Below are positions 1 to 64,000 of a DNA stretch of 64,000 bases, piece by piece. The stretch is taken from sequence record HE978309; one strand, written 5' to 3'. The stretch's first letter is position 1, and each line of letters opens with the position of its first letter. The DNA is from Enterobacteria phage GEC-3S. Both the position numbers and the translations under genes were made by a program. A model generated the notes under the pieces. That model made no database searches, had not been told where the DNA came from, and saw only the letters and a program-made list of their open reading frames with translations.

Positions 1-70
1 CTGCTTTGAATGCTTCGAACATTGCCTTTTTCATTGCTACGTGGTTTTTACGGAATTTCATAATTAGTCA
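1..70 (-). CDS. hypothetical protein, N-terminal part only (gene runs out of window start)
   Basis: ATG near 68-70 preceded by AGAGGTGA RBS; reads MKFRKNHVAMKKAMFEAFKA leftwards. Confidence 0.35.
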
Positions 71-107
71 CCTCTATTGATTAGTTATTCAGAATATTAA
101 TTACAAA

Positions 108-383
108 TCAGGACATTGCCCTTTTGAATGCGTCCATTATAACAGTGTTATTTGGCTTGTCAACACGTTTTTGAACTTTATTTTTAAATTTTTTGTTGAT
201 GTGGTGTTTACGATAAACAACCTTTTCACGGTTGGCGTAAGCCTCGCGTGCGTCTTTTACCATCAACCATGCCTTAGCCGCATCTTGTCCGCTGATCCCG
301 CCAATCTTCTTAGCAATATCAACAAAATTAAGACCGTGGTCTTCGCGTAGCATGTAAACCATTAACGCTGTTTTCTTGTCCAT
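108..383 (-). CDS. hypothetical protein (~91 aa)
   Basis: ORF track 108..491; probable start is the internal ATG at 381-383, overlapping the stop of the upstream ORF (TGATG coupling). Confidence 0.45.
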   Translation of the reverse strand: MDKKTALMVYMLREDHGLNFVDIAKKIGGISGQDAAKAWLMVKDAREAYANREKVVYRKHHINKKFKNKVQKRVDKPNNTVIMDAFKRAMS

Positions 384-580
384 CACTTCGCCCCATTGAC
401 GATTAACAGGATAGTGATTAGCACCGGAAACTGGATCATGATAGTGCCAATAAACCGGATAAATGCATTTTCTGACTTCCACACATGACATGCGACTAGC
501 TGATAGACCATTGTTGAAACCAGAACTAGGATATAAACCGAAAGCGGTGTAACTTCGATTAGTCGGGAAATCTCATTCAT
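383..580 (-). CDS. small hydrophobic membrane protein (65 aa)
   Basis: ORF track; GAGGTGA RBS before ATG; two hydrophobic segments. Confidence 0.45.
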   Translation of the reverse strand: MNEISRLIEVTPLSVYILVLVSTMVYQLVACHVWKSENAFIRFIGTIMIQFPVLITILLIVNGAK

Positions 581-738
581 ACTTCACCTCATACATTCAT
601 AAACACAACAACGAATAATACAGTAACAGTTATCAACGCCATTTTCAACCCCATATTCATAATATGTTCTTCGCCTCACTATGGACAGTAGCATGTCGAT
701 GCGTGCCATTATAGACATCTAAATCGCTCTGTCAAGCA

Positions 739-770
739 CAAAAACAAAAAAGCCACCCCGAAGGATGGCT
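739..770 (-). terminator. rho-independent terminator downstream of hoc
   Basis: minus-strand hairpin AGCCATCC-UUCG-GGGUGGCU followed by a U-run. Confidence 0.5.
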
Positions 771-781
771 GATAGATTTCA

Positions 782-1996
782 TTAAGCAGGATGCGTTTCA
801 CGAATGCGTAGAACTCGCTCTAACGTATCTCGGTCCAGTTTATGTAACTCTTTGGAATGATACATGAAACCATTGCGAGATTCCATGCAAGTGCAATCAC
901 TATATTTTTCTTCCGCTGCCGCGATTGTCTCCAGATCTTTGGCGTACTTGCTGGTTGAATAAACTTCTCGATCACGCCACTCTAACCCAGACTCATTGAA
1001 TTTAACAATCTCGTCAAATACCCACCATCCAATGTAGATAAATGAAGTTTTGCGCCACGGGATCGGATGTACGTAACGAAACATTTTAACAACTTCCATT
1101 GAACATTTTCGGCTTGTACTTGCTGCAACTTCTACTGTTTCATCTTCGATCTGTTGATATAGTTTAGCAACACACCAGAATTTGGCTGTGTCATCGTAAG
1201 TAGCACTCTCTTTGAACAGATGACCGTCTGGAGTGATAGAAAATCCTTCCAGTGCTTCGCCGACCTCACTACCGATCAGAGTCGGTGACATTTGCCCTTC
1301 GCGCTGCAAATACCAGTTATATTTGATCGTCAAATTAGGCATACCGCTAGAATCGCCTACAATGTTCTCTGACACAACATAATTAAGTAAGATCTCATTA
1401 CCTAGTGCCACGGTCTTTGATTCCACCACATCCTGATCTACGTTCATTGTTGCCAGCATTATTTTAGTCGATGCGCTAGCGGCTGAATCTTCCGACTCGC
1501 CCCACACTTTTACAGTATACACGCCGTTTTTATCTGCTGTAAATTCTTGGATCGTAATATCCTTTTTTGTGTCTATAACGTCATCGCCCTTACTCCAACT
1601 ATAATGTAGTTCATAGTTGTCTGCTGGAGTCTTCCCACCAGAAAAATTTACTGTTGCATGTAATTCTACGTCTTTTTGTGATGATACGTAGAAATGCTGC
1701 GGTTCGGTGATATTTACGATTAATTCAGCTTCTTCCATGAGGAAAACTTCAGATTCTACTGATGTCATCGTATCGGTATCTTGTACCGTTACTTTATAGC
1801 TACCCGCATTTTCACTTGTTGCGTCTGCTACAGTTAGCGTAGCTGTGCTATTTTCATGCGGTTGGTCGTCTTTTGTCCATGTATATGTCAAATTGCTGGG
1901 TAATGGTTCGTCACCCGCTACAGTCGCCGTTAAGGTGAAACCATCTCCAGCAAGAAAACATCTTTTGTTAGATTGTATTGATACTGTGAAAGCCAT
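782..1996 (-). CDS. hoc: Hoc, Ig-like-domain outer capsid decoration protein
   Basis: 404 aa; C-terminal YVHPIPWR...WWVFDEI...ESRNGFMYH matches my recollection of the T4 Hoc capsid-binding region; position upstream of inh/uvsW. Confidence 0.85.
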   Translation of the reverse strand: MAFTVSIQSNKRCFLAGDGFTLTATVAGDEPLPSNLTYTWTKDDQPHENSTATLTVADATSENAGSYKVTVQDTDTMTSVESEVFLMEEAELIVNITEPQHFYVSSQKDVELHATVNFSGGKTPADNYELHYSWSKGDDVIDTKKDITIQEFTADKNGVYTVKVWGESEDSAASASTKIMLATMNVDQDVVESKTVALGNEILLNYVVSENIVGDSSGMPNLTIKYNWYLQREGQMSPTLIGSEVGEALEGFSITPDGHLFKESATYDDTAKFWCVAKLYQQIEDETVEVAASTSRKCSMEVVKMFRYVHPIPWRKTSFIYIGWWVFDEIVKFNESGLEWRDREVYSTSKYAKDLETIAAAEEKYSDCTCMESRNGFMYHSKELHKLDRDTLERVLRIRETHPA

Positions 1997-2091
1997 ATAA
2001 AGCCACTCCCATCGAAAATCCGAATTTAATTAATTGAAATAGTTGATTGTCATCAACCAGATAACCATTGCGAGATTCCAATACATGAGTA

Positions 2092-2256
2092 TTAGAATAG
2101 TGATGCAACGAGGCCGAAATAGTATCGATCTCGTCTGGGTATTTGTTCTGCTATAAAGTCTGCTGTACTAACAACAATCTTTAACAGAAGTGGATGACCA
2201 ACGGAGCCATAAACCGGATCTTCTGTTTGATGTAATACATTGATTTTGTTAGACAT
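2092..2256 (-). CDS. hypothetical small protein (54 aa)
   Basis: ORF track 2092..2280; second ATG has AAAGAGGAT RBS, first does not. Confidence 0.35.
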   Translation of the reverse strand: MSNKINVLHQTEDPVYGSVGHPLLLKIVVSTADFIAEQIPRRDRYYFGLVASLF

Positions 2257-2336
2257 GTAGTATCCTCTTTTTAATTGCATAACGGAACTACAATTAAAAT
2301 TATAACAAATATTTCACAACTTTTATCACCCAAAAA

Positions 2337-3062
2337 TTACTTGAGTGTGTGGAATTGGCTATGTTTAGTCTCTCGCACCTTGACAGACCCATCGCGTTTG
2401 ATATAATAGATCAGTGACTTGAGGGTGTCGTGTACATACGCGTGCGGGAAACGCTCTGGATACTTCTTCCAATCTGGAGTATTAACGATCCAGTCGAAAA
2501 TCCACCACGGGCAGGAGTAGTAACCACGACCGCCACCGATCAAACAAATGGTCGGACGGAAACCAGTAAGATCGCAAAATGAATCAGTGTCATGTGCAGG
2601 AGAACGATGCTCTGCTTCGTCAGAGAAAATGTTTGCTACCGGAGATTTCACTTTAACTTCCGGTGCTTCTTCAACATCTGACTTAACTTCTTCGACCACT
2701 GGTTCAACTGCTGGAGATTCTTCTTTTGTTTCTTCAATGACGATCTCAGGTTCTTTCATTGCTTCAACCAGAGACGGATCAACTTCGTCGAATACTACTT
2801 TATCATCTGCGGTATCTGCTGCCAGAATAAGATCGTTAATACTGGTTCCTTCTGCCGGAGTTTCTTCTTCCATTTCGGAAGCCAGTTTAGTTAATTCGGT
2901 TTCTACGAACTCGATCATGTTCTCTAACGAGAGCGTCTTTTTGACCTTTATATCAAATTGTTTTGCGTAGTCCGCTAATTCTGTTTTAGCGGTTTTCTGT
3001 GCTTCTTTGTCGTCGGACGCCGCAATAGCGCGGAGTTCTTCGAAATATTCTTTATCAAACAT
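2337..3062 (-). CDS. acidic protein, possibly Inh (prohead protease inhibitor) by position
   Basis: 241 aa, Glu-rich centre, Cys-rich C-terminus; lies between hoc and uvsW as inh does in T4; no motif-level confirmation. Confidence 0.4.
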   Translation of the reverse strand: MFDKEYFEELRAIAASDDKEAQKTAKTELADYAKQFDIKVKKTLSLENMIEFVETELTKLASEMEEETPAEGTSINDLILAADTADDKVVFDEVDPSLVEAMKEPEIVIEETKEESPAVEPVVEEVKSDVEEAPEVKVKSPVANIFSDEAEHRSPAHDTDSFCDLTGFRPTICLIGGGRGYYSCPWWIFDWIVNTPDWKKYPERFPHAYVHDTLKSLIYYIKRDGSVKVRETKHSQFHTLK

Positions 3063-3088
3063 GTTATTCTCCTGATTGGGGGTGTTTG

Positions 3089-3096
3089 TATAAATA
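3089..3096 (+). promoter_or_regulatory. T4-type late promoter (TATAAATA) for uvsW
   Basis: exact TATAAATA about 35 nt upstream of the uvsW ATG. Confidence 0.5.
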
Positions 3097-3132
3097 TTTG
3101 TATACTGTATTTATTGAGTGAGGCTATTCGCT

Positions 3133-4635
3133 ATGCAAGATATTAAAATTCACTTTCTGAACTACTCCCATGTTCAAATTGAATGTAGCGATTCAATTTT
3201 ATTAGAAATGCGAGATTATTTTAGTTTTGAAGTCGAGGGAGCAAGATTTCAAAAAAGATTTAAGTATGGTGGATGGGATGGGCGTATTCGTCTTTTAGAT
3301 TACAACGGAAAGCTGCCAATCGGTCTAACTAAAACCGTGGGAATCTTCGCTAAAAATATGGGCTATAGCGTATGGGTAGATCCTCGCTTATTCGAAAAAG
3401 AACAAGTTACAGAAGAAGAAATTACAAAATGGTGTAATGACTTAGAATTATATTCCGGTGCTAACAGGATCACCCCTCATTGGTATCAATCAAAGGCCGT
3501 CTTTGAAGGTATTCATCATAAACGCCGTATGTTAGTTTTGCCTACGTCCGCTGGTAAATCTGCGATTGCTTGTATGTTGTCTCGTTGGTACTTAGAGAAT
3601 TACGAAGGGAAAGTGTTGATCATCGTTCCTACCACGTCGCTAGTGCTGCAAATGCGTGATGACTTTGTTGATTATCGCCAGTTTCCTTATGAAGCAATTC
3701 ATACTATCATGAGCGGTACTAGTAAACACGTAGGTGATCGCCTGATCGTTGTTAGTACGTGGCAATCTGCATGTAAACAACCTAGTGAGTGGTTCCAACA
3801 ATTCGGGATGGTTATTGTTGACGAATGTCACAAGGCTACTGCTAAAAACCTGCTAAACATCGTTACTGATATGGATCATTGCCAATTTAAGATCGGCATG
3901 ACTGGTTCCCCTCGTGACGGGAAAGCTAACATGATGCAGTATGTCGGGCTTTTTGGTGATATTTCTAAGATCGTGAGTATTGACCGCCTGATGGAAGAAG
4001 GTCAAGTGACAAAACTGAAAATTAACTGCCTTTTCCTTCGTTATACCGATGAGGAATGTAGCGCGGTTAAGGGGCGAGAATATGCGGAAGAGATCAAGTA
4101 TATTACATCTAACCCACGACGAAATAAGTTTGCTTGCAATTTGGCGCTAAAACTCGCTAAGAAGGGCGAAAACGTATTCCTGATGTTCCGCAATACTAAG
4201 CACGGAAAACTTATGTATGATGCGTTACAGAAGGTACACGACAAGGTTTATTATATTGACGGTGGAGTTAAGACAGAAGAACGTGATGAATTTAAGAAAA
4301 TGGCGGAGGGTGACACCGGGATCATTTGTGTTGCGTCTTATGGTGTGTTCTCTACTGGTGTTTCAATTAAGAATTTGCACCATGTTATTTTCGGTCATCC
4401 AGTGAAGGAATCAACTATCGTTCGTCAGAGTATCGGTCGTGCATTGCGTAAACATGGTTCGAAAGACATTGCAACGGTCTGGGATCTTATAGATCATCTG
4501 GCGGTGAAGACAAAGAGCAAGAATGCTAAGAAACAGTTTAGTCACCTTAATTATGCTCTTAAACATGCCCTTGAAAGAATAAAAATTTACAATACCGACC
4601 GATTCGAATATGTCACGAAAACCATCGAGATTTAA
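3133..4635 (+). CDS. uvsW: UvsW DNA/RNA helicase
   Basis: ORF track 3118..4635 starts at GTG; the ATG at 3133 gives MQDIKIHF..., matching T4 UvsW as I recall it; Walker A LPTSAGKS and helicase motifs. Confidence 0.93.
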   Translation: MQDIKIHFLNYSHVQIECSDSILLEMRDYFSFEVEGARFQKRFKYGGWDGRIRLLDYNGKLPIGLTKTVGIFAKNMGYSVWVDPRLFEKEQVTEEEITKWCNDLELYSGANRITPHWYQSKAVFEGIHHKRRMLVLPTSAGKSAIACMLSRWYLENYEGKVLIIVPTTSLVLQMRDDFVDYRQFPYEAIHTIMSGTSKHVGDRLIVVSTWQSACKQPSEWFQQFGMVIVDECHKATAKNLLNIVTDMDHCQFKIGMTGSPRDGKANMMQYVGLFGDISKIVSIDRLMEEGQVTKLKINCLFLRYTDEECSAVKGREYAEEIKYITSNPRRNKFACNLALKLAKKGENVFLMFRNTKHGKLMYDALQKVHDKVYYIDGGVKTEERDEFKKMAEGDTGIICVASYGVFSTGVSIKNLHHVIFGHPVKESTIVRQSIGRALRKHGSKDIATVWDLIDHLAVKTKSKNAKKQFSHLNYALKHALERIKIYNTDRFEYVTKTIEI

Positions 4636-4678
4636 TAAATAGGGGATTTAATGCCCCTTTATTCTACGGAGATTAAAA

Positions 4679-4915
4679 ATGATTAGCTTTAAACGTTTTT
4701 TGGTTGAGGCCGCTATTGACGGTTTCATGCGTAAGATTTATTCTTGTAATACTATCGAGGGATTAAATGAACTTGAGGCATATTATGAGAAGCGCAAGAA
4801 AGAAACAGAATTGAAACCTGCTGATGATATTTCGATCCGTGATGCCATCGCTGGACGCCGTAAGCAATTGGAAGCGGACAACGAGCCAGAAGAGGAGCCG
4901 GAAGAGGATTTTTAA
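4679..4915 (+). CDS. UvsW.1-like small protein
   Basis: 78-aa ORF directly downstream of uvsW, same size and position as T4 uvsW.1. Confidence 0.55.
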   Translation: MISFKRFLVEAAIDGFMRKIYSCNTIEGLNELEAYYEKRKKETELKPADDISIRDAIAGRRKQLEADNEPEEEPEEDF

Positions 4916-4916
4916 G

Positions 4917-4945
4917 ATATAAAAAAGCCCCATCAATGATGGGGC
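4917..4945 (-). terminator. rho-independent terminator (minus strand)
   Basis: hairpin GCCCCATC...GATGGGGC with a minus-strand U-run, between convergent genes. Confidence 0.45.
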
Positions 4946-4978
4946 AAAATAAACCAATTAAAATCGGTTATCAACAAA

Positions 4979-5155
4979 TTACATTAACAGCATTGTTTGC
5001 TCTACGAGTTGTTCTTGTTCTTCGCCGTTCGCATCTTCACTAATCGAACGTTCTGTTACTAGCTGTAAGCAGTAGCCAGTGTGAACAACGCCGTTTTCTG
5101 TCTGGACTGATAACGCATCCTCGACAGGTTGTTTACAACAAATACAGATTTTCAT
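4979..5155 (-). CDS. small Cys-rich protein downstream of uvsY (58 aa)
   Basis: sub-60-aa ORF MKICICCKQP...; AGGAGG RBS 6 nt before ATG. Confidence 0.4.
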   Translation of the reverse strand: MKICICCKQPVEDALSVQTENGVVHTGYCLQLVTERSISEDANGEEQEQLVEQTMLLM

Positions 5156-5176
5156 AAAAATTCCTCCTGCATGTAT

Positions 5177-5584
5177 TTAGCGACCAGATTCCAGCATACG
5201 CAATTCTATAGCATTCTTGATCGCAAATCCACGAGATTTAACGATATCAAGTGCGCGACCAGCAAAATCCATTACCATCTGGTAATATGCAATTTTCGTA
5301 TCAAGCGGTAAGATCTCGTCGTCTGCTGCCATGACAACTTTCAATTCTGATTTCTCATATTCAGCACGACACCAGTCATCACTACGGTTAGTGTAAAAGT
5401 CAAGACGATTTTTCATAGCCTTTTTCTTTTTAGCCTCAAGAGCAATCGTCTCTCTTTTCGCCTCGCTGTAAATCCTTAACCACTTTGAGTATACTACCGG
5501 ATTATTCAGCGCCTCCCATTGCAACTTAGTCGCATCGATCTTCATGTCAGCTTCTAATTGTTCTTTCAAATCGTTTAGGTCCAT
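5177..5584 (-). CDS. uvsY: UvsY recombination mediator
   Basis: 135 aa; LQWEALNNPVVYSKWL...KSRGFAIKN resembles T4 UvsY as I recall it. Confidence 0.9.
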   Translation of the reverse strand: MDLNDLKEQLEADMKIDATKLQWEALNNPVVYSKWLRIYSEAKRETIALEAKKKKAMKNRLDFYTNRSDDWCRAEYEKSELKVVMAADDEILPLDTKIAYYQMVMDFAGRALDIVKSRGFAIKNAIELRMLESGR

Positions 5585-5631
5585 AATATCCCCTTATTCA
5601 CACTAAGACCTATATCATATCACACACAAAA

Positions 5632-6030
5632 TCACTTTGCAAGTCTTATGCGTAGTTGTTCAAGATCATCTGGGTTATCTATTACTGAAAAGTAGATTGA
5701 TACTATGATTGAGTTATCGTCGTACTGCGGGGTTACTTCTACTGTCAGGTTTCGGACCCGTGGTTCATAGTTTCGGATCGCCTCATTGATGTTTTTTGAT
5801 AAGGTATCCACTGTCAGTGGGTTCATGTTCTCAAACAGTGATTTATTGAGATCGCATCCAAACAGTGGATCAAATGGACGAGATCCCTTGCGAGTAGTCA
5901 CGATCAGTAGAATAGAATCTTTAACCGCTTTAATCCCTATGTTCTTTTTAACGTCGTTATTCCACGATCTGGATATATTGAGATCCAAATCAGTATACAT
6001 CTGATTAATAGTTGCCATGTTATACCTCAA
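5632..6030 (-). CDS. 25: gp25 baseplate wedge protein
   Basis: 132 aa; TTRKGSRPFDPLFGCDL...NYEPRV...FSVIDNPDD matches T4 gp25. Confidence 0.9.
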   Translation of the reverse strand: MRYNMATINQMYTDLDLNISRSWNNDVKKNIGIKAVKDSILLIVTTRKGSRPFDPLFGCDLNKSLFENMNPLTVDTLSKNINEAIRNYEPRVRNLTVEVTPQYDDNSIIVSIYFSVIDNPDDLEQLRIRLAK

Positions 6031-6656
6031 AGAATTTTAAGGAAACTGGATAGACCTGATAATGAATATACACCAGATTCCCCGCATTCGCACTTGATCG
6101 GTACTGCCAGCGTGATTTGATTTCTTGTTAGCTCGTCGATCACTTCTTCCACTTTATCCGTGGTAAGCATATCCAGCACGCGGTCAAAGTCCTGTGCGTT
6201 CAGGTCGTCTATATTGAATTGCTGATCGCCGATCACGATATATTCGATACATGCAATTACCATCTGCATAATATCAACATCTTCTGTAAACTTAGGTTGA
6301 CGAAACTTGATTTTTACTTGTCCTAAGTCCAGAATATACGGTTCAACTTCTGGTATCTGTGTGCGTGAAACATCAAGAGAGTATACTTTCTCTTTATTGC
6401 ATACACCACACACCCAAGTAGCATCAATTTTCATCTTATTGAGGCTGTGACACCATAAGAGAAGAAAAATATATTCTGCTTCGCATTTCTCTAGCTCTAA
6501 TGCATTGACCCCCGTACATTCATGTATGATCTCTATAACAACCTCTGACAGCTTGCCAGTCTCTTTTGCTGCTACCAGTTTTTGAAATTCGCCGAAGGTG
6601 AAAGCACGGGCGTGTATCAACTTTTCGCCTAATTGGATCTTGAAAAAGTATTGCAT
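6027..6656 (-). CDS. 26: gp26 baseplate hub protein
   Basis: 209 aa; position between 25 and the divergent gene 51, start overlaps gene 25. Confidence 0.7.
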   Translation of the reverse strand: MQYFFKIQLGEKLIHARAFTFGEFQKLVAAKETGKLSEVVIEIIHECTGVNALELEKCEAEYIFLLLWCHSLNKMKIDATWVCGVCNKEKVYSLDVSRTQIPEVEPYILDLGQVKIKFRQPKFTEDVDIMQMVIACIEYIVIGDQQFNIDDLNAQDFDRVLDMLTTDKVEEVIDELTRNQITLAVPIKCECGESGVYSLSGLSSFLKIL

Positions 6657-6698
6657 AATAAAACACCCTTTATAAACACATAGAATTATTTAGTATTT

Positions 6699-6706
6699 TA
6701 TAAATA
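6699..6706 (+). promoter_or_regulatory. T4-type late promoter (TATAAATA) for the 51-27-28-29-48-54 block
   Basis: exact TATAAATA about 20 nt upstream of the gene 51 start. Confidence 0.55.
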
Positions 6707-6726
6707 CCCGAAAGGGGGATTATACC

Positions 6727-7497
6727 ATGAATATTATCAGAATAAAACTACCGGAAGGTGTGCAGAGATTTAAACCATTCACGGTAAAAGATTATAGAGA
6801 TTTCCTTCTGGTGTCAACTGAAATTAAGATGAATCCAGAAGAAGAACAAACGATTCTTGATGAGCTATTAGAAGAAATATATCCAGACGTAGATCCGGCA
6901 TTTCGTGAATATATTTTCCTGAATGTCTTTACTAGTTCAATTGGTAAAACTAAGATACCGCTTTGTTTTACTTGCCCGACTTGCAACAAAGAAAGAAAAA
7001 TGTTGCTTAACTTACAGATTGAAGCACTAAAACCAATCGTTCTAGAGGCCGCAGGGCTTAAAATAACTTTCCGGTATGTTAAACCATCAACCGACTATGC
7101 AAAAACGTTTCTGGATGCGATAGAGCGTGTATCTGATGGTATTAATGATTATCTATGGACTGAATTACCGGAAGAAGTTAGAGAACAGGTTATCGATTCA
7201 ATCTCATTTGCTGAATTTGAAGAAGTTGTCAAGCAGATGCACACAATCAAGATCGAACAAAAGATATCTTGTTGTGAAAGTCATGACCTGAAATACATAG
7301 GTCTTCTTCCATTATTCAAATTGTTGTTGAATCCAGATGAGTTATTCATCTTTTATCGAATAAACCATCTATTGGCAAAATCAAATTATTCTATCAGTGA
7401 TCTTATGGATATGTTACCGGTCGAGAGAAACATTGCACTGACACTGGTCGAGAAAGACGTAAAAGAGGCAAATAATGCAAAGAACGGGGTTTCCTAA
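6727..7497 (+). CDS. 51: gp51 baseplate hub assembly protein
   Basis: 256 aa; synteny, divergent from 26; CxxC...C motif. Confidence 0.7.
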   Translation: MNIIRIKLPEGVQRFKPFTVKDYRDFLLVSTEIKMNPEEEQTILDELLEEIYPDVDPAFREYIFLNVFTSSIGKTKIPLCFTCPTCNKERKMLLNLQIEALKPIVLEAAGLKITFRYVKPSTDYAKTFLDAIERVSDGINDYLWTELPEEVREQVIDSISFAEFEEVVKQMHTIKIEQKISCCESHDLKYIGLLPLFKLLLNPDELFIFYRINHLLAKSNYSISDLMDMLPVERNIALTLVEKDVKEANNAKNGVS

Positions 7498-8257
7498 TGT
7501 CTCAATAAAACTTTATGCTGTTAATAACGTAACTAGCATGATTGATGCCATCTATAAGGAAGTTCCTTTATGGAAACCTACTATAAAGGGTGATAACGTT
7601 GTTATTCCTCGTTGTCCGTGGGTTAGTACCATAAATGACTATATGGATTTTGTGAGGGCATACGGGCAAAGCGTAGAAACAGAGTCTTTCGTGTATTGCT
7701 GGGAAGATTTTGATGGTATAACGATAGCTGGACACGATACAATATTAAAAAATGAGCCAATACCAGCTATAATCTGTGAGCCTAGACTCATGGGGCAATT
7801 TATTGATATGTCGCCTAATCTGATGGTTTTTAATTTCGAGTGGCAGACTAAGAGCAATGCTAAAGTTAAAAATTCATTTAGCAATGTGACATACACAACT
7901 ATTGATTTTGTTACTAAGCAGTATAATAAAATTATTGTTGGTAATGGGGATAACATTGCACACTTTGTTCATGGTGGCGCTTATGGCGATTTAACTTATA
8001 AGAATGCGTTTTTGGAAGGTTCTAAACTTGCCACAATAGAACAATATGATTCATATGCTACCGCCGTGTGTCACGGTAATTTTTCGTTGCGCCCCGGTAT
8101 GGTTATTCGATTCTTTGATGAGAAGCAACAAGCACGCAATGATTTTATTGTTGACGAAGTGGTGCATGAAATTAGCCGAGAGCAATCATTAACTCACCTG
8201 TATATGATCGGTAACAGCGAAGAATTACAGGAAGTCAAATTTGAAGGTAAGATATAA
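7475..8257 (+). CDS. 27: gp27 baseplate hub protein (short form, 260 aa)
   Basis: N- and C-terminal similarity to T4 gp27 (PNVSIKL..., ...VDEVVHEIS...THLYM); synteny between 51 and 28. Confidence 0.7.
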   Translation: MQRTGFPNVSIKLYAVNNVTSMIDAIYKEVPLWKPTIKGDNVVIPRCPWVSTINDYMDFVRAYGQSVETESFVYCWEDFDGITIAGHDTILKNEPIPAIICEPRLMGQFIDMSPNLMVFNFEWQTKSNAKVKNSFSNVTYTTIDFVTKQYNKIIVGNGDNIAHFVHGGAYGDLTYKNAFLEGSKLATIEQYDSYATAVCHGNFSLRPGMVIRFFDEKQQARNDFIVDEVVHEISREQSLTHLYMIGNSEELQEVKFEGKI

Positions 8258-8775
8258 TGACAGAAACTAAACCTATGTTAAAATTTGTTGTTCCTGTAAA
8301 AAAATTAGATATAAACGGGAAACATATCAAGATCCCAAAAATGGGGATTAAGCAACATCGATTATTAAAAGATGTTCGTAGCTGTGATGAAACATTAAAG
8401 ATTCTTCTTGATTCAATCTGTCCTGGGTTAAACGCTGCCGAGTCTGAATTGGTTATGCTTAACCTTTGTGCGTTTAATGGTAAGTGTCTGGAAGAAAAGG
8501 ATGGTCTTAAGCTGTCTGATGTGTATATTTGTACAGAGACTGAATTTACTTTAAATGGTAAAGTCTTTAAATTTAAAAATCCAATGTATACTTCTGACCC
8601 CATTATCGATGACGCTGATTTCTTGAGTCATCATTATCACGATCCTAGTGTAGACTTCCATGATTTCCCAGCTTTTATTATGGATTGGGCTACAGGATTA
8701 AGAAAAACTATTGCACTGGATACACCGGAAGGTACTATCTATGGTGGAATTAACATATTGGATCGCCTATCATGA
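8257..8775 (+). CDS. 28: gp28 baseplate hub distal subunit
   Basis: 172 aa, synteny, translationally coupled to 27 and 29. Confidence 0.7.
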   Translation: MTETKPMLKFVVPVKKLDINGKHIKIPKMGIKQHRLLKDVRSCDETLKILLDSICPGLNAAESELVMLNLCAFNGKCLEEKDGLKLSDVYICTETEFTLNGKVFKFKNPMYTSDPIIDDADFLSHHYHDPSVDFHDFPAFIMDWATGLRKTIALDTPEGTIYGGINILDRLS

Positions 8776-10505
8776 ATGACGCATTAACATCATTTCGCGG
8801 GATGCGCAAGGAAGCGGAAGAAAACCCGATTGATAAACTTAACAAATTAGATAAACTTGATTCTATTGATAATTTGCAAGCCGCTACCGAATTGGTGGCG
8901 GAGACAGTAGAACAAAAATCTAATGAAGTTGTTGGTGCGGTAGAGGATAACACCGCAGCCAATGAATTGACGGCAGAAAATACACAATCTACCGCTGGCA
9001 ATACCAAAAAAACTTATGAAGAATTGCAAAAACTCAATAATTTCTCTTCTCAGATGAATGAGAAATTACGTGGTTTTGGTGTTATGATGGAACGTAGATT
9101 TGGTGTTGTCAGTAAAATGGCTAGCGGTATTGGTGCGATTGAAGAAGCACTGAAAAAACCGGAACAACCGCAAACAATGCCATCACCTCAGCCAGTTTTG
9201 CCTACTGTGCCGGAACAGCCTAATAATGACAACTATCAAGGTCTTCCAAAGAAAAAACCAGATGTTGAGGAACGGAAGAAAAAGAACGCCACAGATAAGC
9301 GTAATGCCGATTCTATGGAAAATCTTCTTAAAGTTGTTCGTGGAGGATTTAAAGAAACCATAGGTATCTCTAATAAGGTCTTAGGGATGTTATTTAAGAT
9401 CACCTTGACCGCTATGGCAGAAGCCGCAAAATGGGGCGCTATTTTGATGGGTATTGTTTTTGCCATTGATACCCTTATGATTCATTTCAGATATTGGAGT
9501 GATTTATTCGAAACAAAATTTGATGAATTTATGGATAAAGCCGGAGAATGGGCTGGACCAATTAGTGATATTCTAACAACTATTCGTCAAGTTCGAGATT
9601 ATTGGTCTAAAGGCGAATATGGAGAGTTAATTAAATCTCTTGTTATGGGTATTGGTGATGCATTCTATAAAACCTTTATCCAACTTGATCGAATTATCAC
9701 TACTGGTATTGCTAAAATTCTTCGCATGATCCCTGGTATGGGTGATTATGCCGATAAGTTAGAATACGGTGCTTTAAAGTCTGCTGTCGCTCAAGGCTAT
9801 ACTCCAAATGAAAGAGAACTCGAATTAATGGATAAGGTCGAGTCTGAACATGAAGAAGACAAATATGGAGAGCGTACTGGTTGGACCGGAAAAGCCCGTG
9901 ATATTGGCGAAGCTATTGGGGATTCTATTAAGGATAAAGTTAACGAAGGTCTTGTTAGTCTGGGCTGGCGAGATCAAAAGGATGTTGACGCAGAGAAACG
10001 ACAAGAAGAATTAAAACGCGGGGAATATAAGTCTGTTTCTGCTGAACAACGATCTGCTAGTCGTAAACTTAGAATTAAAAGCGAGGGCGCGATCAATAAT
10101 ATTAATGAAGTTATGGAGAATTTGAGCGGTGACTATGACAAAGAAAGAATGGGAGAGTTGAAAAAGGATATTGATGTTTACCGTGAGCAAGTTCAAGATC
10201 CTACATTAGTTGAAAGTGATCGTTCTCAGTTAGAGCGTCTTATTGAAAAATTTGATGAGATGTATGCTGATAAAACTAAGGGTGCGGTTCCAACTAATCC
10301 TGTTCCTGCAACTGAAACGGAAACAGCAAAACAAGCGGAACGTACTGAACAAATGCAGAAACAAGCTGCAATCCAGCAACAAACGACAAATCAGACCTCA
10401 AACGTAAATAATACACAAATTGTAACAAACAATAGAACTGTTAAACAGGGTGCACCAACAACTAGAATTGATGCCCCCGGTACAATTAATATGGGGAACT
10501 TTTAA
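8772..10505 (+). CDS. 29: gp29 baseplate hub / tail-length determinant
   Basis: 577 aa, synteny, size close to T4 gp29 (590 aa). Confidence 0.8.
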   Translation: MNDALTSFRGMRKEAEENPIDKLNKLDKLDSIDNLQAATELVAETVEQKSNEVVGAVEDNTAANELTAENTQSTAGNTKKTYEELQKLNNFSSQMNEKLRGFGVMMERRFGVVSKMASGIGAIEEALKKPEQPQTMPSPQPVLPTVPEQPNNDNYQGLPKKKPDVEERKKKNATDKRNADSMENLLKVVRGGFKETIGISNKVLGMLFKITLTAMAEAAKWGAILMGIVFAIDTLMIHFRYWSDLFETKFDEFMDKAGEWAGPISDILTTIRQVRDYWSKGEYGELIKSLVMGIGDAFYKTFIQLDRIITTGIAKILRMIPGMGDYADKLEYGALKSAVAQGYTPNERELELMDKVESEHEEDKYGERTGWTGKARDIGEAIGDSIKDKVNEGLVSLGWRDQKDVDAEKRQEELKRGEYKSVSAEQRSASRKLRIKSEGAINNINEVMENLSGDYDKERMGELKKDIDVYREQVQDPTLVESDRSQLERLIEKFDEMYADKTKGAVPTNPVPATETETAKQAERTEQMQKQAAIQQQTTNQTSNVNNTQIVTNNRTVKQGAPTTRIDAPGTINMGNF

Positions 10506-11563
10506 TGAAAATTAGTGTTATCAATGATGCCGTTGATAGCTTTAAAGCGGGGGTTAAAACCTCCGCTGGTTTTACCTCAAAAAATAAAGGAAAAACATTA
10601 ACCGCTCAATTCCCCGCTGAACGTGCTAGCGGTAATGATGCTAGCGGTTATTATATCAACGACTTATATAATAATGGTCTGTTATTCACTGCATACGATT
10701 ATACATCTCGTACTACTGGATCGTTGCGTGATTTCAGGAAAAAGAAAAATGTTGCTAGCGGTTTTGGCGGTAGCGTTAATATCGCTGGTTTTGATTTAAA
10801 TTTGGGAGGGAGAAATGCTGCATTTGACCGCGAGGCAATTGCTAATATTCTTCTTCCTCGTAGTCAATCTGACGTTGACGCTGCTAGCCATAAGTTTAAT
10901 GATGTTGGTGAATCTGTCATTTCTCGCGGCGGTGGTACTTTAGGCGGTGCTCTTTCTAATATGGCATCTACTGCCGTTTTTGGTGGTATCGAAAGTATTA
11001 CTGGTGGATACCTTGCCGATCACGGTGAACAGATTTATAATACTGCGCGAAGCATGTATGCGGGTGCTGACGCACGAACTAAAAACTACGTATGGCATTT
11101 AACCCCACGTAGTATTGAAGACCTTCGCAATATTCTGATCATATACGAAACGTTTTTAGAATTGTCTTATGGATCTAGTGGTATTTCCAGCACCGCAAAA
11201 GAATTAAAAGCGGAAGTTGATGCGTGGTATAAAAATACACTATTGAGAAAATCCACCCCAGAGGAAGCGAAGAGAAATGATACTCTGTTTGAAGGGATCA
11301 CCGATTTTCTATCAAACGCAATTACTGTATCTAACCCGACAATATGGATGATCTCTAACTTCGGTAAGCGTACATCGTTTGAAGGGCGTAGCGATGCATT
11401 TGGTCCCGCTCAGATCTCAAGTGTACGTCTGGACAAGTCGCCGGATGGTAAGTTTAATGGCCTTGCTATTTCTCCTAACTTGCCGAGTACCTTTGTTCTG
11501 GAAGTATCATTTAGAGAGATCTTGACACTTTCCCGTGGTACTATATTTGGGAGTGCGGTATAA
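10505..11563 (+). CDS. 48: gp48 baseplate tail-tube cap
   Basis: 352 aa, synteny. Confidence 0.8.
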   Translation: MKISVINDAVDSFKAGVKTSAGFTSKNKGKTLTAQFPAERASGNDASGYYINDLYNNGLLFTAYDYTSRTTGSLRDFRKKKNVASGFGGSVNIAGFDLNLGGRNAAFDREAIANILLPRSQSDVDAASHKFNDVGESVISRGGGTLGGALSNMASTAVFGGIESITGGYLADHGEQIYNTARSMYAGADARTKNYVWHLTPRSIEDLRNILIIYETFLELSYGSSGISSTAKELKAEVDAWYKNTLLRKSTPEEAKRNDTLFEGITDFLSNAITVSNPTIWMISNFGKRTSFEGRSDAFGPAQISSVRLDKSPDGKFNGLAISPNLPSTFVLEVSFREILTLSRGTIFGSAV

Positions 11564-12495
11564 TGTTTGATTTAAATGATTTTAACGAACAAGCCGCTAA
11601 CCTTGACTTTCAGCGATCCAACTTATTCAGCGTGGCATTTGCCACCACTCCAAGTAATAAGACACAAGCGATCCTAGAAAGTATGGGCGGTGCGGTATAT
11701 GATATTATACCAAATGCATTAAATGACTATTTCGGGATTACTCGTGGTGATTATACTGACGCATTAACAAATCTTGCTGTACAGGGTGTTAGGCGTGCTG
11801 TTGATTCATCCGGTGTCAAAAAGTATCTTTTAGGTGCAATGTCATCCCGCGTAGTTCAATCTCTTCTGGGGCAATTTGATGTTGGTACATATGCGCTTGA
11901 CTGGTTCAATATGGCATATAAGACAAGCGGTCTTCTGGTGTATGCTGTTAAGGTTCCAGAAAACAGATTGAATTATGAAATGGACCGTAACCACAATGCG
12001 CCAAACATTCGAATTACCGGACGTGATTTTGATCCGCTTGTGTTGAGCTTTAGAATGGACTCTAGCGCATCAAACTATAGAGCAATGCAGGATTGGGTTA
12101 ACTCAGTAGAAGACCCCGTCACAGGGCTTCGTGCGCTTCCTGTTGACGTTGAAGCGGATATTCAGGTCAACTTACATAACCGAATGGGAGTCCCTCACAC
12201 GATTATGATGTTTAATGGTTGTGTTCCTGTTGGTGTGAGTGCACCGGAATTAACCTATGAAAACAACAACGAAATTACAACATTCGATGTTACTTTCGCA
12301 TATCGTTCTATGCAAACTGGTGCTGTAGGAGAGCAAGCCGCGCGAGAATGGATTGAGGATAAGGCAATAAACGCAATAACAAACACTTTCGGCAATAATT
12401 TACTTGATAGTGGGTTATCTGCTGCTGGTAATGCTTTATCGCGTCTAAATGGCGTTGGTGGGCGTGTGGTGAATACTGTCACTAACTGGTTCTGA
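11563..12495 (+). CDS. 54: gp54 baseplate tail-tube initiator
   Basis: 310 aa, synteny. Confidence 0.8.
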   Translation: MFDLNDFNEQAANLDFQRSNLFSVAFATTPSNKTQAILESMGGAVYDIIPNALNDYFGITRGDYTDALTNLAVQGVRRAVDSSGVKKYLLGAMSSRVVQSLLGQFDVGTYALDWFNMAYKTSGLLVYAVKVPENRLNYEMDRNHNAPNIRITGRDFDPLVLSFRMDSSASNYRAMQDWVNSVEDPVTGLRALPVDVEADIQVNLHNRMGVPHTIMMFNGCVPVGVSAPELTYENNNEITTFDVTFAYRSMQTGAVGEQAAREWIEDKAINAITNTFGNNLLDSGLSAAGNALSRLNGVGGRVVNTVTNWF

Positions 12496-12504
12496 TAAGC
12501 GAAA

Positions 12505-12533
12505 GGCGGGGATTATCCCCGCCTTTTTATTTT
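12505..12533 (+). terminator. rho-independent terminator after gene 54
   Basis: hairpin GGCGGGGAT-TATCCCCGCC followed by TTTTTATTTT. Confidence 0.6.
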
Positions 12534-13012
12534 GCTAAATCATTGCAATATTTTAGTGCCTTAGTTTGAAATTCTGCGCTGTTAAGTTCTTCATAACGGT
12601 CATAATCACCGTTTAATGCTGCCTTTCTTGCTTCTTGCTCTATCTGCATGTCAGACATGATAATACAGCGATCCCGTGCTTTCATCTTCTCAAGTTGTTT
12701 AGACTCTTCTTTCTGCTTGCGCAATTCTTCTTGACGCTTCTTTTCTTCTTGTTCTTTCTCTTCCCGCGCTTCTTTGATTGCATCCTTGAACATCTGCGTT
12801 TGTGGTGCTAAACCAACTTTAACGCGATCCACGTCTCGACGTTCCATTTTAGAAATAAAGCATGATTCGATCTGGTCATCACTTGCATATGCTGCTTTAC
12901 ATTCACGAAGCAAGAAAACCGGATCTGATTTAGCATTCATCATAGCTTCCATGTTGGTACAACCAGTAAGCATGAATGCAGCCGCAAGACCAATCAGTTT
13001 AATCATTTTCAT
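12527..13012 (-). CDS. phage lipoprotein with coiled-coil region
   Basis: 161 aa; signal peptide ending in lipobox LTGC; Lys/Glu-rich repeat region. Confidence 0.6.
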   Translation of the reverse strand: MKMIKLIGLAAAFMLTGCTNMEAMMNAKSDPVFLLRECKAAYASDDQIESCFISKMERRDVDRVKVGLAPQTQMFKDAIKEAREEKEQEEKKRQEELRKQKEESKQLEKMKARDRCIIMSDMQIEQEARKAALNGDYDRYEELNSAEFQTKALKYCNDLAK

Positions 13013-13833
13013 TTAGTCACCTCACCGAAAATTGTAAATTGTCTACGATTCTCATCGCCGAAAGATTCTACTACGTCGTTTACCTTGACGCAAGTCCCGC
13101 GCGGTAAAATTACTTCACATTCGCAAGGGTTCCATGCAATTGATCCAACAACAAAACCTTTATGATCTTTTACGTCAATTACCCATGATACATTACAAGA
13201 ATGTTGCATCTTTCCGGTCATGGATTCATATCGATTCTCACAATAAAGGCTAGTGCTATTTGAAAGCCAGCCTCCAAAGATGATTGGTGTCATGCTGGTC
13301 GATACAAAGTTTTTAAAGGTAAACTCCTTATCTTCAATAATACGCTCTATTGTCTGAATGTCAAGATGTTGACCGCGATAAAGAGTACCGTTTAACTTTT
13401 CGGTTTTATCCATGACACAATCCATCAAATCAACAATCTCTGATATCTCATCGGTCATGTCTTCTTCCCCTAAGAGAGCACCATTTACCCATTCGTATTG
13501 TTCAGACACATAATCACAGATTGCATTATATTCTGCTGGGGTTATGTTGTTATGTTTGTAATGTTTGAATACATTATCTCCAAAGTCTTCGGAGTGTACT
13601 TCATACATCACATTAATGATTTTCTTGACAAATCCATAATCTTGTGTCTCGCGCTCAAGGAAGCGGATAACCTTCACATAATCATCAAAGTTAATCTGAT
13701 CGCTGATCATCTCAGTGATCATGTAACCATTAATCCCCTCAATGTCATATGTTTCGATGTAATTATCCATACGTTCCATCATTGATTCGCGTGATTCTTC
13801 TGAAAGACGAAAATCCTGTAATTTCTTGAACAT
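13009..13833 (-). CDS. ADP-ribosyltransferase, short Alt/Mod-like paralog
   Basis: 274 aa; R (LYRG), STS (FVSTSM) and ExE (CECEV) ART motifs aligned with the Alt C-terminus. Confidence 0.7.
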   Translation of the reverse strand: MFKKLQDFRLSEESRESMMERMDNYIETYDIEGINGYMITEMISDQINFDDYVKVIRFLERETQDYGFVKKIINVMYEVHSEDFGDNVFKHYKHNNITPAEYNAICDYVSEQYEWVNGALLGEEDMTDEISEIVDLMDCVMDKTEKLNGTLYRGQHLDIQTIERIIEDKEFTFKNFVSTSMTPIIFGGWLSNSTSLYCENRYESMTGKMQHSCNVSWVIDVKDHKGFVVGSIAWNPCECEVILPRGTCVKVNDVVESFGDENRRQFTIFGEVTK

Positions 13834-13862
13834 TTTAAACCTCCCATATAACAGAAAACGGG

Positions 13863-13904
13863 GCTAGTATAAAACTAGTCCCCGTTTGAGTCAACCATTA
13901 TTTC
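13863..13904 (-). promoter_or_regulatory. terminator-promoter cassette between alt and the alt-like gene
   Basis: minus strand TTGACT, 17-nt spacer, TATACT; 11-bp stem-loop spanning spacer and -10. Confidence 0.4.
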
Positions 13905-13911
13905 TTAAAAA

Positions 13912-15963
13912 TTACATTTTAAATTTATCTGGCATTGCGTCTACAGATACCAGATCAGCGATAAGCTGACGTAGAGTTGCCTTATCTGCTTTCTTACGTT
14001 CGGTTTTAGCTTCGCTAATGAAGCTGGAGAAAGACAGGTCAGAAGCAGGTTTAACAACACCCTCACGGATGAATGCATCACCGTCCGCGATCATCTCGCC
14101 AGATTCTTGTAATGCTGCCAGTTCACTTTTGTTCATAATATGTGCCTCAATGTAATAAGTTTCTTGTGAATCCGTAGATGCCGTAGCACGAGTTACCGTA
14201 TCAAAGGATAACACAACACCGCGAGGAAGTAAAATCTCGCATTCTTTGTAAGCAAATGCTTTGTTACCTACTGGCAATACAGGGATGTTTTCCGCGCCAG
14301 CAATGGAGAAAGCAACATTAGCGCCACCTTCACCGCGAGATCCAGCCATAGAATCTACCCCAGCAACGGCACTAGCCACGTTTGCATTCCAGCCGCCAAA
14401 AATGTTAGGTGCAAGGGAAGTGCTCACGTAGTTTTTAAAGTAAAACGCTTTTTGCTTACGTGCAGTTTCCCACATTTGAGACCGGAAGTCCATACCACGA
14501 TACAGAATAGTACCCGGATCAAGTTTAACGCCATAGTTAGAGAAGGCATTATCCAGTGCATCGCACATCTTGACCAATTCTTCTGGATCTGCGATTCCCT
14601 CAAACTCTTCCAGCTTGCGATCAGTTAGGAAGTTGTTCATATTGATGTATGCTGCATCGGCATATTCGCTCAACACAAAACCTTCCGCGCCCGGCAGATC
14701 AAGATCAATATCTGCCATCATTTCACCCATGTTGCTAGCAATTGCTTCAAACATACCGGAAGCAACATTACGAAGGGCATCGGTTTTAATCTGGGTGATA
14801 TGACTACGCAGCATTTCAGCTTTTACATCTGCTGGCATAGACTGGTCTACTCGATCCATTGCCAGGGCGGTGATCTTGTTTTCGAATACTTCCTCGCTCA
14901 TGATTTCTTTTAAGCGTTTGATTGATGCTGCGATAACTTCCGCAGACAACGGATCATATTGATCCTGAACTTTTACCAGTTCGCTTACTGCGTATTTTGC
15001 ATCGGCTTCGCTTTCAAAAATAGTACGCATGAAACCATAGCGAGTGATAATATCACTTGTCCAGTCATTCAGAGAACGGGCGGTTGAACGTTCTAAGGCT
15101 TGACGGTCAATCAGAGTATTAAACTGTTTCTTAGGTTCTGCTTCGGTGATATCTTCTTCCGGTTTAAGATTAATTTTTTCTGGATGATTCACATAGTCGC
15201 TGTTATAGGTCGCTTGAGTTTTCAGCATTTCTTCTTTAGTCAAACGAGATTTAGCCGCTACGCGTTGTTCTGCTTCCGCGTTTCGTTCTTCTTCTGACAC
15301 AAGACTAGCCGCATATGCCTCATCTTTAGTCAGAGATTCACCAGTAGCCTTAGATACCCAGCGATCACCTAAATCACTTTCTACTTTAGTGAACAAGGAT
15401 TCATCAAGTTTAATCCCTTTAATCTTATCAATCGCCATCCCGCGACGCTTGACAACAACTAAAGCGATCTTTTTGCTGGTCATTACTTCCTGCTGGAATA
15501 CTTCAAACTTCGGTGTACGACGCACCAAACGCTCTATAACGCGCTTAACCAGTTCGGTCTTACCTTTCATGCGGGATACGTTAAAACGGAACATAACAGC
15601 GTCTAATTGCGCTTTACGGGCTGTTTCCATAACCACATCAAACGCACTTGCCATAACTGCAATCGGGTTATCGCCTAGACCATTTTTAAGCTGTACAATA
15701 CGACCGCTTTTGTTCATTTCGCACAGTACAACATGTGCGGTCTTGTCGCCCATACGAATGATTTTAGGTGTTTTGTTGGTGAAGTTACAAAGACGGACAA
15801 TCACATCTTTATCGCGTGTCTGTACTGCAAAAAGCTGTTTAGGATTCTGCTTAGGCTTTAAGCACTGTACCGGAGCAATACTGCCAAAGTTTTCTTCCTC
15901 TTCCGTCAACAGCCATTTCTCGAAAGATTCAATCATTAGATCGTCGATTTCTAAGTTAAACAT
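13912..15963 (-). CDS. alt: Alt ADP-ribosyltransferase
   Basis: 683 aa (T4 Alt is 682 aa by my recollection); ART motifs ILYRG, YVSTSL, KECEIL; position after gene 54. Confidence 0.85.
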   Translation of the reverse strand: MFNLEIDDLMIESFEKWLLTEEEENFGSIAPVQCLKPKQNPKQLFAVQTRDKDVIVRLCNFTNKTPKIIRMGDKTAHVVLCEMNKSGRIVQLKNGLGDNPIAVMASAFDVVMETARKAQLDAVMFRFNVSRMKGKTELVKRVIERLVRRTPKFEVFQQEVMTSKKIALVVVKRRGMAIDKIKGIKLDESLFTKVESDLGDRWVSKATGESLTKDEAYAASLVSEEERNAEAEQRVAAKSRLTKEEMLKTQATYNSDYVNHPEKINLKPEEDITEAEPKKQFNTLIDRQALERSTARSLNDWTSDIITRYGFMRTIFESEADAKYAVSELVKVQDQYDPLSAEVIAASIKRLKEIMSEEVFENKITALAMDRVDQSMPADVKAEMLRSHITQIKTDALRNVASGMFEAIASNMGEMMADIDLDLPGAEGFVLSEYADAAYINMNNFLTDRKLEEFEGIADPEELVKMCDALDNAFSNYGVKLDPGTILYRGMDFRSQMWETARKQKAFYFKNYVSTSLAPNIFGGWNANVASAVAGVDSMAGSRGEGGANVAFSIAGAENIPVLPVGNKAFAYKECEILLPRGVVLSFDTVTRATASTDSQETYYIEAHIMNKSELAALQESGEMIADGDAFIREGVVKPASDLSFSSFISEAKTERKKADKATLRQLIADLVSVDAMPDKFKM

Positions 15964-16004
15964 TTTATATCCTCTAGTTGATAACCTATAAACCTATATT
16001 TATG

Positions 16005-16030
16005 AAAAAGGGGCTTAACGCCCCCTTTTA
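16005..16030 (-). terminator. rho-independent terminator
   Basis: hairpin GGGGC-GTTAAG-GCCCC(U) then U-run on minus strand. Confidence 0.45.
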
Positions 16031-16243
16031 TTATAATGCACCATCGAGCAATTGCTCTAAGGTGTATCCTGAATAGTCTTTTTCAATCAGGGTATATTTT
16101 CCTACTCGTTTAATACAACCGCGCATTTCCACGTATTCTGTGTAGTTGATGGTACGAGTTGTTCCATCTTCCAGTAATGCAGTACCGATTTCGTTAATGC
16201 GGTCATAAGTTACGTCGGTAATGATGATTTCGATGTTAGCCAT
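16031..16243 (-). CDS. hypothetical early protein (70 aa)
   Basis: ORF track; GGAGTATCAA RBS; promoter cassette upstream. Confidence 0.5.
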   Translation of the reverse strand: MANIEIIITDVTYDRINEIGTALLEDGTTRTINYTEYVEMRGCIKRVGKYTLIEKDYSGYTLEQLLDGAL

Positions 16244-16277
16244 TTGATACTCCTTAGTAGTTCGTTTCGGTATGGGT

Positions 16278-16318
16278 GTATTATGATATACACCCTCTGT
16301 TATGTCAACAACTTTTTA
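16278..16318 (-). promoter_or_regulatory. early promoter cassette (PeSL-like)
   Basis: minus strand TTGACA, 17 nt, CATAAT; stem-loop GGGTGTAT...ATACACCC. Confidence 0.55.
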
Positions 16319-16495
16319 GAACATTTTTGAAATTAATTTTGCTTTGATTTCGCAGAGAACACCTAAAGATTTCTCGTCACCCGCTTTTGCTGCTTCTGAT
16401 TGCATTTTTGAAATGGCTTCAATGTCAGTGCAATTATAAGCCGCTTGAACTTTAGCGATTGCGATGATTGCCGATTCGATGGTTAAGTGTTTCAT
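16316..16495 (-). CDS. hypothetical small protein (59 aa)
   Basis: sub-60-aa ORF MKHLTIESAIIAIAK...; GGAGAATCAAAC RBS; own promoter cassette. Confidence 0.45.
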   Translation of the reverse strand: MKHLTIESAIIAIAKVQAAYNCTDIEAISKMQSEAAKAGDEKSLGVLCEIKAKLISKMF

Positions 16496-16524
16496 GTTTG
16501 ATTCTCCTTTCGTTTCGGTATGTG

Positions 16525-16566
16525 TGCATTATAGGGGATCACCGATCCCCTGTCAACAACTTTTTA
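16525..16566 (-). promoter_or_regulatory. early promoter cassette (PeSL-like)
   Basis: TTGACA, spacer GGGGATCGGTGATCCCC (17-nt palindrome), TATAAT. Confidence 0.6.
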
Positions 16567-17082
16567 GTTATTTTTTAATTGCTCATCTTGCAATAGGGAA
16601 ATCACATGCTGGCGATGTTCTTCCGATTGAGGAACACCGAAAAAGTTTGTTTTGTAGAAATACTCTAATCGGTCTTCTCGTGTGCTCTCTTCCATCATGA
16701 TCGCGGGTAGTCCGAGATTTCGGAAACGTCGCTTTTCTGCTGGCGTAAAATCACTGTAATACAACATAGAATCATCATTACCCGCAATGCTAAATTCATC
16801 CTTCATAAAGGAGAATATTGCGTTTAAACGCTGTTTACCGTCCACGATTTCGATCTCATAGCGAGATCCATCATCAATCTTAGCCATTGCGATAGCACCA
16901 ACCGGAAAATCATTAATCAGGTTTTCGATAAACATACGTTTGTTTTCGGTGTCCCATACCAAAGGACGCTGATAATCTGGGTTCATGTTGATATAGCCAT
17001 CTTCTAACCACGCCTCATAAACAGAGATGACAAAGTTTTTAGTATTGGTATAGTAACGGCGTTTAGGCGTTAAACGGTTCAT
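16564..17082 (-). CDS. DUF262 (ParB/GmrS N-terminal-like) domain protein
   Basis: ORF track 16564..17118; start ATG coupled to upstream stop (TAACATG) with AGGAGA RBS; motifs PDYQRPLVWD and IVDGKQRL. Confidence 0.6.
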   Translation of the reverse strand: MNRLTPKRRYYTNTKNFVISVYEAWLEDGYINMNPDYQRPLVWDTENKRMFIENLINDFPVGAIAMAKIDDGSRYEIEIVDGKQRLNAIFSFMKDEFSIAGNDDSMLYYSDFTPAEKRRFRNLGLPAIMMEESTREDRLEYFYKTNFFGVPQSEEHRQHVISLLQDEQLKNN

Positions 17083-17083
17083 G

Positions 17084-17416
17084 TTATAGTCTCCTGAATG
17101 GATCATCACGTAAATCAATATCTTTTAAGAACTCATCCCATGAATGGCGGATATTGTTCTTAATTCTCCAGATAAGCGCAGGGATTGAACGCTCTCCCAT
17201 CTGGAAGTAGGGATCATATGATCCGTATGCCCAATATGCTACTACAATTCCACAATCAGCGCAATAGTATTCTATTTCACTTGCTGGCGACCAAATTCCA
17301 TCAATATGATCGGTGATCCTGCTTTCGATGTTATGGCTATGGCAATCAGGGCAACGGATGCAATGACCTTGTTTATCGTAATTTGACGTTAGCGAATACT
17401 TAAACAATCTCATCAT
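17084..17416 (-). CDS. zinc-ribbon protein (two CxxC pairs)
   Basis: 110 aa; CIRCPDC...CADCG. Confidence 0.5.
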   Translation of the reverse strand: MMRLFKYSLTSNYDKQGHCIRCPDCHSHNIESRITDHIDGIWSPASEIEYYCADCGIVVAYWAYGSYDPYFQMGERSIPALIWRIKNNIRHSWDEFLKDIDLRDDPFRRL

Positions 17417-18129
17417 AGATCCTTATTGGCTTCAAATACTGCCTTTGCGAATCCTCGCGGGGTAAGTGACCTGATAGTCTTTGTTCTGGTTCCTTTCCCG
17501 CCTAGCTTAGAATGCTGTTTACTGTACCCTTTATTAATATGCAACGGTTTCTTTTCTGGCATTATAAAGCCTTGTCCGGTCCATAAGCAAGTCTTTTTCG
17601 GGTACATATCACGGGCGGCGATATACTCAGGAAACGTAGGATGTTTATCATCTTCCGGCAAATAACCGCCATATTCCCACGGATGGAACATGTAATCAGG
17701 CTTACGCCACATACTAGAGATAACGCTTACAGGATTCTCTATCATGTAGGGAACTCCTAGCCATTCACCCAAATAAGCGGTTATTTTAGCTGCCCGTACA
17801 TCATGAACTTGAATCAACGGTCCTTGTTCTCGTTTCTTTCGTTCAAAGTGTGCAGCGCCACTAACAGCTAAATTGGTACACGGTGGGAATGCAAAGATAA
17901 TATCCGGTTTCCCCCATTCAAGGTCCATTGCTCTTTCCAGCCAGTTCAAATCAATCCAGGTGTTTACATAGGTAATGTTTGGATGTTCAAATCTGGTATT
18001 ATACTTTTTGTATGTACCGTGGTCGGCGTCATCCGCATTAAAGCAGACTACCTTATGACCTGCTTTAGCCCATTCTAGACCCATTATCCCCGATCCATCA
18101 AAGTTGCAGAATATTAATTTTTGTTTCAT
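17413..18129 (-). CDS. C5-cytosine methyltransferase-like SAM-dependent enzyme (compact, no obvious target-recognition domain)
   Basis: 238 aa; motif I-like FCNFDGSGIMG, PC motif FPPCTNLAVSG, ENV-like MIENPVS, C-terminal RSLTPRGFAKAV. Confidence 0.5.
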   Translation of the reverse strand: MKQKLIFCNFDGSGIMGLEWAKAGHKVVCFNADDADHGTYKKYNTRFEHPNITYVNTWIDLNWLERAMDLEWGKPDIIFAFPPCTNLAVSGAAHFERKKREQGPLIQVHDVRAAKITAYLGEWLGVPYMIENPVSVISSMWRKPDYMFHPWEYGGYLPEDDKHPTFPEYIAARDMYPKKTCLWTGQGFIMPEKKPLHINKGYSKQHSKLGGKGTRTKTIRSLTPRGFAKAVFEANKDL

Positions 18130-18371
18130 ATACGACCCTTTAACCCAGCACAGATTTTAGTCGGTTCTTTACCGTGCCACATTAAGTAAAGTCCGTTAAT
18201 GCGACCTTGTTTTGTGTGTGATTCTTTTCTGATCTTCTTATAGTGTCGTGCTTCCTCAACTGATTGTTTAGAATACCAATCATAAAGGAAGAGGCACAAA
18301 GGCCAACCATTAGCGGCCTTAATGCAGTTATTAAGAAATTCCTTATTGCGTTTAATTAATTTTCTTTTCAC
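18126..18371 (-). CDS. hypothetical early protein (81 aa)
   Basis: ORF track; overlapping start/stop with neighbours. Confidence 0.5.
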   Translation of the reverse strand: MKRKLIKRNKEFLNNCIKAANGWPLCLFLYDWYSKQSVEEARHYKKIRKESHTKQGRINGLYLMWHGKEPTKICAGLKGRI

Positions 18372-18619
18372 GCTGCCCCCGTTGGTTTGATAGTAACAGA
18401 ATCTAAAAGACCTTTGTTAGCCAGTTCGCGGCAAGTTTTCAGATCCGCAACTTCCCAGCCAGCCGCAATCAGGTTATCAATCAGGCTGTTAGCAACTTCT
18501 TCGCTCATGAAAGAGCACTGTTTGCCGATGGTGTAGCGTACACGCTGTAATTTCAGTTTACGGAAGCCTTTAACGTTCAGGTCTTTAGCGATTTTCTTTG
18601 CGGTTTCGATGTTAGCCAT
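18368..18619 (-). CDS. hypothetical early protein (83 aa)
   Basis: ORF track; first gene after a promoter cassette; GGAGAATCAAAC RBS. Confidence 0.5.
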   Translation of the reverse strand: MANIETAKKIAKDLNVKGFRKLKLQRVRYTIGKQCSFMSEEVANSLIDNLIAAGWEVADLKTCRELANKGLLDSVTIKPTGAA

Positions 18620-18656
18620 TGTTTGATTCTCCTAAGTGGTATCTCGTCTTGATGGT

Positions 18657-18698
18657 TGTATTGTAGGGGAGTTATCCTCCCCTGTCAACACTTTTTAT
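18657..18698 (-). promoter_or_regulatory. early promoter cassette (PeSL-like)
   Basis: TTGACA, spacer GGGGAGGATAACTCCCC palindrome, TACAAT. Confidence 0.55.
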
Positions 18699-18702
18699 AA
18701 AA

Positions 18703-18870
18703 TTATTTGTTAATTTCTGGTGCGTTGCTAGGATAGTAACCTTCTTTAACTCCGAGGTATTTCGCAACCATCCCTACAATCTTCTGTGCTACTACAATGT
18801 CAAATTTCAGATAATCTTCGCCGTAGGTTTCAATGATATATGCTTCACATGCTGCTTTAGTCTCGAACAT
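18703..18870 (-). CDS. small protein, copy A of a duplicated gene (55 aa)
   Basis: MFETKAACEAYIIETYGEDYLKFDIVVAQKIVGMVAKYLGVKEGYYPSNAPEINK; about 85% nt identity to 21979..22146. Confidence 0.5.
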   Translation of the reverse strand: MFETKAACEAYIIETYGEDYLKFDIVVAQKIVGMVAKYLGVKEGYYPSNAPEINK

Positions 18871-18902
18871 TTTGATTCTCCTATATTTCGTTTCGGTATG
18901 GG

Positions 18903-18944
18903 TGTATTATAGGGGATCTCCCGATCCCCGTCAACAACTTTTTT
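18903..18944 (-). promoter_or_regulatory. early promoter cassette (PeSL-like)
   Basis: TTGACG, spacer GGGATCGGGAGATCCCC, TATAAT, conserved leader. Confidence 0.6.
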
Positions 18945-18948
18945 AAAA

Positions 18949-19230
18949 TTATTCGTGATTAGTTTCGATGTTGTGCATTTTGCACCAGTTCAGCCAATCG
19001 ACCAGGTCTTGATAGTTGATGCTTTTATCTGCTGCCATCGTTTTTGTCTTGATACCCATATGTGCGTTATGAGTAAGCATTTTTACAGTGAACTCAATTT
19101 TATCGCCTTTAGCTTTAACATCAACCAGTTTGGTCCACTGGCTACCAGCGCCGCGAATGTTCATGCCAACGATGTTTCCGATGTATGCTTCTTTGTTTTT
19201 CAGGATTTCGGTTGCTTTGATGAATTTCAT
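18949..19230 (-). CDS. hypothetical early protein (93 aa)
   Basis: ORF track; GGAGAATCAAA RBS. Confidence 0.5.
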   Translation of the reverse strand: MKFIKATEILKNKEAYIGNIVGMNIRGAGSQWTKLVDVKAKGDKIEFTVKMLTHNAHMGIKTKTMAADKSINYQDLVDWLNWCKMHNIETNHE

Positions 19231-19261
19231 TTTTGATTCTCCAGTTCGTTTCGGTATGGGT

Positions 19262-19303
19262 GTATTATGCTATGTTCTTACTTTGGTGTCAACAACTTTT
19301 TTA
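19262..19303 (-). promoter_or_regulatory. early promoter cassette (PeSL-like)
   Basis: TTGACA, 17-18 nt, CATAAT, conserved leader ACACCCATACCGAAACGAAC. Confidence 0.55.
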
Positions 19304-19570
19304 GATATTTTCAGAAATAAATTTTAAAACTTGACGTAAATGTTTCTCATCTTTGATAGTCGCCGGAAGTTCTTCTTTTACTTCCTGTGCAAGATAGATA
19401 TTTCCGTTCCAAGTGAAAGATCCGTCTTCGTTTACGCGATAGCTGAACATCCACTCGCAATCATTTTCGATTTCATATACACATAGAAGAGTATAATCTT
19501 CAAAGCTATTGATTTCAAGGTCGAAGCCGTGACGTTTTGCAAAGTTGGTAGTGGTTTTAGTCAGTGCCAT
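19301..19570 (-). CDS. hypothetical early protein (89 aa)
   Basis: ORF track; GGAGAATCAAAC RBS. Confidence 0.5.
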   Translation of the reverse strand: MALTKTTTNFAKRHGFDLEINSFEDYTLLCVYEIENDCEWMFSYRVNEDGSFTWNGNIYLAQEVKEELPATIKDEKHLRQVLKFISENI

Positions 19571-19606
19571 TGTTTGATTCTCCTAAGTGGTATCTCGTTT
19601 CGATGG

Positions 19607-19648
19607 GTGTATTATGCTATAGGCGTGATCTGGTGTCAATTCTTTTTT
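19607..19648 (-). promoter_or_regulatory. early promoter cassette (PeSL-like)
   Basis: TTGACA then CATAAT-like -10, conserved leader variant. Confidence 0.5.
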
Positions 19649-19659
19649 TAAATTTTATG

Positions 19660-19687
19660 CAATAAAAAAGCCGACGCTATGGTCGGC
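19660..19687 (-). terminator. rho-independent terminator
   Basis: hairpin AGCCGACC-AUAGC-GUCGGCU then UUUUUUAUU. Confidence 0.5.
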
Positions 19688-19695
19688 TAATAAAA

Positions 19696-20004
19696 TCATT
19701 TAGACAAATAATCATTCAGTGCAATCCGGTCGGCGTATGCTGGTGTTACGTCAATCGCAATCACTTTAACGCGTGCTTTCTTGCGACCTGGGTTTTCACG
19801 TAACCAGTGCTCATGACCGTGAACATTTTTATACTGCGATGCTTCTTCGAAGGTACGGATCGGACCTGGGTAATCAGCGTAAAGGATCTCTAGATCTTCG
19901 GTGATGTAAAAATATACATCGTAATTGCTGTTCTCTAGCTTAAGCAGAGACTTTCGGAACATTGGGAGATTTTCGCGGGTAAATTCAAAGATATTATCTT
20001 TCAT
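19696..20004 (-). CDS. HxHW-family small protein, paralog 1
   Basis: 102 aa; YDVYFYITEDLEILY...HGHEHW...VIAIDV. Confidence 0.55.
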   Translation of the reverse strand: MKDNIFEFTRENLPMFRKSLLKLENSNYDVYFYITEDLEILYADYPGPIRTFEEASQYKNVHGHEHWLRENPGRKKARVKVIAIDVTPAYADRIALNDYLSK

Positions 20005-20026
20005 AGTATTATCCTCAATAGTTGGA

Positions 20027-20049
20027 TGAAAAGGGGCGTTAACGCCCCC
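20027..20049 (-). terminator. hairpin, weak terminator
   Basis: GGGGCG-TTAA-CGCCCC with a short U-run; near-copy of the 16005 hairpin. Confidence 0.3.
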
Positions 20050-20054
20050 ATATA

Positions 20055-20342
20055 TTAAAACAGTCCTTCCTGTACACCGTAGTAGAGTTCGTCGCTGATA
20101 ATTTCATTAATGCGACGGTGTGCATATTCCTGATTTGCGAAGTTGTCAGCAAGTTCTATTTTAGTTTCGCCGTCATGAGTCCATTTAGTGATAACTTTAC
20201 CATCTGCAAATTTGAAGTTGAACTCTTTAGCTACTGCATCGCGTACCAGACGTGCAAACTTATTGTTGCGGATTGCATTGTCGGTTTCGTGTGCAGCGTG
20301 AGCAAATTTGTTAACTTTCAGAGTGATAGTGATGTATGCCAT
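20055..20342 (-). CDS. hypothetical early protein (95 aa), related to 23382..23693
   Basis: ORF track; shared segment ...RNNKFARLVRDAVAKEFNFKF vs ...LIREVRKALAKEFNTKI. Confidence 0.5.
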   Translation of the reverse strand: MAYITITLKVNKFAHAAHETDNAIRNNKFARLVRDAVAKEFNFKFADGKVITKWTHDGETKIELADNFANQEYAHRRINEIISDELYYGVQEGLF

Positions 20343-20385
20343 AATTTGATTCTCCTAGTTAGAAAGTGTATCTCGTTTCGATGGG

Positions 20386-20427
20386 GATATTATGCTATAT
20401 CCCCGATCCGGTGTCAACACTTTTTAT
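20386..20427 (-). promoter_or_regulatory. early promoter cassette (PeSL-like)
   Basis: TTGACA; -10 CATAAT lies inside hairpin GGGGATAT...ATATCCCC. Confidence 0.5.
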
Positions 20428-20702
20428 AAAATAATTTTTTGATATTTTTCTATGATGTTCGTGTAAGTCACATCAACCGCTAGCACTGTTGCTTCGAATC
20501 CACCGTTTAGCCAATGGCTATGATCATGGTCGTGAAAGAAACCTAGACCAGTACGAAGACCTTCTTTATATTCTGCGCGTACATTCAGTTTGTCGTCGAT
20601 AAACAGATAAAACCATGAATTTTTACTAGGATTGATGATACAACCTTTCAGATTAGGGAGAATATCACGACTAAGAATAAACTTATCACCTACTTTGAAC
20701 AT
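20424..20702 (-). CDS. HxHW-family small protein, paralog 2
   Basis: ORF track 20424..20717; start ATG with GAGGA RBS; WFYLFIDDKLNV...HDHDHSHW...VLAVDV. Confidence 0.55.
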   Translation of the reverse strand: MFKVGDKFILSRDILPNLKGCIINPSKNSWFYLFIDDKLNVRAEYKEGLRTGLGFFHDHDHSHWLNGGFEATVLAVDVTYTNIIEKYQKIIL

Positions 20703-20706
20703 AATA

Positions 20707-21027
20707 TTAGTCCTCACTTATAAGGTCAAACCAATTGTTTTTCGCATAATGCTTAATGCGTGCTTGATCTGCTTCCGCTGGTGATAGATTCCATGCAACC
20801 ACTACAACTTCTGACGCATCGTCATCAGTTTCCGATACCCAATGATTGTGATTCATACAGTTATTTGCTATCGAGTGAGCAAATGATTTCATCACTGGAG
20901 ACGTATAATCATAGTAACGGATTTTCAGATTTTCATCAACATACAAATAGATCGTATAAGGTTTATATTCAGTAACAAGTAACAGACAGTTACGCAATTC
21001 TGGGAAAATCTTTTTAGTTAATTTCAT
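20707..21027 (-). CDS. HxHW-family small protein, paralog 3
   Basis: 106 aa; YTIYLYVDENLKIRY...NHNHW...VVVAWNL. Confidence 0.55.
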   Translation of the reverse strand: MKLTKKIFPELRNCLLLVTEYKPYTIYLYVDENLKIRYYDYTSPVMKSFAHSIANNCMNHNHWVSETDDDASEVVVVAWNLSPAEADQARIKHYAKNNWFDLISED

Positions 21028-21229
21028 ATTCTAGTTCTCCGTAATACACGGTAATCCATTTTTCTTCATATTTTGTATCTTTCCAGCACACAATACCGTT
21101 TACTGTGCAATCTTTGGAATTGACGAATGATTCATATTGTTCCGCATCTTCCATCATTTCATGAGCGGTCTTTTCATCGAATATATCGCAGATCGCTTTA
21201 TATGCTCGATAATCTTTAAATTTGCTCAT
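21014..21229 (-). CDS. small protein, tandem duplicate (copy 1)
   Basis: MSKFKDYRAYKAICDIFDEKTAHEMMEDAEQYESF..., paralog of the adjacent upstream gene. Confidence 0.5.
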   Translation of the reverse strand: MSKFKDYRAYKAICDIFDEKTAHEMMEDAEQYESFVNSKDCTVNGIVCWKDTKYEEKWITVYYGELEYEIN

Positions 21230-21231
21230 AA

Positions 21232-21441
21232 TTAACACCACTCAAGAGTTTTTGAAAACACATCTATCCATTGTTGAGTATATGCGGTTTCTTTCCATGA
21301 TACAATACCAGTCGAATAATGGTTTTTGTTTCCAGAAAAGGACGGGCATTTTGATGCATCTTCCATCATCTTTTCGGCGAACTCTGGTTCGTATACTCGC
21401 AAGATCTGTTGATATGCTTTATAATCTTTAAACTTACTCAT
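21232..21441 (-). CDS. small protein, tandem duplicate (copy 2)
   Basis: MSKFKDYKAYQQILRVYEPEFAEKMMEDASKCPSF... Confidence 0.5.
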   Translation of the reverse strand: MSKFKDYKAYQQILRVYEPEFAEKMMEDASKCPSFSGNKNHYSTGIVSWKETAYTQQWIDVFSKTLEWC

Positions 21442-21722
21442 AACAACACCACCGATACATCGTAATCATTCGCGACCTTATCGGCTTCTTCAACCGACAT
21501 AATACCTTCTGCGACAATTGGCATAGGGTGATCGTGATTCCACCAATGGTCATGTATATCAATTTCAGTTTTGCCGGAAAATGAATCATGTTTGACGTTT
21601 TTCACTTTATACCCGATGTGACCGTCGTGGTCAATAAAGATATAGTTTCCGAAAATCGGTGTCTGTAAAATCATACCGAAAAATTTTTCTTTGTTGTTCG
21701 GGTCGAGTGTAATCATTTTCAT
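21438..21722 (-). CDS. HxHW-family small protein, paralog 4
   Basis: 94 aa; NYIFIDHDGHIGY...HDHWWNHDH. Confidence 0.5.
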   Translation of the reverse strand: MKMITLDPNNKEKFFGMILQTPIFGNYIFIDHDGHIGYKVKNVKHDSFSGKTEIDIHDHWWNHDHPMPIVAEGIMSVEEADKVANDYDVSVVLL

Positions 21723-21734
21723 AATATATTCCTC

Positions 21735-21914
21735 TTAGAAAGGGATGGTCATTTCTTGAGCTTGTACATTCTCGTTAGGATTAAACTTCATCCAACCGAT
21801 ATTGTCTACCAGCATATGCACATTTTTATCATATCCTACGTGAGTAGTCAACACTAAATGTGCTTTACATTCAACGATGATTTCCATGTACTTCTGAACT
21901 TCGATAGCTTTCAT
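21735..21914 (-). CDS. hypothetical small protein (59 aa)
   Basis: sub-60-aa ORF MKAIEVQKYMEIIVECKAHL...; GGAGAATCAAA RBS; promoter cassette upstream. Confidence 0.4.
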   Translation of the reverse strand: MKAIEVQKYMEIIVECKAHLVLTTHVGYDKNVHMLVDNIGWMKFNPNENVQAQEMTIPF

Positions 21915-21943
21915 TTTGATTCTCCGTTTGTTGTCTTGATGGG

Positions 21944-21985
21944 AGTATCTTACTACTCCCTTTAATCATTGTCAACGATTATTTG
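21944..21985 (-). promoter_or_regulatory. early promoter cassette (PeSL-like)
   Basis: TTGACA, spacer containing GGGAGTAGTAAGATACTCCC hairpin, weak -10. Confidence 0.45.
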
Positions 21986-22146
21986 TTAATTTCTGGTGCG
22001 TTGCTCGGATAGTAACCTTCTTTAACACCCAGATATTTTGCAACCATTCCGGTGATCTTCTGTGCTACTACGATATCGAATTTCAGGTAGTCTTCACCGT
22101 GGTTTGCTACAATGTATGCTTCGCATTCTGCTTTAGTCTGGAACAT
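21979..22146 (-). CDS. small protein, copy B of a duplicated gene (55 aa)
   Basis: ORF track 21979..22212; start at MFQTKAECEAY... with GGAGAATCAAAA RBS; duplicate of 18703..18870. Confidence 0.5.
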   Translation of the reverse strand: MFQTKAECEAYIVANHGEDYLKFDIVVAQKITGMVAKYLGVKEGYYPSNAPEINK

Positions 22147-22177
22147 TTTTGATTCTCCTATATCTCGTTGGTATGTG

Positions 22178-22219
22178 TGTAGTATAGGGGATCGGTGATC
22201 CCCTGTCAACAACTTTTTT
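22178..22219 (-). promoter_or_regulatory. early promoter cassette (PeSL-like)
   Basis: TTGACA, spacer GGGGATCACCGATCCCC, TATACT. Confidence 0.55.
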
Positions 22220-22526
22220 ATTCTTCATCTTCATTTTTATCTTTATATGCGTACTTCATAAATTTGTCTGCTACTTTGTCCGCGTTTTCAGGTTCTACGT
22301 CTGACGCTAGGACAACAGCTAGTTCGGTTTTGTCGTTTCCGTCATACCAATGATTATGAGTGTCGTTTTCTTCGATATAAAACGAATCATTTGGAGTTGT
22401 TCGACAATATACGTCTAAATTCCCATCGATATAAAAGATCCAATCCGAATACAAAATGATTGCTTTAGCCAGATTTTTATTGTCTCTTACAAAAGGTTCC
22501 GCGACAAATAGCTTAGTTTGTTCCAT
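22218..22526 (-). CDS. HxHW-family small protein, paralog 5
   Basis: ORF track 22218..22583; start at MEQTKLF... with GAGGAAAA RBS; WIFYIDGNLDVY...HNHW...AVVLASDV. Confidence 0.55.
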   Translation of the reverse strand: MEQTKLFVAEPFVRDNKNLAKAIILYSDWIFYIDGNLDVYCRTTPNDSFYIEENDTHNHWYDGNDKTELAVVLASDVEPENADKVADKFMKYAYKDKNEDEE

Positions 22527-22542
22527 AATATTTTCCTCAAAA

Positions 22543-22734
22543 TTATACAGCTTCGTAAACTTCCCAATGTTCAGCGCCAACACGCTTAACGAAAAGGTTT
22601 TCTTTGATGTTATTCATAAACGTCTGGATAGATTTAATGCGGTTGGAAGGTTTCCAGTCTTCGTTGGCATTGCGGCGATACATAATAACATTACCAGTTC
22701 GCTTATATTCAGCAACCATTTTAAGATCACACAT
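22543..22734 (-). CDS. hypothetical early protein (63 aa)
   Basis: ORF track; GAGGATAAT RBS. Confidence 0.45.
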   Translation of the reverse strand: MCDLKMVAEYKRTGNVIMYRRNANEDWKPSNRIKSIQTFMNNIKENLFVKRVGAEHWEVYEAV

Positions 22735-22779
22735 AATATTATCCTCAATTTGTGGGAGAGTATTACCCCTCCCAATGAT

Positions 22780-22821
22780 TGTTATGTTATATCACACAAA
22801 ATGGCGTGTCAATGCTTCTTT
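22780..22821 (-). promoter_or_regulatory. early promoter (sigma70-like)
   Basis: TTGACA, 17 nt, TAACAT; overlaps the 3' end of the upstream ORF. Confidence 0.4.
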
Positions 22822-23112
22822 TGCGGTTCCGCTAAGACTTTCGATCTCGCCTGGCATAACATCAACCGCCAGAACTTCGACAACATCCTCGGACCCTAAC
22901 CAGTGAGTATGGCCTTTGTAGAACTTGATAACCAGACTACCTTCCTCATCCCATTTAACGCTATCGCTAGCCCACCACACATCACCGTCGATAAAGTTGA
23001 TGTAAAGCACACTACGCCACATTGAATTAATTACTTTCAATACTGCGCCTTTCATCTCTTCCACGGTATGGTCTTCCATTTTGAAGACCTCACCTACCTG
23101 AACTTTTGCCAT
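22792..23112 (-). CDS. HxHW-family small protein, paralog 6
   Basis: 106 aa; VLYINFIDGDVWW...HTHW...VLAVDV. Confidence 0.55.
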   Translation of the reverse strand: MAKVQVGEVFKMEDHTVEEMKGAVLKVINSMWRSVLYINFIDGDVWWASDSVKWDEEGSLVIKFYKGHTHWLGSEDVVEVLAVDVMPGEIESLSGTAKEALTRHFV

Positions 23113-23129
23113 TTAGTCACCTCTCTTTA

Positions 23130-23309
23130 TTACATAACAATCACGCCAGCCGTTGAAAGTTGATGTTTCAACTGAGCATTTTCTGCTACCGTCAAATCAA
23201 TGATTTCTTGTGACGCTGCAATCATATATCCATTGGTGATATTGTTTTGCATCAGTTCAATGGTTTCTTCGTTGTAGCGGATTTTAGCGATGATTTCGTT
23301 GAAGTTCAT
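23130..23309 (-). CDS. hypothetical small protein (59 aa)
   Basis: sub-60-aa ORF MNFNEIIAKIRYNEETIELMQ...; GGAGAATCAATC RBS. Confidence 0.4.
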   Translation of the reverse strand: MNFNEIIAKIRYNEETIELMQNNITNGYMIAASQEIIDLTVAENAQLKHQLSTAGVIVM

Positions 23310-23341
23310 GATTGATTCTCCTAGTTCGTTTCGGTATGTGT

Positions 23342-23383
23342 GTATTATAGGGGATCTCCCGATCCCCTGTCAACAACTTTTTT
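23342..23383 (-). promoter_or_regulatory. early promoter cassette (PeSL-like)
   Basis: TTGACA, spacer GGGGATCGGGAGATCCCC, TATAAT, conserved leader. Confidence 0.6.
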
Positions 23384-23693
23384 AAAGTTTTTCCATGATA
23401 ACGGTCATAATTACATCTTCTGCGCGAGCGGTCAGATTATCAGCGTCAGCATGTGGGCGGTTGGTTGTTACAGAGATAGCACCGTTGCGCACTGGTTTGA
23501 TATTGATATCAAGATGATCCGCGAAACGTTCGCCAGTTACAGAATGAATTTTGGTGTTAAATTCTTTTGCCAGTGCCTTGCGAACTTCACGAATCAGGGT
23601 AGCGTTTTTCAGTTGGTTCTCCGCGCTCATGGTCTTCTGGGTGTTCATGGTTCCGTCGAAGTCAATCATTGGCAGCGTTACGATGTATTTCAT
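23382..23693 (-). CDS. hypothetical early protein (103 aa), related to 20055..20342
   Basis: ORF track; GGAGAATCAAAA RBS. Confidence 0.5.
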   Translation of the reverse strand: MKYIVTLPMIDFDGTMNTQKTMSAENQLKNATLIREVRKALAKEFNTKIHSVTGERFADHLDINIKPVRNGAISVTTNRPHADADNLTARAEDVIMTVIMEKL

Positions 23694-23736
23694 TTTTGAT
23701 TCTCCGTTTAAGAAAGTGTGTTTCGTTTTGATGTGT

Positions 23737-23778
23737 GTATTATAAGGGGATCACCGATCCCCTGTCAACAACTTTTTG
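23737..23778 (-). promoter_or_regulatory. early promoter cassette (PeSL-like)
   Basis: TTGACA, spacer GGGGATCGGTGATCCCC, TATAAT. Confidence 0.6.
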
Positions 23779-23780
23779 AA

Positions 23781-24257
23781 TTATTTTTCTTGATGCTCGC
23801 GCTCGTACTTTTCGAAATAAAATTCTACTGGCTGATCGTGGATTGAAAGCAAGCCAAAGCGTTTAGCCGCTCGCAATCCCATATTGCGCTGAATGTACTT
23901 CTGGAAGTTCTCGCGTATACACTTACGCCAGTATTCTAAGCCCATACAGCTTTTATAAAGATTGCATTGCACACACGCCGGATTCATGTTATCAAGTATA
24001 TCATGTTCCGGTTTATGCATTCCTACAACCTTATACTTCCACGATCCATCATCATTACGGGCAATTCGTCCATTTTCATCATAGACTACCTTTGAGCGTC
24101 GCAATACTGGTTTGATATGGTCTGCGTGCCAGCGATCCCCTAGTTCCTCGCCACAATAGGCACAACGCCCACCGTATTTCATTTTCAGGATCTGGCGTTG
24201 CTCTTTCTTTGACAATTTTTTAGGTTTAGGGGCTTTCGCCCCTTCATTATCACACAT
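23781..24257 (-). CDS. HNH endonuclease (free-standing, homing-endonuclease-like)
   Basis: 158 aa; CAYCG...HADHIKP...N...ACVQCN HNH motif; start overlaps ligase stop. Confidence 0.65.
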   Translation of the reverse strand: MCDNEGAKAPKPKKLSKKEQRQILKMKYGGRCAYCGEELGDRWHADHIKPVLRRSKVVYDENGRIARNDDGSWKYKVVGMHKPEHDILDNMNPACVQCNLYKSCMGLEYWRKCIRENFQKYIQRNMGLRAAKRFGLLSIHDQPVEFYFEKYEREHQEK

Positions 24258-25752
24258 CGAATACCTCTTTTACTGTATTTGCCGTGGTCTTGTCGTAGCG
24301 AATACGTTTGATGATCGGGAGAAATAAAGAGAACTCCGGTTCATCTTCTTTACGTGATTTGCTGCGAATGTACCCGTTGCATGTCATCTCAATGACTTTT
24401 CCGACCAGGTTATGCCGTTCAGCCCATAACATTTCTCGGTCAAGTTCATTTCGACGATCGAACGGAATTACACGTTCAGTACCATCATCACCTTTTTCGG
24501 TTGTAGTGTCGGTTAATCCCGATCCGGTGTTAGTCATCATTCGTCCGCACGCACTACGGACAGTAAAACCGCCTACCTTATTGGGGTCTTTACTATGCGG
24601 ATATACATCAACAATTTCCGCGTCGAAGTCAATAACTTCTTTAAATTTAACCTGATCTTTACTGCGACGATCTTCAAATACACCATGTAAATTTTTAAGG
24701 ATAATACCTTCTAAGCCCATGTTTACATAGCGATGATATACTTCGCGAGCTTCATCGATATTGTTAACTACGGTATTTTCGATTATCTGAACACGAGGAT
24801 CGTTAAGTTCTTCAACAATCTGTTTTAGTTCTTCGAATCGATCTTTATATTGCTTCGTTGCTTTCTCGTTTCCGTAATACACATCACGGTCGATAACATC
24901 CCAGACAGTGTAAACAATACATTGGGCTTCTTCTTTTGGAATAGTTCCTTTCAGTGATTTGTTGAGGATACCATTTCCGGTCTGACGATCTGCAACAACG
25001 GATTCTTTCACCGCTTCCGCTACTGGCGTTAATGGCATTTCCTCTTCTTCAAATATCCATGACAGAGTACCATCATAAACGCTCTCAACGAAGTTCTGCG
25101 CTGGTGTTTGCGAAAGGGTAGGCATATATACCAATTCGCCATCTAGAACAATTCCACGGCCTCGTAGACGCTCTAAAACCGCAAACAAATCATCAAGCCC
25201 TTGATAGGTATTACCTGAGCGGGTATAGATTGCTAATGTTTCCCCGTCAATATCAGCCATACCACGAGCGCCATCGCTTTTAAGTTGTGCATACGCCGGA
25301 TACTTGATATTAGAAATAGTCTTATCAGAACATGACGATGCAAGGTGGCACGGTTGCTGAGGGATCAGTTTCTTCCATACCTTGTTTGCAGTGGTAGCGG
25401 AACAACCGCATTCCAGGTCACGATTCAGGACCATCATTGCAACTTTAGCATCATCCTCTGACAAGCAAGTCAGAGTATCGGTAACTAGCTGTAATGCTGC
25501 GTTGCCAGTTACTTGACGCGTGGCAAGTTTATTTTTAAAGACCTGTAATGCACCGGATAAAGACAATACAGACGAATAGCGAGATGGTTTATCGTATTTC
25601 TTTACGCCAAACGTAACCTGTTTGCAATATGCCAGATAAAAGCATTCTTTCAGCGTTTCATTGCTCGCGGATTCTTTCAGAATCTTTTCTTTCAGCGATG
25701 TTTTGTCTGTTGCTGCAAGCTGATTAATGATATTAAGAATTGACATTTTCAC
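24250..25752 (-). CDS. 30: ATP-dependent DNA ligase
   Basis: 500 aa; KSDGARG adenylation motif and flanking similarity to T4 gp30. Confidence 0.9.
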   Translation of the reverse strand: MKMSILNIINQLAATDKTSLKEKILKESASNETLKECFYLAYCKQVTFGVKKYDKPSRYSSVLSLSGALQVFKNKLATRQVTGNAALQLVTDTLTCLSEDDAKVAMMVLNRDLECGCSATTANKVWKKLIPQQPCHLASSCSDKTISNIKYPAYAQLKSDGARGMADIDGETLAIYTRSGNTYQGLDDLFAVLERLRGRGIVLDGELVYMPTLSQTPAQNFVESVYDGTLSWIFEEEEMPLTPVAEAVKESVVADRQTGNGILNKSLKGTIPKEEAQCIVYTVWDVIDRDVYYGNEKATKQYKDRFEELKQIVEELNDPRVQIIENTVVNNIDEAREVYHRYVNMGLEGIILKNLHGVFEDRRSKDQVKFKEVIDFDAEIVDVYPHSKDPNKVGGFTVRSACGRMMTNTGSGLTDTTTEKGDDGTERVIPFDRRNELDREMLWAERHNLVGKVIEMTCNGYIRSKSRKEDEPEFSLFLPIIKRIRYDKTTANTVKEVFDV

Positions 25753-26212
25753 CTCGTTTTGTTAAACGTTCACGAATATCATTGAGGATACTACAAAATT
25801 CCGATTCAGTCAATATAGTCTTTAACGGATCTGTTCCACCTATACTATGACGCAATTTCTTATTTCCGGTAGCGAGTAATGCTTTACAAAATTCTGGGTT
25901 ATTCCGTGCCATCGTAACAAATGCCAGATGTACCAGTCTGTAATAATGCTCACTCATTCGATGAATCGGGCGACCCTGAAAATATAGCATGTGATTCTCT
26001 ATCTTTTCAGTCCTTCCGGTTCTTTTTGCTTTGCCACCGTGCATCAAAAAGATTTCTCTTTGTCTCTGGGGGTTCTTGAATCTTAATCCCTGTAAAAATC
26101 CTTCTGTGCTGTTAATATCGCAACCAAATAGACGGAATGGTCTTTTATTGAAATTACTCAATTCACCCGATGGATAAGGTCCACCCGCATAGATATCAAT
26201 TTCATAAGTCAT
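25733..26212 (-). CDS. NADAR (DUF1768, YbiA-like) domain protein
   Basis: 159 aa; IDIYAGG...LSNF...F..G...STEGFLQGLRF...ALLATGNKKL pattern of NADAR proteins. Confidence 0.55.
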   Translation of the reverse strand: MTYEIDIYAGGPYPSGELSNFNKRPFRLFGCDINSTEGFLQGLRFKNPQRQREIFLMHGGKAKRTGRTEKIENHMLYFQGRPIHRMSEHYYRLVHLAFVTMARNNPEFCKALLATGNKKLRHSIGGTDPLKTILTESEFCSILNDIRERLTKRGENVNS

Positions 26213-26366
26213 TGAAACTAATCTCGCTAATCAGAGAGAACGGATCATAATCGTCATTAGGAATATCGATAGTAATCGAATGAGGATTTACCCATACACC
26301 AAACTGGTCTTCTTCGGTGAATACTTCGGTATGGATTTCGTGGATGTTTACATTCATAGTTTTCAT
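26202..26366 (-). CDS. hypothetical small protein (54 aa)
   Basis: sub-60-aa ORF MKTMNVNIHEIHTEVF...; AAGGAA RBS; stop overlaps the NADAR start. Confidence 0.35.
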   Translation of the reverse strand: MKTMNVNIHEIHTEVFTEEDQFGVWVNPHSITIDIPNDDYDPFSLISEISFNDL

Positions 26367-26408
26367 AATAAAATTCCTTAATAATCAATAACTTACAAAA
26401 TCATATAG

Positions 26409-26437
26409 CCAAAATATAGGCGGGATTATTTCCCGCC
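26409..26437 (-). terminator. rho-independent terminator after gene 31
   Basis: hairpin GGCGGGAAAUAAUCCCGCC then UAUAUUUUG. Confidence 0.45.
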
Positions 26438-26449
26438 GTTTAAAAATCA

Positions 26450-26773
26450 TTAACCGTAAACTACCACAATATTCTGTTTGTGCGTTACAGTCCATTTCAG
26501 GTCGATCTCTTCTTCCTTCTTAACGCCGTTAATAACGTCTGGATGAGGAACTTTATTCATCTTTCCGTGTGGCAGTAGAACAGTTTTACCCAGCAATTCT
26601 TTATCTACAGTTTCACCAATATCAATAATCTTACCTACCAGCGGAATCTCGCCCATAGTGCGCTTTTGCTCAATAATGATCCCCATAGAGCTTTTTACTT
26701 CGGTCCCTGCGCTTTCTGCTTTAGCTTCGATAATTACATAATCACCAAGTGCTTTAGGAGTTTTAACGGTCAT
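26450..26773 (-). CDS. 31: gp31 co-chaperonin (GroES-like)
   Basis: 107 aa; LGDYVIIEAKAESAGTEV...NKVPHP... similar to T4 gp31. Confidence 0.8.
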   Translation of the reverse strand: MTVKTPKALGDYVIIEAKAESAGTEVKSSMGIIIEQKRTMGEIPLVGKIIDIGETVDKELLGKTVLLPHGKMNKVPHPDVINGVKKEEEIDLKWTVTHKQNIVVVYG

Positions 26774-26814
26774 AATTTTATTACCTCTTCAAATCAATAC
26801 AGTTTAATGATGAA

Positions 26815-27135
26815 TTATTTATAAATTTCGACGATCTGTGCTGGAGTCAGCCCGTCTACATTAATCAGACTATCAAGCCCAAAACTACGGAAACCTTCAA
26901 CTGCAATTTCATATACGGGCAAAGATGTTTCTGATTCTTTACGCGGTTTTTCTACATTAGGAACTAACCACTTTTCGTATGTTTCAAACGGCATCAGTGC
27001 CGGATCTCGCGTGGCGATCATCTCGCGGACAGTACCATCTTTCTTAGTAAACTGCAAAGAGTGAGTACCGACCGAAAACATTTTCTTTAGTGCTTCACGA
27101 ATTGCGATATTATCAATTTGTTCAGTCATTATCAA
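26815..27135 (-). CDS. hypothetical protein (106 aa)
   Basis: ORF track; between cd and 31. Confidence 0.5.
   Translation of the reverse strand: MIMTEQIDNIAIREALKKMFSVGTHSLQFTKKDGTVREMIATRDPALMPFETYEKWLVPNVEKPRKESETSLPVYEIAVEGFRSFGLDSLINVDGLTPAQIVEIYK
26816..26823 (-). promoter_or_regulatory. T4-type late promoter (TATAAATA on minus strand) upstream of gene 31
   Basis: plus-strand TATTTATA about 43 nt upstream of the gp31 ATG, overlapping the stop region of the preceding ORF. Confidence 0.4.
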
Positions 27136-27628
27136 TACCCTTCAAATCAGTCAATAATGCTTTTGGAATACGCGTAACCGTAATGTCGGCTTTATCCAAA
27201 ATATCAGCCCAATCACGCCCACCATTTCGATCATATGTGTCGCAATAATATAGATGTTTAATTCCACTGTTTGCAATTGCTTTAGCGCAATCTGGACATG
27301 GTGAAGCAGTACACCACATACTAGCGCCTTCAATCGATACACCGCTACGGGCAGCAAACAAAATAGCATTTAATTCAGCGTGGATCTCGTTTTTCTGTGA
27401 CCATGCACTATGCTCTGACCGTTTTTCAGGGATCATTTTACCTTCATCATCCAGCCAACCGCTTTTATGTGCATGACAGCTACAATTTACTTGCCCTGCT
27501 GGAGTTCCATTAAATCCAGTAGAAATGATTCGCCCGTCTTTTTCAATTAGTGCGCCTACCTTCCACGAAACGCATTTAGAGTTCTTTGCGATTAGATAGG
27601 CGATCTGCATGTAAGTTTGTGACAACAT
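27122..27628 (-). CDS. cd: dCMP deaminase
   Basis: 168 aa; HAELNAI and CTASPCPDCAKAI zinc-binding CDA motifs. Confidence 0.9.
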   Translation of the reverse strand: MLSQTYMQIAYLIAKNSKCVSWKVGALIEKDGRIISTGFNGTPAGQVNCSCHAHKSGWLDDEGKMIPEKRSEHSAWSQKNEIHAELNAILFAARSGVSIEGASMWCTASPCPDCAKAIANSGIKHLYYCDTYDRNGGRDWADILDKADITVTRIPKALLTDLKGIDND

Positions 27629-27649
27629 AATATAATCCTCACATATTAA

Positions 27650-27853
27650 TTAACCGTATACGCGAAAGTATTCTACTGATCCGTCGCTATACTGTTTTAC
27701 ATTGAATGTATTCACACCATGATTATTGCTCATAATGACATATACACTACGACGCTCATCGCTAAACGGGTTAACTGGTGCGGGTTCAATTTCAACATTA
27801 AAACCACGTTTAGCAAGTGCTTCGCCTAATTGCTTGAGTTTATCGGTAAACAT
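27650..27853 (-). CDS. hypothetical protein (67 aa)
   Basis: ORF track. Confidence 0.45.
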   Translation of the reverse strand: MFTDKLKQLGEALAKRGFNVEIEPAPVNPFSDERRSVYVIMSNNHGVNTFNVKQYSDGSVEYFRVYG

Positions 27854-28731
27854 TAAAAGTCTCCGTAGTTAACCTGAAAACATTCTACACCAATTGCGCG
27901 GTACATGTCAACCACTTGATCACGGTCATCTACTGCCAACACAACATGATAACGCGGTGCAATTTCAGAGAAGAAAATCTCTTTCTTCACTTCATGGTCA
28001 GGACGACGATCATTAGTTTCACGTTGAAAGTGATCACTAGGTTCAATACCCTGTTCACGCAGCCATTGCAGAGTATCTTCTTCGCAAACATCCTCACGCC
28101 CTGAGCATGTAATGATACGATAACCATTATCACGATACAGTTTAAGCATTTCGATCACTTGCGGACGCGGTTTATCTTCTTTGACCTTTGTCCAGTCAAA
28201 CGGATGACGACCGCCCTTATCCGCTAATGTCCCATCAATATCAAAGATCACTGCTTTCGGCAGCATGGTATTCGGTTTGTATACTTCTTGACCCATATAT
28301 TCCTGCATCAGATAAAATTGGTTGCGCAAATGAGAAAGTGGAATTGCTTTCTCTCCGCGATAGAAATTACGTTTCTTTAGTGTCTCAAATGATTCATTGA
28401 ACACTTGTTCAGTATACACCGCGTTAAATTCTTTTGCAAGTTTTTTGTAGAATACACGATGTTTTTCTTTCAGGTTAGTATCAGAGATAATGATACTTAA
28501 TCCGCGTGATAGAGTCTCACGAGCAATCATTCTCTGAATAGACTCTACCAGCTTTTCTTTTTCCTTAGTATACTTGTATTTCAAATGTGAGTCAACACCA
28601 AACAACATAAGACGAAGGTCATCACGATTCACATTACGATAATTACTAAACCGTTTACATGTCTCCATAGCCCATGTAGTTTTACCGGACCCAGAACAAC
28701 CAACGGTTAAAATCACTTCACATTTCGGCAT
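27853..28731 (-). CDS. pseT: polynucleotide 5'-kinase/3'-phosphatase
   Basis: ORF track 27853..28752; P-loop GCSGSGKTT near N-terminus and HAD motif FDIDGT in C-terminal half. Confidence 0.85.
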   Translation of the reverse strand: MPKCEVILTVGCSGSGKTTWAMETCKRFSNYRNVNRDDLRLMLFGVDSHLKYKYTKEKEKLVESIQRMIARETLSRGLSIIISDTNLKEKHRVFYKKLAKEFNAVYTEQVFNESFETLKKRNFYRGEKAIPLSHLRNQFYLMQEYMGQEVYKPNTMLPKAVIFDIDGTLADKGGRHPFDWTKVKEDKPRPQVIEMLKLYRDNGYRIITCSGREDVCEEDTLQWLREQGIEPSDHFQRETNDRRPDHEVKKEIFFSEIAPRYHVVLAVDDRDQVVDMYRAIGVECFQVNYGDF

Positions 28732-29183
28732 TATTTCTCCTTCGGTTTGCACCGTTCCTCATTAAGTTCTTTGCGATAATAACACATGATCAACTTACTT
28801 TCAAGTGTATATCTCTTAATATCCGCAAGCCAGACTCTGAATTTTTGGGAGTCCTCCCACGACATAGAAACTCTAGGTTTACCGTCTATTGTATCCACTT
28901 TCAGGTCAATGTCAACTTTTTCTATTGGTGCTGGTAGTGGAGGATGTAATTTCGGTTCTTGTGAATAATGGTCCATTGTACACGAAGAAAGCACAAATAC
29001 AATAGGCACAGCGAAGACATGGATTATGGAGGTCTGAAAATTCTTGTGTACTTTCTTAAACATCCAGTGTATCACGAAAATTGAAAACACCATCAGAATA
29101 ATAATGCTTGCACCTATCCACAAATAATCAACCAGATTAAAATTGCTTATCTGCTCTTGCGTAGGCAATATTTCTATGCTCAT
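28731..29183 (-). CDS. o-spanin (outer-membrane lipoprotein), start uncertain
   Basis: lipobox VFVLSSC after a hydrophobic segment, Pro-rich mature region; probable start near 29063 (MFKKVHK...); adjacent to pseT as T4 pseT.2. Confidence 0.55.
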   Translation of the reverse strand: MSIEILPTQEQISNFNLVDYLWIGASIIILMVFSIFVIHWMFKKVHKNFQTSIIHVFAVPIVFVLSSCTMDHYSQEPKLHPPLPAPIEKVDIDLKVDTIDGKPRVSMSWEDSQKFRVWLADIKRYTLESKLIMCYYRKELNEERCKPKEK

Positions 29184-29503
29184 TTAGTAGCCTCCTTTAA
29201 TTCTTCGGTAAACTCCTTAAATGAGTCATTAAGCTGTTTCTCTACCAACTTGGGTTTTTGTGCTACTACATAGCCTCGTGTAGCGTCTTTCATTGCTTTG
29301 TTTTGTTCTTCTGCAAACTTAGTTCTTATTCCGTACATCTCCTTTTGCAGCGAGTCTACAATCTTCATCTTTTCATCTGTCTTTTTCTTATACTCTGTAA
29401 ATTCCTGATTCAGTCGATCTACCTCCTTTTTATTTTCCCACCACATATTTCCACCTACCCCCAGCAACACAGAGATGATAACAATGTATATCAGCTTTGA
29501 CAT
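29180..29503 (-). CDS. i-spanin (N-terminal TM plus coiled coil)
   Basis: ORF track 29180..29554; start MSKLIYIVIISVLLGV with GGGGGT RBS; position as T4 pseT.3. Confidence 0.55.
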   Translation of the reverse strand: MSKLIYIVIISVLLGVGGNMWWENKKEVDRLNQEFTEYKKKTDEKMKIVDSLQKEMYGIRTKFAEEQNKAMKDATRGYVVAQKPKLVEKQLNDSFKEFTEELKEATK

Positions 29504-29513
29504 ATTACCCCCA

Positions 29514-29541
29514 ACGACAAAAGGCGGGGAACTAGCCCCGC
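29514..29541 (-). terminator. rho-independent terminator after rnlA
   Basis: hairpin GCGGGGCUAGUUCCCCGC then CUUUUGUCG. Confidence 0.4.
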
Positions 29542-29547
29542 TTATTA

Positions 29548-30717
29548 TTACCAATCAATCTTATCTGCCGGAATCAGTTTCTTATAATTCCGTAGATAGT
29601 AAGTTTTCATTGAATCCAGAATACGGTCATAATCAAGACCATCGAATGCAATCATCAGACACATGAAAATATATGCTTGTGCATCACCATGTTTACGCGA
29701 TTCGATAGTCGCATTGGATGCATATGTCTTTCTGTCTTCTCCCGCGTGTTCGTTATAAAACTCTGTTGCTGTCGTAAAGGCATTGCGAAGAATAGACCTG
29801 AATGCTTCCTCGAATAACTCGATTCGTTCCAGTGCTTCCGGTTCGCCTTCATATGCAGCACGCAAATCATCGGTTTCGCTTTCTACGACATAGTAGATCA
29901 GGTTATTAGGAAACATCGATGTGTTTTTAATGTTATGCACACCAATATACCATTCACTCTTCACTTTGAACAGTTGACCGTCTTTAGTGCGTGCAACAAT
30001 TCCTTCGATACCTTCTGCGGTCCGAACTTCATCAAGAATATTGCTAAAACGCGCTGAATCAACCTGTAACGCATTTACCAGATGAGGACGTAGGATTGAA
30101 TCGGCGAATAGCATTTGATGCGGTACATACTCTCCTGTGACGTTATGGCGTACATTCAGAAGTGTTAGCGACGGTTCAGAATATTCTACAACAATTCGGT
30201 TGCTGGGTGCTGTATATTCAAAGTTGAAAGTATAATCAGACCCAATATCGGCGATCTTAGCGCGTAGATCCGCATACTTCTCGGAATACAGAAGACCGTT
30301 TGCTCTCTCTGCCTGGCTTGAGTATAAGGCCGCTTTAGACTTCAACTGAACATAGCCGTTATCAATGTATGTGCTTACTAGACTACCGTCCATTTTGTCC
30401 ATGACCATTTCCACATCTTCCGGCTTAAAGCGAGCGCGATCATTCTCACCTAAATTAAAAAACTTCTCCATAGGACGAGATGCAATGCGGACCGGACTAC
30501 CTTTATCGTCAATTTCAAACATGATCCCGCGACACTCTAACGCATCTGGTTTATTCCACATTTCCGGTTTGCTCAAGTACAGATAACTAAAAATGCGCAT
30601 ACGGGTTTGCATCGCCGTAATTTCATCTTTGTAATAGAACGTATCAGATCCGTCACATAGTGCCATCAGATTTTTGAACAATGCTAAAACTTTTTTGTTG
30701 TTTTCTTTTGTTGACAT
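29548..30717 (-). CDS. rnlA: RNA ligase 1
   Basis: 389 aa; LECRGIMFE...VRIASRPMEKFFNL matches T4 gp63/Rnl1. Confidence 0.9.
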   Translation of the reverse strand: MSTKENNKKVLALFKNLMALCDGSDTFYYKDEITAMQTRMRIFSYLYLSKPEMWNKPDALECRGIMFEIDDKGSPVRIASRPMEKFFNLGENDRARFKPEDVEMVMDKMDGSLVSTYIDNGYVQLKSKAALYSSQAERANGLLYSEKYADLRAKIADIGSDYTFNFEYTAPSNRIVVEYSEPSLTLLNVRHNVTGEYVPHQMLFADSILRPHLVNALQVDSARFSNILDEVRTAEGIEGIVARTKDGQLFKVKSEWYIGVHNIKNTSMFPNNLIYYVVESETDDLRAAYEGEPEALERIELFEEAFRSILRNAFTTATEFYNEHAGEDRKTYASNATIESRKHGDAQAYIFMCLMIAFDGLDYDRILDSMKTYYLRNYKKLIPADKIDW

Positions 30718-31114
30718 AATTTGTGTTCCATTCTGGTTTAAATTTGGTGATCAAAACAGGTTCTTCGATATCGGCAGTGCTTATAATATCCTTACCCGTT
30801 GGATTCTCAATATATAACTCAAAGCACTGGCGGTAATAGAATGTTACTGTCTTACCTTCCTCTAGCGCCTTATGAATATTCTTACTCTTGCGAGTATCCG
30901 CTGTTGGTGTTTGTCTGTTAATGCTAGTCCGGTAATAATTGATCCGCTTTCTGAGATTGACAGTCTGACCAATGTATACCAGTTCATTATCAACCGCAAT
31001 AGCGTAAAGAACATTTAAACGGTTCTTCTGAGGCGGTAGAATAACGTCACCATCTTTACACTCTAAACATGAATATTTAACGAATCCATAGTTTTCTATT
31101 AGCTCATTAATCAT
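30653..31114 (-). CDS. denA: endonuclease II (GIY-YIG)
   Basis: 153 aa; VLYAIAVDNELVYIGQTVNLRKRINYYR matches T4 DenA. Confidence 0.85.
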   Translation of the reverse strand: MINELIENYGFVKYSCLECKDGDVILPPQKNRLNVLYAIAVDNELVYIGQTVNLRKRINYYRTSINRQTPTADTRKSKNIHKALEEGKTVTFYYRQCFELYIENPTGKDIISTADIEEPVLITKFKPEWNTNYVNKRKQQKSFSIVQKSDGTM

Positions 31115-31129
31115 TATCCTTTCCTCACG

Positions 31130-31157
31130 TCACAACAAAGGCGGGATTTCTCCCGCC
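31130..31157 (-). terminator. rho-independent terminator
   Basis: hairpin GGCGGGA-GAAA-UCCCGCC (GNRA loop) then UUUGUUGU. Confidence 0.45.
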
Positions 31158-31164
31158 CACCTTA

Positions 31165-31563
31165 TTAACTTTCCAGAATATCGCGAGCTTCGTTACGCTC
31201 CTTGATGATTTTCAGGACAAATTCCAGTTTTTCTTTGTTTAGTGTTCCGTTTTCCATTGCTTCTTTGACGGTAAACACTCCGCCACCTTGCCCGTATACA
31301 GTGACAGTGATTTCACCTAACATCGTGGTATGAAAACCGCCAATTTTCGGTGATTCGAAAGAAACAATTACCTCGCGGACAGTATTACCGTCGTTGATTT
31401 CTGAGAGGGTAATGTCGTTTTTGTAGGCGGTTGCTTTAACCATACGGATCAGCATAGTCTGATCTGGGGAGATGGTCATTTTGTCCATTGCATGTTGCAA
31501 TGCAGCGTAACCGAAAACTTTAACGAAGTCCAGAACGTCTTTGCGAGTTTGAAATTTAATCAT
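31165..31563 (-). CDS. hypothetical protein (132 aa)
   Basis: ORF track; own promoter cassette. Confidence 0.5.
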   Translation of the reverse strand: MIKFQTRKDVLDFVKVFGYAALQHAMDKMTISPDQTMLIRMVKATAYKNDITLSEINDGNTVREVIVSFESPKIGGFHTTMLGEITVTVYGQGGGVFTVKEAMENGTLNKEKLEFVLKIIKERNEARDILES

Positions 31564-31593
31564 CTTGATACTCCTTAGTTGTTTTAGTATTGG

Positions 31594-31635
31594 AGTATCT
31601 TACTACTCCCGTGATATGCTGTCAACTGCTTTTTT
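31594..31635 (-). promoter_or_regulatory. early promoter cassette (PeSL-like)
   Basis: TTGACA, spacer with GGGAGTAGTAAGATACTCC hairpin. Confidence 0.5.
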
Positions 31636-31783
31636 ATGCAACCGCAAACATCAACATTTGAACATTCTTGGCTGTCTGGCTTTCAAAGTTCTGACATTCT
31701 TTGATAATGTCCTCTACTTTCTCTCCGGAGATCTCCGCGTAAGTTTCGATTGCCATTTTCAGTACCGCGTCAAAGTTGTTCAT
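31634..31783 (-). CDS. hypothetical small protein (49 aa)
   Basis: sub-60-aa ORF MNNFDAVLKMAIETYAEISGEK...; AAGGAGAATCAA RBS. Confidence 0.4.
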   Translation of the reverse strand: MNNFDAVLKMAIETYAEISGEKVEDIIKECQNFESQTAKNVQMLMFAVA

Positions 31784-31818
31784 TTGATTCTCCTTAAAGT
31801 GTATTTCGTTTCGATGGG

Positions 31819-31860
31819 GGTATATTAATACCCCCGTTATTCAGTGTCAACTACTTTTTA
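31819..31860 (-). promoter_or_regulatory. early promoter cassette (PeSL-like)
   Basis: TTGACA; hairpin GGGGGTAT-TAAT-ATACCCCC over the -10 region. Confidence 0.5.
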
Positions 31861-32069
31861 ATGACAAGTTCGAATTTTGCTACCTTGCGTCCGCGTTTAT
31901 TGAAAGCAACCCACGGACGGTTTTCAATGTAGAACAATTCTTCGCCAATAATGAATACTGGCTGATTGTAAAGTCGACCCATCAGGTCACGTTGACGAAT
32001 AGTAGTAGATTCGTATACTTCGCCCACTACAAAGTGTTTGTTGATAGAGTCGGTGCAAATAAATTTCAT
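31851..32069 (-). CDS. hypothetical protein (72 aa)
   Basis: ORF track; AGGAGAATCAAA RBS. Confidence 0.5.
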   Translation of the reverse strand: MKFICTDSINKHFVVGEVYESTTIRQRDLMGRLYNQPVFIIGEELFYIENRPWVAFNKRGRKVAKFELVIKK

Positions 32070-32096
32070 TTTGATTCTCCTTTGTTTCTTGGTGGG

Positions 32097-32138
32097 GTAT
32101 ATTACTACCCCCGTTATTCAGTGTAAACTACTTTTTAC
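32097..32138 (-). promoter_or_regulatory. early promoter cassette (PeSL-like)
   Basis: GTTTACA -35 (T4-type), hairpin GGGGGTAGTAATATACCCC. Confidence 0.5.
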
Positions 32139-32353
32139 TTGTTGTATTCATTCCACCATTGGGTGAGCTTATCAATTATTTTTGTGTTTCTATCCAACTT
32201 ATCCCACCGTTTTCGAGGGTTTATCAACCGGAATAGGTAAGGTGTACTTGTTAAGTGAACTCGGTCAATATAGTGATTGATGTACTGCTTTTCGATTCTA
32301 AGTTTCATCTTTTTACGATGAAAATATGCAATAACTTGTTCTTCTGTTTCCAT
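32135..32353 (-). CDS. hypothetical protein (72 aa)
   Basis: ORF track; GGAGGAACAT RBS. Confidence 0.5.
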   Translation of the reverse strand: METEEQVIAYFHRKKMKLRIEKQYINHYIDRVHLTSTPYLFRLINPRKRWDKLDRNTKIIDKLTQWWNEYNK

Positions 32354-32374
32354 ATGTTCCTCCGTCTCGATGTG

Positions 32375-32416
32375 CGTATTATGCTATGGTAAGATCCGAT
32401 TGTCAACACCCAATAA
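32375..32416 (-). promoter_or_regulatory. early promoter (sigma70-like)
   Basis: TTGACA, about 17 nt, CATAAT; immediately follows a terminator hairpin. Confidence 0.5.
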
Positions 32417-32442
32417 CAAAAAAGTCGCCACTATGGGCGACT
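32412..32442 (-). terminator. rho-independent terminator
   Basis: hairpin AGUCGCCC-AUAGU-GGCGACU then UUUUUUGUUAUU. Confidence 0.5.
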
Positions 32443-32453
32443 TTGAACAAACA

Positions 32454-32930
32454 TTAATCATGACCGTGATTTGCAATATCCGCTCGCGTCTTATCTTTGT
32501 GATTTCCTACGTCAAAAACACGATAACCATTTTCACGCAAAACTTTAATCACTTCTGGGTTATCCTCAAAGACTCCGACAACTTCATCTTTATCAAAGGA
32601 TTTAATTACCTCTAATTTGATGTGATAGTCTTTACGGGAGTCTGTGCGGCCTCTCATAAAGATTTTATCAAAACACACCCCGTTAGAAATTAACCAATCA
32701 ATTGTTTCCATGTAAGCATGTGAACTTCGTCCGGTGAGGATGTAAATCAAATGCCCGTTATCGGAAAGAGCATTAATAACACGAATTACATCGTAAATGG
32801 GGGAATCTCCCCCACATGCCTTGTTATATTCGATCCATGACTCAACTTTATCAAGATTTTCGGTTGGCATCTTTGTTAGTCGATGTGTTGGATCTGTGAT
32901 CGTAAAATCTAAATCGACAAAATATATCAT
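32454..32930 (-). CDS. HAD-superfamily phosphatase (possible deoxynucleotidase)
   Basis: 158 aa; motif I FVDLDFT, motif II ILTGR, acidic motif FEDNPE. Confidence 0.5.
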   Translation of the reverse strand: MIYFVDLDFTITDPTHRLTKMPTENLDKVESWIEYNKACGGDSPIYDVIRVINALSDNGHLIYILTGRSSHAYMETIDWLISNGVCFDKIFMRGRTDSRKDYHIKLEVIKSFDKDEVVGVFEDNPEVIKVLRENGYRVFDVGNHKDKTRADIANHGHD

Positions 32931-34087
32931 AGATATTTCCCGAATCGGTTGTAGTCATCGTCTGTTAAATCGGTATTAACCTGAGATACCAGATACATAA
33001 TCTCTACTTCCTGCGCTGCATTCTGTACTTCGTCAGAGTTCAACCATTTACGCATCCACGGTAACGGATGACGACGAACACTAAACGGGCTTTTCAGTCC
33101 GGCAGCACGCATACGGGAATCTGCCAGGTATTCTACATAGGTTTTCAGAATTTCCGGTGACAGGTTAGGAATTGCCCCCATTGCGAATAGGTGGTCTACC
33201 CATTCTTTTTCTTGCTCGACAACATCCAGAAAGATTTTCGTTGCTTCGCCTTCAAGTTCTTCCGCAATCTGTTTCCACTCATCACCATCAACCCCCGTTT
33301 GCCATTGACGAATAATGTATTGTGTGCCTTTTAAGTGAAGTTGTTCATCACGCGCAATAAATTTCATGATCTTCGCGTTACCTTCCAGTAAACCACGTTC
33401 GGCAAAGCTGAAAGTACATGCAAAGGACACATAAAAACGAATTGCTTCCAGTGCATTGACGCAGTGTGCACACAGATAAATCGAAGCCATCAGATCTCGT
33501 TTTGTATCTTCAAAAAATCTTCTTGCATCATCTAATGCTGTCTGGTCGTCTCGTTCTTCCCAATAGCGGAGATCTTCTTTTGCATTCTCATACTTACGAA
33601 TCCAATAAAGAACATCATCATAATATTTCCCGATAGATTCCGCTCGCTTCATGATAGCAGGGTTATCGATGATCTGGTCGAACTCACTAGCCGGATCAAT
33701 GAAACAGTTACGCATAATGTGTGTATAGCTTCGGCTATGAATCGTTTCGCTGAATGTCCATGTTTGCAACCATGTATCGAGAGTTGGATCAGATACAATT
33801 GGACCAAATGCTGCGGACGGTGCGCGTCCTTGAATAGAATCAAGTAATGTCTGATACTTCAAATTTTCGGTAAAGAAACGCTTTTCAACGTCACCCATAT
33901 TAAGATATTGAATGCGGTCGGTTGCAAGTGAAATTTCTTCGGGGCGCCAAAAAAATGACAATTGCTTTTCGATCAGTTCTTCAAATACTTGATGACGCTG
34001 AATATCATAGCGAGCGATACCCAACCCACTACCCAGAAACATTGGTTCGTTCATAATATCAACATGTTCGCGGTTAAATACGCTCAT
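32927..34087 (-). CDS. nrdB: ribonucleotide reductase small subunit
   Basis: 386 aa; ferritin-like di-iron motifs; uninterrupted ORF. Confidence 0.9.
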   Translation of the reverse strand: MSVFNREHVDIMNEPMFLGSGLGIARYDIQRHQVFEELIEKQLSFFWRPEEISLATDRIQYLNMGDVEKRFFTENLKYQTLLDSIQGRAPSAAFGPIVSDPTLDTWLQTWTFSETIHSRSYTHIMRNCFIDPASEFDQIIDNPAIMKRAESIGKYYDDVLYWIRKYENAKEDLRYWEERDDQTALDDARRFFEDTKRDLMASIYLCAHCVNALEAIRFYVSFACTFSFAERGLLEGNAKIMKFIARDEQLHLKGTQYIIRQWQTGVDGDEWKQIAEELEGEATKIFLDVVEQEKEWVDHLFAMGAIPNLSPEILKTYVEYLADSRMRAAGLKSPFSVRRHPLPWMRKWLNSDEVQNAAQEVEIMYLVSQVNTDLTDDDYNRFGKYL

Positions 34088-34102
34088 TAATTCACCTCAC
34101 TA

Positions 34103-34270
34103 TCACTTTTTAACACAAAAGAACTTAGTATTTCTGTTAACTTCGCTATCCTGCTGCAATTCCTGCACAGCTTCAAAACAATTTTGATATGATGAAAACT
34201 CTACGCTGGTAACAGTTCCTTTATTATATACGCCTACGCTAACGGAAAGCAATAACCATAATGTAGCCAT
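34103..34270 (-). CDS. small hydrophobic N-terminus protein, tandem paralog 1 (55 aa)
   Basis: MATLWLLLSVSVGVYNKG...; AAGGTGA RBS; TAATG stop-start overlap with paralog 2. Confidence 0.4.
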   Translation of the reverse strand: MATLWLLLSVSVGVYNKGTVTSVEFSSYQNCFEAVQELQQDSEVNRNTKFFCVKK

Positions 34271-34443
34271 TAGTTCACCTTTTGTTTTTCAACGCAATAT
34301 AGATTCATAAAGCGTTTATTGTCTTCGCGGATAATCTCGCGAGCTTTAACGCAATCCTGCTTTGTTGCAAATTCAATGCTTGACATATTTCCGTAATTAT
34401 ACATTGAATTGCTGATTGCAATCAATAACCATACAGTAGCCAT
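34270..34443 (-). CDS. small hydrophobic N-terminus protein, tandem paralog 2 (57 aa)
   Basis: MATVWLLIAISNSMYNYG...; TAATG stop-start overlap with upstream ORF. Confidence 0.4.
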   Translation of the reverse strand: MATVWLLIAISNSMYNYGNMSSIEFATKQDCVKAREIIREDNKRFMNLYCVEKQKVN

Positions 34444-34631
34444 TATTCGACAACCTCAAAGCATTTATCATCAGGAAGAATAGCCCATTCTATGCCGTAT
34501 TCATCCTCAACGTAGTAGCAAGCCCCATCATGTCGAGCATCATATTCATCACGTCGAGCATCATATACATCACCGACAACAAAGCTATCAGCTAGCTCAA
34601 AATCTACAGCAACACATTTTAATTTGGTCAT
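34443..34631 (-). CDS. hypothetical acidic protein (62 aa)
   Basis: ORF track 34443..34694; start MTKLKCVAV with GTGAGGAT RBS. Confidence 0.45.
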   Translation of the reverse strand: MTKLKCVAVDFELADSFVVGDVYDARRDEYDARHDGACYYVEDEYGIEWAILPDDKCFEVVE

Positions 34632-34659
34632 AATAAAATCCTCACTTGTTTTTGATGGT

Positions 34660-34701
34660 TGAATTATAGCGGGGATTTCTCCCCGCGTCAACACTTATTT
34701 T
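34660..34701 (-). promoter_or_regulatory. promoter with palindromic spacer, just downstream of nrdA
   Basis: TTGACG, spacer CGGGGAGAAATCCCCGC, TATAAT. Confidence 0.5.
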
Positions 34702-36943
34702 ACAGCTTGCAAGATGAGCACTCGCTAGAGTCTTCCGTACCATCTGCACCGTCGCGAACGTTCGCATAATACAGGGTTTTCAGACCGTAATATTGAGCAA
34801 ACAACATATCATCTAAAACATCAGCAATATCGACTTTACCCGTCTTATAAGTGCTTGGGTCGTAGGATGTATTGGAACTAATCGCCTGGTCTACAAACTT
34901 CTGCATGATCGCTGCCAGTGTCAGATAAGGCTTGTTACCTTTCTTGATCAGTGTCCAAAGCAGGTCAATAACATCAGCATTATTCTCTACGTTCGGAATA
35001 ACCTGATTAAATTGCCCTTCTTTCGATCCTTTAACCGATACAATCCCGCGAGGCGGTTCAATACCGTTTGTGCTGTTAGACACCTGAGAAGACGACTCAC
35101 AAGGCATCAGCGCCGAAAGCGTACTGTTACGAATGCCATATTTTTTCAGGTCTTCGCGCAGTTCTTCCCAATCCATCTCATACACCGGATCAACCAGTTC
35201 ATCTACTGTCTTTTTGTACCAGTCGATAGGAAGTTCACCGCGACCATAGCGTGTTTCGTGCATCAGTTCGCAAGCACCCTTCTCTTTTGCTAGCTGCACA
35301 CTAGCTTTAATCAGAGCATATTGCAAGCGTTCAAACGTTTTATGCGTAAACTCGTTAGCGTCTTCATATGTGAAGAAATTATCTGCTAGATATGATGCAA
35401 AGTTAGTCACACCAACACCCAGAGAGCGACGTTTTTTGGCTGTCAGAGCTTGTTCTACAGGATAATCCTGGTAATCTAACAGGTTGTCAAGTGCACGCAC
35501 CATAACCATAGCAATGCGTTCTACTTCTTCCATATTTTCGATATCAAAGTTTCCTAAAACATATGCTGCCAAAGTGCATAGGCTGATCTCTGAATCATCA
35601 CGACCCATCGGTTTTGTAGGCAGAGCAATTTCACAACACAGGTTGGATTGTTTAATCGGTGCTACATTACGAATAAACGCCCCGTGATTGTTCATGTTGT
35701 CTGTGAACGTTGGGTAGATTCGACCAGTGTTAAAACGTTCAATTGCCACCGCTAAAAACAGGTCTTCGGCTTTAACACGAGTTTTACGAACACTCGGATC
35801 TTTTTCCAGTTTTTCGTAAAGCTGGCGGAAACCTTCCTCATCTCGGAAGTATAGATCCCACAACAAGCCACCTGCAACATCTGGACTAAACAGAGTAATG
35901 TAATCCCGTTTAAGGAATCGCTCTACCATCAGGTTATTAATCTGTACGCCGTAGTCAAGATGGCGAATGCGGTTATCTTCCACGCCCTTATTGTTCTTTA
36001 ACACAATCAGACTTTCAAACTCTAAATGCCACATTGGGTAATAGAGAGTCGCCGCCCCGCCACGAATACCGCCTTGTGAGCATGACTTAACGGCAGTCTG
36101 AAAATGTTTCCAGAATGGGATAACGCCAGTATGACGAACTTCACCATGCCCGATCTTAGATCCTTCCGCGCGAATCATGCCAGCGTTGATACCGATACCC
36201 GCACGCTTGCTAATATACTTGATGATTGCATTTGCTGTTTCGTTGATGCCCTGCAATGAGTCATCACTTTCAATCACCACACACGAACTAAATTGGCGTG
36301 TTGGGGTACGCACACCAGCCATAATCGGAGTAGGCAGAGAGATTTGCTTATTCGAAACAGCATTATAAAAATCAATCACATGTTCAAGTCGATTTTCTGT
36401 CTCTTCTTGATGCAAGCACATACCGATCAGCATATACGCAAATTGCGGTGTTTCGATGATTTTCTTAGTGCTGCGATCCTGAACAAGATATTTCTCTTTT
36501 AACTGCATCGCACCAGCATAGGTCATTTTAAAATCAAGTTTATGGTCGATGAATTTCTCCAGATATTCCACTTCTTCACGGGAATACTTTTGCAGAATTT
36601 CACGATCATATTTTCCGGTTGCAATATTACGCTCAATATGGCTGTAAAAATCAATCGGTTGGAATTGACCGTATACTGATTTGCGAAGCGCGAACATTGC
36701 AAGGTTACTTGCTACATATTGATAATCGGGTGTTTCTACAGTAATGTTATCTGCTGCGACCTTAATCAATACTTTCTGGATATCATTGGTAGACATACCT
36801 TCTGTCAGAAGTGGTTCAACCATATCAAACAATTCATATGGATCAACGTTATGACCTTCGGCTGCCGCTTCCAGAATTTTCATTACTTTTTCTTTTTCAA
36901 ACGGAACAGTCAGACCGGAAGACTTAACAACATTTTTAATCAT
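34700..36943 (-). CDS. nrdA: ribonucleotide reductase large subunit
   Basis: 747 aa; class Ia RNR alpha features, synteny with nrdB. Confidence 0.9.
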   Translation of the reverse strand: MIKNVVKSSGLTVPFEKEKVMKILEAAAEGHNVDPYELFDMVEPLLTEGMSTNDIQKVLIKVAADNITVETPDYQYVASNLAMFALRKSVYGQFQPIDFYSHIERNIATGKYDREILQKYSREEVEYLEKFIDHKLDFKMTYAGAMQLKEKYLVQDRSTKKIIETPQFAYMLIGMCLHQEETENRLEHVIDFYNAVSNKQISLPTPIMAGVRTPTRQFSSCVVIESDDSLQGINETANAIIKYISKRAGIGINAGMIRAEGSKIGHGEVRHTGVIPFWKHFQTAVKSCSQGGIRGGAATLYYPMWHLEFESLIVLKNNKGVEDNRIRHLDYGVQINNLMVERFLKRDYITLFSPDVAGGLLWDLYFRDEEGFRQLYEKLEKDPSVRKTRVKAEDLFLAVAIERFNTGRIYPTFTDNMNNHGAFIRNVAPIKQSNLCCEIALPTKPMGRDDSEISLCTLAAYVLGNFDIENMEEVERIAMVMVRALDNLLDYQDYPVEQALTAKKRRSLGVGVTNFASYLADNFFTYEDANEFTHKTFERLQYALIKASVQLAKEKGACELMHETRYGRGELPIDWYKKTVDELVDPVYEMDWEELREDLKKYGIRNSTLSALMPCESSSQVSNSTNGIEPPRGIVSVKGSKEGQFNQVIPNVENNADVIDLLWTLIKKGNKPYLTLAAIMQKFVDQAISSNTSYDPSTYKTGKVDIADVLDDMLFAQYYGLKTLYYANVRDGADGTEDSSECSSCKL

Positions 36944-37011
36944 ATTACCTCACTTCATATTTTAGCAGGAACAAGTTTATCCTCCATATTGGGGGCTTTC
37001 GCCCCCTTTGT

Positions 37012-38235
37012 TTATACTGCCATTTGAGCGGTGATCGCTGGATGGCTTTGATAGTTGTGAATTTTAAAATCTTTCGGAGTCTTTGTCAATACCTCATCTA
37101 AAGATTTAAATTCCGGCAACTCAATTGTTGGTTTATCAAACGGAACACGGCTTAACTGTTCCATAACTTGATCAAAATGGTTTTTGTAAATGTGGCAATC
37201 CCCACACTGATAAACCAGTTCGCCAACTTCTAACCCGCAAATCTTCGCGATGATATGCGTTAACAGTGCATAGCTCGCTACGTTGAACGGATTCCCTAAA
37301 AAGAGATCATTCGAACGCATGAAAAATAAACAACTCAATTTGTTGTCGTTGGAAACATAAAACTGTACCATCGGATGACATACACCTAACACAGCATTAT
37401 GCGTTTCCTGTACGTTCCATGAATCAATGATAATACGACGACTATACGGATCATTCTTGATCATGTCAATAACTTTTTGTAACTGGTCTTCCCAAATCTT
37501 CGGGCGATAGACATATTCTTCATCGTCTTTAGTGCTTGATGTGTCTACGTCCATACTAACAAACATCGTGGTATCCGGTGCTATAATATCCCCACCCAGA
37601 TAATCACTATCAAGCAGATAACCGAAATAACCATCATCTACCCATTCCTGGAATCCCCACAAGCAATATGCATCATTAACAAAATTAGATTGAGTCTTCC
37701 AGTGGTCTGCTACCAGAATATAATCAAACTCTTCATAACGCATACCACGCCAGATAGCACATAAACGGTCTTCTGTGTCATTGGTTGGCGTAAAGTCTTC
37801 TACCCACGGGTGCTTAAATGTATGTGTATATTTGCTCTTAACGCGCTTAATTTTGATTTCACCATGTGGATGAATCGGTTTGCGTCGCCACGCCATACCA
37901 TACATATTGCCGACATTATAACCATTGAATCGCAAGGGATTCTTTTCTTTCATATCAAGACAGTTGCCGCGCCAAATATCAAAGGCTTCCTCGTCAAACT
38001 TGCCGCGTGTAATTTCCTGTAAGCGACGGCGGTCAAGTGATCCCTCCATAAACCATAGCAATTCGCCAATCACAGAGGCTGTAGCCATCTTTTTAGTGGT
38101 CAGTAATGGGAAACCCTTGCTTAAATCAATTCGCATCTCTGCGCCGAATTTAGAGAGCGTACCTACCCCCGTGCGGTCTTCACGAGGACAGCCATTATCA
38201 AGAACATCACGCAACAGTTTCAAATATTCTTTCAT
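37012..38235 (-). CDS. td: thymidylate synthase with a large internal insertion
   Basis: 407 aa; conserved DRTGVGT, catalytic CHPMVQFYV, SNDLFLGNPFNVASYALL; roughly 120 extra residues between YGMAWRR and DPYSRRII; no intron. Confidence 0.85.
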   Translation of the reverse strand: MKEYLKLLRDVLDNGCPREDRTGVGTLSKFGAEMRIDLSKGFPLLTTKKMATASVIGELLWFMEGSLDRRRLQEITRGKFDEEAFDIWRGNCLDMKEKNPLRFNGYNVGNMYGMAWRRKPIHPHGEIKIKRVKSKYTHTFKHPWVEDFTPTNDTEDRLCAIWRGMRYEEFDYILVADHWKTQSNFVNDAYCLWGFQEWVDDGYFGYLLDSDYLGGDIIAPDTTMFVSMDVDTSSTKDDEEYVYRPKIWEDQLQKVIDMIKNDPYSRRIIIDSWNVQETHNAVLGVCHPMVQFYVSNDNKLSCLFFMRSNDLFLGNPFNVASYALLTHIIAKICGLEVGELVYQCGDCHIYKNHFDQVMEQLSRVPFDKPTIELPEFKSLDEVLTKTPKDFKIHNYQSHPAITAQMAV

Positions 38236-38476
38236 CCCACATCACCTTTTTCTTGTTGATTGCTTTCTTACGCAGTTTTGCTACTGTCTCGTCAATATCG
38301 ATAAAGACAACGCCACGGTCGAATATAGTAGCAGGTCTTGAGATATCGCTATTTTCTTGCACAGGAAGCCATGATGCGCTCGCTTCATCATAGAGATATT
38401 GTAAACCGTAATAATCTACGGCTACTGCGTAGTTTTCACTGGTAGCCGTCCATAATTGAATAATACCGACTTTCAT
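38207..38476 (-). CDS. hypothetical protein (89 aa)
   Basis: ORF track 38207..38503; start MKVGIIQLW coupled (TAATG) to the upstream mini-ORF. Confidence 0.45.
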   Translation of the reverse strand: MKVGIIQLWTATSENYAVAVDYYGLQYLYDEASASWLPVQENSDISRPATIFDRGVVFIDIDETVAKLRKKAINKKKVMWDERIFETVA

Positions 38477-38568
38477 TATTGTTCCCGTCCGCAATGTAAG
38501 CACCGACTACCAGCAAACATCAAAGATTCACCACAATGTTTGCACTCATAATCTGTAAGAATTTTCAT
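38476..38568 (-). CDS. zinc-ribbon mini-protein (30 aa)
   Basis: MKILTDYECKHCGESLMFAGSRCLHCGREQ; AAGAAGGCG RBS; coupled to the frd stop. Confidence 0.35.
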   Translation of the reverse strand: MKILTDYECKHCGESLMFAGSRCLHCGREQ

Positions 38569-38569
38569 G

Positions 38570-39139
38570 TTACGCCTTCTTACGTTCTAAAATTTGTTCG
38601 CTGATCAGGTAATTATCAAGGAAGTAATTATGTTCTTCTTTGGTTACAAAGTCAAAATACAATTCCTGAATCATTTCCTTAGAGATACCAACATCATATT
38701 CAAATGGATCGTTGATCCCTGAACGTTGAACATACGTTAACACAATACGGTCCGCAAAGTCAACCGCTTTTTCAATCAGGGAAGGTCCGCCGATAACACT
38801 TACCAAACCTTGCGTTTTCTCCAGGACTTTTAACAGATCCTTTAATTCAATTCCAGTATACACATTAGGCTGGTCGCCGTTTTTGGCTTTCGGTGTCGGC
38901 TTGCTGGCATCGGTACTAATAACCACATTAAGACGACCTTCCAGTGCTTTAGGGAGACTTTCAAAGGTATTACGTCCCATTACAACCGCCGCAAGATCAA
39001 CATCTCCCATAGTGCGCATTTTAAAGTTTTCCATGTCCTTTTTAATTGGACGCCCCCACGGTAAACCGCCTTTAAAACCAAAAGACCATTTTTCATCTGA
39101 CATTTTAGTGTCACCAATAGCAAATACACATTGAATCAT
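38570..39139 (-). CDS. frd: dihydrofolate reductase
   Basis: 189 aa; GLPWGRPIKKDMENF...VVMGRNTFESLP DHFR motifs. Confidence 0.85.
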   Translation of the reverse strand: MIQCVFAIGDTKMSDEKWSFGFKGGLPWGRPIKKDMENFKMRTMGDVDLAAVVMGRNTFESLPKALEGRLNVVISTDASKPTPKAKNGDQPNVYTGIELKDLLKVLEKTQGLVSVIGGPSLIEKAVDFADRIVLTYVQRSGINDPFEYDVGISKEMIQELYFDFVTKEEHNYFLDNYLISEQILERKKA

Positions 39140-39154
39140 AATATAAATCTCCCA

Positions 39155-39484
39155 TCAAATCAGTTTGAAATAGTTTTCGTTTACATTTTCTTCTGTGATT
39201 GCTGTCTTAAATTCTTGACCGTTATCCGGTGTGATGAAATAACGGTCAGAATAATCACGAAAACGTTTTAAGTGAGATACCCCAACATTAACACCATTTT
39301 CCCAAAAACGAAAGGTAATCATTTTTGGTTCATATCGATAGTCGCTGGTTAACACAGTACCATCACCGCGACGGGCTTCATAAACCGTAATACATTCACG
39401 ATTAGCGGCTTTAAGGCATTCTTCAATAGTGCCGCATGAGATAATACTTACTTTTTCATCTACGATTTGTTCTACAGTCCACAT
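39155..39484 (-). CDS. hypothetical protein (~109 aa)
   Basis: ORF track 39155..39517; the first ATG lies inside the promoter -10; second ATG has GAGAGGAT RBS. Confidence 0.45.
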   Translation of the reverse strand: MWTVEQIVDEKVSIISCGTIEECLKAANRECITVYEARRGDGTVLTSDYRYEPKMITFRFWENGVNVGVSHLKRFRDYSDRYFITPDNGQEFKTAITEENVNENYFKLI

Positions 39485-39512
39485 AATATAATCCTCTCTT
39501 TGTTTCGATATG

Positions 39513-39554
39513 TGCATTATACACTATTGCGTTACGCTGTCAACTCTTTTTCAA
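39513..39554 (-). promoter_or_regulatory. early promoter (sigma70-like)
   Basis: TTGACA, about 16 nt, TATAAT. Confidence 0.5.
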
Positions 39555-40710
39555 AAGATTTTACGATATACATGATGGTGCTCAATTCGGACGGCGCTAC
39601 TGTCTCTGTGTAGCCATCCGGCATATCTTCTTTCGAGATATAGGAAGTTTTACCTTTCATTGCTTCCTTGATTTTGTTCTCTAATTCTAAGATCTTTTGA
39701 CCGTCTTGTAAAGTCAATTCATAAAAGATCTCATGATCGAACTTTGAAACACGAGATTGGTTTCTCATGCGCTCATGTGTTTCTTTGTTTGTTATTCCAA
39801 ATTTCACGCCAACAAAGGAATCATTGTTGGTTAATTTCTGTATATAAAGAGTTCCTGTCTTTAATGCCTGATAACCATGCTTAGAACACAACGGGCAGCG
39901 TGTTCCGCGATTAACAAAATTATCAATAGTTACATCCCATTCATGGTTACGTTCGCATGTCAGAAGTATTCTTGTTAATGCACCTTTCCACTTTCCTGAA
40001 ATCCCAATAAATTTTAGTCTGTTGGTTTCGCATATTTTTTCAATTTGTTTTAATCGGTCACTTTTTGTTATTGGTGCTGTTCCGCTACATTTGCGACACC
40101 GACGACCTAGTTTGAACTTATCATAACTTTGTTCGTAAATGTGATTATTAGGACACTCAAATTTAAGTTTAGTTTTTGTTCCTCTCCATTCCCCAATTAT
40201 ACCCAAAAATTTATAATCTCCTTTATTTTCATTTATATAAGATAAGGAATCTTCTTTATCATGCATCTTGCCCCCGTTACATAAAGGACATCTTGTTTTT
40301 TGATGAATGAAATCTGTATATGTTGGTTGGTATGTGTGTCCGTTTGTACAGTTCATAATGAGTCTTGTTCTGCTATTTTTATACTCCCCACCAACAAAAC
40401 CAACAAATACATCGTTTGTTTCTTGTTTTATTCTTTCTATCACATTGTTTGGGTTTAATCTTTGAGAATCAACCACACATTTCTTACACGAAACTTTTTT
40501 CCTGATATTTGCTAGAGTTGATGTGTATTCATGCTTGTTATTACATAATATAAGAGCTTTTGTTTTGAGACCAGACCATTCTCCAACAAACCCCATGAAA
40601 GAATAACCAACTTCCAAACATGATTTTTTTACAACATTTTCCCAATAGAAGGGAGTTTTCGTGTTTCCTTTTATTTCTATACGAATCTCATGTGCTTGAC
40701 GTACTAACAT
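39532..40710 (-). CDS. protein with four zinc-ribbon repeats and a C-terminal T5orf172/GIY-YIG-like domain
   Basis: ORF track 39532..40755; start MLVRQAHEIR with GGAGGA RBS; four repeats of G..G.W.G..TK....C...H.Y...(F)....RC..C; C-terminal GTLYIQKL...VGVKFGITN. Confidence 0.55.
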   Translation of the reverse strand: MLVRQAHEIRIEIKGNTKTPFYWENVVKKSCLEVGYSFMGFVGEWSGLKTKALILCNNKHEYTSTLANIRKKVSCKKCVVDSQRLNPNNVIERIKQETNDVFVGFVGGEYKNSRTRLIMNCTNGHTYQPTYTDFIHQKTRCPLCNGGKMHDKEDSLSYINENKGDYKFLGIIGEWRGTKTKLKFECPNNHIYEQSYDKFKLGRRCRKCSGTAPITKSDRLKQIEKICETNRLKFIGISGKWKGALTRILLTCERNHEWDVTIDNFVNRGTRCPLCSKHGYQALKTGTLYIQKLTNNDSFVGVKFGITNKETHERMRNQSRVSKFDHEIFYELTLQDGQKILELENKIKEAMKGKTSYISKEDMPDGYTETVAPSELSTIMYIVKSFEKELTA

Positions 40711-40737
40711 ATTTTTATCCTCCGTTGTTTCGATGAT

Positions 40738-40779
40738 TGTATTATACATTACCACATCAGCATGTCAATACATTTTCAT
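40738..40779 (-). promoter_or_regulatory. early promoter (sigma70-like)
   Basis: TTGACA, 16-17 nt, TATAAT, directly after the gp32 terminator. Confidence 0.5.
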
Positions 40780-40789
40780 AAAATTTTAG

Positions 40790-40820
40790 GCAATAAAAAA
40801 GCCTTCCCGAAGGAAGGCTT
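40790..40820 (-). terminator. rho-independent terminator after gene 32
   Basis: hairpin AAGCCUUCC-UUCG-GGAAGGCUU then UUUUUUAU. Confidence 0.55.
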
Positions 40821-40829
40821 TAAAATTCA

Positions 40830-41804
40830 TTACATCGCTAACAGAGAGTCAAGGTCATCCAGATCAGAAGCGGAGGAAGTACCGCCACCCAGGTCCAGAG
40901 ATGCCATCAGGTCATCAGCGGAAGAATCTAACGCCGTGCTAGCTGCGTTAATACCAACTACAGTGCTAGCTGCGGTAATACCAGAGTCGAATGCATTCAT
41001 CTGTGCGTCAAAATCGTCAAGCTGACTGTTAATCGCTGCCGCAGCACTGGAAGCCGCAGCACCCGCTACCATAGAAACGCCCATAGTTTTCTTAAATTTG
41101 GTTTCCAGTTCATCGAACGGTTTAAACTGGCTAGGCGCTACAATCTCACTCAGATCAACCATGTTTTCCATCAGATATTTCTGATATGCTTCGTCTTCAA
41201 TCTTCGGAAGCTGTGATTGCTGCATGAAACGAGAATCATCATAGTTCTGGTGTTTATCAACCTTCTTAGCTTTCAGGAGGAAGTTAGCACCGGAGAACAC
41301 ACAAGTTACATCTACCGGAACTTCGCCCATGTCGGTATTCACGTTCACCATTGCAACGATCTTATCATAAATTTTCTGACCGAATCGGAATTTGAATACT
41401 TTACCTTCATTTTCTGGTGCTTGAGGATCTTTCAGTACAAGAATGTTTGCGTAGTAAGACGCTTTACGCTTAATCAGTTGCCATTCGGTTTTATCGGTAT
41501 TGTATAGGTCTTTTTCGTTAATATATTTGCACACAGGGCAAGAATCAAAATCACCGTGGGTGCTGGAGCAGTTTTCCCAATACCATTTACCATTAACTTT
41601 GAAGGAATGGTTTACCAGTTTCACAATCGGCAGACCGTCTTCTGTCTTAGACGGCAGGAAGCGAATCAGGGCTTCACCGTTACCTGCTGCATCAGTCTTA
41701 ATCTTCCACTCTTTCGGATCTTCTTTTGAGAAACCGTTGCCACCTTTCAGTGCGGCCAGTTGAGCTTGCAGTTTGGAAGAATCTTGGCGTTTAAACATAT
41801 TCAC
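40830..41804 (-). CDS. 32: gp32 single-stranded DNA-binding protein
   Basis: 324 aa; zinc-binding C/H cluster and acidic Ser/Asp-rich C-terminal tail as in T4 gp32; synteny. Confidence 0.9.
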
Positions 41805-41858
41805 TATTCCTTCTTTTGATTAATTTACTAGACTATTATACAGATTTAAATTTACTTG

Positions 41859-42539
41859 TCAACTATTTGTTTCGGCTTTTAATTGAGATATTTCTTTACA
41901 CTCTTTAACTACTTTAACAAATAATGCTCTTGCTTTTGCGGCGTCAATAACAAGTAGTTTCTTGTACGCCTTCATTTTAACACTATAAGTTTGCCAAATC
42001 AAGTCTTTGGCTACCTTGTCGTGTTCGTCGATTATATTTAGAAAGCTATCTAACAACATAAACGACTCAAACGATATAATCCGATTTTGCAGTAGTTTAA
42101 AGATACCGCTAGTTTCGGTTGCGGGATTGTATGTAATTAGCTCTTTAAGAGTAACCCCGCGTTTCTCGGAGAAGTATACCAGACTTTTAATGTCATCGTC
42201 AAATCTTGTTGCTGCATCGGTTATCTTTCCTATGTATTCCATATAAAAGCCGTATGCGTCAACATCAGTGATTTCACCTACCCATGCATCGGTATTAGCT
42301 ACCAGATTGCTTAGGAATAAGAAGTATAATTCTCTTAGATTGTACTTTTCCGCTAATTTTGCGAAATAATACTTATCTCTGCGTTTATTGAATGCGGCAT
42401 CAGACAACCGCATCCTCCAATTGTATTTTACGCAATCATAACGCCCGTTCATATGAGCTTTCATCATGCAATATAACATATACACAGATTTAGCATTAAT
42501 TCGCATATCTGGATCTGGAGGAAGACGGTTTCTGATCAT
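41859..42539 (-). CDS. 59: gp59 helicase loader
   Basis: 226 aa; KSVYMLYCMMKAHMNGRYD...YNWRMRLSDAAFNKRRDKYYF matches T4 gp59. Confidence 0.9.
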   Translation of the reverse strand: MIRNRLPPDPDMRINAKSVYMLYCMMKAHMNGRYDCVKYNWRMRLSDAAFNKRRDKYYFAKLAEKYNLRELYFLFLSNLVANTDAWVGEITDVDAYGFYMEYIGKITDAATRFDDDIKSLVYFSEKRGVTLKELITYNPATETSGIFKLLQNRIISFESFMLLDSFLNIIDEHDKVAKDLIWQTYSVKMKAYKKLLVIDAAKARALFVKVVKECKEISQLKAETNS

Positions 42540-42548
42540 ACATACCCC

Positions 42549-42803
42549 TTAAATATCGAGAGTGTTGGTCGGTTCGTCGATCACTCCCTTCCTGAGCGTT
42601 CTATTTACTATACATTCTTGTGTGATCTTGTCAATAATGGACACCGGAATATACTTCTGATAGTGACCATATTCTATAGAGTTTTCCTCGACAAACTGAG
42701 TTGTCGCTTCAAGATAAGTCAATCCCTCTTCAACAACCAGTTTTTCGATTGCAAGACCGTTTGCTGTTTTATTCGCGGCTTTTACCGCATGTTCATTAAG
42801 CAT
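42549..42803 (-). CDS. 33: gp33 late transcription co-activator
   Basis: ORF track 42549..42818; IEKLVVEEGLTYLEATTQFVEENSI...PTNTLD matches T4 gp33. Confidence 0.8.
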   Translation of the reverse strand: MLNEHAVKAANKTANGLAIEKLVVEEGLTYLEATTQFVEENSIEYGHYQKYIPVSIIDKITQECIVNRTLRKGVIDEPTNTLDI

Positions 42804-43071
42804 TGAACACCCGATCATAGAGTTCTACCGCTTCATCGCGTTCTGCTTCGAAGGTTTCGCGCTGTTGCTGGTGATACAGTTTAAACAGAATGCCCCACAT
42901 TTTACCATCTACACCTAATTCTTCTTTAGCACGCTGTTTGATCTCTTTGATCTTATCGCCATATGCTTCTTGAATGGTTTTCTGATCGCTGGCTTCTTTA
43001 ATCAGTTGTGCCAGGGTATTTCCGTGCGCTGCTTCGTCAAATACTACTTTTTCTTTTTTCTGTTCAGTCAT
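42796..43071 (-). CDS. small protein in the DsbA (dsDNA-binding) position
   Basis: 91 aa, size and position as T4 dsbA; no motif confirmation. Confidence 0.4.
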   Translation of the reverse strand: MTEQKKEKVVFDEAAHGNTLAQLIKEASDQKTIQEAYGDKIKEIKQRAKEELGVDGKMWGILFKLYHQQQRETFEAERDEAVELYDRVFNA

Positions 43072-43075
43072 AATA

Positions 43076-43672
43076 TTAACCCTCTTTCGTCATTAATTGA
43101 AAACCACGTTCAGCTTTTGAAATTTCGCTAGGACTTAAATCGTCACCCACATATTCTAGCATCATTTCTCGGATAATGTCAAGTGCTTTTTCATCGCCTG
43201 ATTTTAACTCAAACTCAAGTTCATAGTGAGCATCTCCCATTACTTCGCCGACTTTGCAATAATAGAAAGTGTCTCTGCACATTTCCACTATACCACAACC
43301 CATATCTAGAGTCAATGACTTGCGGTATGTCATTACTTGAAGTAAAGGAACGATAAGGTCGGAGTTTACGCCTAGACTATCAACATAGTGATAGAAATCA
43401 TCCATTGTTGAAAAAGTAATTTCTTCTCGGTTGAATAGTCCAGATTCACCATCACCTATTTTGACCATGATCAATGATCTATTAACGTCAAGTCGTGCAT
43501 AAATTCCTTTTTGACGTAGAGCATGATCTTTGGTATCATAATAAAATTCGTGTTTTATAATGTTATCTCGGTCTACGAGATTGTACCCGTCATACATTGC
43601 TACCCACAAATCACAGATTGTTTCGACGCCAATTTGTGAGTGTGCATAGTATTTTAATTCAAGTTCTTTCAT
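43076..43672 (-). CDS. CYTH-domain (triphosphate tunnel metalloenzyme-like) protein
   Basis: 198 aa; N-terminal ELELKYY (ExExK), EFYYDTKDHALRQKGIYARLD, YELEFELK. Confidence 0.5.
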   Translation of the reverse strand: MKELELKYYAHSQIGVETICDLWVAMYDGYNLVDRDNIIKHEFYYDTKDHALRQKGIYARLDVNRSLIMVKIGDGESGLFNREEITFSTMDDFYHYVDSLGVNSDLIVPLLQVMTYRKSLTLDMGCGIVEMCRDTFYYCKVGEVMGDAHYELEFELKSGDEKALDIIREMMLEYVGDDLSPSEISKAERGFQLMTKEG

Positions 43673-43682
43673 GTGTCAACCC

Positions 43683-44630
43683 TTAGAACTCACCAATTTT
43701 CTGCAACATTTTAACTAACGCATTTGTTACAAAATAGTTATAAATTTTACCGCGTGGTGCTGGTTTAGATTTTTCCCATGACTCCAGAATCTGAGTCTTA
43801 ATATTGTCTGGGATGTAATCGAAATCAATAAGTTCGCGGTTTTCGTCAAAGCGTCGTGCTTCTTCCTCTGTCATTAAAGACTTTGGATCTTCGGCATCGA
43901 AAATTTGCTCTAACCATTTGGTTGCAACCGGTTTAGCTCGTTCCCCTTCCAGTCGAGAGATAATGAAATCACTACGACACTTGACAGAAGCCACACCGTC
44001 TTTTGCGTCACCCTTAACACATTTTACCATAAGGTCTTTGTAAGGGCTACCATATTTGCATTTCTTCCATGCTTTCTGTACTGGCGCCCACTGTTTCACG
44101 TTTTTGTATTTGTGCAACTGCGTGTAGTCACCATCACCGGAGTTGATCAGCACCTGGCGACCTTCTACAGAAAACTTTTTAGTTAATACAGCGATTATAT
44201 CATCCGCTTCAACTTTGTCAACCTTAATAACGTGATAAGGCATATTCTCTTTAAACTCTTCGGTGATCTTATTGATCGCAGCAAAGATCATCTCCCAATC
44301 ACGCGGATCTGCGTCTCGCTTTTCCTTACGGTTGCGTTTATAGTAAGGGGCGATATCACGTCGCCAGTAACCTTTGCTTGAATCAAAAGCAAGTACCGTA
44401 ATAGGGTATTGCTCTTTGAATTTTGTCATATTATAACGCATGGTGTCAAGAATAAGATGACGGATCATGCCTTCATTAATAGGATCTTCCGGTTTAAATG
44501 TATGCGAGATAGTAGCAATCATAAGCTGTGACATATCAATCAAATGCACACCTTCCGGCAGTTTATCTTCTGGATCATCGAAGAAATCATTAAGTGTAGC
44601 GGTAGTTTTTGTAAACGGGTTATATGTCAT
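43683..44630 (-). CDS. rnh: RNase H (5'-3' exonuclease / flap endonuclease)
   Basis: 315 aa; SKGYWRRDIAPYYKRNR, INSGDGDYTQLHKY, DFDYIPDNI match T4 RNase H. Confidence 0.9.
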   Translation of the reverse strand: MTYNPFTKTTATLNDFFDDPEDKLPEGVHLIDMSQLMIATISHTFKPEDPINEGMIRHLILDTMRYNMTKFKEQYPITVLAFDSSKGYWRRDIAPYYKRNRKEKRDADPRDWEMIFAAINKITEEFKENMPYHVIKVDKVEADDIIAVLTKKFSVEGRQVLINSGDGDYTQLHKYKNVKQWAPVQKAWKKCKYGSPYKDLMVKCVKGDAKDGVASVKCRSDFIISRLEGERAKPVATKWLEQIFDAEDPKSLMTEEEARRFDENRELIDFDYIPDNIKTQILESWEKSKPAPRGKIYNYFVTNALVKMLQKIGEF

Positions 44631-44632
44631 AA

Positions 44633-44818
44633 TTAAGTTCTCTCCACTCTCACAACAACATATTCGCCAAACGAGTTAGATACTTCACGATCATAACCGT
44701 ACTTCTCCATAACTCGCAGAATTGCATTGTTTAATTCGGCGCGGAAATAATTGTAATCCTTATCAGGGATTCTGTCAACTACCCATTTTGCACCGTCTGA
44801 CAAATCAACTTTAACCAT
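44633..44818 (-). CDS. hypothetical protein (61 aa)
   Basis: ORF track; coupled to rnh. Confidence 0.45.
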   Translation of the reverse strand: MVKVDLSDGAKWVVDRIPDKDYNYFRAELNNAILRVMEKYGYDREVSNSFGEYVVVRVERT

Positions 44819-44856
44819 AATATATCATCCTCTTTTGTTTCTATCAAGCCTTATTT

Positions 44857-44864
44857 TATAAATA
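44857..44864 (+). promoter_or_regulatory. T4-type late promoter (TATAAATA) for gene 34
   Basis: exact TATAAATA about 29 nt upstream of the gp34 ATG; AAAGGAGA RBS. Confidence 0.6.
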
Positions 44865-44892
44865 TGATCATACTATAAAAGGAGACCCAATA

Positions 44893-47800
44893 ATGGCAGA
44901 TTTTTCTCAACATTTCAAGGCCACATTTGGCTTTGACGCTGGTAATGAAAAGGTCGTCAATGTAGCATTGGCTGATAAGAATGTCAACACCGATGCGGTC
45001 AACGTTGAATTTTTCAATTACCATAATGGTATTACTCAGTATGACACAACTCGCGGTTATGATCAATACGGAACTACAATCTATCAAAACCGTCCGTATT
45101 ATGCAAAAGAAGATATCACAAAACCAGCAGGTGATTTTGACCCGACTAAATGGCAAGCACTGCGCACGGACCCACGTTGGGATTATATTGCAGCAACTTC
45201 CGGTGATACTCCTTTACAGTCTGGTGATTATATCGCAGCAGATGGTCAATTTGCAAACTTGACTTTCTCTATGCCAACTAAACCAGCAGAGGGAGACACT
45301 ATAACAGTAAAAGATATCGGTGGCAAGTGTGGTGTTAACGAATTATCGTTCTTGAGTTCAGGACATGAGTTTTACCATAACGGTAATGTGTATAACCGAA
45401 AATGGTATTGCACTACCCCGTATGCAATGAACTATTTCATCTTTGTTCGTAATCGTTGGCATGTTTATCAGACAGGAACAGAGCCACGCGGTGTGTACGC
45501 ACAGCCAGCGATTGATGCTATTCAAATGCAGAATGGTGATCAGGTCTTTCGTCGTAGTTCGTTGGGTAATATTACCTTAGTGCTTCCTAAGTTTGCCAAC
45601 AATGGCGACATGATCCAGACTACAGACCTTGACGGATTAACCGCAACCAACCACGTTACGGTTAAAGTTCATGAGCACGCAGAAGAACAATCAATTGGCA
45701 CGTCCGGTCTAAAAGAGATTATCGGTAAGCGTAGCGGTCATGGTGTATTCATCTTTGACAAGACGGAAAACTTATGGCGTTTGTGGGATGGTGATCAGTC
45801 TGTTCGTCTTAAACCGATCATCGATGACACTCGCTTGCAACCTAATAGCTATGTTGCCGTATTTGGTGATCGTGATGTTACTCTGACGCTGCCGACCAAT
45901 GTCGAGCCGGGTGATCGTATTCAAGTTTCTATGCAGTATATGCACGGAAACCAGAATTGCCGTATTATCACCGCCACAGAGGATACAAAAATCCTTATGC
46001 AGAAAAACATGGTTCAGTTTCCTAAGCGTAGCGAGTACCCATTCAATGGGACCGATACATGGACGGGAGTTTCTGAATTGTCTTTCAACGCTGCAAATGA
46101 TTATGTACCTTATCTGGAGTTCTCTTATTCAGAAGGTGATGATGGTAAGAAATACTGGTTGGTGGCACATGCTCACCCGATTGTAGAACGAGTAGATCCG
46201 ACTCGTAAAGACCGTGTTGGTGTAATTGCACTGGCTACCCAGGATGAAACAAACAAAAACCATGAAGATAATCCTAGCGACGAAGTTGCGGTGACTCCAA
46301 AGGTTCTGGCTAATAAAACAGCCAACGAAACTCGACGCGGTATTGCTCGCATTGCGACTCAAGCGGAAACGCATCAAGATACTGGTTCTAACTTCCTGGA
46401 TGATGTTATCGTTACGCCTAAAAAGTTAAATGACTGTGTTGCTACCGAAGCCCGTCGTGGTGTGATGGAAATTGCAACCCAGCACGAAACCAATGAAGGT
46501 TTAGACGATACCCGCGCTATTACTCCTAAGAAATTAGAAGAACGTCGCGCTTCCGAAGATCTCGCTGGTATTGCTGAAATTGTTCAGGTTGGCGGTAGTG
46601 CTGCCGCTCGACGTGGCGAAGCTGGTACAGGGATCTATAACATCAATGACCATGCTAAAATTGTTACGCCAAAAAACATCAACGAAGTCAAGGCGACCGA
46701 AACTTCCCGTGGTGTTGGCTATCTGGCAACTGACGCGGAAGTGCAAGGGGCTACAGAATCAACCCCGCAAGATGCTTTACTAATCACTACTCGCACGCTA
46801 ACTAAACGTACTGCTACCGAATCGCGCACTGGTATCGCTGAAATTGCAACTCAGGAAGAAACAAACTTAGGTCAAAGTGATAACCATATCATCACGCCTA
46901 AAAAGCTGCATACTCGCCGCGCAACGGAAACTTTACATGGTTTAGCAGAAATTGCAACTCAACCGGAGTTTGACGCAGGTCTTGACGATGCTCGCATTTC
47001 TACCCCATTGAAGATTAAAACCTTCTTTGAGAATGCACAGCGTTTGAAAGTAGATCCGACTCAGGGGCTTAACCTTACTGGTGATTTGTGGCAAGGTATC
47101 ATGATCAGCGGTCTGGATGCAACCGAAGACACAAAAGGTGTCGCTAAAGTTGCTACTACTCAGCTTACGGATGCTGGTCAAGATGATACTACAATCATCA
47201 CGCCTAAAAAGCTGCAAGGCAAAAAAGCCACCGAAGGTAAAGAAGGTATTATCCGCGTTGGTACTCAAGCCGAAACCGTGGCTGGTACACTGGCTAATGT
47301 AGCAATTTCTCCGAAGAACTTCAAATATGTTGTTCAGACAGAGGATACATGGAAAGCAACCGAAGCGCGTCGTGGATTCTTGAAAGTTGCTACTCAGGAA
47401 AACTGTTTTGTTGGTGACAATCTGCAAGGTTCTACTCAAGAACTAGGAAACTACCAGCATGACGGAATTGCTGTTACCCCGAAAGGATTAAACTATGCAC
47501 TTGCTAATTTCTTACCTAAGATGGCAACCGCTCAGAATAGTTTGAAATTGGGTAACGTAGAGGCCGCTAAATGGGCGCGTAGAGACATTGACCAGACCAT
47601 AGAGAGCAATTACACGTTTAATAAAAACGTTAACGTGAAGGGCGATTTAGGGTGCTTAAAATCTGGTTCCTTTGAAACTCTTTCTGTGACTAAGAACTCT
47701 ACTGATGTTCCGAGTAATGGTCATCTGGTGTTGGGTAAGCGTGGAGTTGACGGTCACACCGGAATTACTCTGCATGGTACAACCGCATCGGAAGGCATGA

Positions 47801-48633
47801 AAAACTCGTGGTCTATTATCGTTGGTGGTACTGGAACAGCGCAAGTTGTTGATAGTGATGCTATCGCTTTCGGTCAAATCAATGATGGTGGAGTCGTCGA
47901 GCATTACGCCTTTGCTGTGGAACACAATGGCGACGCGACAGCATATAGAGACTTTATTGCAGGTCGTAACCTGTATGCGAAACAAGGCGGTTTATACATT
48001 GTTGACCAGTCTAATCCGGCAATGACTCGTTCCCAAGATGGTATGCTGAATATCGGTCACGGTGGAAGTGTTAACATCAAGGCAGGTTCTCAAAAGTTAA
48101 CTACAGAGATCGCCGGACAGAAATATCAGATCGTACACGCAGGAAACGCCGACGAAGTTCTTAACCGTCAGTTTGTTAAGAATGCTGGCGATACAATGGT
48201 CGGTAAGCTGACTATGGATAATGCGCCTATTGTTTCTGTTAAGCATGAAGCTAGCGCGGCAACCGCTCCGGCAATCGGTAACATCGGTTTCTGGAATATG
48301 CGAGTTACTACCCAGAACATCAAAGAAACTTATCCAGAGAAGAAAAACGGTACTCTGATGCAATGGGGTACTGACGCGGACGGGCTTACCCAGCTTTGGT
48401 CCCCTGATGGTACTCATAAACATTATATCCGTTCCGGTACTGGTGGTCAATGGACCGCATGGGGTGAAATTTACACCAAACAGAATAAGCCTACCGCTCA
48501 GGAAATCGGGGCAGTAGTTGCAGAAGGTGGTTTAATGAACTCTATGACGGTTCGTGATTGGATCAAAGTTGGTAATGTTAAAATCATCGCCAATAATCTG
48601 ACTCGTACCGTAGACTTTATCTGGGAAGACTAA
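44893..48633 (+). CDS. 34: gp34 long tail fibre proximal subunit
   Basis: 1246 aa; N-terminus similar to T4 gp34; synteny after rnh. Confidence 0.9.
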   Translation: MADFSQHFKATFGFDAGNEKVVNVALADKNVNTDAVNVEFFNYHNGITQYDTTRGYDQYGTTIYQNRPYYAKEDITKPAGDFDPTKWQALRTDPRWDYIAATSGDTPLQSGDYIAADGQFANLTFSMPTKPAEGDTITVKDIGGKCGVNELSFLSSGHEFYHNGNVYNRKWYCTTPYAMNYFIFVRNRWHVYQTGTEPRGVYAQPAIDAIQMQNGDQVFRRSSLGNITLVLPKFANNGDMIQTTDLDGLTATNHVTVKVHEHAEEQSIGTSGLKEIIGKRSGHGVFIFDKTENLWRLWDGDQSVRLKPIIDDTRLQPNSYVAVFGDRDVTLTLPTNVEPGDRIQVSMQYMHGNQNCRIITATEDTKILMQKNMVQFPKRSEYPFNGTDTWTGVSELSFNAANDYVPYLEFSYSEGDDGKKYWLVAHAHPIVERVDPTRKDRVGVIALATQDETNKNHEDNPSDEVAVTPKVLANKTANETRRGIARIATQAETHQDTGSNFLDDVIVTPKKLNDCVATEARRGVMEIATQHETNEGLDDTRAITPKKLEERRASEDLAGIAEIVQVGGSAAARRGEAGTGIYNINDHAKIVTPKNINEVKATETSRGVGYLATDAEVQGATESTPQDALLITTRTLTKRTATESRTGIAEIATQEETNLGQSDNHIITPKKLHTRRATETLHGLAEIATQPEFDAGLDDARISTPLKIKTFFENAQRLKVDPTQGLNLTGDLWQGIMISGLDATEDTKGVAKVATTQLTDAGQDDTTIITPKKLQGKKATEGKEGIIRVGTQAETVAGTLANVAISPKNFKYVVQTEDTWKATEARRGFLKVATQENCFVGDNLQGSTQELGNYQHDGIAVTPKGLNYALANFLPKMATAQNSLKLGNVEAAKWARRDIDQTIESNYTFNKNVNVKGDLGCLKSGSFETLSVTKNSTDVPSNGHLVLGKRGVDGHTGITLHGTTASEGMKNSWSIIVGGTGTAQVVDSDAIAFGQINDGGVVEHYAFAVEHNGDATAYRDFIAGRNLYAKQGGLYIVDQSNPAMTRSQDGMLNIGHGGSVNIKAGSQKLTTEIAGQKYQIVHAGNADEVLNRQFVKNAGDTMVGKLTMDNAPIVSVKHEASAATAPAIGNIGFWNMRVTTQNIKETYPEKKNGTLMQWGTDADGLTQLWSPDGTHKHYIRSGTGGQWTAWGEIYTKQNKPTAQEIGAVVAEGGLMNSMTVRDWIKVGNVKIIANNLTRTVDFIWED

Positions 48634-48666
48634 TTAAAGGGGGCGAAAGCCCCCTATGGGGTTATT

Positions 48667-49806
48667 ATGACACAAGAGATAGAATTACGCAACACTGGAA
48701 TTAGGTTTGCGCATTTCGACGAAGACTCTGCGACATTTACCAGCATTTCAGAAAATAACTCTGTGATGTATAAGCTGGAAGTGCGCGGATCTAATGCGGA
48801 TTCTACCAAACCAGCAAGGATTAGATTTAATGGAGTGGAGATCGTTGGCACTGGCTATGAAAATGGCCTAAATTTTAAAGTTCTTACTCCAACTGGACAA
48901 TTACACGAAGAAAAGGTATTCTATGGTCGCGGTGCTGTTTTGGCAATGCGTGATTATCTTTCTTTGCTGAAAGGTGACTATATCATTGCGATGGCAACGC
49001 ATGGAGAATTGTTTGCAGATCCGGTAAGTGATGTTGTATTTTCTAAGCTGGGATCTGTATCATTCCCGAATCACATTTTGTTACAGCAAATGCCTCGTGT
49101 ATCATATGCAGCAATTTATTCTACGAAAATGGGTAAAATTGTGTGCGAAGGGATGCAAGCAACTCACGGGGAAGGACAAGATTCATCTATACAAATTGAG
49201 AAAGTCTATGATACTATAGATGATCTTGCTATAACAGGAACACCGCAACGATTTTTAGATTATCCGGTTGAGTATGTTAGCGAAGATGCCGAACATTTCG
49301 AGCTAATACAATGGCCTCACGATGAGATCAGCGCCCCACTTGAGGATTTTAACATAAAGGCAGGTGACAAACTATCAATATCCTTTGAATTGTTCCGTGA
49401 TAGTGCCGCAGCCGCAGCCAACGTAACAGCGCGTTTCTATCACAACTACTTCACCGATGGACAATATCAAACTGGTGTTCGATACAATGCCAGCAAAAAA
49501 GATCAATGGGAAAAGTTTGAAGCAGTCTATACCGTACCGGAAGGTGTCGATAGTGTAGTAACTGGTTGTATCAGATATCCAACCAACTCAAGTGAAGGTA
49601 TTGTTAAAATTAGAAACATACTAATAACGCCGATCAGTGGAGTCGTCAAAACTACTGGTCCTACTTCATTTGGTGTTAATGGTGTTAGAACAACTCATAT
49701 TCAGGATAACGGTGATTTTACTAACCCTGTAATGAGTCTTCTTAAGCTGCCTAGAGACAATAAACATATCACATCCAACAACTTTAAAGAGTTCGATGTT
49801 GATTAA
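48667..49806 (+). CDS. 35: gp35 long tail fibre hinge
   Basis: 379 aa (T4 gp35 is 372 aa by my recollection), synteny. Confidence 0.8.
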   Translation: MTQEIELRNTGIRFAHFDEDSATFTSISENNSVMYKLEVRGSNADSTKPARIRFNGVEIVGTGYENGLNFKVLTPTGQLHEEKVFYGRGAVLAMRDYLSLLKGDYIIAMATHGELFADPVSDVVFSKLGSVSFPNHILLQQMPRVSYAAIYSTKMGKIVCEGMQATHGEGQDSSIQIEKVYDTIDDLAITGTPQRFLDYPVEYVSEDAEHFELIQWPHDEISAPLEDFNIKAGDKLSISFELFRDSAAAAANVTARFYHNYFTDGQYQTGVRYNASKKDQWEKFEAVYTVPEGVDSVVTGCIRYPTNSSEGIVKIRNILITPISGVVKTTGPTSFGVNGVRTTHIQDNGDFTNPVMSLLKLPRDNKHITSNNFKEFDVD

Positions 49807-49816
49807 CATTTTTAAC

Positions 49817-49848
49817 AAGCCGATCCATGTGGTCGGCTTTATTTTTAT
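49817..49848 (+). terminator. rho-independent terminator after gene 35
   Basis: hairpin AAGCCGA...UCGGCUU then UAUUUUUAU. Confidence 0.55.
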
Positions 49849-49968
49849 ACAGTTGGTTAAAATGTAACCAAAACGAAGAAAGATCTTTAGAATAATAGAA
49901 AATTTGTTTCGGTTAAAAATTAGTCAGTGCCTCCGGCACGTCGCGAAGCGATATTTTTGTTAACATTC

Positions 49969-49976
49969 TATAAATA
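49969..49976 (+). promoter_or_regulatory. T4-type late promoter (TATAAATA) for gene 36
   Basis: exact TATAAATA about 34 nt upstream of the gp36 ATG. Confidence 0.6.
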
Positions 49977-50009
49977 CTCGGAACTATAACTAATTTTTGA
50001 GGTTACTTT

Positions 50010-51500
50010 ATGGCAGATTTGAAATATGGATCTACTGTAGGTGGATCTCCCATTTGGACGCAAGGAAACTTGACGATCCAGCCAGCGGGGGATCAGCTTT
50101 TCTACAAAGGTCATAAAATCTATACCGCTTTTGATAGACCTTCGGCTACCGATTTTGATGCTGTTAGTGCATCCGAAGGTGGCACATTTCAAAAGCAAGT
50201 TCATTTCGAGGAAGGTTTAAGCGTAGGTAGCGCATCGGCTGGAGAAACTAAAAAGAATGGTATCTTTAAAGGTCAGAGTGACGCTGCTAATTTTGACGGT
50301 GTAAGCTGGGGTTTGCATTCATGGAAGTCAATCGGCTTTGTTAATGCCCGTGATGGCGTTATTATGGCGTATATTGACACCACAACTGGCGAATTTAAGT
50401 CTAAAGGGACTATCGAAGGGACAACCATTAAAGACACAGGTCAACGCGTCTATAGCCCTGTTAATAAACCAACGAATAATGATTTAGATTTGGTGTCTCG
50501 TCGCGGTGATACTCTCACAGGAACATATAATTTAAACACCGTCACTGTTAAACTATCGGTTGATTCGAAATTAATTGCAAGGGAACGTGATTTAATTAAT
50601 TTTGATGCGACTAAGATCTATTATGGTAACGTTCTTGATACGTTGGTCTTCCGAAGTAAAGATGAGCCTACCATTTTTGTTAATGGCAAAGAAGGTCGTT
50701 TTTATCACACCAACAATAAACCAACTAAAGCCGATGTTGGACTAGGCAATGTCACCAATGATGCACAGGTTAAACGTGCTGGTGATATTATGGAAGGTAA
50801 CTTGCAAGCGCCTAGAATGTTGGCGACAAACGATCCTGCTGGTCCTAATGAATTGGTTCGTTTGAGCTACTTTGAGAGAAAATCAATGGTAGCAAATCCA
50901 ACCATCATTGGAAACGTTGATTGGAACACTCTTATTAATCGCGGTATCTATCGTGTGGAAAATGCTGGATCAGGTACTAATAAACCGTCTGATAGCTATT
51001 ATAACGGCGTTTTGATGGTATATCGCCCAGAAGATGCGGTCGGTACTCGTCGAATTGTTCAGGTGTATTATCCTGAATCTATTGACCATCCGATGTGCTG
51101 GCGTTCTTGTTCTAATGAATCATGGACTGCATGGAACTATGTAGATCACCGTAAATTAGCCGATATTCGCTATGTTAACGTAACTGGCGATACCATGACA
51201 GGACCGTTAACTGTTCCGGCTGCAAACGGTGTTAGAACAGCTAAAACTAACTATAACGGGGATAACTGTTATGCGGCGTTAAGCGGTGCTGATGGTACTG
51301 CTATGATTCACCGCATTAGTGATATTAAAGGGACCGAAAAGCTGGGGATCACCCACGACTCAAAGGTCGTGTTTTTCCGTTCTAGAAACAATACTCAAAC
51401 CGTGGATCGCTATCAGCTTTATCATGAAGGTAATAAACCTACTCCGGCTGATGTTGGAGCGGTTCCACTTAATGCGGTGATTGATTTTGGTACTTTCTAA
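50010..51500 (+). CDS. 36: gp36 long tail fibre distal connector (expanded, 496 aa)
   Basis: N-terminus MADLKYGSTVGGSPIWTQGN similar to T4 gp36; more than twice the T4 length. Confidence 0.8.
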   Translation: MADLKYGSTVGGSPIWTQGNLTIQPAGDQLFYKGHKIYTAFDRPSATDFDAVSASEGGTFQKQVHFEEGLSVGSASAGETKKNGIFKGQSDAANFDGVSWGLHSWKSIGFVNARDGVIMAYIDTTTGEFKSKGTIEGTTIKDTGQRVYSPVNKPTNNDLDLVSRRGDTLTGTYNLNTVTVKLSVDSKLIARERDLINFDATKIYYGNVLDTLVFRSKDEPTIFVNGKEGRFYHTNNKPTKADVGLGNVTNDAQVKRAGDIMEGNLQAPRMLATNDPAGPNELVRLSYFERKSMVANPTIIGNVDWNTLINRGIYRVENAGSGTNKPSDSYYNGVLMVYRPEDAVGTRRIVQVYYPESIDHPMCWRSCSNESWTAWNYVDHRKLADIRYVNVTGDTMTGPLTVPAANGVRTAKTNYNGDNCYAALSGADGTAMIHRISDIKGTEKLGITHDSKVVFFRSRNNTQTVDRYQLYHEGNKPTPADVGAVPLNAVIDFGTF

Positions 51501-51504
51501 TTTT

Positions 51505-51529
51505 AGCGGGGATTATCTCCCCGCTTTTC
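51505..51529 (+). terminator. hairpin, weak terminator after gene 36
   Basis: AGCGGGGA-UUAUC-UCCCCGCU then UUUC. Confidence 0.4.
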
Positions 51530-51570
51530 TAAATAATATTATTCTAATAACCGTTTAAGGATTTTATAAA

Positions 51571-54339
51571 ATGGCAGATTTAAGCAGAATCCAATTTAAA
51601 CGCACTAGCACTAAAGGTCGTAAACCTGATGCTAGTACGATGAATCCGGGGGAATTGGCAATCAACCTTGCGGATCAATATCTTCTTACTAAAAATGATT
51701 CCGGTGCTATTATCAATTTAAGTTGCCCTCCGGTGTATGACCGTGATGTTACAATGGCGGGTAAGGTTAAAGGTAATAATTATATCTTAGGTAAAACCGC
51801 CAACTATCTGGAAGATCAGACAGCGCGAGATCTTAACTACTTTGGTGCTTTCCGTACCAATGGTCTTGATGGTTTTCTCGAACTCACGCTAAACGTTCCT
51901 CATTCTTCTGGTGTTCAGCATGGTCGAGGATTTACTTTCCAGTATGGACACACAGGAAACCGTGTAGAAACTTATGGTTATAATAAAGAAGGACAAAAAG
52001 CATTTAGCTATAAAATGTATCACGAAGGTGATAAACCAACACCCTCAGAATTGAACGTTTACAGCAAACAAGAAGTTGACCGTATGTTTGTTAAAAACGT
52101 TAAACTTGCTACAGTTCCTGGTGATATAGTTGACGGTTATTTTAAATTAGCAACTGCAATGATTCCGCAAAGCGGTCGTAGTGTATTTTTCCGTATTCAT
52201 GGTGGTAACGGATATAACGTTACTGCATACGATCAAGTTGATATTGTAGAAATTGTTATTCGCAGTGGAAATAATCGTCCTAAAGGTGTTAACGTTATTG
52301 CATATCGCCGAAATACAAACAAAGCATTTGATGTTTTGGCTGTTAATACTTCTGGTGATAACTATGATATCTACGTGAAATATCAGCGTTATACTGATAA
52401 CGTTATTGTTGAATTTGGTAAAAGTGTTGATGTTAATCTGGTAGTCCATGACGTTCCAGACTTTGTTGTTGATCGTCCTGCTGGCGATAATGTTATTGGC
52501 GGTCGCGCGGTAACTCTTTTTAACACCGAAAACAAACGAGGTGTGTTGAGTTTTGACGATAACACACAAAATAGTTATGATATTGTTCACTTGAGTAATG
52601 ATAGGGGTACTGGACGAAAATATATTCGTAAATTCCGTAGTAACTATAATGAAATGATCTGGCACGAGACGGTTCAAGGCGCCAGCTATCGTCTGGCTAC
52701 TGGTGCAACTGATGTTCAGGAGATTCTAACCGTTGAATCTGTTAGCTCAATTGCTGGAACTCATAAAGGTAATATTACTTCTGGCCGTATGCTGTTAAAT
52801 GGTGGTAGTAATGTTATTACCTTGCGGCGTCCTGCTGGTCAATCCAACCATATTGCGTTTCAAGATAATCGTACTGGAGATATTACCCGTCAAGGATGGA
52901 TCGGTTATGCCAATGCTGATACTAACGTTTTTGAATGGTATAGTGATGTAGGTGGCAGTTCTATTCGTCAACATATCGACGGACAGATCGAATTTCAGAC
53001 AGGTAGCATGAAGCGAGTTTATACTAACGGACAATTCATTTCATTATATGCCGATGGCTTCCGTACAGTATATGGAAACTATGGTTCATGGTGGCGAAAT
53101 GACGGTAGTAACGTTTATCTGATGAGCACAAAATCAGGCGACACTATGGGTCCGTGGAATACCTTTAGGCCGTTCATATACAGTCTCGCCAATGGAAACG
53201 TTACTCTAGGTGGTAGCGATGCTGGCAACCATTTAATGCGTCTCAATAATGAAAATCGTCAAGTAGAAATAAATGCAACAACACATTTAGGGTCTCGATT
53301 ATATTGGGAACGTAGCGAAGGATCGGCATCTAGATTTTTTATTAAGAATTGGGGTAATGGATCTTCTCGCGCTCAAGTGTGGGAACTTGCTGACGAGACA
53401 GGTTATCATGTATATTCTCAGCGAAACGACGCGGGTGTTCTTCAATTCCGTACTGCTGGTAATTTTGAGACTGGTGGTGATGCTCAAGTAAACGGGACTT
53501 TACGTGTCACCAATGTTCTTCGAACAGATAACCAAATTCAGATTTATCGCGATAACAACAAAGAACTCTGGTTTAAGGATGCTAATGGTACTAACCGTGG
53601 TGTTATCTGGGGTGATAGCACAGGTCAAATGCGCATTCGAAACTATAACAGCGGAGAATTTGACCATGTTTTCCAGACTGGTATGATTCGCTTAGAACGT
53701 GGGTATGCAAACGGTAGCGACCGTGGTTTGATTCGCGGAGAAGTACAAGGTGGTGCTTGGTCAGAATGGAAAACTCGCGCTGCTGGCTTATTGGTTGACT
53801 GTCCAGCTGCTCAAACTTCCGCATATAACGTATGGAAAGCGACCAAATGGGGTTTAGACCACATCGCGGCAATGGGCGTTCATGTTCCTAGTGGCGTTAT
53901 TACTAATGCTATGGCACGTCTTCATATTCATACCACAAACTTTGACTTTAACGCCTCCGGTGATTTCCAAGCAGGTCGTAACGGTAATTTTAACGATGTG
54001 TATATTCGTTCTGATGCTCGCCTTAAAATCAATAAGGAAGAGTATAAGGAGAATGCCACCGATAAAGTTAATCGCTTGACGGTATACACCTATGACAAGG
54101 TTAAATCTTTAACCGACCGTACTGTCATTGCTCATGAAGTTGGTATTATTGCTCAGGATCTTGAGAAAGAATTGCCGGAAGCCGTAACAACTTCTAAGGT
54201 CGGCGATCCTGATAAGCCAGAAGAGATCTTAACAATTTCTAACTCTGCTGTCAACGCTCTTTTAATTAAGGCGTTTCAGGAAATGAGCGAAGAACTTAAA
54301 GCCGTTAAAGCTGAACTAGCGGAACTTAAAAAGAATTAA
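51571..54339 (+). CDS. 37: gp37 long tail fibre distal subunit with C-terminal intramolecular chaperone (peptidase S74-like) domain
   Basis: 922 aa; N-terminus MADLSRIQFKRTSTKGRKP similar to T4 gp37; C-terminal about 110 aa begins SDARLKINKE. Confidence 0.8.
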   Translation: MADLSRIQFKRTSTKGRKPDASTMNPGELAINLADQYLLTKNDSGAIINLSCPPVYDRDVTMAGKVKGNNYILGKTANYLEDQTARDLNYFGAFRTNGLDGFLELTLNVPHSSGVQHGRGFTFQYGHTGNRVETYGYNKEGQKAFSYKMYHEGDKPTPSELNVYSKQEVDRMFVKNVKLATVPGDIVDGYFKLATAMIPQSGRSVFFRIHGGNGYNVTAYDQVDIVEIVIRSGNNRPKGVNVIAYRRNTNKAFDVLAVNTSGDNYDIYVKYQRYTDNVIVEFGKSVDVNLVVHDVPDFVVDRPAGDNVIGGRAVTLFNTENKRGVLSFDDNTQNSYDIVHLSNDRGTGRKYIRKFRSNYNEMIWHETVQGASYRLATGATDVQEILTVESVSSIAGTHKGNITSGRMLLNGGSNVITLRRPAGQSNHIAFQDNRTGDITRQGWIGYANADTNVFEWYSDVGGSSIRQHIDGQIEFQTGSMKRVYTNGQFISLYADGFRTVYGNYGSWWRNDGSNVYLMSTKSGDTMGPWNTFRPFIYSLANGNVTLGGSDAGNHLMRLNNENRQVEINATTHLGSRLYWERSEGSASRFFIKNWGNGSSRAQVWELADETGYHVYSQRNDAGVLQFRTAGNFETGGDAQVNGTLRVTNVLRTDNQIQIYRDNNKELWFKDANGTNRGVIWGDSTGQMRIRNYNSGEFDHVFQTGMIRLERGYANGSDRGLIRGEVQGGAWSEWKTRAAGLLVDCPAAQTSAYNVWKATKWGLDHIAAMGVHVPSGVITNAMARLHIHTTNFDFNASGDFQAGRNGNFNDVYIRSDARLKINKEEYKENATDKVNRLTVYTYDKVKSLTDRTVIAHEVGIIAQDLEKELPEAVTTSKVGDPDKPEEILTISNSAVNALLIKAFQEMSEELKAVKAELAELKKN

Positions 54340-54381
54340 GGAAAACTCCCAGGGAAGGGAAACTACTAAGGAGAAACGGCT

Positions 54382-54621
54382 ATGGTCTATAATATCGTCA
54401 TTGGTGCTTTGTCTAGTTTCGGAATGAAATTATTGTCAAAGTTAATTAGTGAAAAGATGCTCACTAAAATTTTCTTCTATTGCGCTCGTCGTCTTGCGGC
54501 TTATACCAATACGCCAATTGATGATCGTTTTGTGGAAGAACTTTATAAGGAGTTTAATAAAGATCAGTCAGAAGATAGTAACGAGCAAGAGAAACCTAGT
54601 GATAGTCAACTACCTAAATAA
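54382..54621 (+). CDS. small protein with N-terminal hydrophobic helix (79 aa)
   Basis: ORF track; AAGGAGAAACGGCT RBS; sits where gp38 lies in T4 but shows no resemblance. Confidence 0.45.
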   Translation: MVYNIVIGALSSFGMKLLSKLISEKMLTKIFFYCARRLAAYTNTPIDDRFVEELYKEFNKDQSEDSNEQEKPSDSQLPK

Positions 54622-54654
54622 GAGTACACTGTCATAGTTATCTTAGGGCATTAT

Positions 54655-55311
54655 ATGCAAGTTTCTGAAAAAGGGAAAGACTTTGCTATCTCAAATGTCC
54701 TGCGCGCTATTTTCACAACTAAAAGCACGGAGTTGCTCGTACTTCGTGTTTTTGCTGCCGTCGTGTTGTCCATATTGGCATTTGTCGTTTATAGTAAAAA
54801 CGAGTTGTTTGCGCTTTATAAAGAGACTCGTTATGAGACTTATGCTCACATTCTCCAGGTAGAGAAAGACCGCAATTTTGATAATGCAGCACAGGAGCAG
54901 TTACAGATAGTTCATGTGTCGGCTGATGCCGATTTTTCTGCTGTTTTTAGTTTTCGTCCGAAAAACCTAAACTATTTTGTTGATTTGGTGGCATATGAAG
55001 GAAAGTTGCCGCATACAATCGATGAAAAAAATTTAGGCGGATTCCCTATCAATAAAACGAGTGAAGAATATCGTAGGCATCTTTTAGGTAAATCATATTT
55101 TACCGATAAAGATTTCCAGTATATTCCATCAAGAGAAAAGAAATTAGAGAATATCGATATAGGTTTCATGTATTCTTGTCCTATATTCAATCTCGATAAT
55201 GTCTATTCTGGTAGTATCGCCATTTCATGGAAGAATAAACCGGATATTGACATTGAGAATTTAGATACTCTTTGCAATCAATCTGCCAGAATCCTCGGAA
55301 GGATTAGATAA
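54655..55311 (+). CDS. t: holin
   Basis: 218 aa; ETRYETYAHILQVEKDR...LQIVHVSADADFSAVFSFRPKNLNYFVDLVAYEGKLP...SARILGR matches T4 holin T. Confidence 0.9.
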   Translation: MQVSEKGKDFAISNVLRAIFTTKSTELLVLRVFAAVVLSILAFVVYSKNELFALYKETRYETYAHILQVEKDRNFDNAAQEQLQIVHVSADADFSAVFSFRPKNLNYFVDLVAYEGKLPHTIDEKNLGGFPINKTSEEYRRHLLGKSYFTDKDFQYIPSREKKLENIDIGFMYSCPIFNLDNVYSGSIAISWKNKPDIDIENLDTLCNQSARILGRIR

Positions 55312-55315
55312 CTTA

Positions 55316-55347
55316 AAGGGGAAGCCTTTCGGCCTCCCCTTCTTTTT
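55316..55347. terminator. terminator between convergent genes
   Basis: hairpin with UUUC/GAAA loop followed by TTCTTTTTATT. Confidence 0.55.
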
Positions 55348-55594
55348 ATTGGCGCATAGAAGCCCCTGAATCACATTTTGACGCTGTATGATGAAAACAG
55401 GTAGCGTACCAGTCATCGGCTTGTTTGTCTTCGTCAGAAAACGCGTAATTGCGTTGTATGCCGTTTTCTACTTTGACCAGTGCAATAGCTGTTTCTGGAA
55501 GATCAATCAATCGGACAAAATCACCATCTTCCCACTCTACACGAGCAATATCATAGCCCATCTCAAAGTATACAATCGCTTGTTCTAATTTCAT
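55346..55594 (-). CDS. DUF2829-like small protein, candidate Tad2-type anti-defence sponge
   Basis: 82 aa; pattern ...YDIARVEW...DKQADDWY resembles DUF2829/Tad2 as I recall it. Confidence 0.4.
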   Translation of the reverse strand: MKLEQAIVYFEMGYDIARVEWEDGDFVRLIDLPETAIALVKVENGIQRNYAFSDEDKQADDWYATCFHHTASKCDSGASMRQ

Positions 55595-55914
55595 TCTGGA
55601 AACTTCCCGTAAACATTCTCTGCCAGCTTACGTGCATCTTTTACAATATCTTTCATGTAGTGACTATAATTTTTAGCTAGATCAATGATGCAATCAACAA
55701 AGAAGTAATAGCGTCGCAGTGCTACCAGCTCAACATCTTCAAGATGACCATTTTCTCCAATCGCTGAAATATGTTTAAATTCCTTTCGGATCGCATCCAT
55801 CGCTACATTAACTTCTTTTATAATATCTTTCGTATTATATGCACCTCGACTAATCAAAATTTTGGTTAGGTCTTCTGCTTTTTCGTGAAAGTTGTCAATT
55901 TCAAACTCGATCAT
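55591..55914 (-). CDS. hypothetical protein, paralog pair member 1
   Basis: ORF track 55591..55920 starts at GTG; ATG with GAGAGGTGA RBS; C-terminus ...ENVYGKF. Confidence 0.45.
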   Translation of the reverse strand: MIEFEIDNFHEKAEDLTKILISRGAYNTKDIIKEVNVAMDAIRKEFKHISAIGENGHLEDVELVALRRYYFFVDCIIDLAKNYSHYMKDIVKDARKLAENVYGKFPE

Positions 55915-56028
55915 AATCACCTCTCATAATTTCACGCTGTTGTTTCAACATTTTTTCGTGGTTTGCTAATTCTATACCTTGTAATAGCATAACCAGTGCA
56001 ATTTTCAATGATTCATCATCTTTCATAA

Positions 56029-56361
56029 TCAAAATTTACCGAAAATATTCTCTGTCATAATTCTTGCTTCGTCGATTATTTTCGTCATGTTCATGGTGTA
56101 GTTATGATCATTTAATGCCTTAATGACAACGAGCAAGGAATCTAAAAACACTCGATACCGGGTATATTCTACGCTATTTGTGAATACCGATGTTTTCTCT
56201 ACTTTATCGATCAGATAGCCTAAAACCGATAGCGCCTCGTTTACTTCCCTTGTTACTTTATCGGCGCTAAACAACACCGGATAAAGACGCGGTGTGATTA
56301 ACCGCGCTGCCTCTTTCAATTCGGTCGCTTTCCATGATTCATATTTGTCATAGTTAAACAA
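56029..56361 (-). CDS. hypothetical protein, paralog pair member 2
   Basis: 110 aa; C-terminus ...ENIFGKF. Confidence 0.45.
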   Translation of the reverse strand: MFNYDKYESWKATELKEAARLITPRLYPVLFSADKVTREVNEALSVLGYLIDKVEKTSVFTNSVEYTRYRVFLDSLLVVIKALNDHNYTMNMTKIIDEARIMTENIFGKF

Positions 56362-56373
56362 TGTATAATCTCC

Positions 56374-56706
56374 TTACAGATGAAAACCTGTTACAATCAC
56401 CGCATCGATCATACCGCTAGGAATAAACGGTTCGCCCTCTTTTATTTCAACTTTGAATTGATGCCATTTCGCTAATACTTCTTCCGGTACACCCAGCGAT
56501 TCGGCGTCTGCTTTAGTTTCATCCATAATCCAACTAGGCTGCATGAGAGCATAGTTTACATAGTCCATTTCTGGGGTCATGTCATCAATGTTAATATATT
56601 TGCAGTTGACGCGTTTCAGAATTTCAAATTCTTTATTGTCAACCTGTACCATGTATAATTCAGTAGTTTCTGGAATCAGTTCCCACACAATCAGTACATT
56701 TTTCAT
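56374..56706 (-). CDS. hypothetical protein (110 aa)
   Basis: ORF track. Confidence 0.45.
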   Translation of the reverse strand: MKNVLIVWELIPETTELYMVQVDNKEFEILKRVNCKYINIDDMTPEMDYVNYALMQPSWIMDETKADAESLGVPEEVLAKWHQFKVEIKEGEPFIPSGMIDAVIVTGFHL

Positions 56707-56714
56707 AGTTCACC

Positions 56715-57083
56715 TCACTTAACAAAGATTTTCTTTAATGCTTTCAGGATCGTTGCTTCCGGCGCTTCTTCCGGTGGAGGAAGCAATTCTACCACTTCCT
56801 CTTCCAACTCGATATAGTCTACCAGATATTCTACATAGAATGCAAGTGCTTCCATGAAATTAGATGCTACATCCGATTCGCCACACGCGCCCACATGCAT
56901 TGTATAAACATCACTGCGATCAAGTTTGTGGATGCTCCCCAGATAGTTTCGGTTATACCAGACTTCCCACACTTTCAACTTTCCGGTTTTGGTTGCTGTT
57001 TTATAATCGGTTTCGTAATGATGCAATTGACGTTGCAGATCATTGATAATAACACATTTTTCGTAATTGTTTTGAATTTCCAT
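56715..57083 (-). CDS. hypothetical protein (122 aa)
   Basis: ORF track. Confidence 0.45.
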   Translation of the reverse strand: MEIQNNYEKCVIINDLQRQLHHYETDYKTATKTGKLKVWEVWYNRNYLGSIHKLDRSDVYTMHVGACGESDVASNFMEALAFYVEYLVDYIELEEEVVELLPPPEEAPEATILKALKKIFVK

Positions 57084-57093
57084 GATGTAATCC

Positions 57094-57285
57094 TCACTTA
57101 TCGTTAAGAAGTTCTAAAACTTTCTGTCGTACTTTGTCAATATTAGTTGATTCAAAAACTGTACGGTATCCCCAACCTTGACCGTATGATCGCGAGCAAT
57201 CCCCATATCCCCATTGTTCAACCTGATAGTATTCAAGGAATTGGTGCTGCCGAACTATGATACCATCGCGATTAAAAATTACCAT
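57094..57285 (-). CDS. hypothetical protein (63 aa)
   Basis: ORF track. Confidence 0.4.
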   Translation of the reverse strand: MVIFNRDGIIVRQHQFLEYYQVEQWGYGDCSRSYGQGWGYRTVFESTNIDKVRQKVLELLNDK

Positions 57286-57308
57286 AATATAATCCTCACG
57301 TCAACAAC

Positions 57309-57590
57309 TTATTTTCGGTTGTAATTCTGCCACTTTCGGTAATACTGCTTGTAATATTGTTTAATGTTTGGTGGTTCGTCACTATACATGTTATCAACCA
57401 TCATGTCAATAAGACCTTCCGGTGTTTGATAGTTACCCGCTCGAATGAGTTCCTTAATCAAAAGATCTTGTGTCGCTTTATACTTGACAATAACAACTGT
57501 CTTTTCTGCCTTTCCAATTCCGATCCGGTCGTTAGCTCTCATAGCATCCCACCAATCTTTTTTAAACTTCATGTTGTTAAATTTCATCAT
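57309..57590 (-). CDS. hypothetical protein (93 aa)
   Basis: ORF track. Confidence 0.4.
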   Translation of the reverse strand: MMKFNNMKFKKDWWDAMRANDRIGIGKAEKTVVIVKYKATQDLLIKELIRAGNYQTPEGLIDMMVDNMYSDEPPNIKQYYKQYYRKWQNYNRK

Positions 57591-58391
57591 TTAACCCTTC
57601 TTATATTCGCAAACATATTGAGTACCATAATCATAGCTAATGCGACCTTTCTCGATGACTTCAAAGCGGATTTCATCGTTTTCCCCTACCCACATTTTGT
57701 ACTCGTTGAAGTATCCTGCTACATCCGGTTTGCTCATACCAACAACCATATTTTTATATTGTTTGCTGCGTGTCAGATTTGATTTAAACACTTCGCGCTC
57801 ATCAACATATACGAAAGAAGACAATTCACCTTCGGTCATGGTCATTTTCAGCTTGCCGCCCTTGTTGCCATAAGTAGAGTTGCCATACAATGGATCTTTG
57901 CGGCTGTCTGTTTCAATACCATCAATGATTTTCCATGTAAATTTTGCAATGCACTGATAAGTGATAGATCCAGAGATTTTCTCTTCTTTCTTCTGTTCTT
58001 CCACCACTTTTTCTTCCTGTTTCGGCTGTTCTTCTTCAACCTTCACGGAAGTCTCTGAATCGATTTCTGACGCGGTTTCTTCTTTAGGTAATACATTCAT
58101 CAAGTTTTGGATTTGAGCGTTATATACAGCCTCCAGTGGCTGGATCTGCCCGATATTGATCATTGTATCACGAACAGTTTTATTCCAGTTGCGTTGCTCT
58201 TGTTTAAGAGACGGATCAATCTTAACAGCCTTAACATATACTTCATGAAGTTTCGAATCCAGTGCGGAGATTGACTCATTAGCACAAATAAACTTCTCTG
58301 ATTTGGTAGTAGCTTTAGCGCAATCAAAGGACGCAGCATTAGCACCGAAAGCAGTAGCAGAAAGAACGATAGCAGCGATAATGTTTTTCAT
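57591..58391 (-). CDS. secreted protein with DUF1311 (LprI-like) N-terminal domain
   Basis: 266 aa; signal peptide MKNIIAAIVLSATAFGANA; FDCAKATTKSEKFIC...LDSKLHEVY. Confidence 0.5.
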   Translation of the reverse strand: MKNIIAAIVLSATAFGANAASFDCAKATTKSEKFICANESISALDSKLHEVYVKAVKIDPSLKQEQRNWNKTVRDTMINIGQIQPLEAVYNAQIQNLMNVLPKEETASEIDSETSVKVEEEQPKQEEKVVEEQKKEEKISGSITYQCIAKFTWKIIDGIETDSRKDPLYGNSTYGNKGGKLKMTMTEGELSSFVYVDEREVFKSNLTRSKQYKNMVVGMSKPDVAGYFNEYKMWVGENDEIRFEVIEKGRISYDYGTQYVCEYKKG

Positions 58392-58421
58392 AATATATTC
58401 CTCAATGTTTTTCTTGATGGG

Positions 58422-58463
58422 AGTATCTTACTACTCCCTTAATCCGGTGTCAACTACTTTTTA
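58422..58463 (-). promoter_or_regulatory. early promoter cassette (PeSL-like)
   Basis: TTGACA with GGGAGTAGTAAGATACTCCC hairpin. Confidence 0.5.
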
Positions 58464-58673
58464 ATTTTTACCCACTCGTGCATTAATGCGCATTTTCTGC
58501 ATAGCCATGATCTGGTTTACTGCTTCTTCTTTACGTTCTTGCGTGATAACGTGACCAGATTCCGCAAACTCTCCAGCAACTTCTTCTACGATCTCGCGAA
58601 CTTGAGAACGTCCAAAGATGCGGTTTCCTTCGTAGCTCATAAATTCAGTCACTACTTGCTCAATAGATTTCAT
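58461..58673 (-). CDS. hypothetical protein (70 aa)
   Basis: ORF track; GGAGAATCACATG RBS. Confidence 0.5.
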   Translation of the reverse strand: MKSIEQVVTEFMSYEGNRIFGRSQVREIVEEVAGEFAESGHVITQERKEEAVNQIMAMQKMRINARVGKN

Positions 58674-58703
58674 GTGATTCTCCTTCTTTCGTTTCGGTGT
58701 GGT

Positions 58704-58745
58704 AGTATGTTAATACTCCCATTTCTTTACGTCAACCAGTTTTTA
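58704..58745 (-). promoter_or_regulatory. early promoter cassette (PeSL-like)
   Basis: TTGACG then TAACAT-like -10, conserved leader. Confidence 0.45.
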
Positions 58746-58985
58746 GAAATTTTTCGCTTCTTCTTCGGTCATCATCACCGCGCATTCGTGCATAACTTTG
58801 AAAACCGGGTCAATCATATCGAATGCTTCGCGGGACAGTTTACGAGAAGCGATTTTGACTGCTTCAACGTCTTCTACTACAGGAACAAAAACAGTTTTCA
58901 GTTCGTCGAGCATGGCAGCTTCTTTTTCATTCAGGAAGATTCCAGCGTCGTACAATGCAACTTCGATAACATTAACTTTAACCAT
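58743..58985 (-). CDS. hypothetical protein (~80 aa)
   Basis: ORF track 58743..59048; start MVKVNVIE with GGAGGAAATAAAA RBS. Confidence 0.45.
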   Translation of the reverse strand: MVKVNVIEVALYDAGIFLNEKEAAMLDELKTVFVPVVEDVEAVKIASRKLSREAFDMIDPVFKVMHECAVMMTEEEAKNF

Positions 58986-59016
58986 TTTTATTTCCTCCAG
59001 TTCGTTTCGGTATGGG

Positions 59017-59058
59017 AGTATAATACTACCGATGACCTTTGGCGTCAACTAGTTTTTG
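59017..59058 (-). promoter_or_regulatory. early promoter cassette (PeSL-like)
   Basis: TTGACG, 17 nt, TATTAT-like, conserved leader ACTCCCATACCGAAACGAAC. Confidence 0.5.
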
Positions 59059-59249
59059 TTATTTTCGTGAAAATTTTTCGTCGCCTCATGTGCTTTTCTC
59101 TGGGCTTCTTGTTGTGCTTGCTGGCGTGCTGCCTCTTGCGATGTCATAACGGAAGCATTTGCAGCAGTTACAGCCGCGACCATCGCTGCGGTATTAGCAT
59201 TTACAGTACATGCACTAGCCAGCAAAGCAATTGCAATCATTTTCTTCAT
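59049..59249 (-). CDS. small secreted/periplasmic protein (66 aa)
   Basis: signal peptide MKKMIAIALLASACTVNA; Gln/Ala-rich mature part. Confidence 0.45.
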   Translation of the reverse strand: MKKMIAIALLASACTVNANTAAMVAAVTAANASVMTSQEAARQQAQQEAQRKAHEATKNFHENNKN

Positions 59250-59416
59250 AGTTTCCCCTTTAGGTTATCTTCGACCTTCATCCATTCCGCGTATTCTTGC
59301 GCGGCTACTTTCGGATTTAGTCCGTCTTCGTACATTGCTTCAAGTAATTCTTCGTCGGTGGGCTTATACCCTAGATAAGCCTCCACCTGATTTTTCCAAA
59401 TTTTATACCAGTTCAT
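59246..59416 (-). CDS. hypothetical small protein (56 aa)
   Basis: ORF track 59246..59485; start MNWYKIWKNQ with GGTGATAAT RBS. Confidence 0.4.
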   Translation of the reverse strand: MNWYKIWKNQVEAYLGYKPTDEELLEAMYEDGLNPKVAAQEYAEWMKVEDNLKGKL

Positions 59417-59420
59417 ATTA

Positions 59421-59693
59421 TCACCAGTCAAGAGCGCGTGTCTCTGCGTCTTCCCATGCTTGATCCATAACAGCCTTGAAAACATATTCTAAAGTATCAT
59501 CTTTAGAGAATCCGAAGACCTTAGACGGGATATCTTCAATTGCTACTCCCGCAACTTCTGCATTACGCGCTTGGCAATAATGCAACTCTAAGTTATCGAG
59601 ATAGCGACCGCCTAATTTCTCCATATCATCCCAGCATTTCCAGTAACCTACTTTATCTGCAATTGCTAACACTTTGCTGTTTTTGTTGCTCAT
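59421..59693 (-). CDS. hypothetical protein (90 aa)
   Basis: ORF track 59421..59783; start MSNKNSK with AAAAGGAGAATCAAAG RBS. Confidence 0.45.
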   Translation of the reverse strand: MSNKNSKVLAIADKVGYWKCWDDMEKLGGRYLDNLELHYCQARNAEVAGVAIEDIPSKVFGFSKDDTLEYVFKAVMDQAWEDAETRALDW

Positions 59694-59721
59694 CTTTGAT
59701 TCTCCTTTTGTTTGGTATGGG

Positions 59722-59763
59722 TGTATTATGCAATGCTGGATTTGTGAAGTCAACAACTTTTTA
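59722..59763 (-). promoter_or_regulatory. early promoter cassette (PeSL-like)
   Basis: TTGACT, 17 nt, CATAAT, conserved leader ACACCCATACCAAACAAAAGGAGAATCAAAG. Confidence 0.55.
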
Positions 59764-59793
59764 AAATAAAAAAAGCCGACCACAAGGATCGGC
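59764..59793 (-). terminator. rho-independent terminator
   Basis: hairpin AGCCGAUCC-UUGU-GGUCGGCU then UUUUUUUAUUUU. Confidence 0.55.
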
Positions 59794-59804
59794 TTAATAA
59801 TCAG

Positions 59805-60200
59805 TTACTTACTAAATTTCTTTTTGGCTTCGTCTACTGCATGAGATGCCAGTACCGCAGCCGCATGTGCACTTTTATCTGTGTTGCAGAGAACACCCAG
59901 ATAAACATCACGCCAAAGTTTAATCATCTCGTAGATCATATCAATATCATTTTCTTGTTTGTTGGCGATGCTATTCGTCGTTATCTGGTAAGGCAACGGC
60001 TTGATCTGTACTGGTTCCGCCATCGGGCTAATCGGTTTCGGATCAGTCATAATAGGTGCTGTTGTGGGCGGTGTTTTCCATACGCCATTATTCCACGGTT
60101 TAATTGTTGTATCGTAAAGTTTATAAGGGTTTTTGTCTGGGTCAACCATCCATGCATGATGAGTACCCAAACCATTTGAAGTGATGCGTCGTTCAGTCAT
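59805..60200 (-). CDS. hypothetical Pro-rich protein (131 aa)
   Basis: ORF track. Confidence 0.45.
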   Translation of the reverse strand: MTERRITSNGLGTHHAWMVDPDKNPYKLYDTTIKPWNNGVWKTPPTTAPIMTDPKPISPMAEPVQIKPLPYQITTNSIANKQENDIDMIYEMIKLWRDVYLGVLCNTDKSAHAAAVLASHAVDEAKKKFSK

Positions 60201-60215
60201 AATTTATTTCCCCTC

Positions 60216-60407
60216 TTAAAATTCTTTCATCAAGCTATCGATCTTTGCTCTGTGTTCTGGCGTGTTTGTCATCTCTGCTAATTTGCTCAGAGATTCACTG
60301 GTGATCCGGTTGGATTCTTCCAGTGTTTCAACGACCATTGGCACAATCTTTTTATTGTTGTACAGAAATGCAATATAACCGCCTTCTGGATATTCTTTCA
60401 TAATCAA
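60216..60407 (-). CDS. hypothetical protein (63 aa)
   Basis: ORF track; overlaps gene 52 stop. Confidence 0.45.
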   Translation of the reverse strand: MIMKEYPEGGYIAFLYNNKKIVPMVVETLEESNRITSESLSKLAEMTNTPEHRAKIDSLMKEF

Positions 60408-61765
60408 CCCTTCTTAAGTTCTTTAAGATCTTTCTTATATTCCTTCATTGCGGTCGTCTTTGTCCAATACTCATATTCACTATGATGTTTATCGGCATCT
60501 TTGACCAGTCGATCATACTCTTCTTGAGTAACGCTATACAATGGCATAGAAACTAGCTTATCGGCGTATGAACGTAGTTTTTCATGTCCATTGATGGATT
60601 GCATTACCTCGGCCTTTTTCTTGCCCTGTAGCTCGATTTCGCCCTTAATTACGCGATCGATAAATTCGGCTTTAGCCATTGCATAATTGTATGCTTCCAG
60701 CGTTTCCGCTTGCATCAATTCAATGCGTTTATCGACATACCCTAATCGGATTTCGACGAATCGACGGATCAGATCGCTCGCTTTCTCGAATACTTCTACT
60801 AAACCACGTTCGTTAACTACCACGATATTCTGGGCTACTAACTGCGTTAGTTTAAAATCCTTCATGATTTGCTCGTGTCGAGCGGATTCATCTTCGCTTT
60901 TGAAATAATCGCGTTTCAGTGTTACTTCAAATCTGAATCCGTCCTTAGAGCAACGGTCATTATATGAGACAATCAGATCTTTTTCTTCCAGTGCATCCAG
61001 TACCGCTACATATTCTTCACGATCGAACTTATAAGGAACTTCTGATATTGTTAGTTTAGTCTTGCCGTTTAGTTCATATGTACCCTCAAGGATCACCCCA
61101 TCGCGATCATCTCGCGGGATAACTTTACCCGTGAATTTCGGGAATTGAACACTAGGTTCTTTATCCAGTTTTCCGGCAAGTGCTAGCTCTGTGCATTCAA
61201 TGAGGCTTTCCAGTGAATGCGGTAAAATGTCAGTTTTATACCCTGTAGCAATACCACTAATACCATTAGCCAATACCATCGGCACAACTGGCAAGTAGAA
61301 CGCTGGCGGGATGTGTTCCAGATCTTCGTGCTTAGGTGCGCAATTCATATCTTTATAGATTTTAAAGAAGTTTTCATGCACACGAGCAAAAATATAACGT
61401 GCTGCACCTGCTTTCTGGACTAAACGCGATCCGAAGTTACCTTGACCGTCAAGCAGTGGAGTATTATTGCTCCATGTATTCGCCATGAGTGATCCGGCTT
61501 CTACGGCATTAGTTTCGCCGTGGTGATACCCCAACTCAGCAACACCAGATCCAATATCTGCCATCTTACGGAATTTCTTACGGTCGCCTTTACTCTTTTG
61601 CAAAGCACATTCCATAACAAAGCGTTGCACTGGTTTAAGCCCATCCACTAATTGAGGAATCCCGCGTTCCTCGGCAGAATAGATCGCATATTCCTTAGCT
61701 TCATTATGTACAATGCTTTCAAGGCTACGGTAAGTAACTGATTTATTCATCTTCACCTCATACAC
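60404..61765 (-). CDS. 52: gp52 DNA topoisomerase II medium subunit
   Basis: 453 aa; GyrA-like N-terminus LVDGLKPVQRFV, active-site region AARYIFAR. Confidence 0.9.
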   Translation of the reverse strand: MYEVKMNKSVTYRSLESIVHNEAKEYAIYSAEERGIPQLVDGLKPVQRFVMECALQKSKGDRKKFRKMADIGSGVAELGYHHGETNAVEAGSLMANTWSNNTPLLDGQGNFGSRLVQKAGAARYIFARVHENFFKIYKDMNCAPKHEDLEHIPPAFYLPVVPMVLANGISGIATGYKTDILPHSLESLIECTELALAGKLDKEPSVQFPKFTGKVIPRDDRDGVILEGTYELNGKTKLTISEVPYKFDREEYVAVLDALEEKDLIVSYNDRCSKDGFRFEVTLKRDYFKSEDESARHEQIMKDFKLTQLVAQNIVVVNERGLVEVFEKASDLIRRFVEIRLGYVDKRIELMQAETLEAYNYAMAKAEFIDRVIKGEIELQGKKKAEVMQSINGHEKLRSYADKLVSMPLYSVTQEEYDRLVKDADKHHSEYEYWTKTTAMKEYKKDLKELKKG

Positions 61766-62120
61766 GCTTACAAATCACATTCTTTACTTTATCAGATTTA
61801 TCAGCCCAATCCAATAGCCATTTTAACGGAAGGATTGAAACAATAAACGGGGCAGCAATCAAAGCAAACATGATACATCGGATAATCAGGAAAGCGCAAG
61901 TAACAAAGCTAGCGATAGCGATCCCGACAAAACAAAATACCATAGAAAACAGAGTAATGATATAGAAAGGCCAGAATACCCACTCCCGCATCTTAACGCC
62001 TTTGTATTCTCTGAATTGCTTAAAATCTACAAACAACTCTCGGATAGACGCGTACAGGACCGAAAAATCATCTTTCATTGCTCTGAATGAGCAATCTTCT
62101 ATTTTAGAATGACCTAGCAT
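61758..62120 (-). CDS. membrane protein (120 aa)
   Basis: ORF track; two to three hydrophobic helices. Confidence 0.45.
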   Translation of the reverse strand: MLGHSKIEDCSFRAMKDDFSVLYASIRELFVDFKQFREYKGVKMREWVFWPFYIITLFSMVFCFVGIAIASFVTCAFLIIRCIMFALIAAPFIVSILPLKWLLDWADKSDKVKNVICKRV

Positions 62121-62122
62121 TA

Positions 62123-62416
62123 TTAACCGCCTTTCATCATTGATACTGGAATTGTTTTCTGATTTGTGTATAATTGGCCTACTTCAATTTTTTCTTGAAT
62201 CACCACGACGTTACAATATCCACTGTCTTTAAGTTTTCTGATAATAACTCGCTTTTGTTCGTCGGTGATAGGATTGACTGTTCTCACCAATTCACCACAA
62301 ATAATAGCACCATCTTTACAATTACCAGTAACTTTCATGCTACGACCGTGAACAACAACCACATCACCGCAAATCACATTTTCGTCGTCGTATTTGGTAA
62401 TAACCGTGACCGTCAT
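62123..62416 (-). CDS. hypothetical protein (97 aa)
   Basis: ORF track. Confidence 0.4.
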   Translation of the reverse strand: MTVTVITKYDDENVICGDVVVVHGRSMKVTGNCKDGAIICGELVRTVNPITDEQKRVIIRKLKDSGYCNVVVIQEKIEVGQLYTNQKTIPVSMMKGG

Positions 62417-62461
62417 AATGTATTCCCTCTAAGAAAGGCCGCGCAAAGCGGCCTATGTTGA

Positions 62462-62788
62462 TTATTGTTCTACAGTATAACCGTTGTTTTCAAGCCATGC
62501 AATAACAATCTTCTCACCAATTTCATCGAGCATTTCATCAGCGCCATATTCTTTGATGAAAATCGATGGATCATTATTGCTTACTACGTGCTGGATCACA
62601 ACATGTTCAGGAATTGCGTCTAGCAGTTCGCTATGATCATACTCATTAACGATATCTTCAACACTAACATTATTAACCAAATCAACATCATCCATAGTCA
62701 CAGTAACGCGACCGGACGGACGCAATGAATATTGGCTACTTTCAACTTCAACATGTGCACTTTCGCAAGTAACTTTCATATCAACCAT
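62462..62788 (-). CDS. hypothetical acidic protein (108 aa)
   Basis: ORF track. Confidence 0.4.
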   Translation of the reverse strand: MVDMKVTCESAHVEVESSQYSLRPSGRVTVTMDDVDLVNNVSVEDIVNEYDHSELLDAIPEHVVIQHVVSNNDPSIFIKEYGADEMLDEIGEKIVIAWLENNGYTVEQ

Positions 62789-62802
62789 AATTAATTCCTC
62801 TG

Positions 62803-63804
62803 TTAGTAATGGCTAAAACCTTCGGTTACATCTTCAACCACATAGTAACGATGACAGCGCATTTTGGCATTCGCATAATCTTTCGGGATACTTACAACGT
62901 GACGCGGATCAACTTTGCATTTAATGATTCGGCCTCGCCCACCGCCATAGTGCGGAATATAGTGTTTCGCTGCAACATGGAGGCCATTAGAGCAAGTGCG
63001 ATCATCATCTGGGTCCACGTCTTTACGCTTCATTTTAACCGTGCGCCCTGGGCTATTATCAAACGTATGCGTAAAGAAATCTTTATAATCAACATCAACA
63101 CGTTTCCATGCATAGAAACAACCATCTTCCCCGATCTCAATGTCGTTGTGTTCTAAGAAGTCAAACAGACGATCTACGGCCTTACGGCTAGGGTTTTTCT
63201 TGCACTTCTCAAAGAAGTTCAGATAGTGCGTATATGGCTTATTCTCTTTAATAGACTCAACAACTCGACGAGTCAGATTATTATCAAGAACAATATTATG
63301 ATAATACACAATACCATTTTCGATACGGAAAGCGCCGTGATAATATACTTCAACCGCTTTCTTAATGTCAATCAGCGTAATTGCTTTAATAAAATCATTC
63401 TGCTTAACTGCTTCCAGTGCTTCATTAAAGTTGACATGTGATGGATCAGCAGTATAAACAATGTCACCACATGTAATAGTAATAAACTTAGTTGAGGCTA
63501 TGGCTACGATTTTTGAGGAAGTAGTCACGGGCTTTTTTGCGCGTTCACCGCCTTTTCCTTTACTGGTTTTACGGCGTGCTTTACGTTTTTCTAGTGCCTT
63601 GCGGCCTTCCGCTACTGCGTCTTTCTGGATCAGTAATACACGGGAGGCAGTACGACGAGATACCCCAAATGCTGCCGCAAGTGCTTCGCGGGTAGTAAAC
63701 TTACCTTCGCCCCACTGTTTAGCCAGTTTGATTTGTTTTTCAGAATCCAGGCATTGAACGTTACGGTCAGAGACGGTGATTTTTGCTTTAGTCATAGTAT
63801 TCAT
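62803..63804 (-). CDS. hypothetical protein with N-terminal helix-turn-helix-like segment (333 aa)
   Basis: ORF track; TTREALAAAFGVSRRTASRVL HTH-like; basic linker. Confidence 0.45.
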   Translation of the reverse strand: MNTMTKAKITVSDRNVQCLDSEKQIKLAKQWGEGKFTTREALAAAFGVSRRTASRVLLIQKDAVAEGRKALEKRKARRKTSKGKGGERAKKPVTTSSKIVAIASTKFITITCGDIVYTADPSHVNFNEALEAVKQNDFIKAITLIDIKKAVEVYYHGAFRIENGIVYYHNIVLDNNLTRRVVESIKENKPYTHYLNFFEKCKKNPSRKAVDRLFDFLEHNDIEIGEDGCFYAWKRVDVDYKDFFTHTFDNSPGRTVKMKRKDVDPDDDRTCSNGLHVAAKHYIPHYGGGRGRIIKCKVDPRHVVSIPKDYANAKMRCHRYYVVEDVTEGFSHY

Positions 63805-63857
63805 TCCTCTATTAGTTGGGCGACTATCGCCGCCCGATTCACATCATTATACCAGAA

Positions 63858-63989
63858 TTATTTTGCTTCGACAACCTTGCGGATTGTGCGGTCTGATACA
63901 TTATAGATTCGTGCCAGTTCGCCTTTAGTCAAGCCGCGAGCGTATTGTTTACGGATGGTTTCTTTCTGGATAGCGGTCAGTTTAGTCAT
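63858..63989 (-). CDS. small HTH protein (~43 aa), coordinates approximate
   Basis: MTKLTAIQKETIRKQYARGLTKGELARIYNVSDRTIRKVVEAK read from the reverse complement; lies at the window edge. Confidence 0.3.
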   Translation of the reverse strand: MTKLTAIQKETIRKQYARGLTKGELARIYNVSDRTIRKVVEAK

Positions 63990-64000
63990 AATATCACCTC

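What the first reader, a model, noticed from the sequence alone, without database searches (positions are those of the whole stretch)
868..2080. Perfect 18-bp direct repeat flanking most of hoc
AACCATTGCGAGATTCCA occurs at 868-885, inside the hoc codons for the conserved ESRNG capsid-binding motif, and again at 2063-2080 in the intergenic region upstream of hoc. By a rough estimate an 18-mer repeat is expected by chance well under once in 64 kb. It could be a recombination footprint or a substrate for deleting the dispensable hoc gene.
Basis: seen in the sequence. Interest (0 to 1): 0.3.

Follow-up and report, generated by a model that had tools for sequence, protein, structure and literature searches.

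The report
Leftover of a lost second hoc gene
The 18-base repeat is real, but it is simply the same conserved capsid-binding motif (ESRNG) written twice: once in the working hoc gene and once in the decayed stump of a second, much larger hoc gene that close relatives of this phage still carry intact.

Summary
Observation confirmed. AACCATTGCGAGATTCCA occurs exactly twice (868-885, 2063-2080). About 0.045 repeated 18-mers are expected by chance per 64 kb. The window is a Krischvirus (RB49/Phi1/ECD7 group).

The upstream copy is not ordinary intergenic DNA. The 340-bp inh-hoc spacer is the remnant of a second Hoc gene, which I call hoc2. This 846-aa gene has several Ig domains plus the Hoc capsid-binding domain, and it sits intact between inh and hoc in six related phages (JK32, G2248, UPWr_E1, Brandy, SSG23, SFHK24) and on metagenomic contigs.

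In the window a 2309-nt out-of-frame internal deletion left codons 1-37 (2146-2256) joined to the last 37 codons (2034-2145). The second block still spells ...HVLESRNGYLV.

In JK32, where both genes are intact, the ESRNG site is the longest DNA match between the paralogs (17/18). One synonymous CGT>CGC change on the relic branch made it 18/18.

The relic shows relaxed constraint:
- lost stop codon
- 5 of 6 changed codons nonsynonymous
- a further 75-bp deletion in 41 of 51 relatives
- a SNP in the motif in JSE

No relative has lost hoc through this repeat. The finding is ordinary gene decay and of low interest.

Side finding: the Inh C-terminal domain is a remote homologue of the Hoc capsid-binding domain (hhalign 94%, E 1e-7).

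The parts
868..885 (-). 18-mer copy 1, inside hoc. On the minus strand it reads TGGAATCTCGCAATGGTT and covers codons (M371)-E372-S373-R374-N375-G376-(F377).
   Evidence: the ESRNG loop is the conserved capsid-contact loop of Hoc (PMC10385173)
782..1996 (-). [quoted passage not shown]
   Evidence: PDB 3SHS (RB49 Hoc) E 2e-194 and T4 Hoc C-domain E 4e-15
2063..2080 (-). 18-mer copy 2. It formerly encoded (L)-E-S-R-N-G-(Y) of Hoc2 (aa 833-837 in JK32 numbering) and now lies in a pseudogene fragment and the hoc leader.
2034..2145 (-). hoc2 3' fragment. It corresponds to nt 2430-2541 of intact JK32 hoc2 (last base of codon 810, codons 811-846, and the former stop). It reads KYPDEIDTISASLHHYSNTHVLESRNGYLVDDNQLF. 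The former TAA stop is now CAA at 2034-2036.
   Evidence: matches phrog_32100
2146..2256 (-). hoc2 5' fragment: start codon plus the first 37 codons (MSNKINVLHQTEDPVYGSVGHPLLLKIVVSTADFIAE). It is 94% identical in DNA to the UPWr_E1 hoc2 5' end and has a 9-nt in-frame loss. The deletion junction GAA^CAAATACCC lies between 2146 and 2145.
   Evidence: matches phrog_19377 positions 1-34
2092..2256 (-). 54-aa 'hypothetical protein' ORF annotated in ECD7/Phi1/Makalu. It is a chimera of Hoc2 codons 1-37 and 17 frameshifted codons read from the hoc2 3' fragment.
2257..2336 (-). Former hoc2 upstream region with its ribosome-binding site (AGAGGA at 2263-2268). It is conserved with the region upstream of intact hoc2 in JK32.
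2024..2025 (-). Site where 13 nt are missing relative to JK32. The loss removes the terminator-like hairpin (GCCGACCTTCGGGTCGGCTTTT) that follows intact hoc2.
2146..2225 (-). Interval bounded by two CAGAA microhomologies (2221-2225 and 2146-2150). 41 of 51 relatives (RB49, JSE, kvi and others) carry a further 75-bp deletion between them.
2337..3062 (-). inh (inhibitor of prohead protease), 241 aa. Its C-terminal ~70 aa are remotely homologous to the Hoc capsid-binding domain, so inh, hoc2 and hoc form a tandem set sharing this domain.

Best explanation
The two 18-mers are the same protein motif encoded in two paralogous genes. An ancestor of this phage carried, in order on the minus strand, inh, a large Hoc paralog (hoc2, 846 aa: a string of Ig-like domains plus the Hoc capsid-binding domain) and hoc. 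Both Hoc proteins need the Glu-Ser-Arg-Asn-Gly loop that contacts the centre of the gp23 hexamer. That loop is therefore the best-conserved stretch between the paralogs, in DNA as well as protein (17 of 18 nt in phages that keep both genes).

In the lineage leading to the window, a 2309-nt out-of-frame deletion removed almost all of hoc2. It left the start codon plus 37 codons fused to the last 37 codons. The ESRNG-coding segment survived in the 3' stump, which now serves as the spacer and leader upstream of hoc. One synonymous-site change (CGT to CGC) on the relic branch turned the 17/18 match into the perfect 18-mer.

The repeat has no demonstrated function of its own. It is a molecular fossil.

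Shown: identity and position of the repeat, homology of the spacer to both ends of intact hoc2, the junction, the frameshift, the stop loss, relaxed constraint, and further decay in relatives.

Inferred: the direction of the event (loss rather than gain), and that the CGT>CGC change is drift.
For: - Locus structure. JK32, G2248, UPWr_E1, Brandy and SSG23 have an intact 846/847-aa gene between inh and hoc, annotated as Hoc in JK32. It carries multiple Ig Pfam hits and matches the PHROG 'Hoc-like head decoration' family. The same arrangement occurs on metagenomic contigs.
- Mapping. BLASTN maps the window spacer to the 5' end of hoc2 and to its 3' end, with about 2.3 kb missing. The junction refines to GAA^CAAATACCC at 2146/2145, a 2309-nt deletion that is not a multiple of 3.
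- Homology to hoc. The relic frame matches Hoc residues 343-387 by BLASTP, E 3e-8. With ESRNG removed, the flank score is 50 and 0 of 200,000 shuffles reach it.
- Paralog DNA identity. In JK32, the hoc1 and hoc2 C-domains share 39/82 aa and 56% nt. Their longest exact nucleotide runs are 10 and 7, adjacent at ESRNG.
- Codon usage. All five intact hoc2 genes use CGT. All relics and hoc1 use CGC.
- Relaxed constraint. Intact hoc2 genes differ at up to 21/111 nt with 0-1 nonsynonymous codons. The relic differs from the nearest intact gene (Brandy) at 8 nt, with 5 nonsynonymous codons including stop TAA>CAA.
- Further decay. 41 of 51 relatives carry an extra 75-bp deletion. JSE has a TCT>TAT SNP inside the motif. 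The terminator hairpin is lost.
- PHROG fragments. phrog_19377 and phrog_32100, both 'unknown function', match Hoc2 residues 1-34 and 809-846.
- Literature. ESRNG is the conserved capsid-contact loop, and phages with two Hoc genes exist (PMC10385173).
Against: - The spacer is no more variable than its neighbours among six close relatives: 12/340 variable sites, against 0.084 per site at hoc third codon positions. A purely neutral fossil might be expected to vary more.
- The hoc leader made from the relic folds better than shuffled sequence (z -3.1), with part of the 18-mer pairing to the hoc Shine-Dalgarno. Some secondary function of the relic is therefore not excluded.
- The direction of the event (loss versus gain of hoc2) is inferred from the frameshifted two-ended remnant, not from a rooted phylogeny.
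Confidence: 0.9

Rival explanations
1. Gene conversion. A short patch was copied from hoc into the relic (or the reverse), homogenising the ESRNG segment, so the perfect identity reflects ongoing recombination between the paralogous segments.
For: All five intact hoc2 genes have CGT, whereas the relic has CGC, identical to hoc. T4-type phages recombine very actively (own knowledge).
Against: Only one nucleotide needs explaining. Of 7 relic-specific changes in the 111-nt fragment, 3 match hoc, against about 2.3 expected by chance. They are scattered and interleaved with changes that do not match, so no tract is visible. Flanks diverge immediately outside the 18-mer.
Confidence: 0.1
2. Deletion substrate. 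The direct repeat drives recombinational loss of the 1195 bp between the copies, producing Hoc-less variants at a biologically meaningful frequency.
For: The repeat is exact, 18 bp, in direct orientation, and flanks most of a gene that is dispensable in the laboratory. Short direct repeats are known end points of deletions in T4 (own knowledge: Singer and Westlye 1988). The locus has a record of such events: the 75-bp deletion between CAGAA repeats and a 9-nt loss between GAYTTT repeats.
Against: All 51 RB49/Phi1-type genomes retain full hoc. The predicted junction ATGTATTGGAATCTCGCAATGGTTTCATGTA is absent from IMG/VR and JGI metagenome contigs, although only one relic-bearing contig exists in each. 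The repeat is fully explained by ancestry without invoking this role.
Confidence: 0.04
3. The relic has been co-opted. Either it serves as a structured 5' leader that tunes hoc translation, or it encodes a small protein. Candidates are the 54-aa chimera here, or the 65-aa ORF RB49p168.2 in RB49-type phages, which still contains the strand-ESRNG-strand segment and could compete with Hoc for the hexamer centre.
For: The leader folds with z -3.1, and CUC of the 18-mer pairs with GAG of the hoc Shine-Dalgarno. The same fold appears in all RB49/Phi1-type relatives. Spacer diversity is low. The hoc2 ribosome-binding site and start codon are retained. The stop-codon loss plus the 75-bp deletion create a 65-aa ATG-initiated ORF in RB49.
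Against: The relatives are nearly identical, so no covariation test is possible. The JSE SNP hits both the ESRNG codon and the CUC. The two relic forms have different ORFs in different frames. The ESRNG frame has no credible start or ribosome-binding site in the window. Five of 6 changed codons are nonsynonymous. A 36-aa fragment lacks strands 1-2 and helix 1 with the WW contacts of the capsid-binding domain.
Confidence: 0.07
4. Chance coincidence, or a target-site duplication or att-like site left by insertion of hoc as a mobile cassette.
For: Direct repeats flanking a dispensable gene look superficially like a target-site duplication.
Against: Chance expectation is 0.045 per window. Both copies are in-frame codons of homologous protein domains. 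In relatives with hoc2 intact, each copy sits inside its own gene. No empty site or mobile-element genes are present.
Confidence: 0.01

Closest known systems
Phages that encode two Hoc-like proteins sharing one capsid-binding domain (Serratia phage Muldoon, Enterobacter phage PG7; Fokine et al. 2023, PMC10385173)
   Same: Two neighbouring genes each carry the conserved Hoc capsid-binding domain with the ESRNG loop, attached to different numbers of Ig-like domains. JK32-type Krischviruses (846 aa plus 408 aa) fit this pattern. So do VR5 and KM2, seen here.
   Different: In the window only one copy works. The long copy is reduced to two short fused ends, is frameshifted, and is annotated as 'hypothetical protein' or as intergenic DNA.
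Gene remnants (pseudogenes) left by internal deletions in the plastic regions of T4-type genomes (own knowledge of T4-superfamily comparative genomics)
   Same: An internal deletion with little or no microhomology, retention of both gene ends, loss of reading frame, secondary small deletions between 5-6-nt repeats, and variable presence among close relatives.
   Different: Nothing different in kind. The only special feature is that the remnant still carries the most conserved motif of a surviving paralog 1.2 kb away, which creates a conspicuous exact repeat.
Deletion formation between short direct repeats in phage T4 (own knowledge: Singer and Westlye 1988, rII deletions)
   Same: An exact 18-bp direct repeat 1195 bp apart, flanking non-essential DNA, is the kind of substrate at which such deletions end.
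   Different: No deletion product has been observed in any relative. The repeat exists because of ancestry, not because it has this role.

Membership tests
Hoc capsid-binding domain coding sequence (upstream copy as part of a hoc paralog) | Conserved Glu-Ser-Arg-Asn-Gly loop between strands 3 and 4 | tested here: met
   The relic frame reads HVLESRNGYLV. The loop is defined in PMC10385173.
Hoc capsid-binding domain coding sequence (upstream copy as part of a hoc paralog) | Homology to Hoc outside the five-residue motif | tested here: met
   BLASTP E 3e-8 over 45 aa. Flank-only score 50, with 0 of 200,000 shuffles reaching it. Matches phrog_32100, which Hoc also hits.
Hoc capsid-binding domain coding sequence (upstream copy as part of a hoc paralog) | Complete domain (strands 1-2 with the YVHPxP/R motif, helix 1 with WW) attached to Ig-like domains in an open reading frame | tested here: not met
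   Only the last 36 codons of the domain survive, and no start codon is in frame. The Ig domains and the RYVHPIPWR...GYWV part are deleted. It is therefore a remnant, not a member gene.
Pseudogene / gene remnant | Colinear homology to an intact gene at the same locus in relatives | tested here: met
   Intact hoc2 lies between inh and hoc in 6 phage records and on metagenomic contigs. The spacer aligns to both of its ends.
Pseudogene / gene remnant | Disrupted reading frame | tested here: met
   A 2309-nt deletion shifts the frame, and the former stop TAA is now CAA.
Pseudogene / gene remnant | Relaxed selective constraint and continuing decay | tested here: met
   Five of 6 changed codons are nonsynonymous against the nearest intact gene, versus 0-1 among intact genes. 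An extra 75-bp deletion occurs in 41 of 51 records, and JSE has a motif SNP. Caveat: overall spacer diversity is not elevated.
Direct-repeat deletion substrate acting on hoc | Exact direct repeat flanking dispensable DNA | tested here: met
   Hoc is non-essential in the laboratory (PMC10385173).
Direct-repeat deletion substrate acting on hoc | Existence of the predicted deletion product | tested here: not met
   0 of 51 relatives lack hoc. The junction is absent from IMG/VR and JGI metagenomes, but power is low.
Direct-repeat deletion substrate acting on hoc | Measurable deletion frequency in phage populations | not testable with these tools
   Needs junction PCR or deep sequencing of lysates.
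Target-site duplication / attachment site of a mobile cassette | Repeats created by insertion, with an empty site holding a single copy in relatives and mobility genes nearby | tested here: not met
   Both copies are ancestral codons of two paralogous genes. No integrase or homing endonuclease is present at the locus.
Known structured RNA / repeated regulatory cassette | Match to an Rfam family, or recurrence of the 18-mer at other intergenic sites | tested here: not met
   No Rfam match near either copy at E<=1. There are only two copies in 64 kb even with 2 mismatches allowed.

The most novel reading that the evidence does not exclude
The fossil repeat could still be biologically active as a recombination switch. 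Homologous or slipped-strand exchange between the two 18-mers would excise 1195 bp and produce Hoc-less virions at a low but steady rate. That would give RB49/Phi1-type populations a standing subpopulation with an undecorated, less immunogenic and less adhesive capsid. A related unexcluded reading is that the relic has been co-opted as a structured hoc leader, or as a micro-ORF carrying the ESRNG loop, that tunes Hoc occupancy.
Probability: 0.05. Interest if true: 0.5.

Novelty: new member of a known kind. Interest (0 to 1): 0.2.

Why it matters
The practical value is in annotation and evolutionary history.

- In about 50 sequenced RB49/Phi1-type coliphages, the inh-hoc spacer and the small 'hypothetical proteins' annotated in it are fragments of a lost second Hoc gene. 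This includes two PHROG families of unknown function, phrog_19377 and phrog_32100. They should not be treated as genes of unknown function.
- The genus Krischvirus varies in capsid decoration. Some members carry a long (846 aa) and a short (about 405 aa) Hoc that presumably compete for the same hexamer-centre site. Others, including the structural model phage RB49, lost the long one. This is relevant to Hoc display engineering and to ideas about Hoc-mediated adhesion.
- The repeat itself needs no special mechanism.
- The more interesting by-product is that Inh, the minor head protein that inhibits the prohead protease, ends in a domain homologous to the Hoc capsid-binding domain. This suggests how Inh might dock on gp23 and that inh, hoc2 and hoc arose as a tandem family.

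Tried and rejected
- Chance repeat: rejected.
- Longer degenerate DNA repeat around the 18-mer: the repeat finder and in-register comparison show no DNA similarity beyond 18 nt. The homology is visible only at protein level and through the intact paralog.
- Junction at the GACTTT (ADF/EDF) microhomology, as the first BLASTN overlap suggested: rejected. Comparison with UPWr_E1 shows the 5' fragment continues 9/9 through ATAGCAGAA, so GAA^CAAATACCC is the junction.
- Gene-conversion tract: no support.
- Known RNA family: none.
- T4 late promoter TATAAATA upstream of hoc or inh on the minus strand: none exact. Only two one-mismatch sites lie upstream of inh, so the promoter driving hoc was not identified.
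- Universal codon usage as the explanation for the identity: rejected. T4 hoc encodes ESRNG as GAA TCG CGT AAT GGA.
- Natural hoc-deletion variants: none found, but the metagenome scans had almost no power.
- Literature: no paper with 'ESRNG' as a string, or on an RB49 hoc2 remnant or an Inh-Hoc link, in the searchable library. Sathaliyawala et al. 2010 is not held.
- Structural test of the Inh-Hoc link: the AF2 model from a shallow alignment had pLDDT 54, and Foldseek against the PDB gave nothing. This is inconclusive. The large homology search returned almost only relatives above 89% identity.

Full report
**1. The observation**

AACCATTGCGAGATTCCA occurs at 868-885 and 2063-2080 on the + strand with no mismatches. 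There is no third copy on either strand even with two mismatches allowed (family D6). In 200 first-order Markov simulations of the window, the mean number of repeated 18-mers was 0.045, so chance is not a reasonable explanation. The window has about 50 other exact repeats of 16-33 nt. They cluster at 16-24, 31-32 and 58-60 kb and are unrelated to this one.

**2. Context**

The window is a Krischvirus. The 600-3200 region is 95.5-99% identical to ECD7, Phi1, RB49, JSE and about 50 other records, and the spacer 1990-2340 is 100% identical to Phi1.

Genes on the minus strand are:
- hoc, 782-1996: 404 aa, E 2e-194 to the RB49 Hoc crystal structure 3SHS, with a C-domain matching T4 Hoc
- a small ORF, 2092-2256
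- inh, 2337-3062

uvsW starts at 3118 on the plus strand.

Copy 1 of the repeat spans Hoc E372-G376. This is the Glu-Ser-Arg-Asn-Gly loop that Fokine et al. 2023 show sitting at the centre of the gp23 hexamer. They also cite earlier mutational work showing that mutations in this region affect capsid binding (PMC10385173).

**3. What the upstream copy is**

Read on the minus strand in its own frame, the spacer encodes KYPDEIDTISASLHHYSNTHVLESRNGYLVDDNQLF. This matches Hoc residues 343-387 (BLASTP E 3e-8). With ESRNG removed, the flanks still score far above shuffles (0 of 200,000 reach the observed score).

The decisive evidence comes from relatives. Shigella phage JK32, phages G2248, UPWr_E1, Brandy, SSG23 and SFHK24, and several metagenomic contigs have an intact 846/847-aa gene between inh and hoc. 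It is annotated as Hoc in JK32. It has multiple Ig-domain Pfam hits and matches the PHROG 'Hoc-like head decoration' family. It ends in a Hoc capsid-binding domain that is 48% identical to that of Hoc1. I call it hoc2.

The window spacer aligns to the first ~110 nt and the last ~112 nt of hoc2, and nothing lies in between. UPWr_E1 has the closest 5' end (94% identity). Using it, the junction is GAA^CAAATACCC between window 2146 and 2145. That corresponds to loss of hoc2 nt 121-2429, which is 2309 nt and out of frame. There is also a 9-nt in-frame loss between GAYTTT repeats.

The 54-aa 'hypothetical protein' annotated in ECD7, Phi1 and the Makalu phages is therefore a chimera. It joins 37 Hoc2 N-terminal codons to 17 frameshifted codons. 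PHROGs agrees independently: phrog_19377 (unknown function) matches Hoc2 residues 1-34, and phrog_32100 (unknown function) matches Hoc2 residues 809-846.

**4. Why the match is exactly 18 nt**

In JK32, where both genes are intact, the two capsid-binding domains share 56% of nucleotides. Their longest exact runs are 10 and 7 nt, adjacent at the ESRNG codons, which gives 17/18. All five intact hoc2 genes use CGT for the arginine, while every relic and hoc itself use CGC. One synonymous-site transition on the relic branch therefore produced the perfect 18-mer.

A gene-conversion patch from hoc cannot be excluded for a single base. However, of the 7 relic-specific changes only 3 match hoc, against about 2.3 expected by chance, and they are scattered. 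The identity is not a general codon-usage effect either, since T4 hoc writes ESRNG as GAA TCG CGT AAT GGA.

**5. Evidence that the relic is decaying**

- Intact hoc2 genes differ at up to 21 of the last 111 nt, yet show only 0-1 amino-acid changes. The relic differs from its nearest intact relative at 8 nt, 5 of 6 changed codons are nonsynonymous, and the TAA stop has become CAA.
- Thirteen nucleotides that form the terminator-like hairpin after intact hoc2 are missing.
- Of 51 relic-bearing records, 41 carry a further 75-bp deletion between CAGAA repeats. It removes the original junction region but keeps its 3' side, so it is most simply a secondary event.
- JSE has TCT>TAT inside the motif.

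Two observations do not fit a purely neutral fossil and remain unexplained. First, the spacer is not more variable than its neighbours among six relatives. Second, the hoc leader formed by the relic folds with z = -3.1, with CUC of the 18-mer pairing to the hoc Shine-Dalgarno. The relatives are too similar for a covariation test.

**6.

Recombination between the copies would remove 1195 bp and inactivate hoc. This is plausible in a T4-type phage (own knowledge of short-repeat deletions in T4). However, none of the 51 relic-bearing genomes lacks hoc. The predicted junction is absent from IMG/VR and JGI metagenome contigs, which hold only one relic-bearing contig each. The idea stays untested and is not needed to explain the repeat.

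**7. Comparison with what is known**

Phages with two Hoc genes, and very long Hoc proteins, are described (Muldoon, PG7; PMC10385173). I also saw multi-Hoc arrangements in VR5, KM2 and Invicta, and a 1092-aa Hoc in AB1I1T. Gene remnants from internal deletions are commonplace in T4-type genomes (own knowledge). I found no paper describing the hoc2 remnant in RB49-type phages. So this is a new instance of a known kind of thing, useful mainly for annotation.

**8. Side finding**

Inh ends in GY..(L/C)PWWI..WI..(N/T)PDWK...SLIYYI.R(D/N)G.V.(I/V)RET(R/K)(N/H)S.F. Hoc domains read (S/A)(F/Y)I..GWWV.DEI....G.DWK......V.V(Q/M)ESRNG(Y/F)(I/M).

Profile-profile comparison of 11 diverse Inh C-termini with 16 diverse Hoc capsid-binding domains gives probability 94%, E 1.1e-7, over 61 columns. 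It places RETRNS on QESRNG. The reversed control scores 9.8, and 300 column shuffles average 11.6 +/- 2.6 with a maximum of 23.4, against a real score of 40.9. Smaller profiles gave P 2.7e-4.

Pfam's precomputed hits give Inh the families Phage_Inh_N and Phage_Inh_C and give Hoc no C-domain family, so the link is not in that annotation. An AlphaFold model from a shallow alignment was poor (pLDDT 54). Its strand-strand-helix...helix-strand-loop-strand order agrees with the published Hoc C-domain topology, but Foldseek found nothing. On this evidence inh, hoc2 and hoc look like a tandem family sharing one capsid-docking domain. This deserves a proper structural test.

**9. Verdict**

The best explanation is a paralogous ESRNG motif preserved in the stump of a deleted second hoc gene, with confidence 0.9. 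Novelty: new member of a known kind. Interest: low (0.2).

Noticed in passing
window 2340-2555 (minus), C-terminal ~70 aa of Inh; compared with Hoc 782-1090 (minus) and loci L005, L011-L016, L022-L026: The Inh C-terminal domain (Pfam Phage_Inh_C) appears to be a remote homologue of the Hoc capsid-binding domain. hhalign gives 94% probability, E 1.1e-7, over 61 columns, and Inh RETRNS aligns to Hoc QESRNG. No shuffle control came close (0 of 300). Pfam hits and the searchable literature do not link the two. The AF2/Foldseek test was inconclusive.
   Followed up: partly
window 2092-2256 (minus); RB49 locus L010 1979-2176: Two PHROG families of 'unknown function' are fragments of the hoc2 pseudogene rather than independent genes. 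They are phrog_19377 (the 54-aa ORF here) and phrog_32100 (the 65-aa RB49p168.2 type). Many GenBank records annotate them as hypothetical proteins.
   Followed up: yes
window 1985-2100 (minus): The hoc 5' leader folds better than shuffled sequence (z -3.1). A 10-bp hairpin uses the first 6 nt of the upstream 18-mer, and CUC of the 18-mer pairs with GAG of the hoc Shine-Dalgarno. The fold is the same in all near-identical relatives. The JSE SNP hits the CUC. No covariation test was possible.
   Followed up: partly
window 1997-2336: The pseudogene spacer is not more variable than the flanking genes among six relatives: 0.035 variable sites per nt, against 0.084 (hoc) and 0.153 (inh) at third codon positions. 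This is unexplained. Possible causes are small sample size, mosaic recombination inflating hoc and inh diversity, or constraint on the hoc leader.
   Followed up: no
window 16200-23800, 31590-32110, 58380-59730: Dozens of exact repeats of 16-33 nt occur between intergenic sites, for example AGGGGATCACCGATCCCCTGTCAACAACTTTTT and TTCGTTTCGGTATGGGTGTATTAT. They resemble the repeated promoter/stem-loop cassettes reported for RB49/Phi1-type genomes (own knowledge). They are unrelated to the 18-mer.
   Followed up: no
loci L025 (VR5 4001-5947), L026 (KM2 3617-4964), L022 (Invicta 596-1120), L024 (AB1I1T 974-4252): Multiple Hoc-like genes at the inh-hoc locus are common across T4-type genera. Variants include proteins with the capsid-binding domain at the N-terminus (Invicta gp2, and the 91-aa KM2 protein) and a 1092-aa Hoc in an Acinetobacter phage.
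   Followed up: partly
window 708-735 (minus), 2380-2407 (plus), 3089-3096 (plus): Two perfect 12/12 sigma-70 consensus sites were found. One lies just downstream of the hoc terminator on the minus strand. The other is antisense inside the 3' end of inh, with a TG extension. An exact T4-late-type TATAAATA sits 22 nt upstream of uvsW. No exact late-type box was found upstream of hoc or inh.
   Followed up: no
locus L013 (Acinetobacter phage ZZ1) 1374-1574: A 66-aa hypothetical ORF sits between inh and hoc in ZZ1, in the same position as the hoc2 relic here. I did not examine whether it is also a remnant of a Hoc paralog.
   Followed up: no

What the first reader, a model, noticed from the sequence alone, without database searches (positions are those of the whole stretch)
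7475..8257. gp27 baseplate hub protein about one third shorter than in T4
The ORF is 260 aa with clear N- and C-terminal similarity to T4 gp27, which is 391 aa as I recall. The reading frame cannot extend upstream because of a stop, and the gene is coupled to gene 51 and gene 28, so about 130 central residues appear to be missing. That would remove part of the gp27 torus/gp5-binding architecture.
Basis: partly seen in the sequence, partly recalled or inferred. Interest (0 to 1): 0.35.

Follow-up and report, generated by a model that had tools for sequence, protein, structure and literature searches.

The report
Unique in-frame deletion inside phage gp27
This RB49-like coliphage sequence carries a clean 327-base in-frame deletion in its essential tail-hub gene 27. 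The deletion removes one of the protein's two tube-forming domains, and every other known relative keeps that domain, so it is most likely a broken allele or a sequence error rather than a new compact hub protein.

Summary
ORF 7475-8257 (+) encodes a 260-aa gp27 homolog. It overlaps gene 51 by 23 nt and shares a TAATG stop/start with gene 28.

The window is a Krischvirus (RB49/Phi1 group), 98.9-99.5% identical to known isolates. All 52 sequenced relatives that cover the region have a 369-aa gp27. The window lacks exactly 327 bp, which are codons 15-123 (T4 gp27 residues 18-127).

The junction lies between 7516 and 7517. It sits on a codon boundary and has no microhomology. It is the only large indel in 40 kb of alignment with Phi1.

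The lost segment is not central. It is 85% of the N-terminal tube beta-barrel (T4 residues 2-111), which supplies half of the pseudo-hexameric torus that links trimeric gp5-gp27 to the six-fold tube. It is also the most conserved part of the protein.

No complete homolog in three independent searches lacks this segment. The missing DNA is not elsewhere in the window. The neighbouring hub and tube genes show no compensating change; gp48 is identical to Phi1.

Best reading: a recent one-off lesion giving a non-functional hub subunit. It is either a record or assembly error, or a genuinely defective genome. It is not a natural short gp27. A viable phage with this protein would be remarkable, but I put that at about 8%.

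The parts
6699..6706 (+). TATAAATA motif (T4-type late-promoter consensus) 21 nt upstream of the gene 51 ATG; probable start of the 51-27-28-29-48-54 late transcript
   Evidence: Read directly from the sequence. Its role as a promoter is inferred from knowledge of T4 late promoters and was not tested. The sigma-70 scan found no excess of sites.
6727..7497 (+). Gene 51 (baseplate hub assembly protein, 256 aa); overlaps the start of gene 27 by 23 nt
   Evidence: PF12322, E 1.4e-43. One substitution relative to Phi1 gp51. Annotated as gp51 in Phi1.
7475..8257 (+). Gene 27 with an internal deletion (260 aa, 29.7 kDa, against 369 aa and 42.2 kDa in relatives)
7475..7516 (+). Retained codons 1-14 (MQRTGFPNVSIKLY), the first beta-strand of the N-terminal tube domain, now without its barrel
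   Evidence: Identical to Phi1 and MIZ6. This is strand E7-14 in the full-length model. Residues 1-15 have pLDDT below 50 in the truncated model.
7516..7517 (+). Deletion junction (..AAACTTTAT|GCTGTTAAT..); 327 bp present in all relatives is absent here
   Evidence: DNA alignment. BLAST break at window 7516/7517, equal to Phi1 L003 8072/8400. Microhomology is zero on both sides.
7517..8254 (+). Retained codons equivalent to residues 124-369 of the genus protein (T4 128-391): the non-tube domains and the second tube domain
   Evidence: One amino-acid and five nucleotide differences from Phi1. The model superposes on T4 gp27 over 242 columns, TM 0.84 by query length and 0.60 by target length.
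8257..8775 (+). Gene 28 (hub distal subunit, 172 aa); its start overlaps the gene 27 stop (TAATG)
   Evidence: PF11110, E 9.7e-27. One substitution relative to Phi1.
8772..10505 (+). Gene 29 (tape-measure and hub protein, 577 aa); in T4 its C-terminus binds the gp27 trimer
   Evidence: PF25671, E 3.1e-50. Same length as in Phi1, 11 substitutions. The T4 interaction is from PMC12929629.
10505..11563 (+). Gene 48 (baseplate-tube junction protein, 352 aa), positioned between the gp27 ring and the tube
   Evidence: 100% identical to Phi1 gp48. The position between gp27 and the tube is from PMC3004832.
11563..12495 (+). Gene 54 (tube initiator, 310 aa)
   Evidence: Two substitutions relative to Phi1.
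6027..6656 (-). Gene 26 (hub subunit, 209 aa), divergently transcribed
   Evidence: Two substitutions relative to Phi1 gp26.

Best explanation
Gene 27 of this Krischvirus carries a recent, one-off, in-frame 327-bp deletion (delta codons 15-123, equal to T4 gp27 18-127).

Shown: the deletion removes a helix, five beta-strands and a second helix of the N-terminal tube beta-barrel. The first strand is left fused directly to the helix that begins at residue 124.

Background from the T4 literature: a gp27 trimer builds its pseudo-sixfold torus from 3 x 2 tube domains. That torus is the adaptor between trimeric gp5-gp27 and the six-fold gp48/gp54/gp19 tube.

Inferred: the truncated protein can supply only three of the six barrels. 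It may still fold its remaining domains, but it should be unable to complete the hub ring. The allele is therefore most probably a loss of function of an essential gene, not a natural compact hub protein.

The origin of the lesion cannot be settled from sequence. My split is about 55% an error or edit in the sequence record (assembly, consensus or manipulation). About 30% is a genuine deletion in a defective, complemented or engineered genome. The remainder goes to the rival explanations.
For: Uniqueness:
- All 52 relatives in the phage collection that cover the region have the extra 327 bp.
- gp27 is 369 aa in Phi1 and MIZ6.
- The junction sequence is absent from IMG/VR, JGI metagenomes, GTDB genomes and E. 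coli genomes. The exact 260-aa protein is not on record.

No natural short form:
- All complete homologs among the 5.8 billion clusters are 369-397 aa.
- In the search of 1.84 billion representatives, the 11 hits that reach query residues 5-43 all carry at least 115 residues upstream of the matched stretch. The other two are 76- and 190-aa pieces.
- 50 of 51 IMG/VR loci match query residues 1 or 2 through at least 357.
- The family's length variants are C-terminal lysin fusions that keep a full PF09097 domain.

Constraint on the lost part:
- T4 and Phi1 are 50.5% identical in the deleted part and 38.1% in the retained part. In the 21-sequence alignment the figures are 57.9% and 49.1%, and every sequence fills the region.

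Structure:
- The T4 tube domains are residues 2-111 and 207-239 plus 307-368, forming the pseudo-sixfold torus (PMC3004832).
- The full-length relative's model (pLDDT 85.8) matches T4 gp27 at TM 0.93/0.91.
- The deletion removes H17-21, E32-40, E45-52, E66-73, E79-93, E99-107 and H108-112.
- In the truncated model, residues 1-15 are disordered, and coverage of T4 gp27 drops to TM 0.60 by target length.

Recency and lack of compensation:
- The retained 783 nt differ from Phi1 at five positions, giving one amino-acid change.
- gp48 is identical to Phi1. gp51, gp28, gp26 and gp54 differ by 1-2 residues.
- The missing DNA is nowhere else in the 64-kb window.

Junction:
- Zero microhomology. The flanks are no more alike than random pairs of sites 327 bp apart.
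Against: The deletion is exactly in frame and on a codon boundary. An unselected event does that about 1 time in 9, so this slightly favours a selected (viable) or designed deletion over a random artefact.

The rest of the window looks like a clean, high-quality natural genome. No other indel in a recognised gene leaves the reading frame broken; unpaired 1-2-nt indels occur only in intergenic DNA and in a few hypothetical ORFs (ORF205, ORF245, ORF247).

Assemblers rarely drop 327 bp where there is no repeat.

AlphaFold2 still folds residues 16-260 with reasonable confidence, so the truncated protein need not be unstable.

Non-functionality is inferred from T4 structure and conservation. It was not measured.
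Confidence: 0.82

Rival explanations
1. The deletion is real and the phage is viable. The hub works with a gp27 that has a single tube domain per subunit. Either the ring has three barrels, or the three gaps are filled in trans by another tube-fold protein such as gp48 or gp54.
For: The deletion is in frame and on a codon boundary, and it preserves translational coupling to genes 51 and 28. The remaining domains are predicted to fold. The surrounding genome looks like a normal, well-assembled isolate.
Against: No precedent in any homolog set searched. Among solved hub and VgrG structures, the full-length model aligns over about 330-590 columns to targets of 287-953 residues. The lost segment is the most conserved part of the family. 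There are no compensating substitutions in gp48, gp54, gp28, gp51 or gp26, or in the rest of gp27. The breakpoints do not respect domain limits: strand 1 is orphaned and 16 residues beyond the T4 domain boundary are also lost.
Confidence: 0.08
2. The missing domain, or a second intact copy of gene 27, is encoded elsewhere in the genome outside this 64-kb window. The locus would then be a remnant or one half of a split gene.
For: Only 64 kb of a genome of about 164 kb is visible, so most of the genome could not be searched.
Against: Neither blastn nor tblastn with the missing segment finds anything in the window. The relatives searched show only one place matching the gene 27 region (one place per record). 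No event of this kind is seen in the genus.
Confidence: 0.05
3. A short gp27 is the normal form in this phage lineage, a natural lineage-specific architecture. This is the reading implied by comparing only with T4.
For: None beyond the ORF length itself.
Against: All 52 Krischvirus-group genomes that cover the region, at 95.7-100% identity around the junction, carry the 369-aa gene. The cluster representative P0001 (98% identical, 141 member sequences) is 369 aa.
Confidence: 0.01

Closest known systems
gp27 of Krischvirus phages (for example Phi1 ABR24690.1, RB49, MIZ6; 369 aa)
   Same: Same locus, same start codon, same overlaps with genes 51 and 28. The 260 retained residues are 98% identical to the relatives by the alignment tool's figure, with one residue differing from Phi1.
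   Different: Lacks codons 15-123 (327 bp). No other member of the genus does.
T4 gp27 baseplate hub protein (PDB 1K28, 5IV5, 9MKB; Pfam PF09097 + PF09096)
   Same: Homologous over T4 residues 4-17 and 128-367. The predicted fold of the retained part superposes at rmsd 2.5 A over 242 columns.
   Different: Missing T4 residues 18-127. That is 94 of the 110 residues of tube domain 1, plus 16 residues of the next domain. It also lacks 3 N-terminal and 18 C-terminal T4 residues, as the whole genus does.
Klebsiella phage KP1/vB_Kpn_Lilla1 baseplate hub subunit (PDB 9F4A chain BE, 380 aa)
   Same: Best sequence match among solved structures (E 5.2e-60, query 16-254 to chain 127-365) and a fold match.
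   Different: The solved protein has the full N-terminal domain.
Other gp27-like hub modules (Mu gp44, P1 hub, pyocin R2 hub, VgrG, PVC/AFP spikes)
   Same: Same four-domain hub fold. The full-length relative's model aligns to all of them.
   Different: Against these targets the full-length model reaches TM 0.50-0.63 by query length, and the truncated model only 0.38-0.53. No sequence similarity.

Membership tests
T4-type gp27 baseplate hub protein (Pfam PF09097 Phage-tail_1 + PF09096 Phage-tail_2) | Significant match to PF09096 (C-terminal half) | tested here: met
   E 1.5e-38, 132.9 bits against a cut-off of 25, profile positions 2-164 of 173.
T4-type gp27 baseplate hub protein (Pfam PF09097 Phage-tail_1 + PF09096 Phage-tail_2) | Complete PF09097 module (N-terminal half, 196 profile positions) | tested here: not met
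   Only profile positions 126-193 are matched. Homologs match positions 1-195.
T4-type gp27 baseplate hub protein (Pfam PF09097 Phage-tail_1 + PF09096 Phage-tail_2) | Two tube beta-barrel domains per subunit, giving a pseudo-hexameric torus in the trimer | tested here: not met
   The first barrel (T4 2-111) loses five strands and two helices. The truncated model covers only TM 0.60 of T4 gp27 by target length.
T4-type gp27 baseplate hub protein (Pfam PF09097 Phage-tail_1 + PF09096 Phage-tail_2) | Position in the 26/51-27-28-29-48-54 hub gene cluster | tested here: met
   The gene order and overlaps match Phi1, and the gene order matches T4.
T4-type gp27 baseplate hub protein (Pfam PF09097 Phage-tail_1 + PF09096 Phage-tail_2) | Forms a (gp27-gp5)3 complex and nucleates the hub | not testable with these tools
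   By synteny gene 5 lies outside the window. No multimer modelling or experiment was available.
Naturally compact or split gp27 variants (hypothetical class) | Independent homologs that lack the N-terminal tube domain | tested here: not met
   None found among the homologs returned from 5.8 billion clusters, 1.84 billion representatives, 51 IMG/VR loci and 52 phage genomes. The only short hits are fragments (144, 190 and 76 aa) and one chimeric-looking contig.

The most novel reading that the evidence does not exclude
A viable T4-type phage builds its baseplate hub from a gp27 that lacks the N-terminal tube domain. The symmetry adaptor between the trimeric spike and the hexameric tube would then work with three barrels instead of six. 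Alternatively, the gaps are filled in trans by another tube-fold protein.
Probability: 0.08. Interest if true: 0.8.

Novelty: new variant of a known kind. Interest (0 to 1): 0.3.

Why it matters
If the deletion is an error or a defective allele, it matters only for curation. The gene should be flagged and the genome checked before it is used, for example in phage therapy or comparative work.

If it were real in a viable phage, it would overturn a widely held rule. In every hub, VgrG or tail-tip structure that matched here, the trimer-to-hexamer adaptor is built from two tube domains per subunit. A viable deletion would give a direct experimental handle on how much of that ring is needed for tube initiation and DNA delivery.

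Tried and rejected
1. The missing segment was relocated within the window. blastn (word size 7) and tblastn with the 327 bp / 109 aa gave only chance hits.
2. A natural short gp27 family exists. Three independent homolog searches found none.
3. The extra 327 bp in relatives is an insertion (intron or mobile element). Rejected, because T4 and all distant homologs have the same residues and they are the best-conserved part.
4. Slippage or recombination between direct repeats. Microhomology is zero, and the similarity of the flanks is at the random level, with 82% of random site pairs scoring at least as high.
5. Compensating changes in neighbouring hub and tube genes. None were found.
6. A generally poor assembly. 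Other indels are at most 21 bp, and those in recognised genes are in-frame or come in compensating pairs. Unpaired 1-2-nt indels occur only in intergenic DNA and a few hypothetical ORFs.
7. Finding the source record or another copy of the junction. There was no match in four collections, and the exact protein is not on record.
8. Literature on a Krischvirus gp27 deletion, and the paper behind PDB 9F4A. Nothing relevant was found.
9. Sigma-70 promoter and terminator scan around the gene. No excess over shuffled sequence.
10. Opposite-strand ORFs inside 7475-8257 (45-105 aa). They are unannotated in relatives and were treated as chance ORFs.

Full report
**What is there**

ORF 7475..8257 on the + strand encodes 260 aa and begins at the first ATG after an in-frame stop. 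It sits in a T4-type hub cluster:
- gene 25 (5632-6030, -) and gene 26 (6027-6656, -)
- gene 51 (6727-7497, +)
- the ORF itself
- gene 28 (8257-8775), gene 29 (8772-10505), gene 48 (10505-11563) and gene 54 (11563-12495)

Genes 51, 27, 28 and 29 have Pfam support. The others are assigned by collinearity with the annotated Phi1 genome. The ORF overlaps gene 51 by 23 nt, and its TAA shares bases with the gene 28 ATG (TAATG). A TATAAATA motif lies at 6699-6706, 21 nt upstream of gene 51. From knowledge of T4 late promoters it probably drives the whole block, but this is inference.

**Identity of the window**

Megablast places the window in the genus Krischvirus (the RB49, Phi1, JSE, ECD7 and MIZ group). 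It is 99.5% identical to MIZ6 and 99.3% to Phi1 over 6000-9000. It is 98.9% identical to Phi1 over the first 25 kb. No record is identical, so the source is a distinct isolate or was not in the collection.

**The anomaly**

Every one of the top hits aligned in two pieces spanning 3328 bases of the record for 3001 bases of query. With a 281-nt query centred on the site, all 52 records that cover it span 606-608 bases, about 327 more than the query. The 53rd record, kaaroe, has its record start and end in this region.

In Phi1 and MIZ6, gene 27 is 1110 bp and encodes 369 aa. DNA and protein alignments show that the window lacks codons 15-123 (QDYEAF...SLTNN). The junction is ..AAA CTT TAT | GCT GTT AAT.. 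between window bases 7516 and 7517. The 260 retained residues differ from Phi1 at one position, and the retained 783 nt at five.

**Is it more than chance or noise?**

Against Phi1 the window is collinear from 1 to 39855. Apart from this deletion the largest indel is a 21-bp in-frame insertion. The others are 1-6 nt. Those in recognised genes are in-frame or occur as compensating pairs in locally divergent patches. Unpaired 1-2-nt indels lie in intergenic DNA or a few hypothetical ORFs. So this is not a generally noisy assembly, and the deletion is a singular event.

The junction has zero microhomology on either side. The 50-nt neighbourhoods of the two breakpoints are no more alike than random pairs of sites 327 bp apart (score 6, against a mean of 6.8). 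The junction sequence is absent from IMG/VR, JGI metagenomes, GTDB genomes and complete E. coli genomes. The exact 260-aa protein is not on record. The missing 327 bp, or its translation, is not elsewhere in the window.

**Mapping onto gp27**

T4 gp27 is 391 aa. Aligning T4, Phi1 and the window shows that Phi1 15-123 corresponds to T4 18-127. The shortfall of 131 residues against T4 therefore breaks down as follows:
- about 110 residues from this deletion
- 3 N-terminal T4 residues that the whole genus lacks
- 18 C-terminal T4 residues that the whole genus lacks

According to the T4 tail review (PMC3004832), gp27 has two homologous tube beta-barrel domains, at residues 2-111 and at 207-239 plus 307-368. 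In the trimer they form a pseudo-sixfold torus. That torus adapts the threefold gp5-gp27 complex to the sixfold baseplate and tube. In T4 the C-terminus of the tape-measure protein gp29 also binds this pseudo-hexameric trimer (PMC12929629).

The deletion removes 94 of the 110 residues of tube domain 1, plus 16 residues beyond it.

An AlphaFold2 model of the 369-aa relative P0001 has pLDDT 85.8 and pTM 0.84. It superposes on T4 gp27 at TM 0.93/0.91. In that model the deleted stretch contains H17-21, E32-40, E45-52, E66-73, E79-93, E99-107 and H108-112. Only strand E7-14 survives, now fused to helix 124-135.

The model of the 260-aa protein has pLDDT 76.6. It keeps the fold of the remaining domains, but residues 1-15 fall below pLDDT 50. 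It covers T4 gp27 over only 242 columns, with TM 0.60 normalised to T4.

What is lost is half of the torus. Everything outside the first tube domain and its 16-residue extension is retained. Which retained residues contact gp5 was not tested.

**Is a one-barrel gp27 known anywhere?**

No.
- In the 5.8-billion-cluster search, all complete hits, down to 39% identity, are 369-397 aa. The only short hit is a 144-aa fragment on a 1.1-kb contig.
- In the exhaustive search of 1.84 billion representatives, the 11 hits that reach query residues 5-43 all carry at least 115 residues upstream of the match. The two short hits (190 and 76 aa) cover only parts of the query.
- In IMG/VR, 50 of 51 loci match residues 1 or 2 through at least 357 in one piece. 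The exception, L055, is a contig that switches to unrelated DNA after codon 87.
- Length variation in the family is by C-terminal addition of cell-wall hydrolase domains after a complete PF09097 + PF09096 module.

The deleted segment is also the most conserved part. T4 and Phi1 are 50.5% identical there, against 38.1% in the retained part. In a 21-sequence alignment the figures are 57.9% and 49.1%, and all 21 sequences fill the region.

**No compensation**

gp48, which lies between the gp27 ring and the tube, is identical to Phi1 gp48. gp51, gp28, gp26 and gp54 differ by 1-2 conservative residues. gp29 has the same length. By synteny gene 5 lies outside the window, so the suggested gp5 check cannot be made here.

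**Interpretation**

Shown:
- a unique, recent, clean in-frame deletion that excises most of tube domain 1
- no precedent, no compensation and no relocated copy in the window

Inferred:
- a trimer of this protein offers three barrels instead of six, so it should not complete the adaptor ring
- because gene 27 is an essential hub gene in T4 (established knowledge), the allele should be null

I therefore read it as a lesion, not an architecture (confidence about 0.82). Its origin cannot be decided from sequence.

Against a trivial artefact: the in-frame, codon-boundary cut has about a 1 in 9 chance if unselected, there is no repeat at the site, and the rest of the window is clean.

Against a viable phage: the universal conservation of the domain, breakpoints that do not respect domain limits, and no co-adaptation.

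My split is as follows:
- about 55%: record, assembly or editing error
- about 30%: genuine but defective, complemented or engineered DNA
- about 8%: genuine and functional
- about 5%: rescued by sequence outside the window

**Comparison and membership**

By descent and locus it is a gp27 (PF09096 is met and synteny is met). It fails two defining structural features of the family: a complete PF09097 module and two tube domains per subunit. It is best filed as a deletion allele of Krischvirus gene 27, not as a new kind of hub protein.

**Verdict**

Interest is low to moderate (0.3). The anomaly is real and unique in the sequence, but it most probably reflects a defect. Read-level or PCR confirmation is the decisive and cheap next step. 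Only if that confirms the allele in a viable stock does this become a striking finding.

Noticed in passing
Proteins P0013, P0014, P0016, P0017, P0019 (database homologs, not in the window): Distant gp27 homologs of 528-771 aa carry C-terminal peptidoglycan-hydrolase domains (VanY, CHAP, SLT, Peptidase_M15) after a complete gp27 module. This suggests hub-lysin fusions in which gp27, rather than gp5, carries the tail lysin.
   Followed up: partly
L055 1446-1779 (IMGVR_UViG_3300010283_000068, 8157-bp contig): This contig carries a uvsW-like 3' end and a divergent uvsY. It then has 55 nt of the gene 51 end plus the first 87 codons of a Krischvirus-like gene 27 (92% nt identity), and switches abruptly to unrelated DNA with ORFs on the other strand. 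It is either a chimeric metagenome assembly or a recombinant.
   Followed up: partly
window 34532-34552: A 21-bp in-frame insertion (GTCGAGCATCATATTCATCAC) relative to the small hypothetical gene ORF233 of Phi1. It is the second-largest indel in the 40-kb alignment.
   Followed up: no
window 39856-40707: An 850-bp stretch with no megablast alignment to Phi1, within the region of Phi1 hypothetical ORF240 next to gene 32. It looks like a mosaic replacement.
   Followed up: no
window 18872-18954 and 21978-22220: These short stretches in the cluster of small early genes also match non-collinear positions of Phi1 at 85-92% identity (L003 24196-24277 and 19588-19829). They are dispersed repeats. From memory, they may be the promoter/stem-loop cassettes described for RB49-type phages; this was not tested.
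   Followed up: no
window 37206-37466: A cluster of paired +1/-1 indels and a 3-bp insertion relative to the Phi1 'td' gene, indicating a locally divergent patch. The Phi1 td CDS is annotated as 1221 bp, which from memory seems long for a thymidylate synthase.
   Followed up: no
window 5632-6030 (-): The mechanical ORF for gene 25 starts at a TTG four codons upstream of the ATG annotated in Phi1 (132 aa against 128 aa). It is otherwise identical.
   Followed up: no

Follow-up and report, generated by a model that had tools for sequence, protein, structure and literature searches.

The mature domain of the phage lipoprotein described here is a swappable cassette, a feature first noticed in the present analysis. 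The gene lies in a stretch of 64,000 nucleotides from Enterobacteria phage GEC-3S (sequence record HE978309; hereafter, the window), which belongs to a Krischvirus, that is, an RB49-like T4-type phage. In the reading that we favor, with a probability of somewhat below two in five, the lipoprotein acts as an early, outer-membrane-anchored periplasmic factor of superinfection exclusion or entry blocking, and does not mask the phage's own receptor in the manner of Llp. What is understood about superinfection exclusion in T4-type phages comes from Imm and Spackle of T4 alone, and RB49-like phages, widely isolated for therapy, apparently have neither. Universal retention, an early-type promoter, a predicted outer-membrane anchor, and the cassette swap, taken together, make the lipoprotein a concrete and cheap-to-test candidate for controlling access to the infected cell. 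Should the alleles differ in the phages they exclude, possible mutual interference between phages would matter for how phage cocktails are composed.

The locus comprises the following features (window coordinates):

11563–12495, plus strand: gp54, from the ORF listing, convergent with the lipoprotein gene
12501–12527, no strand assigned: G+C-rich hairpin common to the convergent gp54 and lipoprotein genes, from the terminator scan
12527–13012, minus strand: lipoprotein gene, 161 aa, orthologue of RB49p182 (NP_891753.1), phrog_16112
13009–13833, minus strand: small Alt-like ADP-ribosyltransferase (ART; RB49p183), 274 aa, PF03496 (E 4e-16), phrog_15144
13019–13023, minus strand: Shine–Dalgarno sequence GAGGT, 6 nt before the lipoprotein ATG, read from the sequence
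13856–13894, minus strand: early promoter/stem-loop of PeSL type, separating Alt from the small ART (10 of 12 in the promoter scan)
13912–15963, minus strand: Alt, 683 aa, PF03496

The ORF listing bears out the preliminary description of a 161-aa ORF, which starts with ATG and spans exactly 12527–13012 on the minus strand, and also its placement between the baseplate block and the ART genes, with gp54 on one side and the two PF03496 genes on the other. The gene was found in 57 out of 57 Krischvirus records, with dN/dS of 0.11–0.23 within allele types (pairwise Nei–Gojobori); together with its own Shine–Dalgarno sequence and the early-type PeSL upstream, this identifies the ORF as a real conserved phage gene and more than a chance reading frame. 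That it might be a dispensable passenger of a hyperplastic region, an ORFan without a selected function, would suit its position on the margin of a plastic region rich in PeSLs and its lack of annotation in one phage, E26, but is largely refuted by this conservation, by the retention of four cysteines and of the fold at approximately 25–30% identity, and by the presence of full-length alleles after every swap, and we find it hardly credible.

The protein matches phrog_16112 (E 8.6e-109), a PHROG labeled as being of unknown function, and the database labels of RB49p182 orthologues read “hypothetical” or “putative lipoprotein.” The latter label is carried by the orthologue from phage W115 (97.5% identical), whose authors used LipoP in the annotation, and the orthologue from KFS-EC is named “Lipoprotein” in UniProt. 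The E26 copy of the gene was left without annotation.

The lipoprotein family is tiny and restricted to phages. Only this family was returned, whether 5.8 billion proteins were searched by indexed words or 1.84 billion representatives exhaustively with an HMM; Pfam, PHROGs, NCBIfam, PADLOC, and PDB sequences yielded only its own PHROG or noise at the level of the signal peptide; and tblastn against plasmids gave no match. In these searches no relative with a known function was recognized for the lipoprotein, either by sequence or by fold, and no functional study of any family member was found in the literature. One long match, P0049, proved to be a eukaryotic tyrosine phosphatase and was set aside as spurious. 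A scan of IMG/VR recovered two near-identical loci only.

The small ART is the first gene of an ART–lipoprotein bicistron: it always lies immediately upstream of the lipoprotein gene, this order is kept in all distant relatives with contigs extending to the upstream gene, and at 95% identity or more the ART occurs only in the same 57 records as the lipoprotein gene. The lipoprotein ATG (13010–13012) overlaps the ART stop codon TGA (13009–13011) as ATGA, and such an overlap is also seen in several relatives. This strict co-occurrence and order, the shared distribution, and the overlapping codons could mean that the two genes form a functional module, the lipoprotein being needed for, regulating, or protecting against the ART. 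However, the two products are predicted to reside in different compartments, since a signal peptide is lacking in the ART and present in the exported lipoprotein; a frozen gene order is the general rule for T4-type genomes; and the two do not co-evolve, the ART being still 100% identical where the lipoprotein has been exchanged for an allele of 25–33% identity. We thus regard a module of this kind as highly improbable.

PeSL elements have been defined for RB49/phi1 (Arbiol et al., 2010; PMC2839356), the criteria being an AT-rich region with an upstream stop codon, sigma-70 –35 and –10 boxes, a polyG/polyC stem-loop at the boxes, a Shine–Dalgarno sequence, and a start codon. All of them are found upstream of the small ART: a TAA stop; the boxes TTGACT (–35, 13894–13889) and TATACT (–10, 13871–13866), separated by a 17-nt spacer and assigned by consensus match only; a polyG/polyC stem-loop (ACGGGG/CCCCGT, 13856–13887) that overlaps the –10 box; and then GGGAGG and ATG. 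The stem-loop has a folding energy of –19 kcal/mol (z –4.3). No late promoter TATAAATA was found near the lipoprotein gene on its strand. Early expression of the lipoprotein, which would be transcribed together with the small ART from the sigma-70-type PeSL promoter, fits both the PeSL upstream and the lack of a late promoter nearby.

At the other end of the gene, the hairpin at 12501–12527 is a clean intrinsic terminator on the plus strand, with the same stem and a weaker T-tract on the minus strand (–19.6 and –20.8 kcal/mol, z approximately –4.4); it also coincides with the right-hand recombination breakpoint of the cassette considered below. At the equivalent position T4 has only alt.-3, alt.-2, and alt.-1, in line with the earlier remark that only small alt.-x ORFs are present there. 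Homology of the lipoprotein to alt.-3 was rejected, alt.-3 being unrelated and having no signal peptide.

The export signal was assigned by the following features:

12959–13012, minus strand: signal peptide, codons 1–18, from reading the sequence and a PS51257-style scan
12959–12970, minus strand: lipobox L15-T16-G17-C18, inside the signal peptide codons

Residues 1–18 of the protein (MKMIKLIGLAAAFMLTGC) contain Lys2 and Lys5 in the n-region, an uncharged h-region from Gly8 to Met14, and the lipobox L-T-G-C with Cys18, and thus agree with the lipoprotein rule applied, namely, a positive n-region, an uncharged h-region, the pattern [LVI][ASTVI][GAS]C, and Cys at position 15–35. The PROSITE PS51257-style rule, run on all ORFs, selects the 161-aa protein, and in the whole RB49 genome only two real genes pass it, the lipoprotein and the o-spanin PseT.2; the signal peptide ending in LTGC, noticed in the preliminary description, is a canonical one. 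At +2 the window has Thr19; every other allele has Ala, Ser, or Val, and most orthologues have Ala. Asp is absent from this position, as in outer-membrane lipoproteins sorted by the Lol system, and the +2 residue therefore predicts Lol sorting to the outer membrane. Phage-encoded lipoprotein identity is well supported by the lipobox, the +2 residue compatible with the outer membrane, four invariant cysteines of periplasmic type, and the independent LipoP annotation.

The mature part of 143 aa is predicted to form an elongated all-helical rod in which a helix of approximately 62 residues is flanked by a small helical hairpin at the N-terminus and a helical cap at the C-terminus. In the AF2 model (pLDDT 88.7) the long helix covers positions 72–133, i.e., 62 residues or approximately 9 nm, and the model of a type-B allele, only about 31% identical, has the same architecture with the helix at positions 80–142. 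All four cysteines are invariant in all family members down to approximately 25% identity, and the spacing between the third and the fourth is exactly 40 in every allele; this invariant 40-residue spacing suggests that the disulfides are probably C38–C51 and C116–C156. The C-terminus (KYCNDLAK) is not hydrophobic and does not form a transmembrane domain (TMD). One segment of the long helix stands out by its composition:

12674–12787, minus strand: ER/K-rich segment, aa 76–113, in the middle of the predicted helix aa 72–133, from composition and heptad analysis

The preliminary description had a Lys/Glu-rich coiled coil here. The rich stretch is real, with 79% of E, K, R, Q, and D in aa 76–113, but “coiled coil” is probably a mislabel: the central 38 residues contain only four hydrophobic ones, and the heptad analysis of these residues revealed no register, hydrophobic residues filling at most half of the a/d positions in any frame. 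Due to these two features the stretch looks like an ER/K single alpha-helix, which it probably is, rather than a classical coiled coil. Its length differs among orthologues, with indels in P0033 and P0034.

A rod of this shape brings to mind Lpp and OprI, and the lipoprotein might be a strut whose C-terminal Lys is linked or bound to peptidoglycan, resetting or stiffening the distance between the outer membrane and peptidoglycan. The outer-membrane lipoprotein signal, the periplasm-spanning length of the helix with its length-variable ER/K spacer, and the terminal Lys, found in eight out of 10 divergent types after variable preceding residues, agree with this, as does a sub-threshold match of one allele (B) to the Lpp/OprI model NF040598 (E 0.017). 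However, at 15.7 bits this match falls short of the cut-off (43 bits), so that the protein does not belong to the Lpp/OprI family; two types (Whisky and P0048) end in Asn, there is no alanine-zipper or heptad pattern, and the end domains, probably disulfide-locked, have no counterpart in Lpp. The tail also differs from that of Lpp, which is a YRK motif. Such a strut is very unlikely, although a peptidoglycan-linked strut, like a host-directed factor, would be a new viral way to re-engineer the Gram-negative envelope.

The boundaries of the cassette were obtained by comparing the window with other Krischviruses:

12538–12980, minus strand: replaceable cassette, from codon 12 to about the third-last codon, from base-level alignment and a 100-nt identity profile

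In E26, 011D4, G37-3, and PHB13, approximately 440 nt are replaced (25–33% amino acid identity) within DNA that is 97–100% identical, and the cassette is the only diverged DNA between the window phage and these four; in a BLAST comparison with E26, the gap falls at 12544–12979. The left breakpoint lies in the signal-peptide codons, and the right one, at the stop codon/terminator. Given such a left breakpoint, the promoter, the ART, the start codon, and the export signal remain constant and the mature domain varies: residues 1–19 are identical even between alleles whose mature parts are approximately 30% identical. At least three very different mature-domain alleles exist, type A (the window, RB49), type B (Whisky), and type C (E26), and full-length alleles are retained after every swap. 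Few genes of the neighborhood are as poorly conserved as that of the lipoprotein: identity in divergent relatives is 24–42%, versus 69–93% for gp54 and gp48, and in most of these relatives it is lower than that of the small ART. No positive selection was detected within alleles by the pairwise Nei–Gojobori method, selection there being purifying, and between-type comparisons are saturated. The swap could reflect general mosaicism of T4-type hyperplastic regions without balancing selection.

Candidate partners of the variable domain were sought among proteins co-varying with it. In Whisky, JK32, and AV108 the divergence runs from the lipoprotein through gp54 and gp48 to gp29, the tape measure/hub protein. 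This association is explained by linkage, since type C in E26, 011D4, G37-3, and PHB13 is combined with gp29, gp48, and gp54 that are 97–100% identical to those of the window; type C thus occurs with both gp29 types, and co-variation with gp29 was rejected. No co-varying partner emerged from E26 and RB49 (one non-A genome compared in full), where the lipoprotein is the sole exported gene in 12 diverged segments, and holin, RI, spanins, gp5, gp27, gp29, gp48, and gp54 are 95–100% identical.

T5 Llp and Cor of T1/phi80/N15, which are lipoproteins of the outer membrane, inactivate FhuA and thereby exclude superinfecting phages. By analogy, the Krischvirus lipoprotein might bind the phage's own receptor (OmpA) from the periplasm and inactivate it, stopping both superinfecting adsorption and the loss of progeny on debris. 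It shares with Llp and Cor the origin from virulent coliphages, the predicted location on the periplasmic side of the outer membrane, in its inner leaflet, and early-type expression. OmpA and O antigen, though, are very abundant targets. RB49-like phages do use OmpA and O antigens, through gp38 (PMC9569957), and there are weak Cor-family matches (phrog_1119, E 0.008 and 0.0015; NF047972, 13.4 bits). However, these essentially represent the signal peptide: phrog_1119 (E 0.008) is aligned over aa 1–45 only, and the NF047972 score, found in the distant member P0047 only, is well below the cut-off of 31, so that the lipoprotein belongs to neither family and has no homology to them beyond the signal peptide. 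Unlike T5 llp, located directly downstream of pb5, the Krischvirus gene neither adjoins nor co-varies with the receptor-binding gene: in RB49, gp38 is approximately 65 kb away, and co-variation with this adhesin was rejected (see also PMC9569957) because E26-type gp38 (at least 97% identity) accompanies types A, B, and C, and Whisky combines a type B lipoprotein with an RB49-like gp38. The 143-aa helical mature part also differs from Llp, described only as a small lipoprotein. The own-receptor-block version of exclusion is thus disfavored, and we deem it unlikely.

A role in lysis or lysis inhibition was considered as well, the lipoprotein being a periplasmic partner of holin T, antiholin RI, or the spanins that adjusts the timing of lysis or the disruption of the outer membrane. 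The o-spanins (lambda Rz1, T4 PseT.2) are typically lipoproteins of the outer membrane that have cysteines in the periplasm, and u-spanins (T1 gp11) resemble the Krischvirus protein in this respect; moreover, RB49 keeps rI, rI.-1, t, and rIIA/B, so that lysis inhibition presumably operates. However, no i-spanin adjoins the gene, the neighbors being the ART and gp54; the protein has no C-terminal TMD, is much larger than spanins and fully helical; its promoter is of early and not late type; and RB49, Phi1, and JSE have T4-family spanins PseT.3/PseT.2 elsewhere in the genome, hence spanin identity was rejected. Between E26 and RB49 the lipoprotein is only 33% identical, while T (100%), RI (95%), PseT.2 (98%), and PseT.3 (97%) are near-identical, which makes an allele-specific partner among them unlikely. 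A lysis accessory is therefore improbable.

The preferred reading, early periplasmic exclusion, rests on circumstantial evidence: it fits the early-type promoter, the failure to detect Imm and Spackle in RB49, fast evolution, and cassette replacement. Spackle (Sp, the product of gene 61.3), a small protein of the periplasm, acts by blocking gp5, the tail lysozyme of the incoming phage. Neither sp nor imm is annotated in RB49, and tblastn with T4 Sp and Imm, two very short queries, gave best E-values of 0.049 (spurious) and 8.8; as RB49 has no detectable sp or imm, the lipoprotein could fill this niche. Like Spackle and Imm, it is an early-type product of a T4-type phage that is predicted to act in the envelope. 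Unlike Spackle, which has a cleavable Sec signal and no lipid anchor, it is predicted to be lipid-anchored; the two share no sequence similarity, Sp structures are absent from the fold-search matches, and the loci differ. Another parallel is Ltp of the Streptococcus phage TP-J34, an exclusion protein that acts after adsorption and blocks DNA injection and is, as predicted for the Krischvirus protein, lipid-anchored and helical. The target of Ltp is the tape measure protein. Ltp, however, comes from a temperate phage of a Gram-positive host, the Krischvirus protein matches no Pfam family, and the tape-measure link fails here, as type C is found with both gp29 types.

In the mechanism that we propose, the lipoprotein, expressed early, would be cleaved by SPase II and lipidated at Cys18, and the rod, anchored under the outer membrane, would reach across much of the periplasm. 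The envelope of the infected cell would be changed such that, for phages arriving later, infection fails at the adsorption step or after it, and the lipoprotein would thereby take over the role of T4 Imm and Spackle. The existence of at least three very different alleles, exchanged via homologous recombination within the constant signal-peptide codons and the terminator, suggests that the target is variable and external, e.g., the entry machinery of competitors, and not a co-evolving protein of the phage itself.

A variable target might also belong to the host, and the lipoprotein could serve in counter-defense or envelope conditioning by binding or inactivating a host or prophage envelope component, such as a stress sensor, a protease, or a prophage exclusion protein. 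The polymorphism would suit variable host or prophage targets, the gene is presumably early and shares an operon with a host-takeover enzyme (ART), and no partner is encoded in cis. However, no PADLOC, Pfam, or NCBIfam model was matched, nothing indicates a particular target, and a protein made after entry cannot help its own producer past an entry barrier, which leaves this alternative rather unlikely.

A more specific form of the exclusion reading, to which we give low odds, is that the locus is a polymorphic determinant of exclusion specificity, each allele blocking different competing T4-type phages, or Krischviruses with particular entry proteins, and the alleles being kept by frequency-dependent selection. 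If so, the locus would represent a new, non-Llp, non-Spackle periplasmic exclusion family in virulent myoviruses, its “exclusion types” would be comparable to immunity types, and allele-specific exclusion would illustrate how, in nature, domains are swapped while the export signal stays fixed. Exchange would occur by homologous recombination, with the conserved signal-peptide codons and the terminator as the arms of an intragenic cassette.

This arrangement resembles the PeSL cassettes of RB49/phi1 (PMC2839356) in having a PeSL before the bicistron and a polyG/polyC stem-loop after it, and in varying via homologous recombination at short conserved sequences; unlike those cassettes, where a whole ORFan lies between two PeSLs, the unit exchanged here is the inside of a gene. 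The type C allele is itself a mosaic within the lipoprotein gene. The gene itself sits on the margin of a plastic region that is rich in PeSLs.

The 161-aa ORF had been described as lying between the baseplate block and the ART genes, and its surroundings agree with this: gp29, gp48, and gp54 are on one side and two PF03496 ART genes on the other, with the lipoprotein ATG and the small-ART TGA overlapping (ATGA).

Features of the lipoprotein locus in the window
End at 12495, plus strand: gp29, gp48, and gp54
12501–12527: G+C-rich hairpin 3' of the lipoprotein gene, common to convergent gp54
12527..13012, minus strand: lipoprotein ORF, 161 aa, ATG start (ORF listing)
5' of the lipoprotein start codon at 6-nt spacing, minus strand: GAGGT (read from the sequence)
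13009..13833, minus strand: small ART, 274 aa, Alt-like, PF03496
13856–13894, minus strand: PeSL in the 78-nt Alt/small-ART spacer (promoter scan, folding)
13912..15963, minus strand: Alt, 683 aa, PF03496

The 1-kb region around the gene is 98–99% identical to 57 Krischvirus records, including RB49, Phi1, JSE, Sf20, and MIZ2-6. Public annotation already covers the ORF and its lipoprotein signal: the RB49 orthologue (RB49p182, NP_891753.1) is labeled “hypothetical protein,” the copy in W115, whose authors used LipoP for annotation, “putative lipoprotein,” and the KFS-EC copy is named “Lipoprotein” in UniProt. At the equivalent position T4 has alt.-3, alt.-2, and alt.-1, confirming the earlier mention of alt.-x ORFs there; alt.-3 has no similarity to the lipoprotein family and no signal peptide. 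RB49-like phages have a complete second ART (window 13009–13833) resembling the C-terminal catalytic part of Alt, while the same place in T4 (L029, 4066–4451) is occupied by alt.-1/alt.-2, annotated as remnants of the duplicated first part of alt; each lineage seems to have retained a different half of an ancient alt duplication.

In the N-terminus, MKMIKLIGLAAAFMLTGC, a basic n-region precedes an uncharged h-region, which leads into the lipobox L-T-G-C, whose cysteine is Cys18. Thus, the signal peptide ending in LTGC, noted in the preliminary description, is borne out by the residues and by a PS51257-style rule: among all ORFs in the complete RB49 genome, only two real genes pass it, the lipoprotein and PseT.2, the RB49 o-spanin. 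In E. coli, the +2 rule governs the sorting of lipoproteins to the outer membrane. Since the +2 residue is Thr in the window and Ala, Ser, or Val in all other alleles, the lipoprotein should go to the outer membrane.

The Alt/small-ART spacer has the layout published for PeSL, the early promoter/stem-loop cassette of RB49/phi1 (Arbiol et al., 2010, PMC2839356): AT-rich DNA containing the Alt stop codon is followed by TTGACT-17-TATACT (-35 and -10), then by GGGAGG and ATG, and a polyG/polyC stem-loop (-19 kcal/mol, z -4.3) overlaps the -10. This PeSL probably acts on Alt transcripts as a terminator or attenuator and starts early ART–lipoprotein transcription anew. The late-promoter motif TATAAATA is absent nearby on the lipoprotein strand. 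The PeSL upstream, the absence of the late motif, and the hairpin downstream argue, by consensus, for early transcription of an ART–lipoprotein bicistron. The same paper mentions ORF182 only in passing, and no functional study of the lipoprotein was found in the literature.

A full-length gene is present at the same place in 57 out of 57 Krischvirus records of the phage collection, and dN/dS within one allele type is 0.11–0.23; the gene is real and under selection, and that its product has no function is hardly credible. No Pfam, NCBIfam, or PADLOC model matches it above threshold, and the sub-threshold matches (Cor, TraV, a T6SS-immunity lipoprotein, Lpp/OprI) align mainly the signal peptide; a host-directed envelope or anti-defense role is rather unlikely. 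In PHROGs, the protein is assigned to phrog_16112, which has no functional label. An indexed search of 5.8 billion proteins yielded 41 clusters, nearly all Krischvirus-like, and when 1.84 billion representatives were searched exhaustively with a profile, 11 matched, one of them a spurious eukaryotic phosphatase; no homologues were found in plasmids. The distant members are all lipoproteins of 155–174 aa with the same four cysteines, and wherever the contig is long enough, the order is small ART, lipoprotein, convergent gp54, gp48, gp29. In more distant relatives the lipoprotein (24–42% identity) is among the least conserved of the block, in most of them below the small ART (30–74%), compared with 35–53% for gp29 and 69–93% for gp54 and gp48.

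The region described as a Lys/Glu-rich coiled coil is indeed rich in these residues, as 79% of amino acids 76–113 are E/K/R/Q/D, forming 10 i/i+4 opposite-charge pairs; however, the composition/heptad analysis counted just four hydrophobic residues and found no heptad register, and the region reads as an ER/K-type single α-helix rather than a coiled coil. Besides the lipid-modified one, four cysteines are invariant in all family members, even at about 25% identity; exactly 40 residues separate the last two in every member, and 13, 17, or 20 the first two. This suggests two intramolecular disulfides, C38–C51 and C116–C156, as would be in keeping with a location in the periplasm. Run on the family alignment, AlphaFold2 predicts an all-helical structure with confidence (mean pLDDT 88.7; helices 31–41, 45–65, an unbroken 72–133, 137–143, and 146–159), and the same plan is predicted for the Whisky allele, about 31% identical (helix 80–142, pLDDT 85.1). 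The 62-residue helix is about 9 nm long, and the indels among orthologues lie within its charged middle. Foldseek found nothing informative in PDB (best E 0.74) and only the family itself in BFVD. A 9-nm helix and a C-terminal Lys in eight out of 10 divergent types would suit an Lpp-like strut between the outer membrane and peptidoglycan, but the protein fails both the family model (15.7 vs. 43 bits) and the heptad test, making such a strut very unlikely. Nor is the protein a unimolecular spanin, as it has no C-terminal membrane segment.

Typing of the 57 Krischvirus genomes at this locus distinguished three allele classes.

Allele classes of the mature domain
Type A, 49 records: the window and RB49 included
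Type B, 2 records: Whisky, JK32
Type C, 6 records: AV108, PTE-Eco09, E26, 011D4, G37-3, PHB13
E26 gene (type C), L007 4001–4513, or 112057–112569 of the E26 record: intact yet unannotated in GenBank, with a gap left between ART and gp54

Protein identity is 25–33% between A and B or C, and about 47% between B and C; residues 1–19 are identical across homologues, including those in which identity over the mature part is only about 30%. Whisky, JK32, AV108, and PTE-Eco09 have 96–100% DNA identity to the window across both ART genes, about 35% in the mature-domain codons, and still reduced identity across gp54, gp48, and gp29. In E26, 011D4, G37-3, and PHB13, both flanks are 97–100% identical to the window, the sole replaced DNA being window positions about 12538–12980, from codon 12 to the third-last. 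The left breakpoint falls within the signal-peptide codons, after codon 11 in type C and codon 19 in type B, and the right one at the stop codon/terminator. Type C alleles are mosaic in turn: the E26 group shares its last 30 residues with the metagenomic variant P0038, and AV108 ends differently. This polymorphism, in which a cassette inside the gene varies while the export signal in front of it stays constant, is new.

Between E26 and RB49, the lipoprotein is 33% identical, compared with gp5 (99%), gp27 (99%), gp29 (96%), and the small ART (100%). With flanks and potential partners near identical while the lipoprotein is swapped, the mature domain can be exchanged alone and, judging by these genomes, cannot depend on an allele-matched partner from the same genome. 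Functional coupling to the small ART, whose orthologue (at least 95% identity) has precisely the same 57-record distribution, is highly improbable. Co-variation with gp29 (tape measure/hub), suspected by analogy with Ltp of TP-J34, was refuted as a strict link by four recombinants pairing type-C lipoprotein with type-A gp29. The annotation of the Whisky gp29 region (L002, 6517–8195) shows two ORFs (537 and 1113 nt), to which the window gp29 aligns over 63% of its length only, reflecting either a real split/frameshift or a sequencing error.

Masking of the phage's own receptor, as by Llp, is unlikely. llp is found immediately downstream of pb5, which encodes the receptor-binding protein, whereas the lipoprotein gene is far from gp38, and E26-type gp38 (at least 97% identity) occurs with type A (nine records), B (JK32), and C (E26, 011D4, PHB13). 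In Whisky (B) the adhesin closely resembles those of RB49 and Cognac (A), and the most divergent one belongs to Brandy (A) (PMC9569957). By sequence, the lipoprotein is no homologue of Llp, Cor, Spackle, or Lpp. The lipoprotein is not the spanin of these phages, and an accessory role in lysis or lysis inhibition is quite unlikely: RB49, Phi1, and JSE are already listed in the T4 PseT.3/PseT.2 spanin families (both annotated in RB49 at 128.6–129.3 kb), and E26 and RB49 lysis proteins are near identical (T 100%, RI 95%, RI.-1 98%, PseT.2 98%, PseT.3 97%). In the whole-genome comparison of E26 with RB49, 12 segments lacked a match of at least 90%; 11 of these comprise homing endonucleases, indels, or small cytoplasmic ORFans, and the lipoprotein cassette contains the only exported gene among them. 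The exclusion of adhesin, tape measure, holin/antiholin, and spanins as obvious partners is also new.

The lipoprotein signal, the cysteines of periplasmic type, the early-type promoter, the universal retention, and the cassette exchange are read directly from sequence; the protein would be an outer-membrane-anchored, disulfide-locked helical rod, made early and reaching far into the periplasm. The best-fitting role, to which we assign a probability of about 0.38, is that it would exclude later-arriving phages at or after adsorption, because it would act in the compartment incoming tails must cross, needs no partner in cis, and combines fast evolution with exchange between near-identical genomes, a pattern expected of factors facing variable competitors, and because RB49 has no T4 Imm or Spackle homologue detectable by tblastn or annotated. 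At the T4 sp (61.3) position, RB49 has unrelated ORFs (dc1, dc2, RB49p017–019; L020, 11993–12628 and neighbors), dmd has moved to about 59.8 kb, and neither imm nor gene 42 adjoins gene 43; the rI/t lysis-inhibition genes are retained. We regard it as a candidate phage envelope lipoprotein of the exclusion type, the case for the mechanism being so far circumstantial. It is easy to test and bears on therapy-type phages.

Other variable features were seen in the window. One is a possible second exported protein:

59049–59249, minus strand: small lipoprotein-like ORF, 66 aa, MKKMIAIALLASAC..., with an Ala/Gln-rich helix-like tail

Its segment lacks any match of at least 90% in RB49 (58757–59258) or E26 (59099–59253), and the ORF has no PHROG match; it could encode a further variable exported protein or could have arisen by chance. 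Window 19688–23796 (4.1 kb), where small minus-strand ORFs (about 75–120 aa) follow one another, matches E26 but has no RB49 match of at least 90%, and is a hyperplastic ORFan region differing between close relatives. Finally, 264 nt inside gp34, the proximal long tail fiber gene (window 46912–47175), are present in the window and RB49 but missing from E26, where gp34 has 3435 rather than 3741 nt; the tail-fiber shaft shows an in-frame polymorphism in its length.
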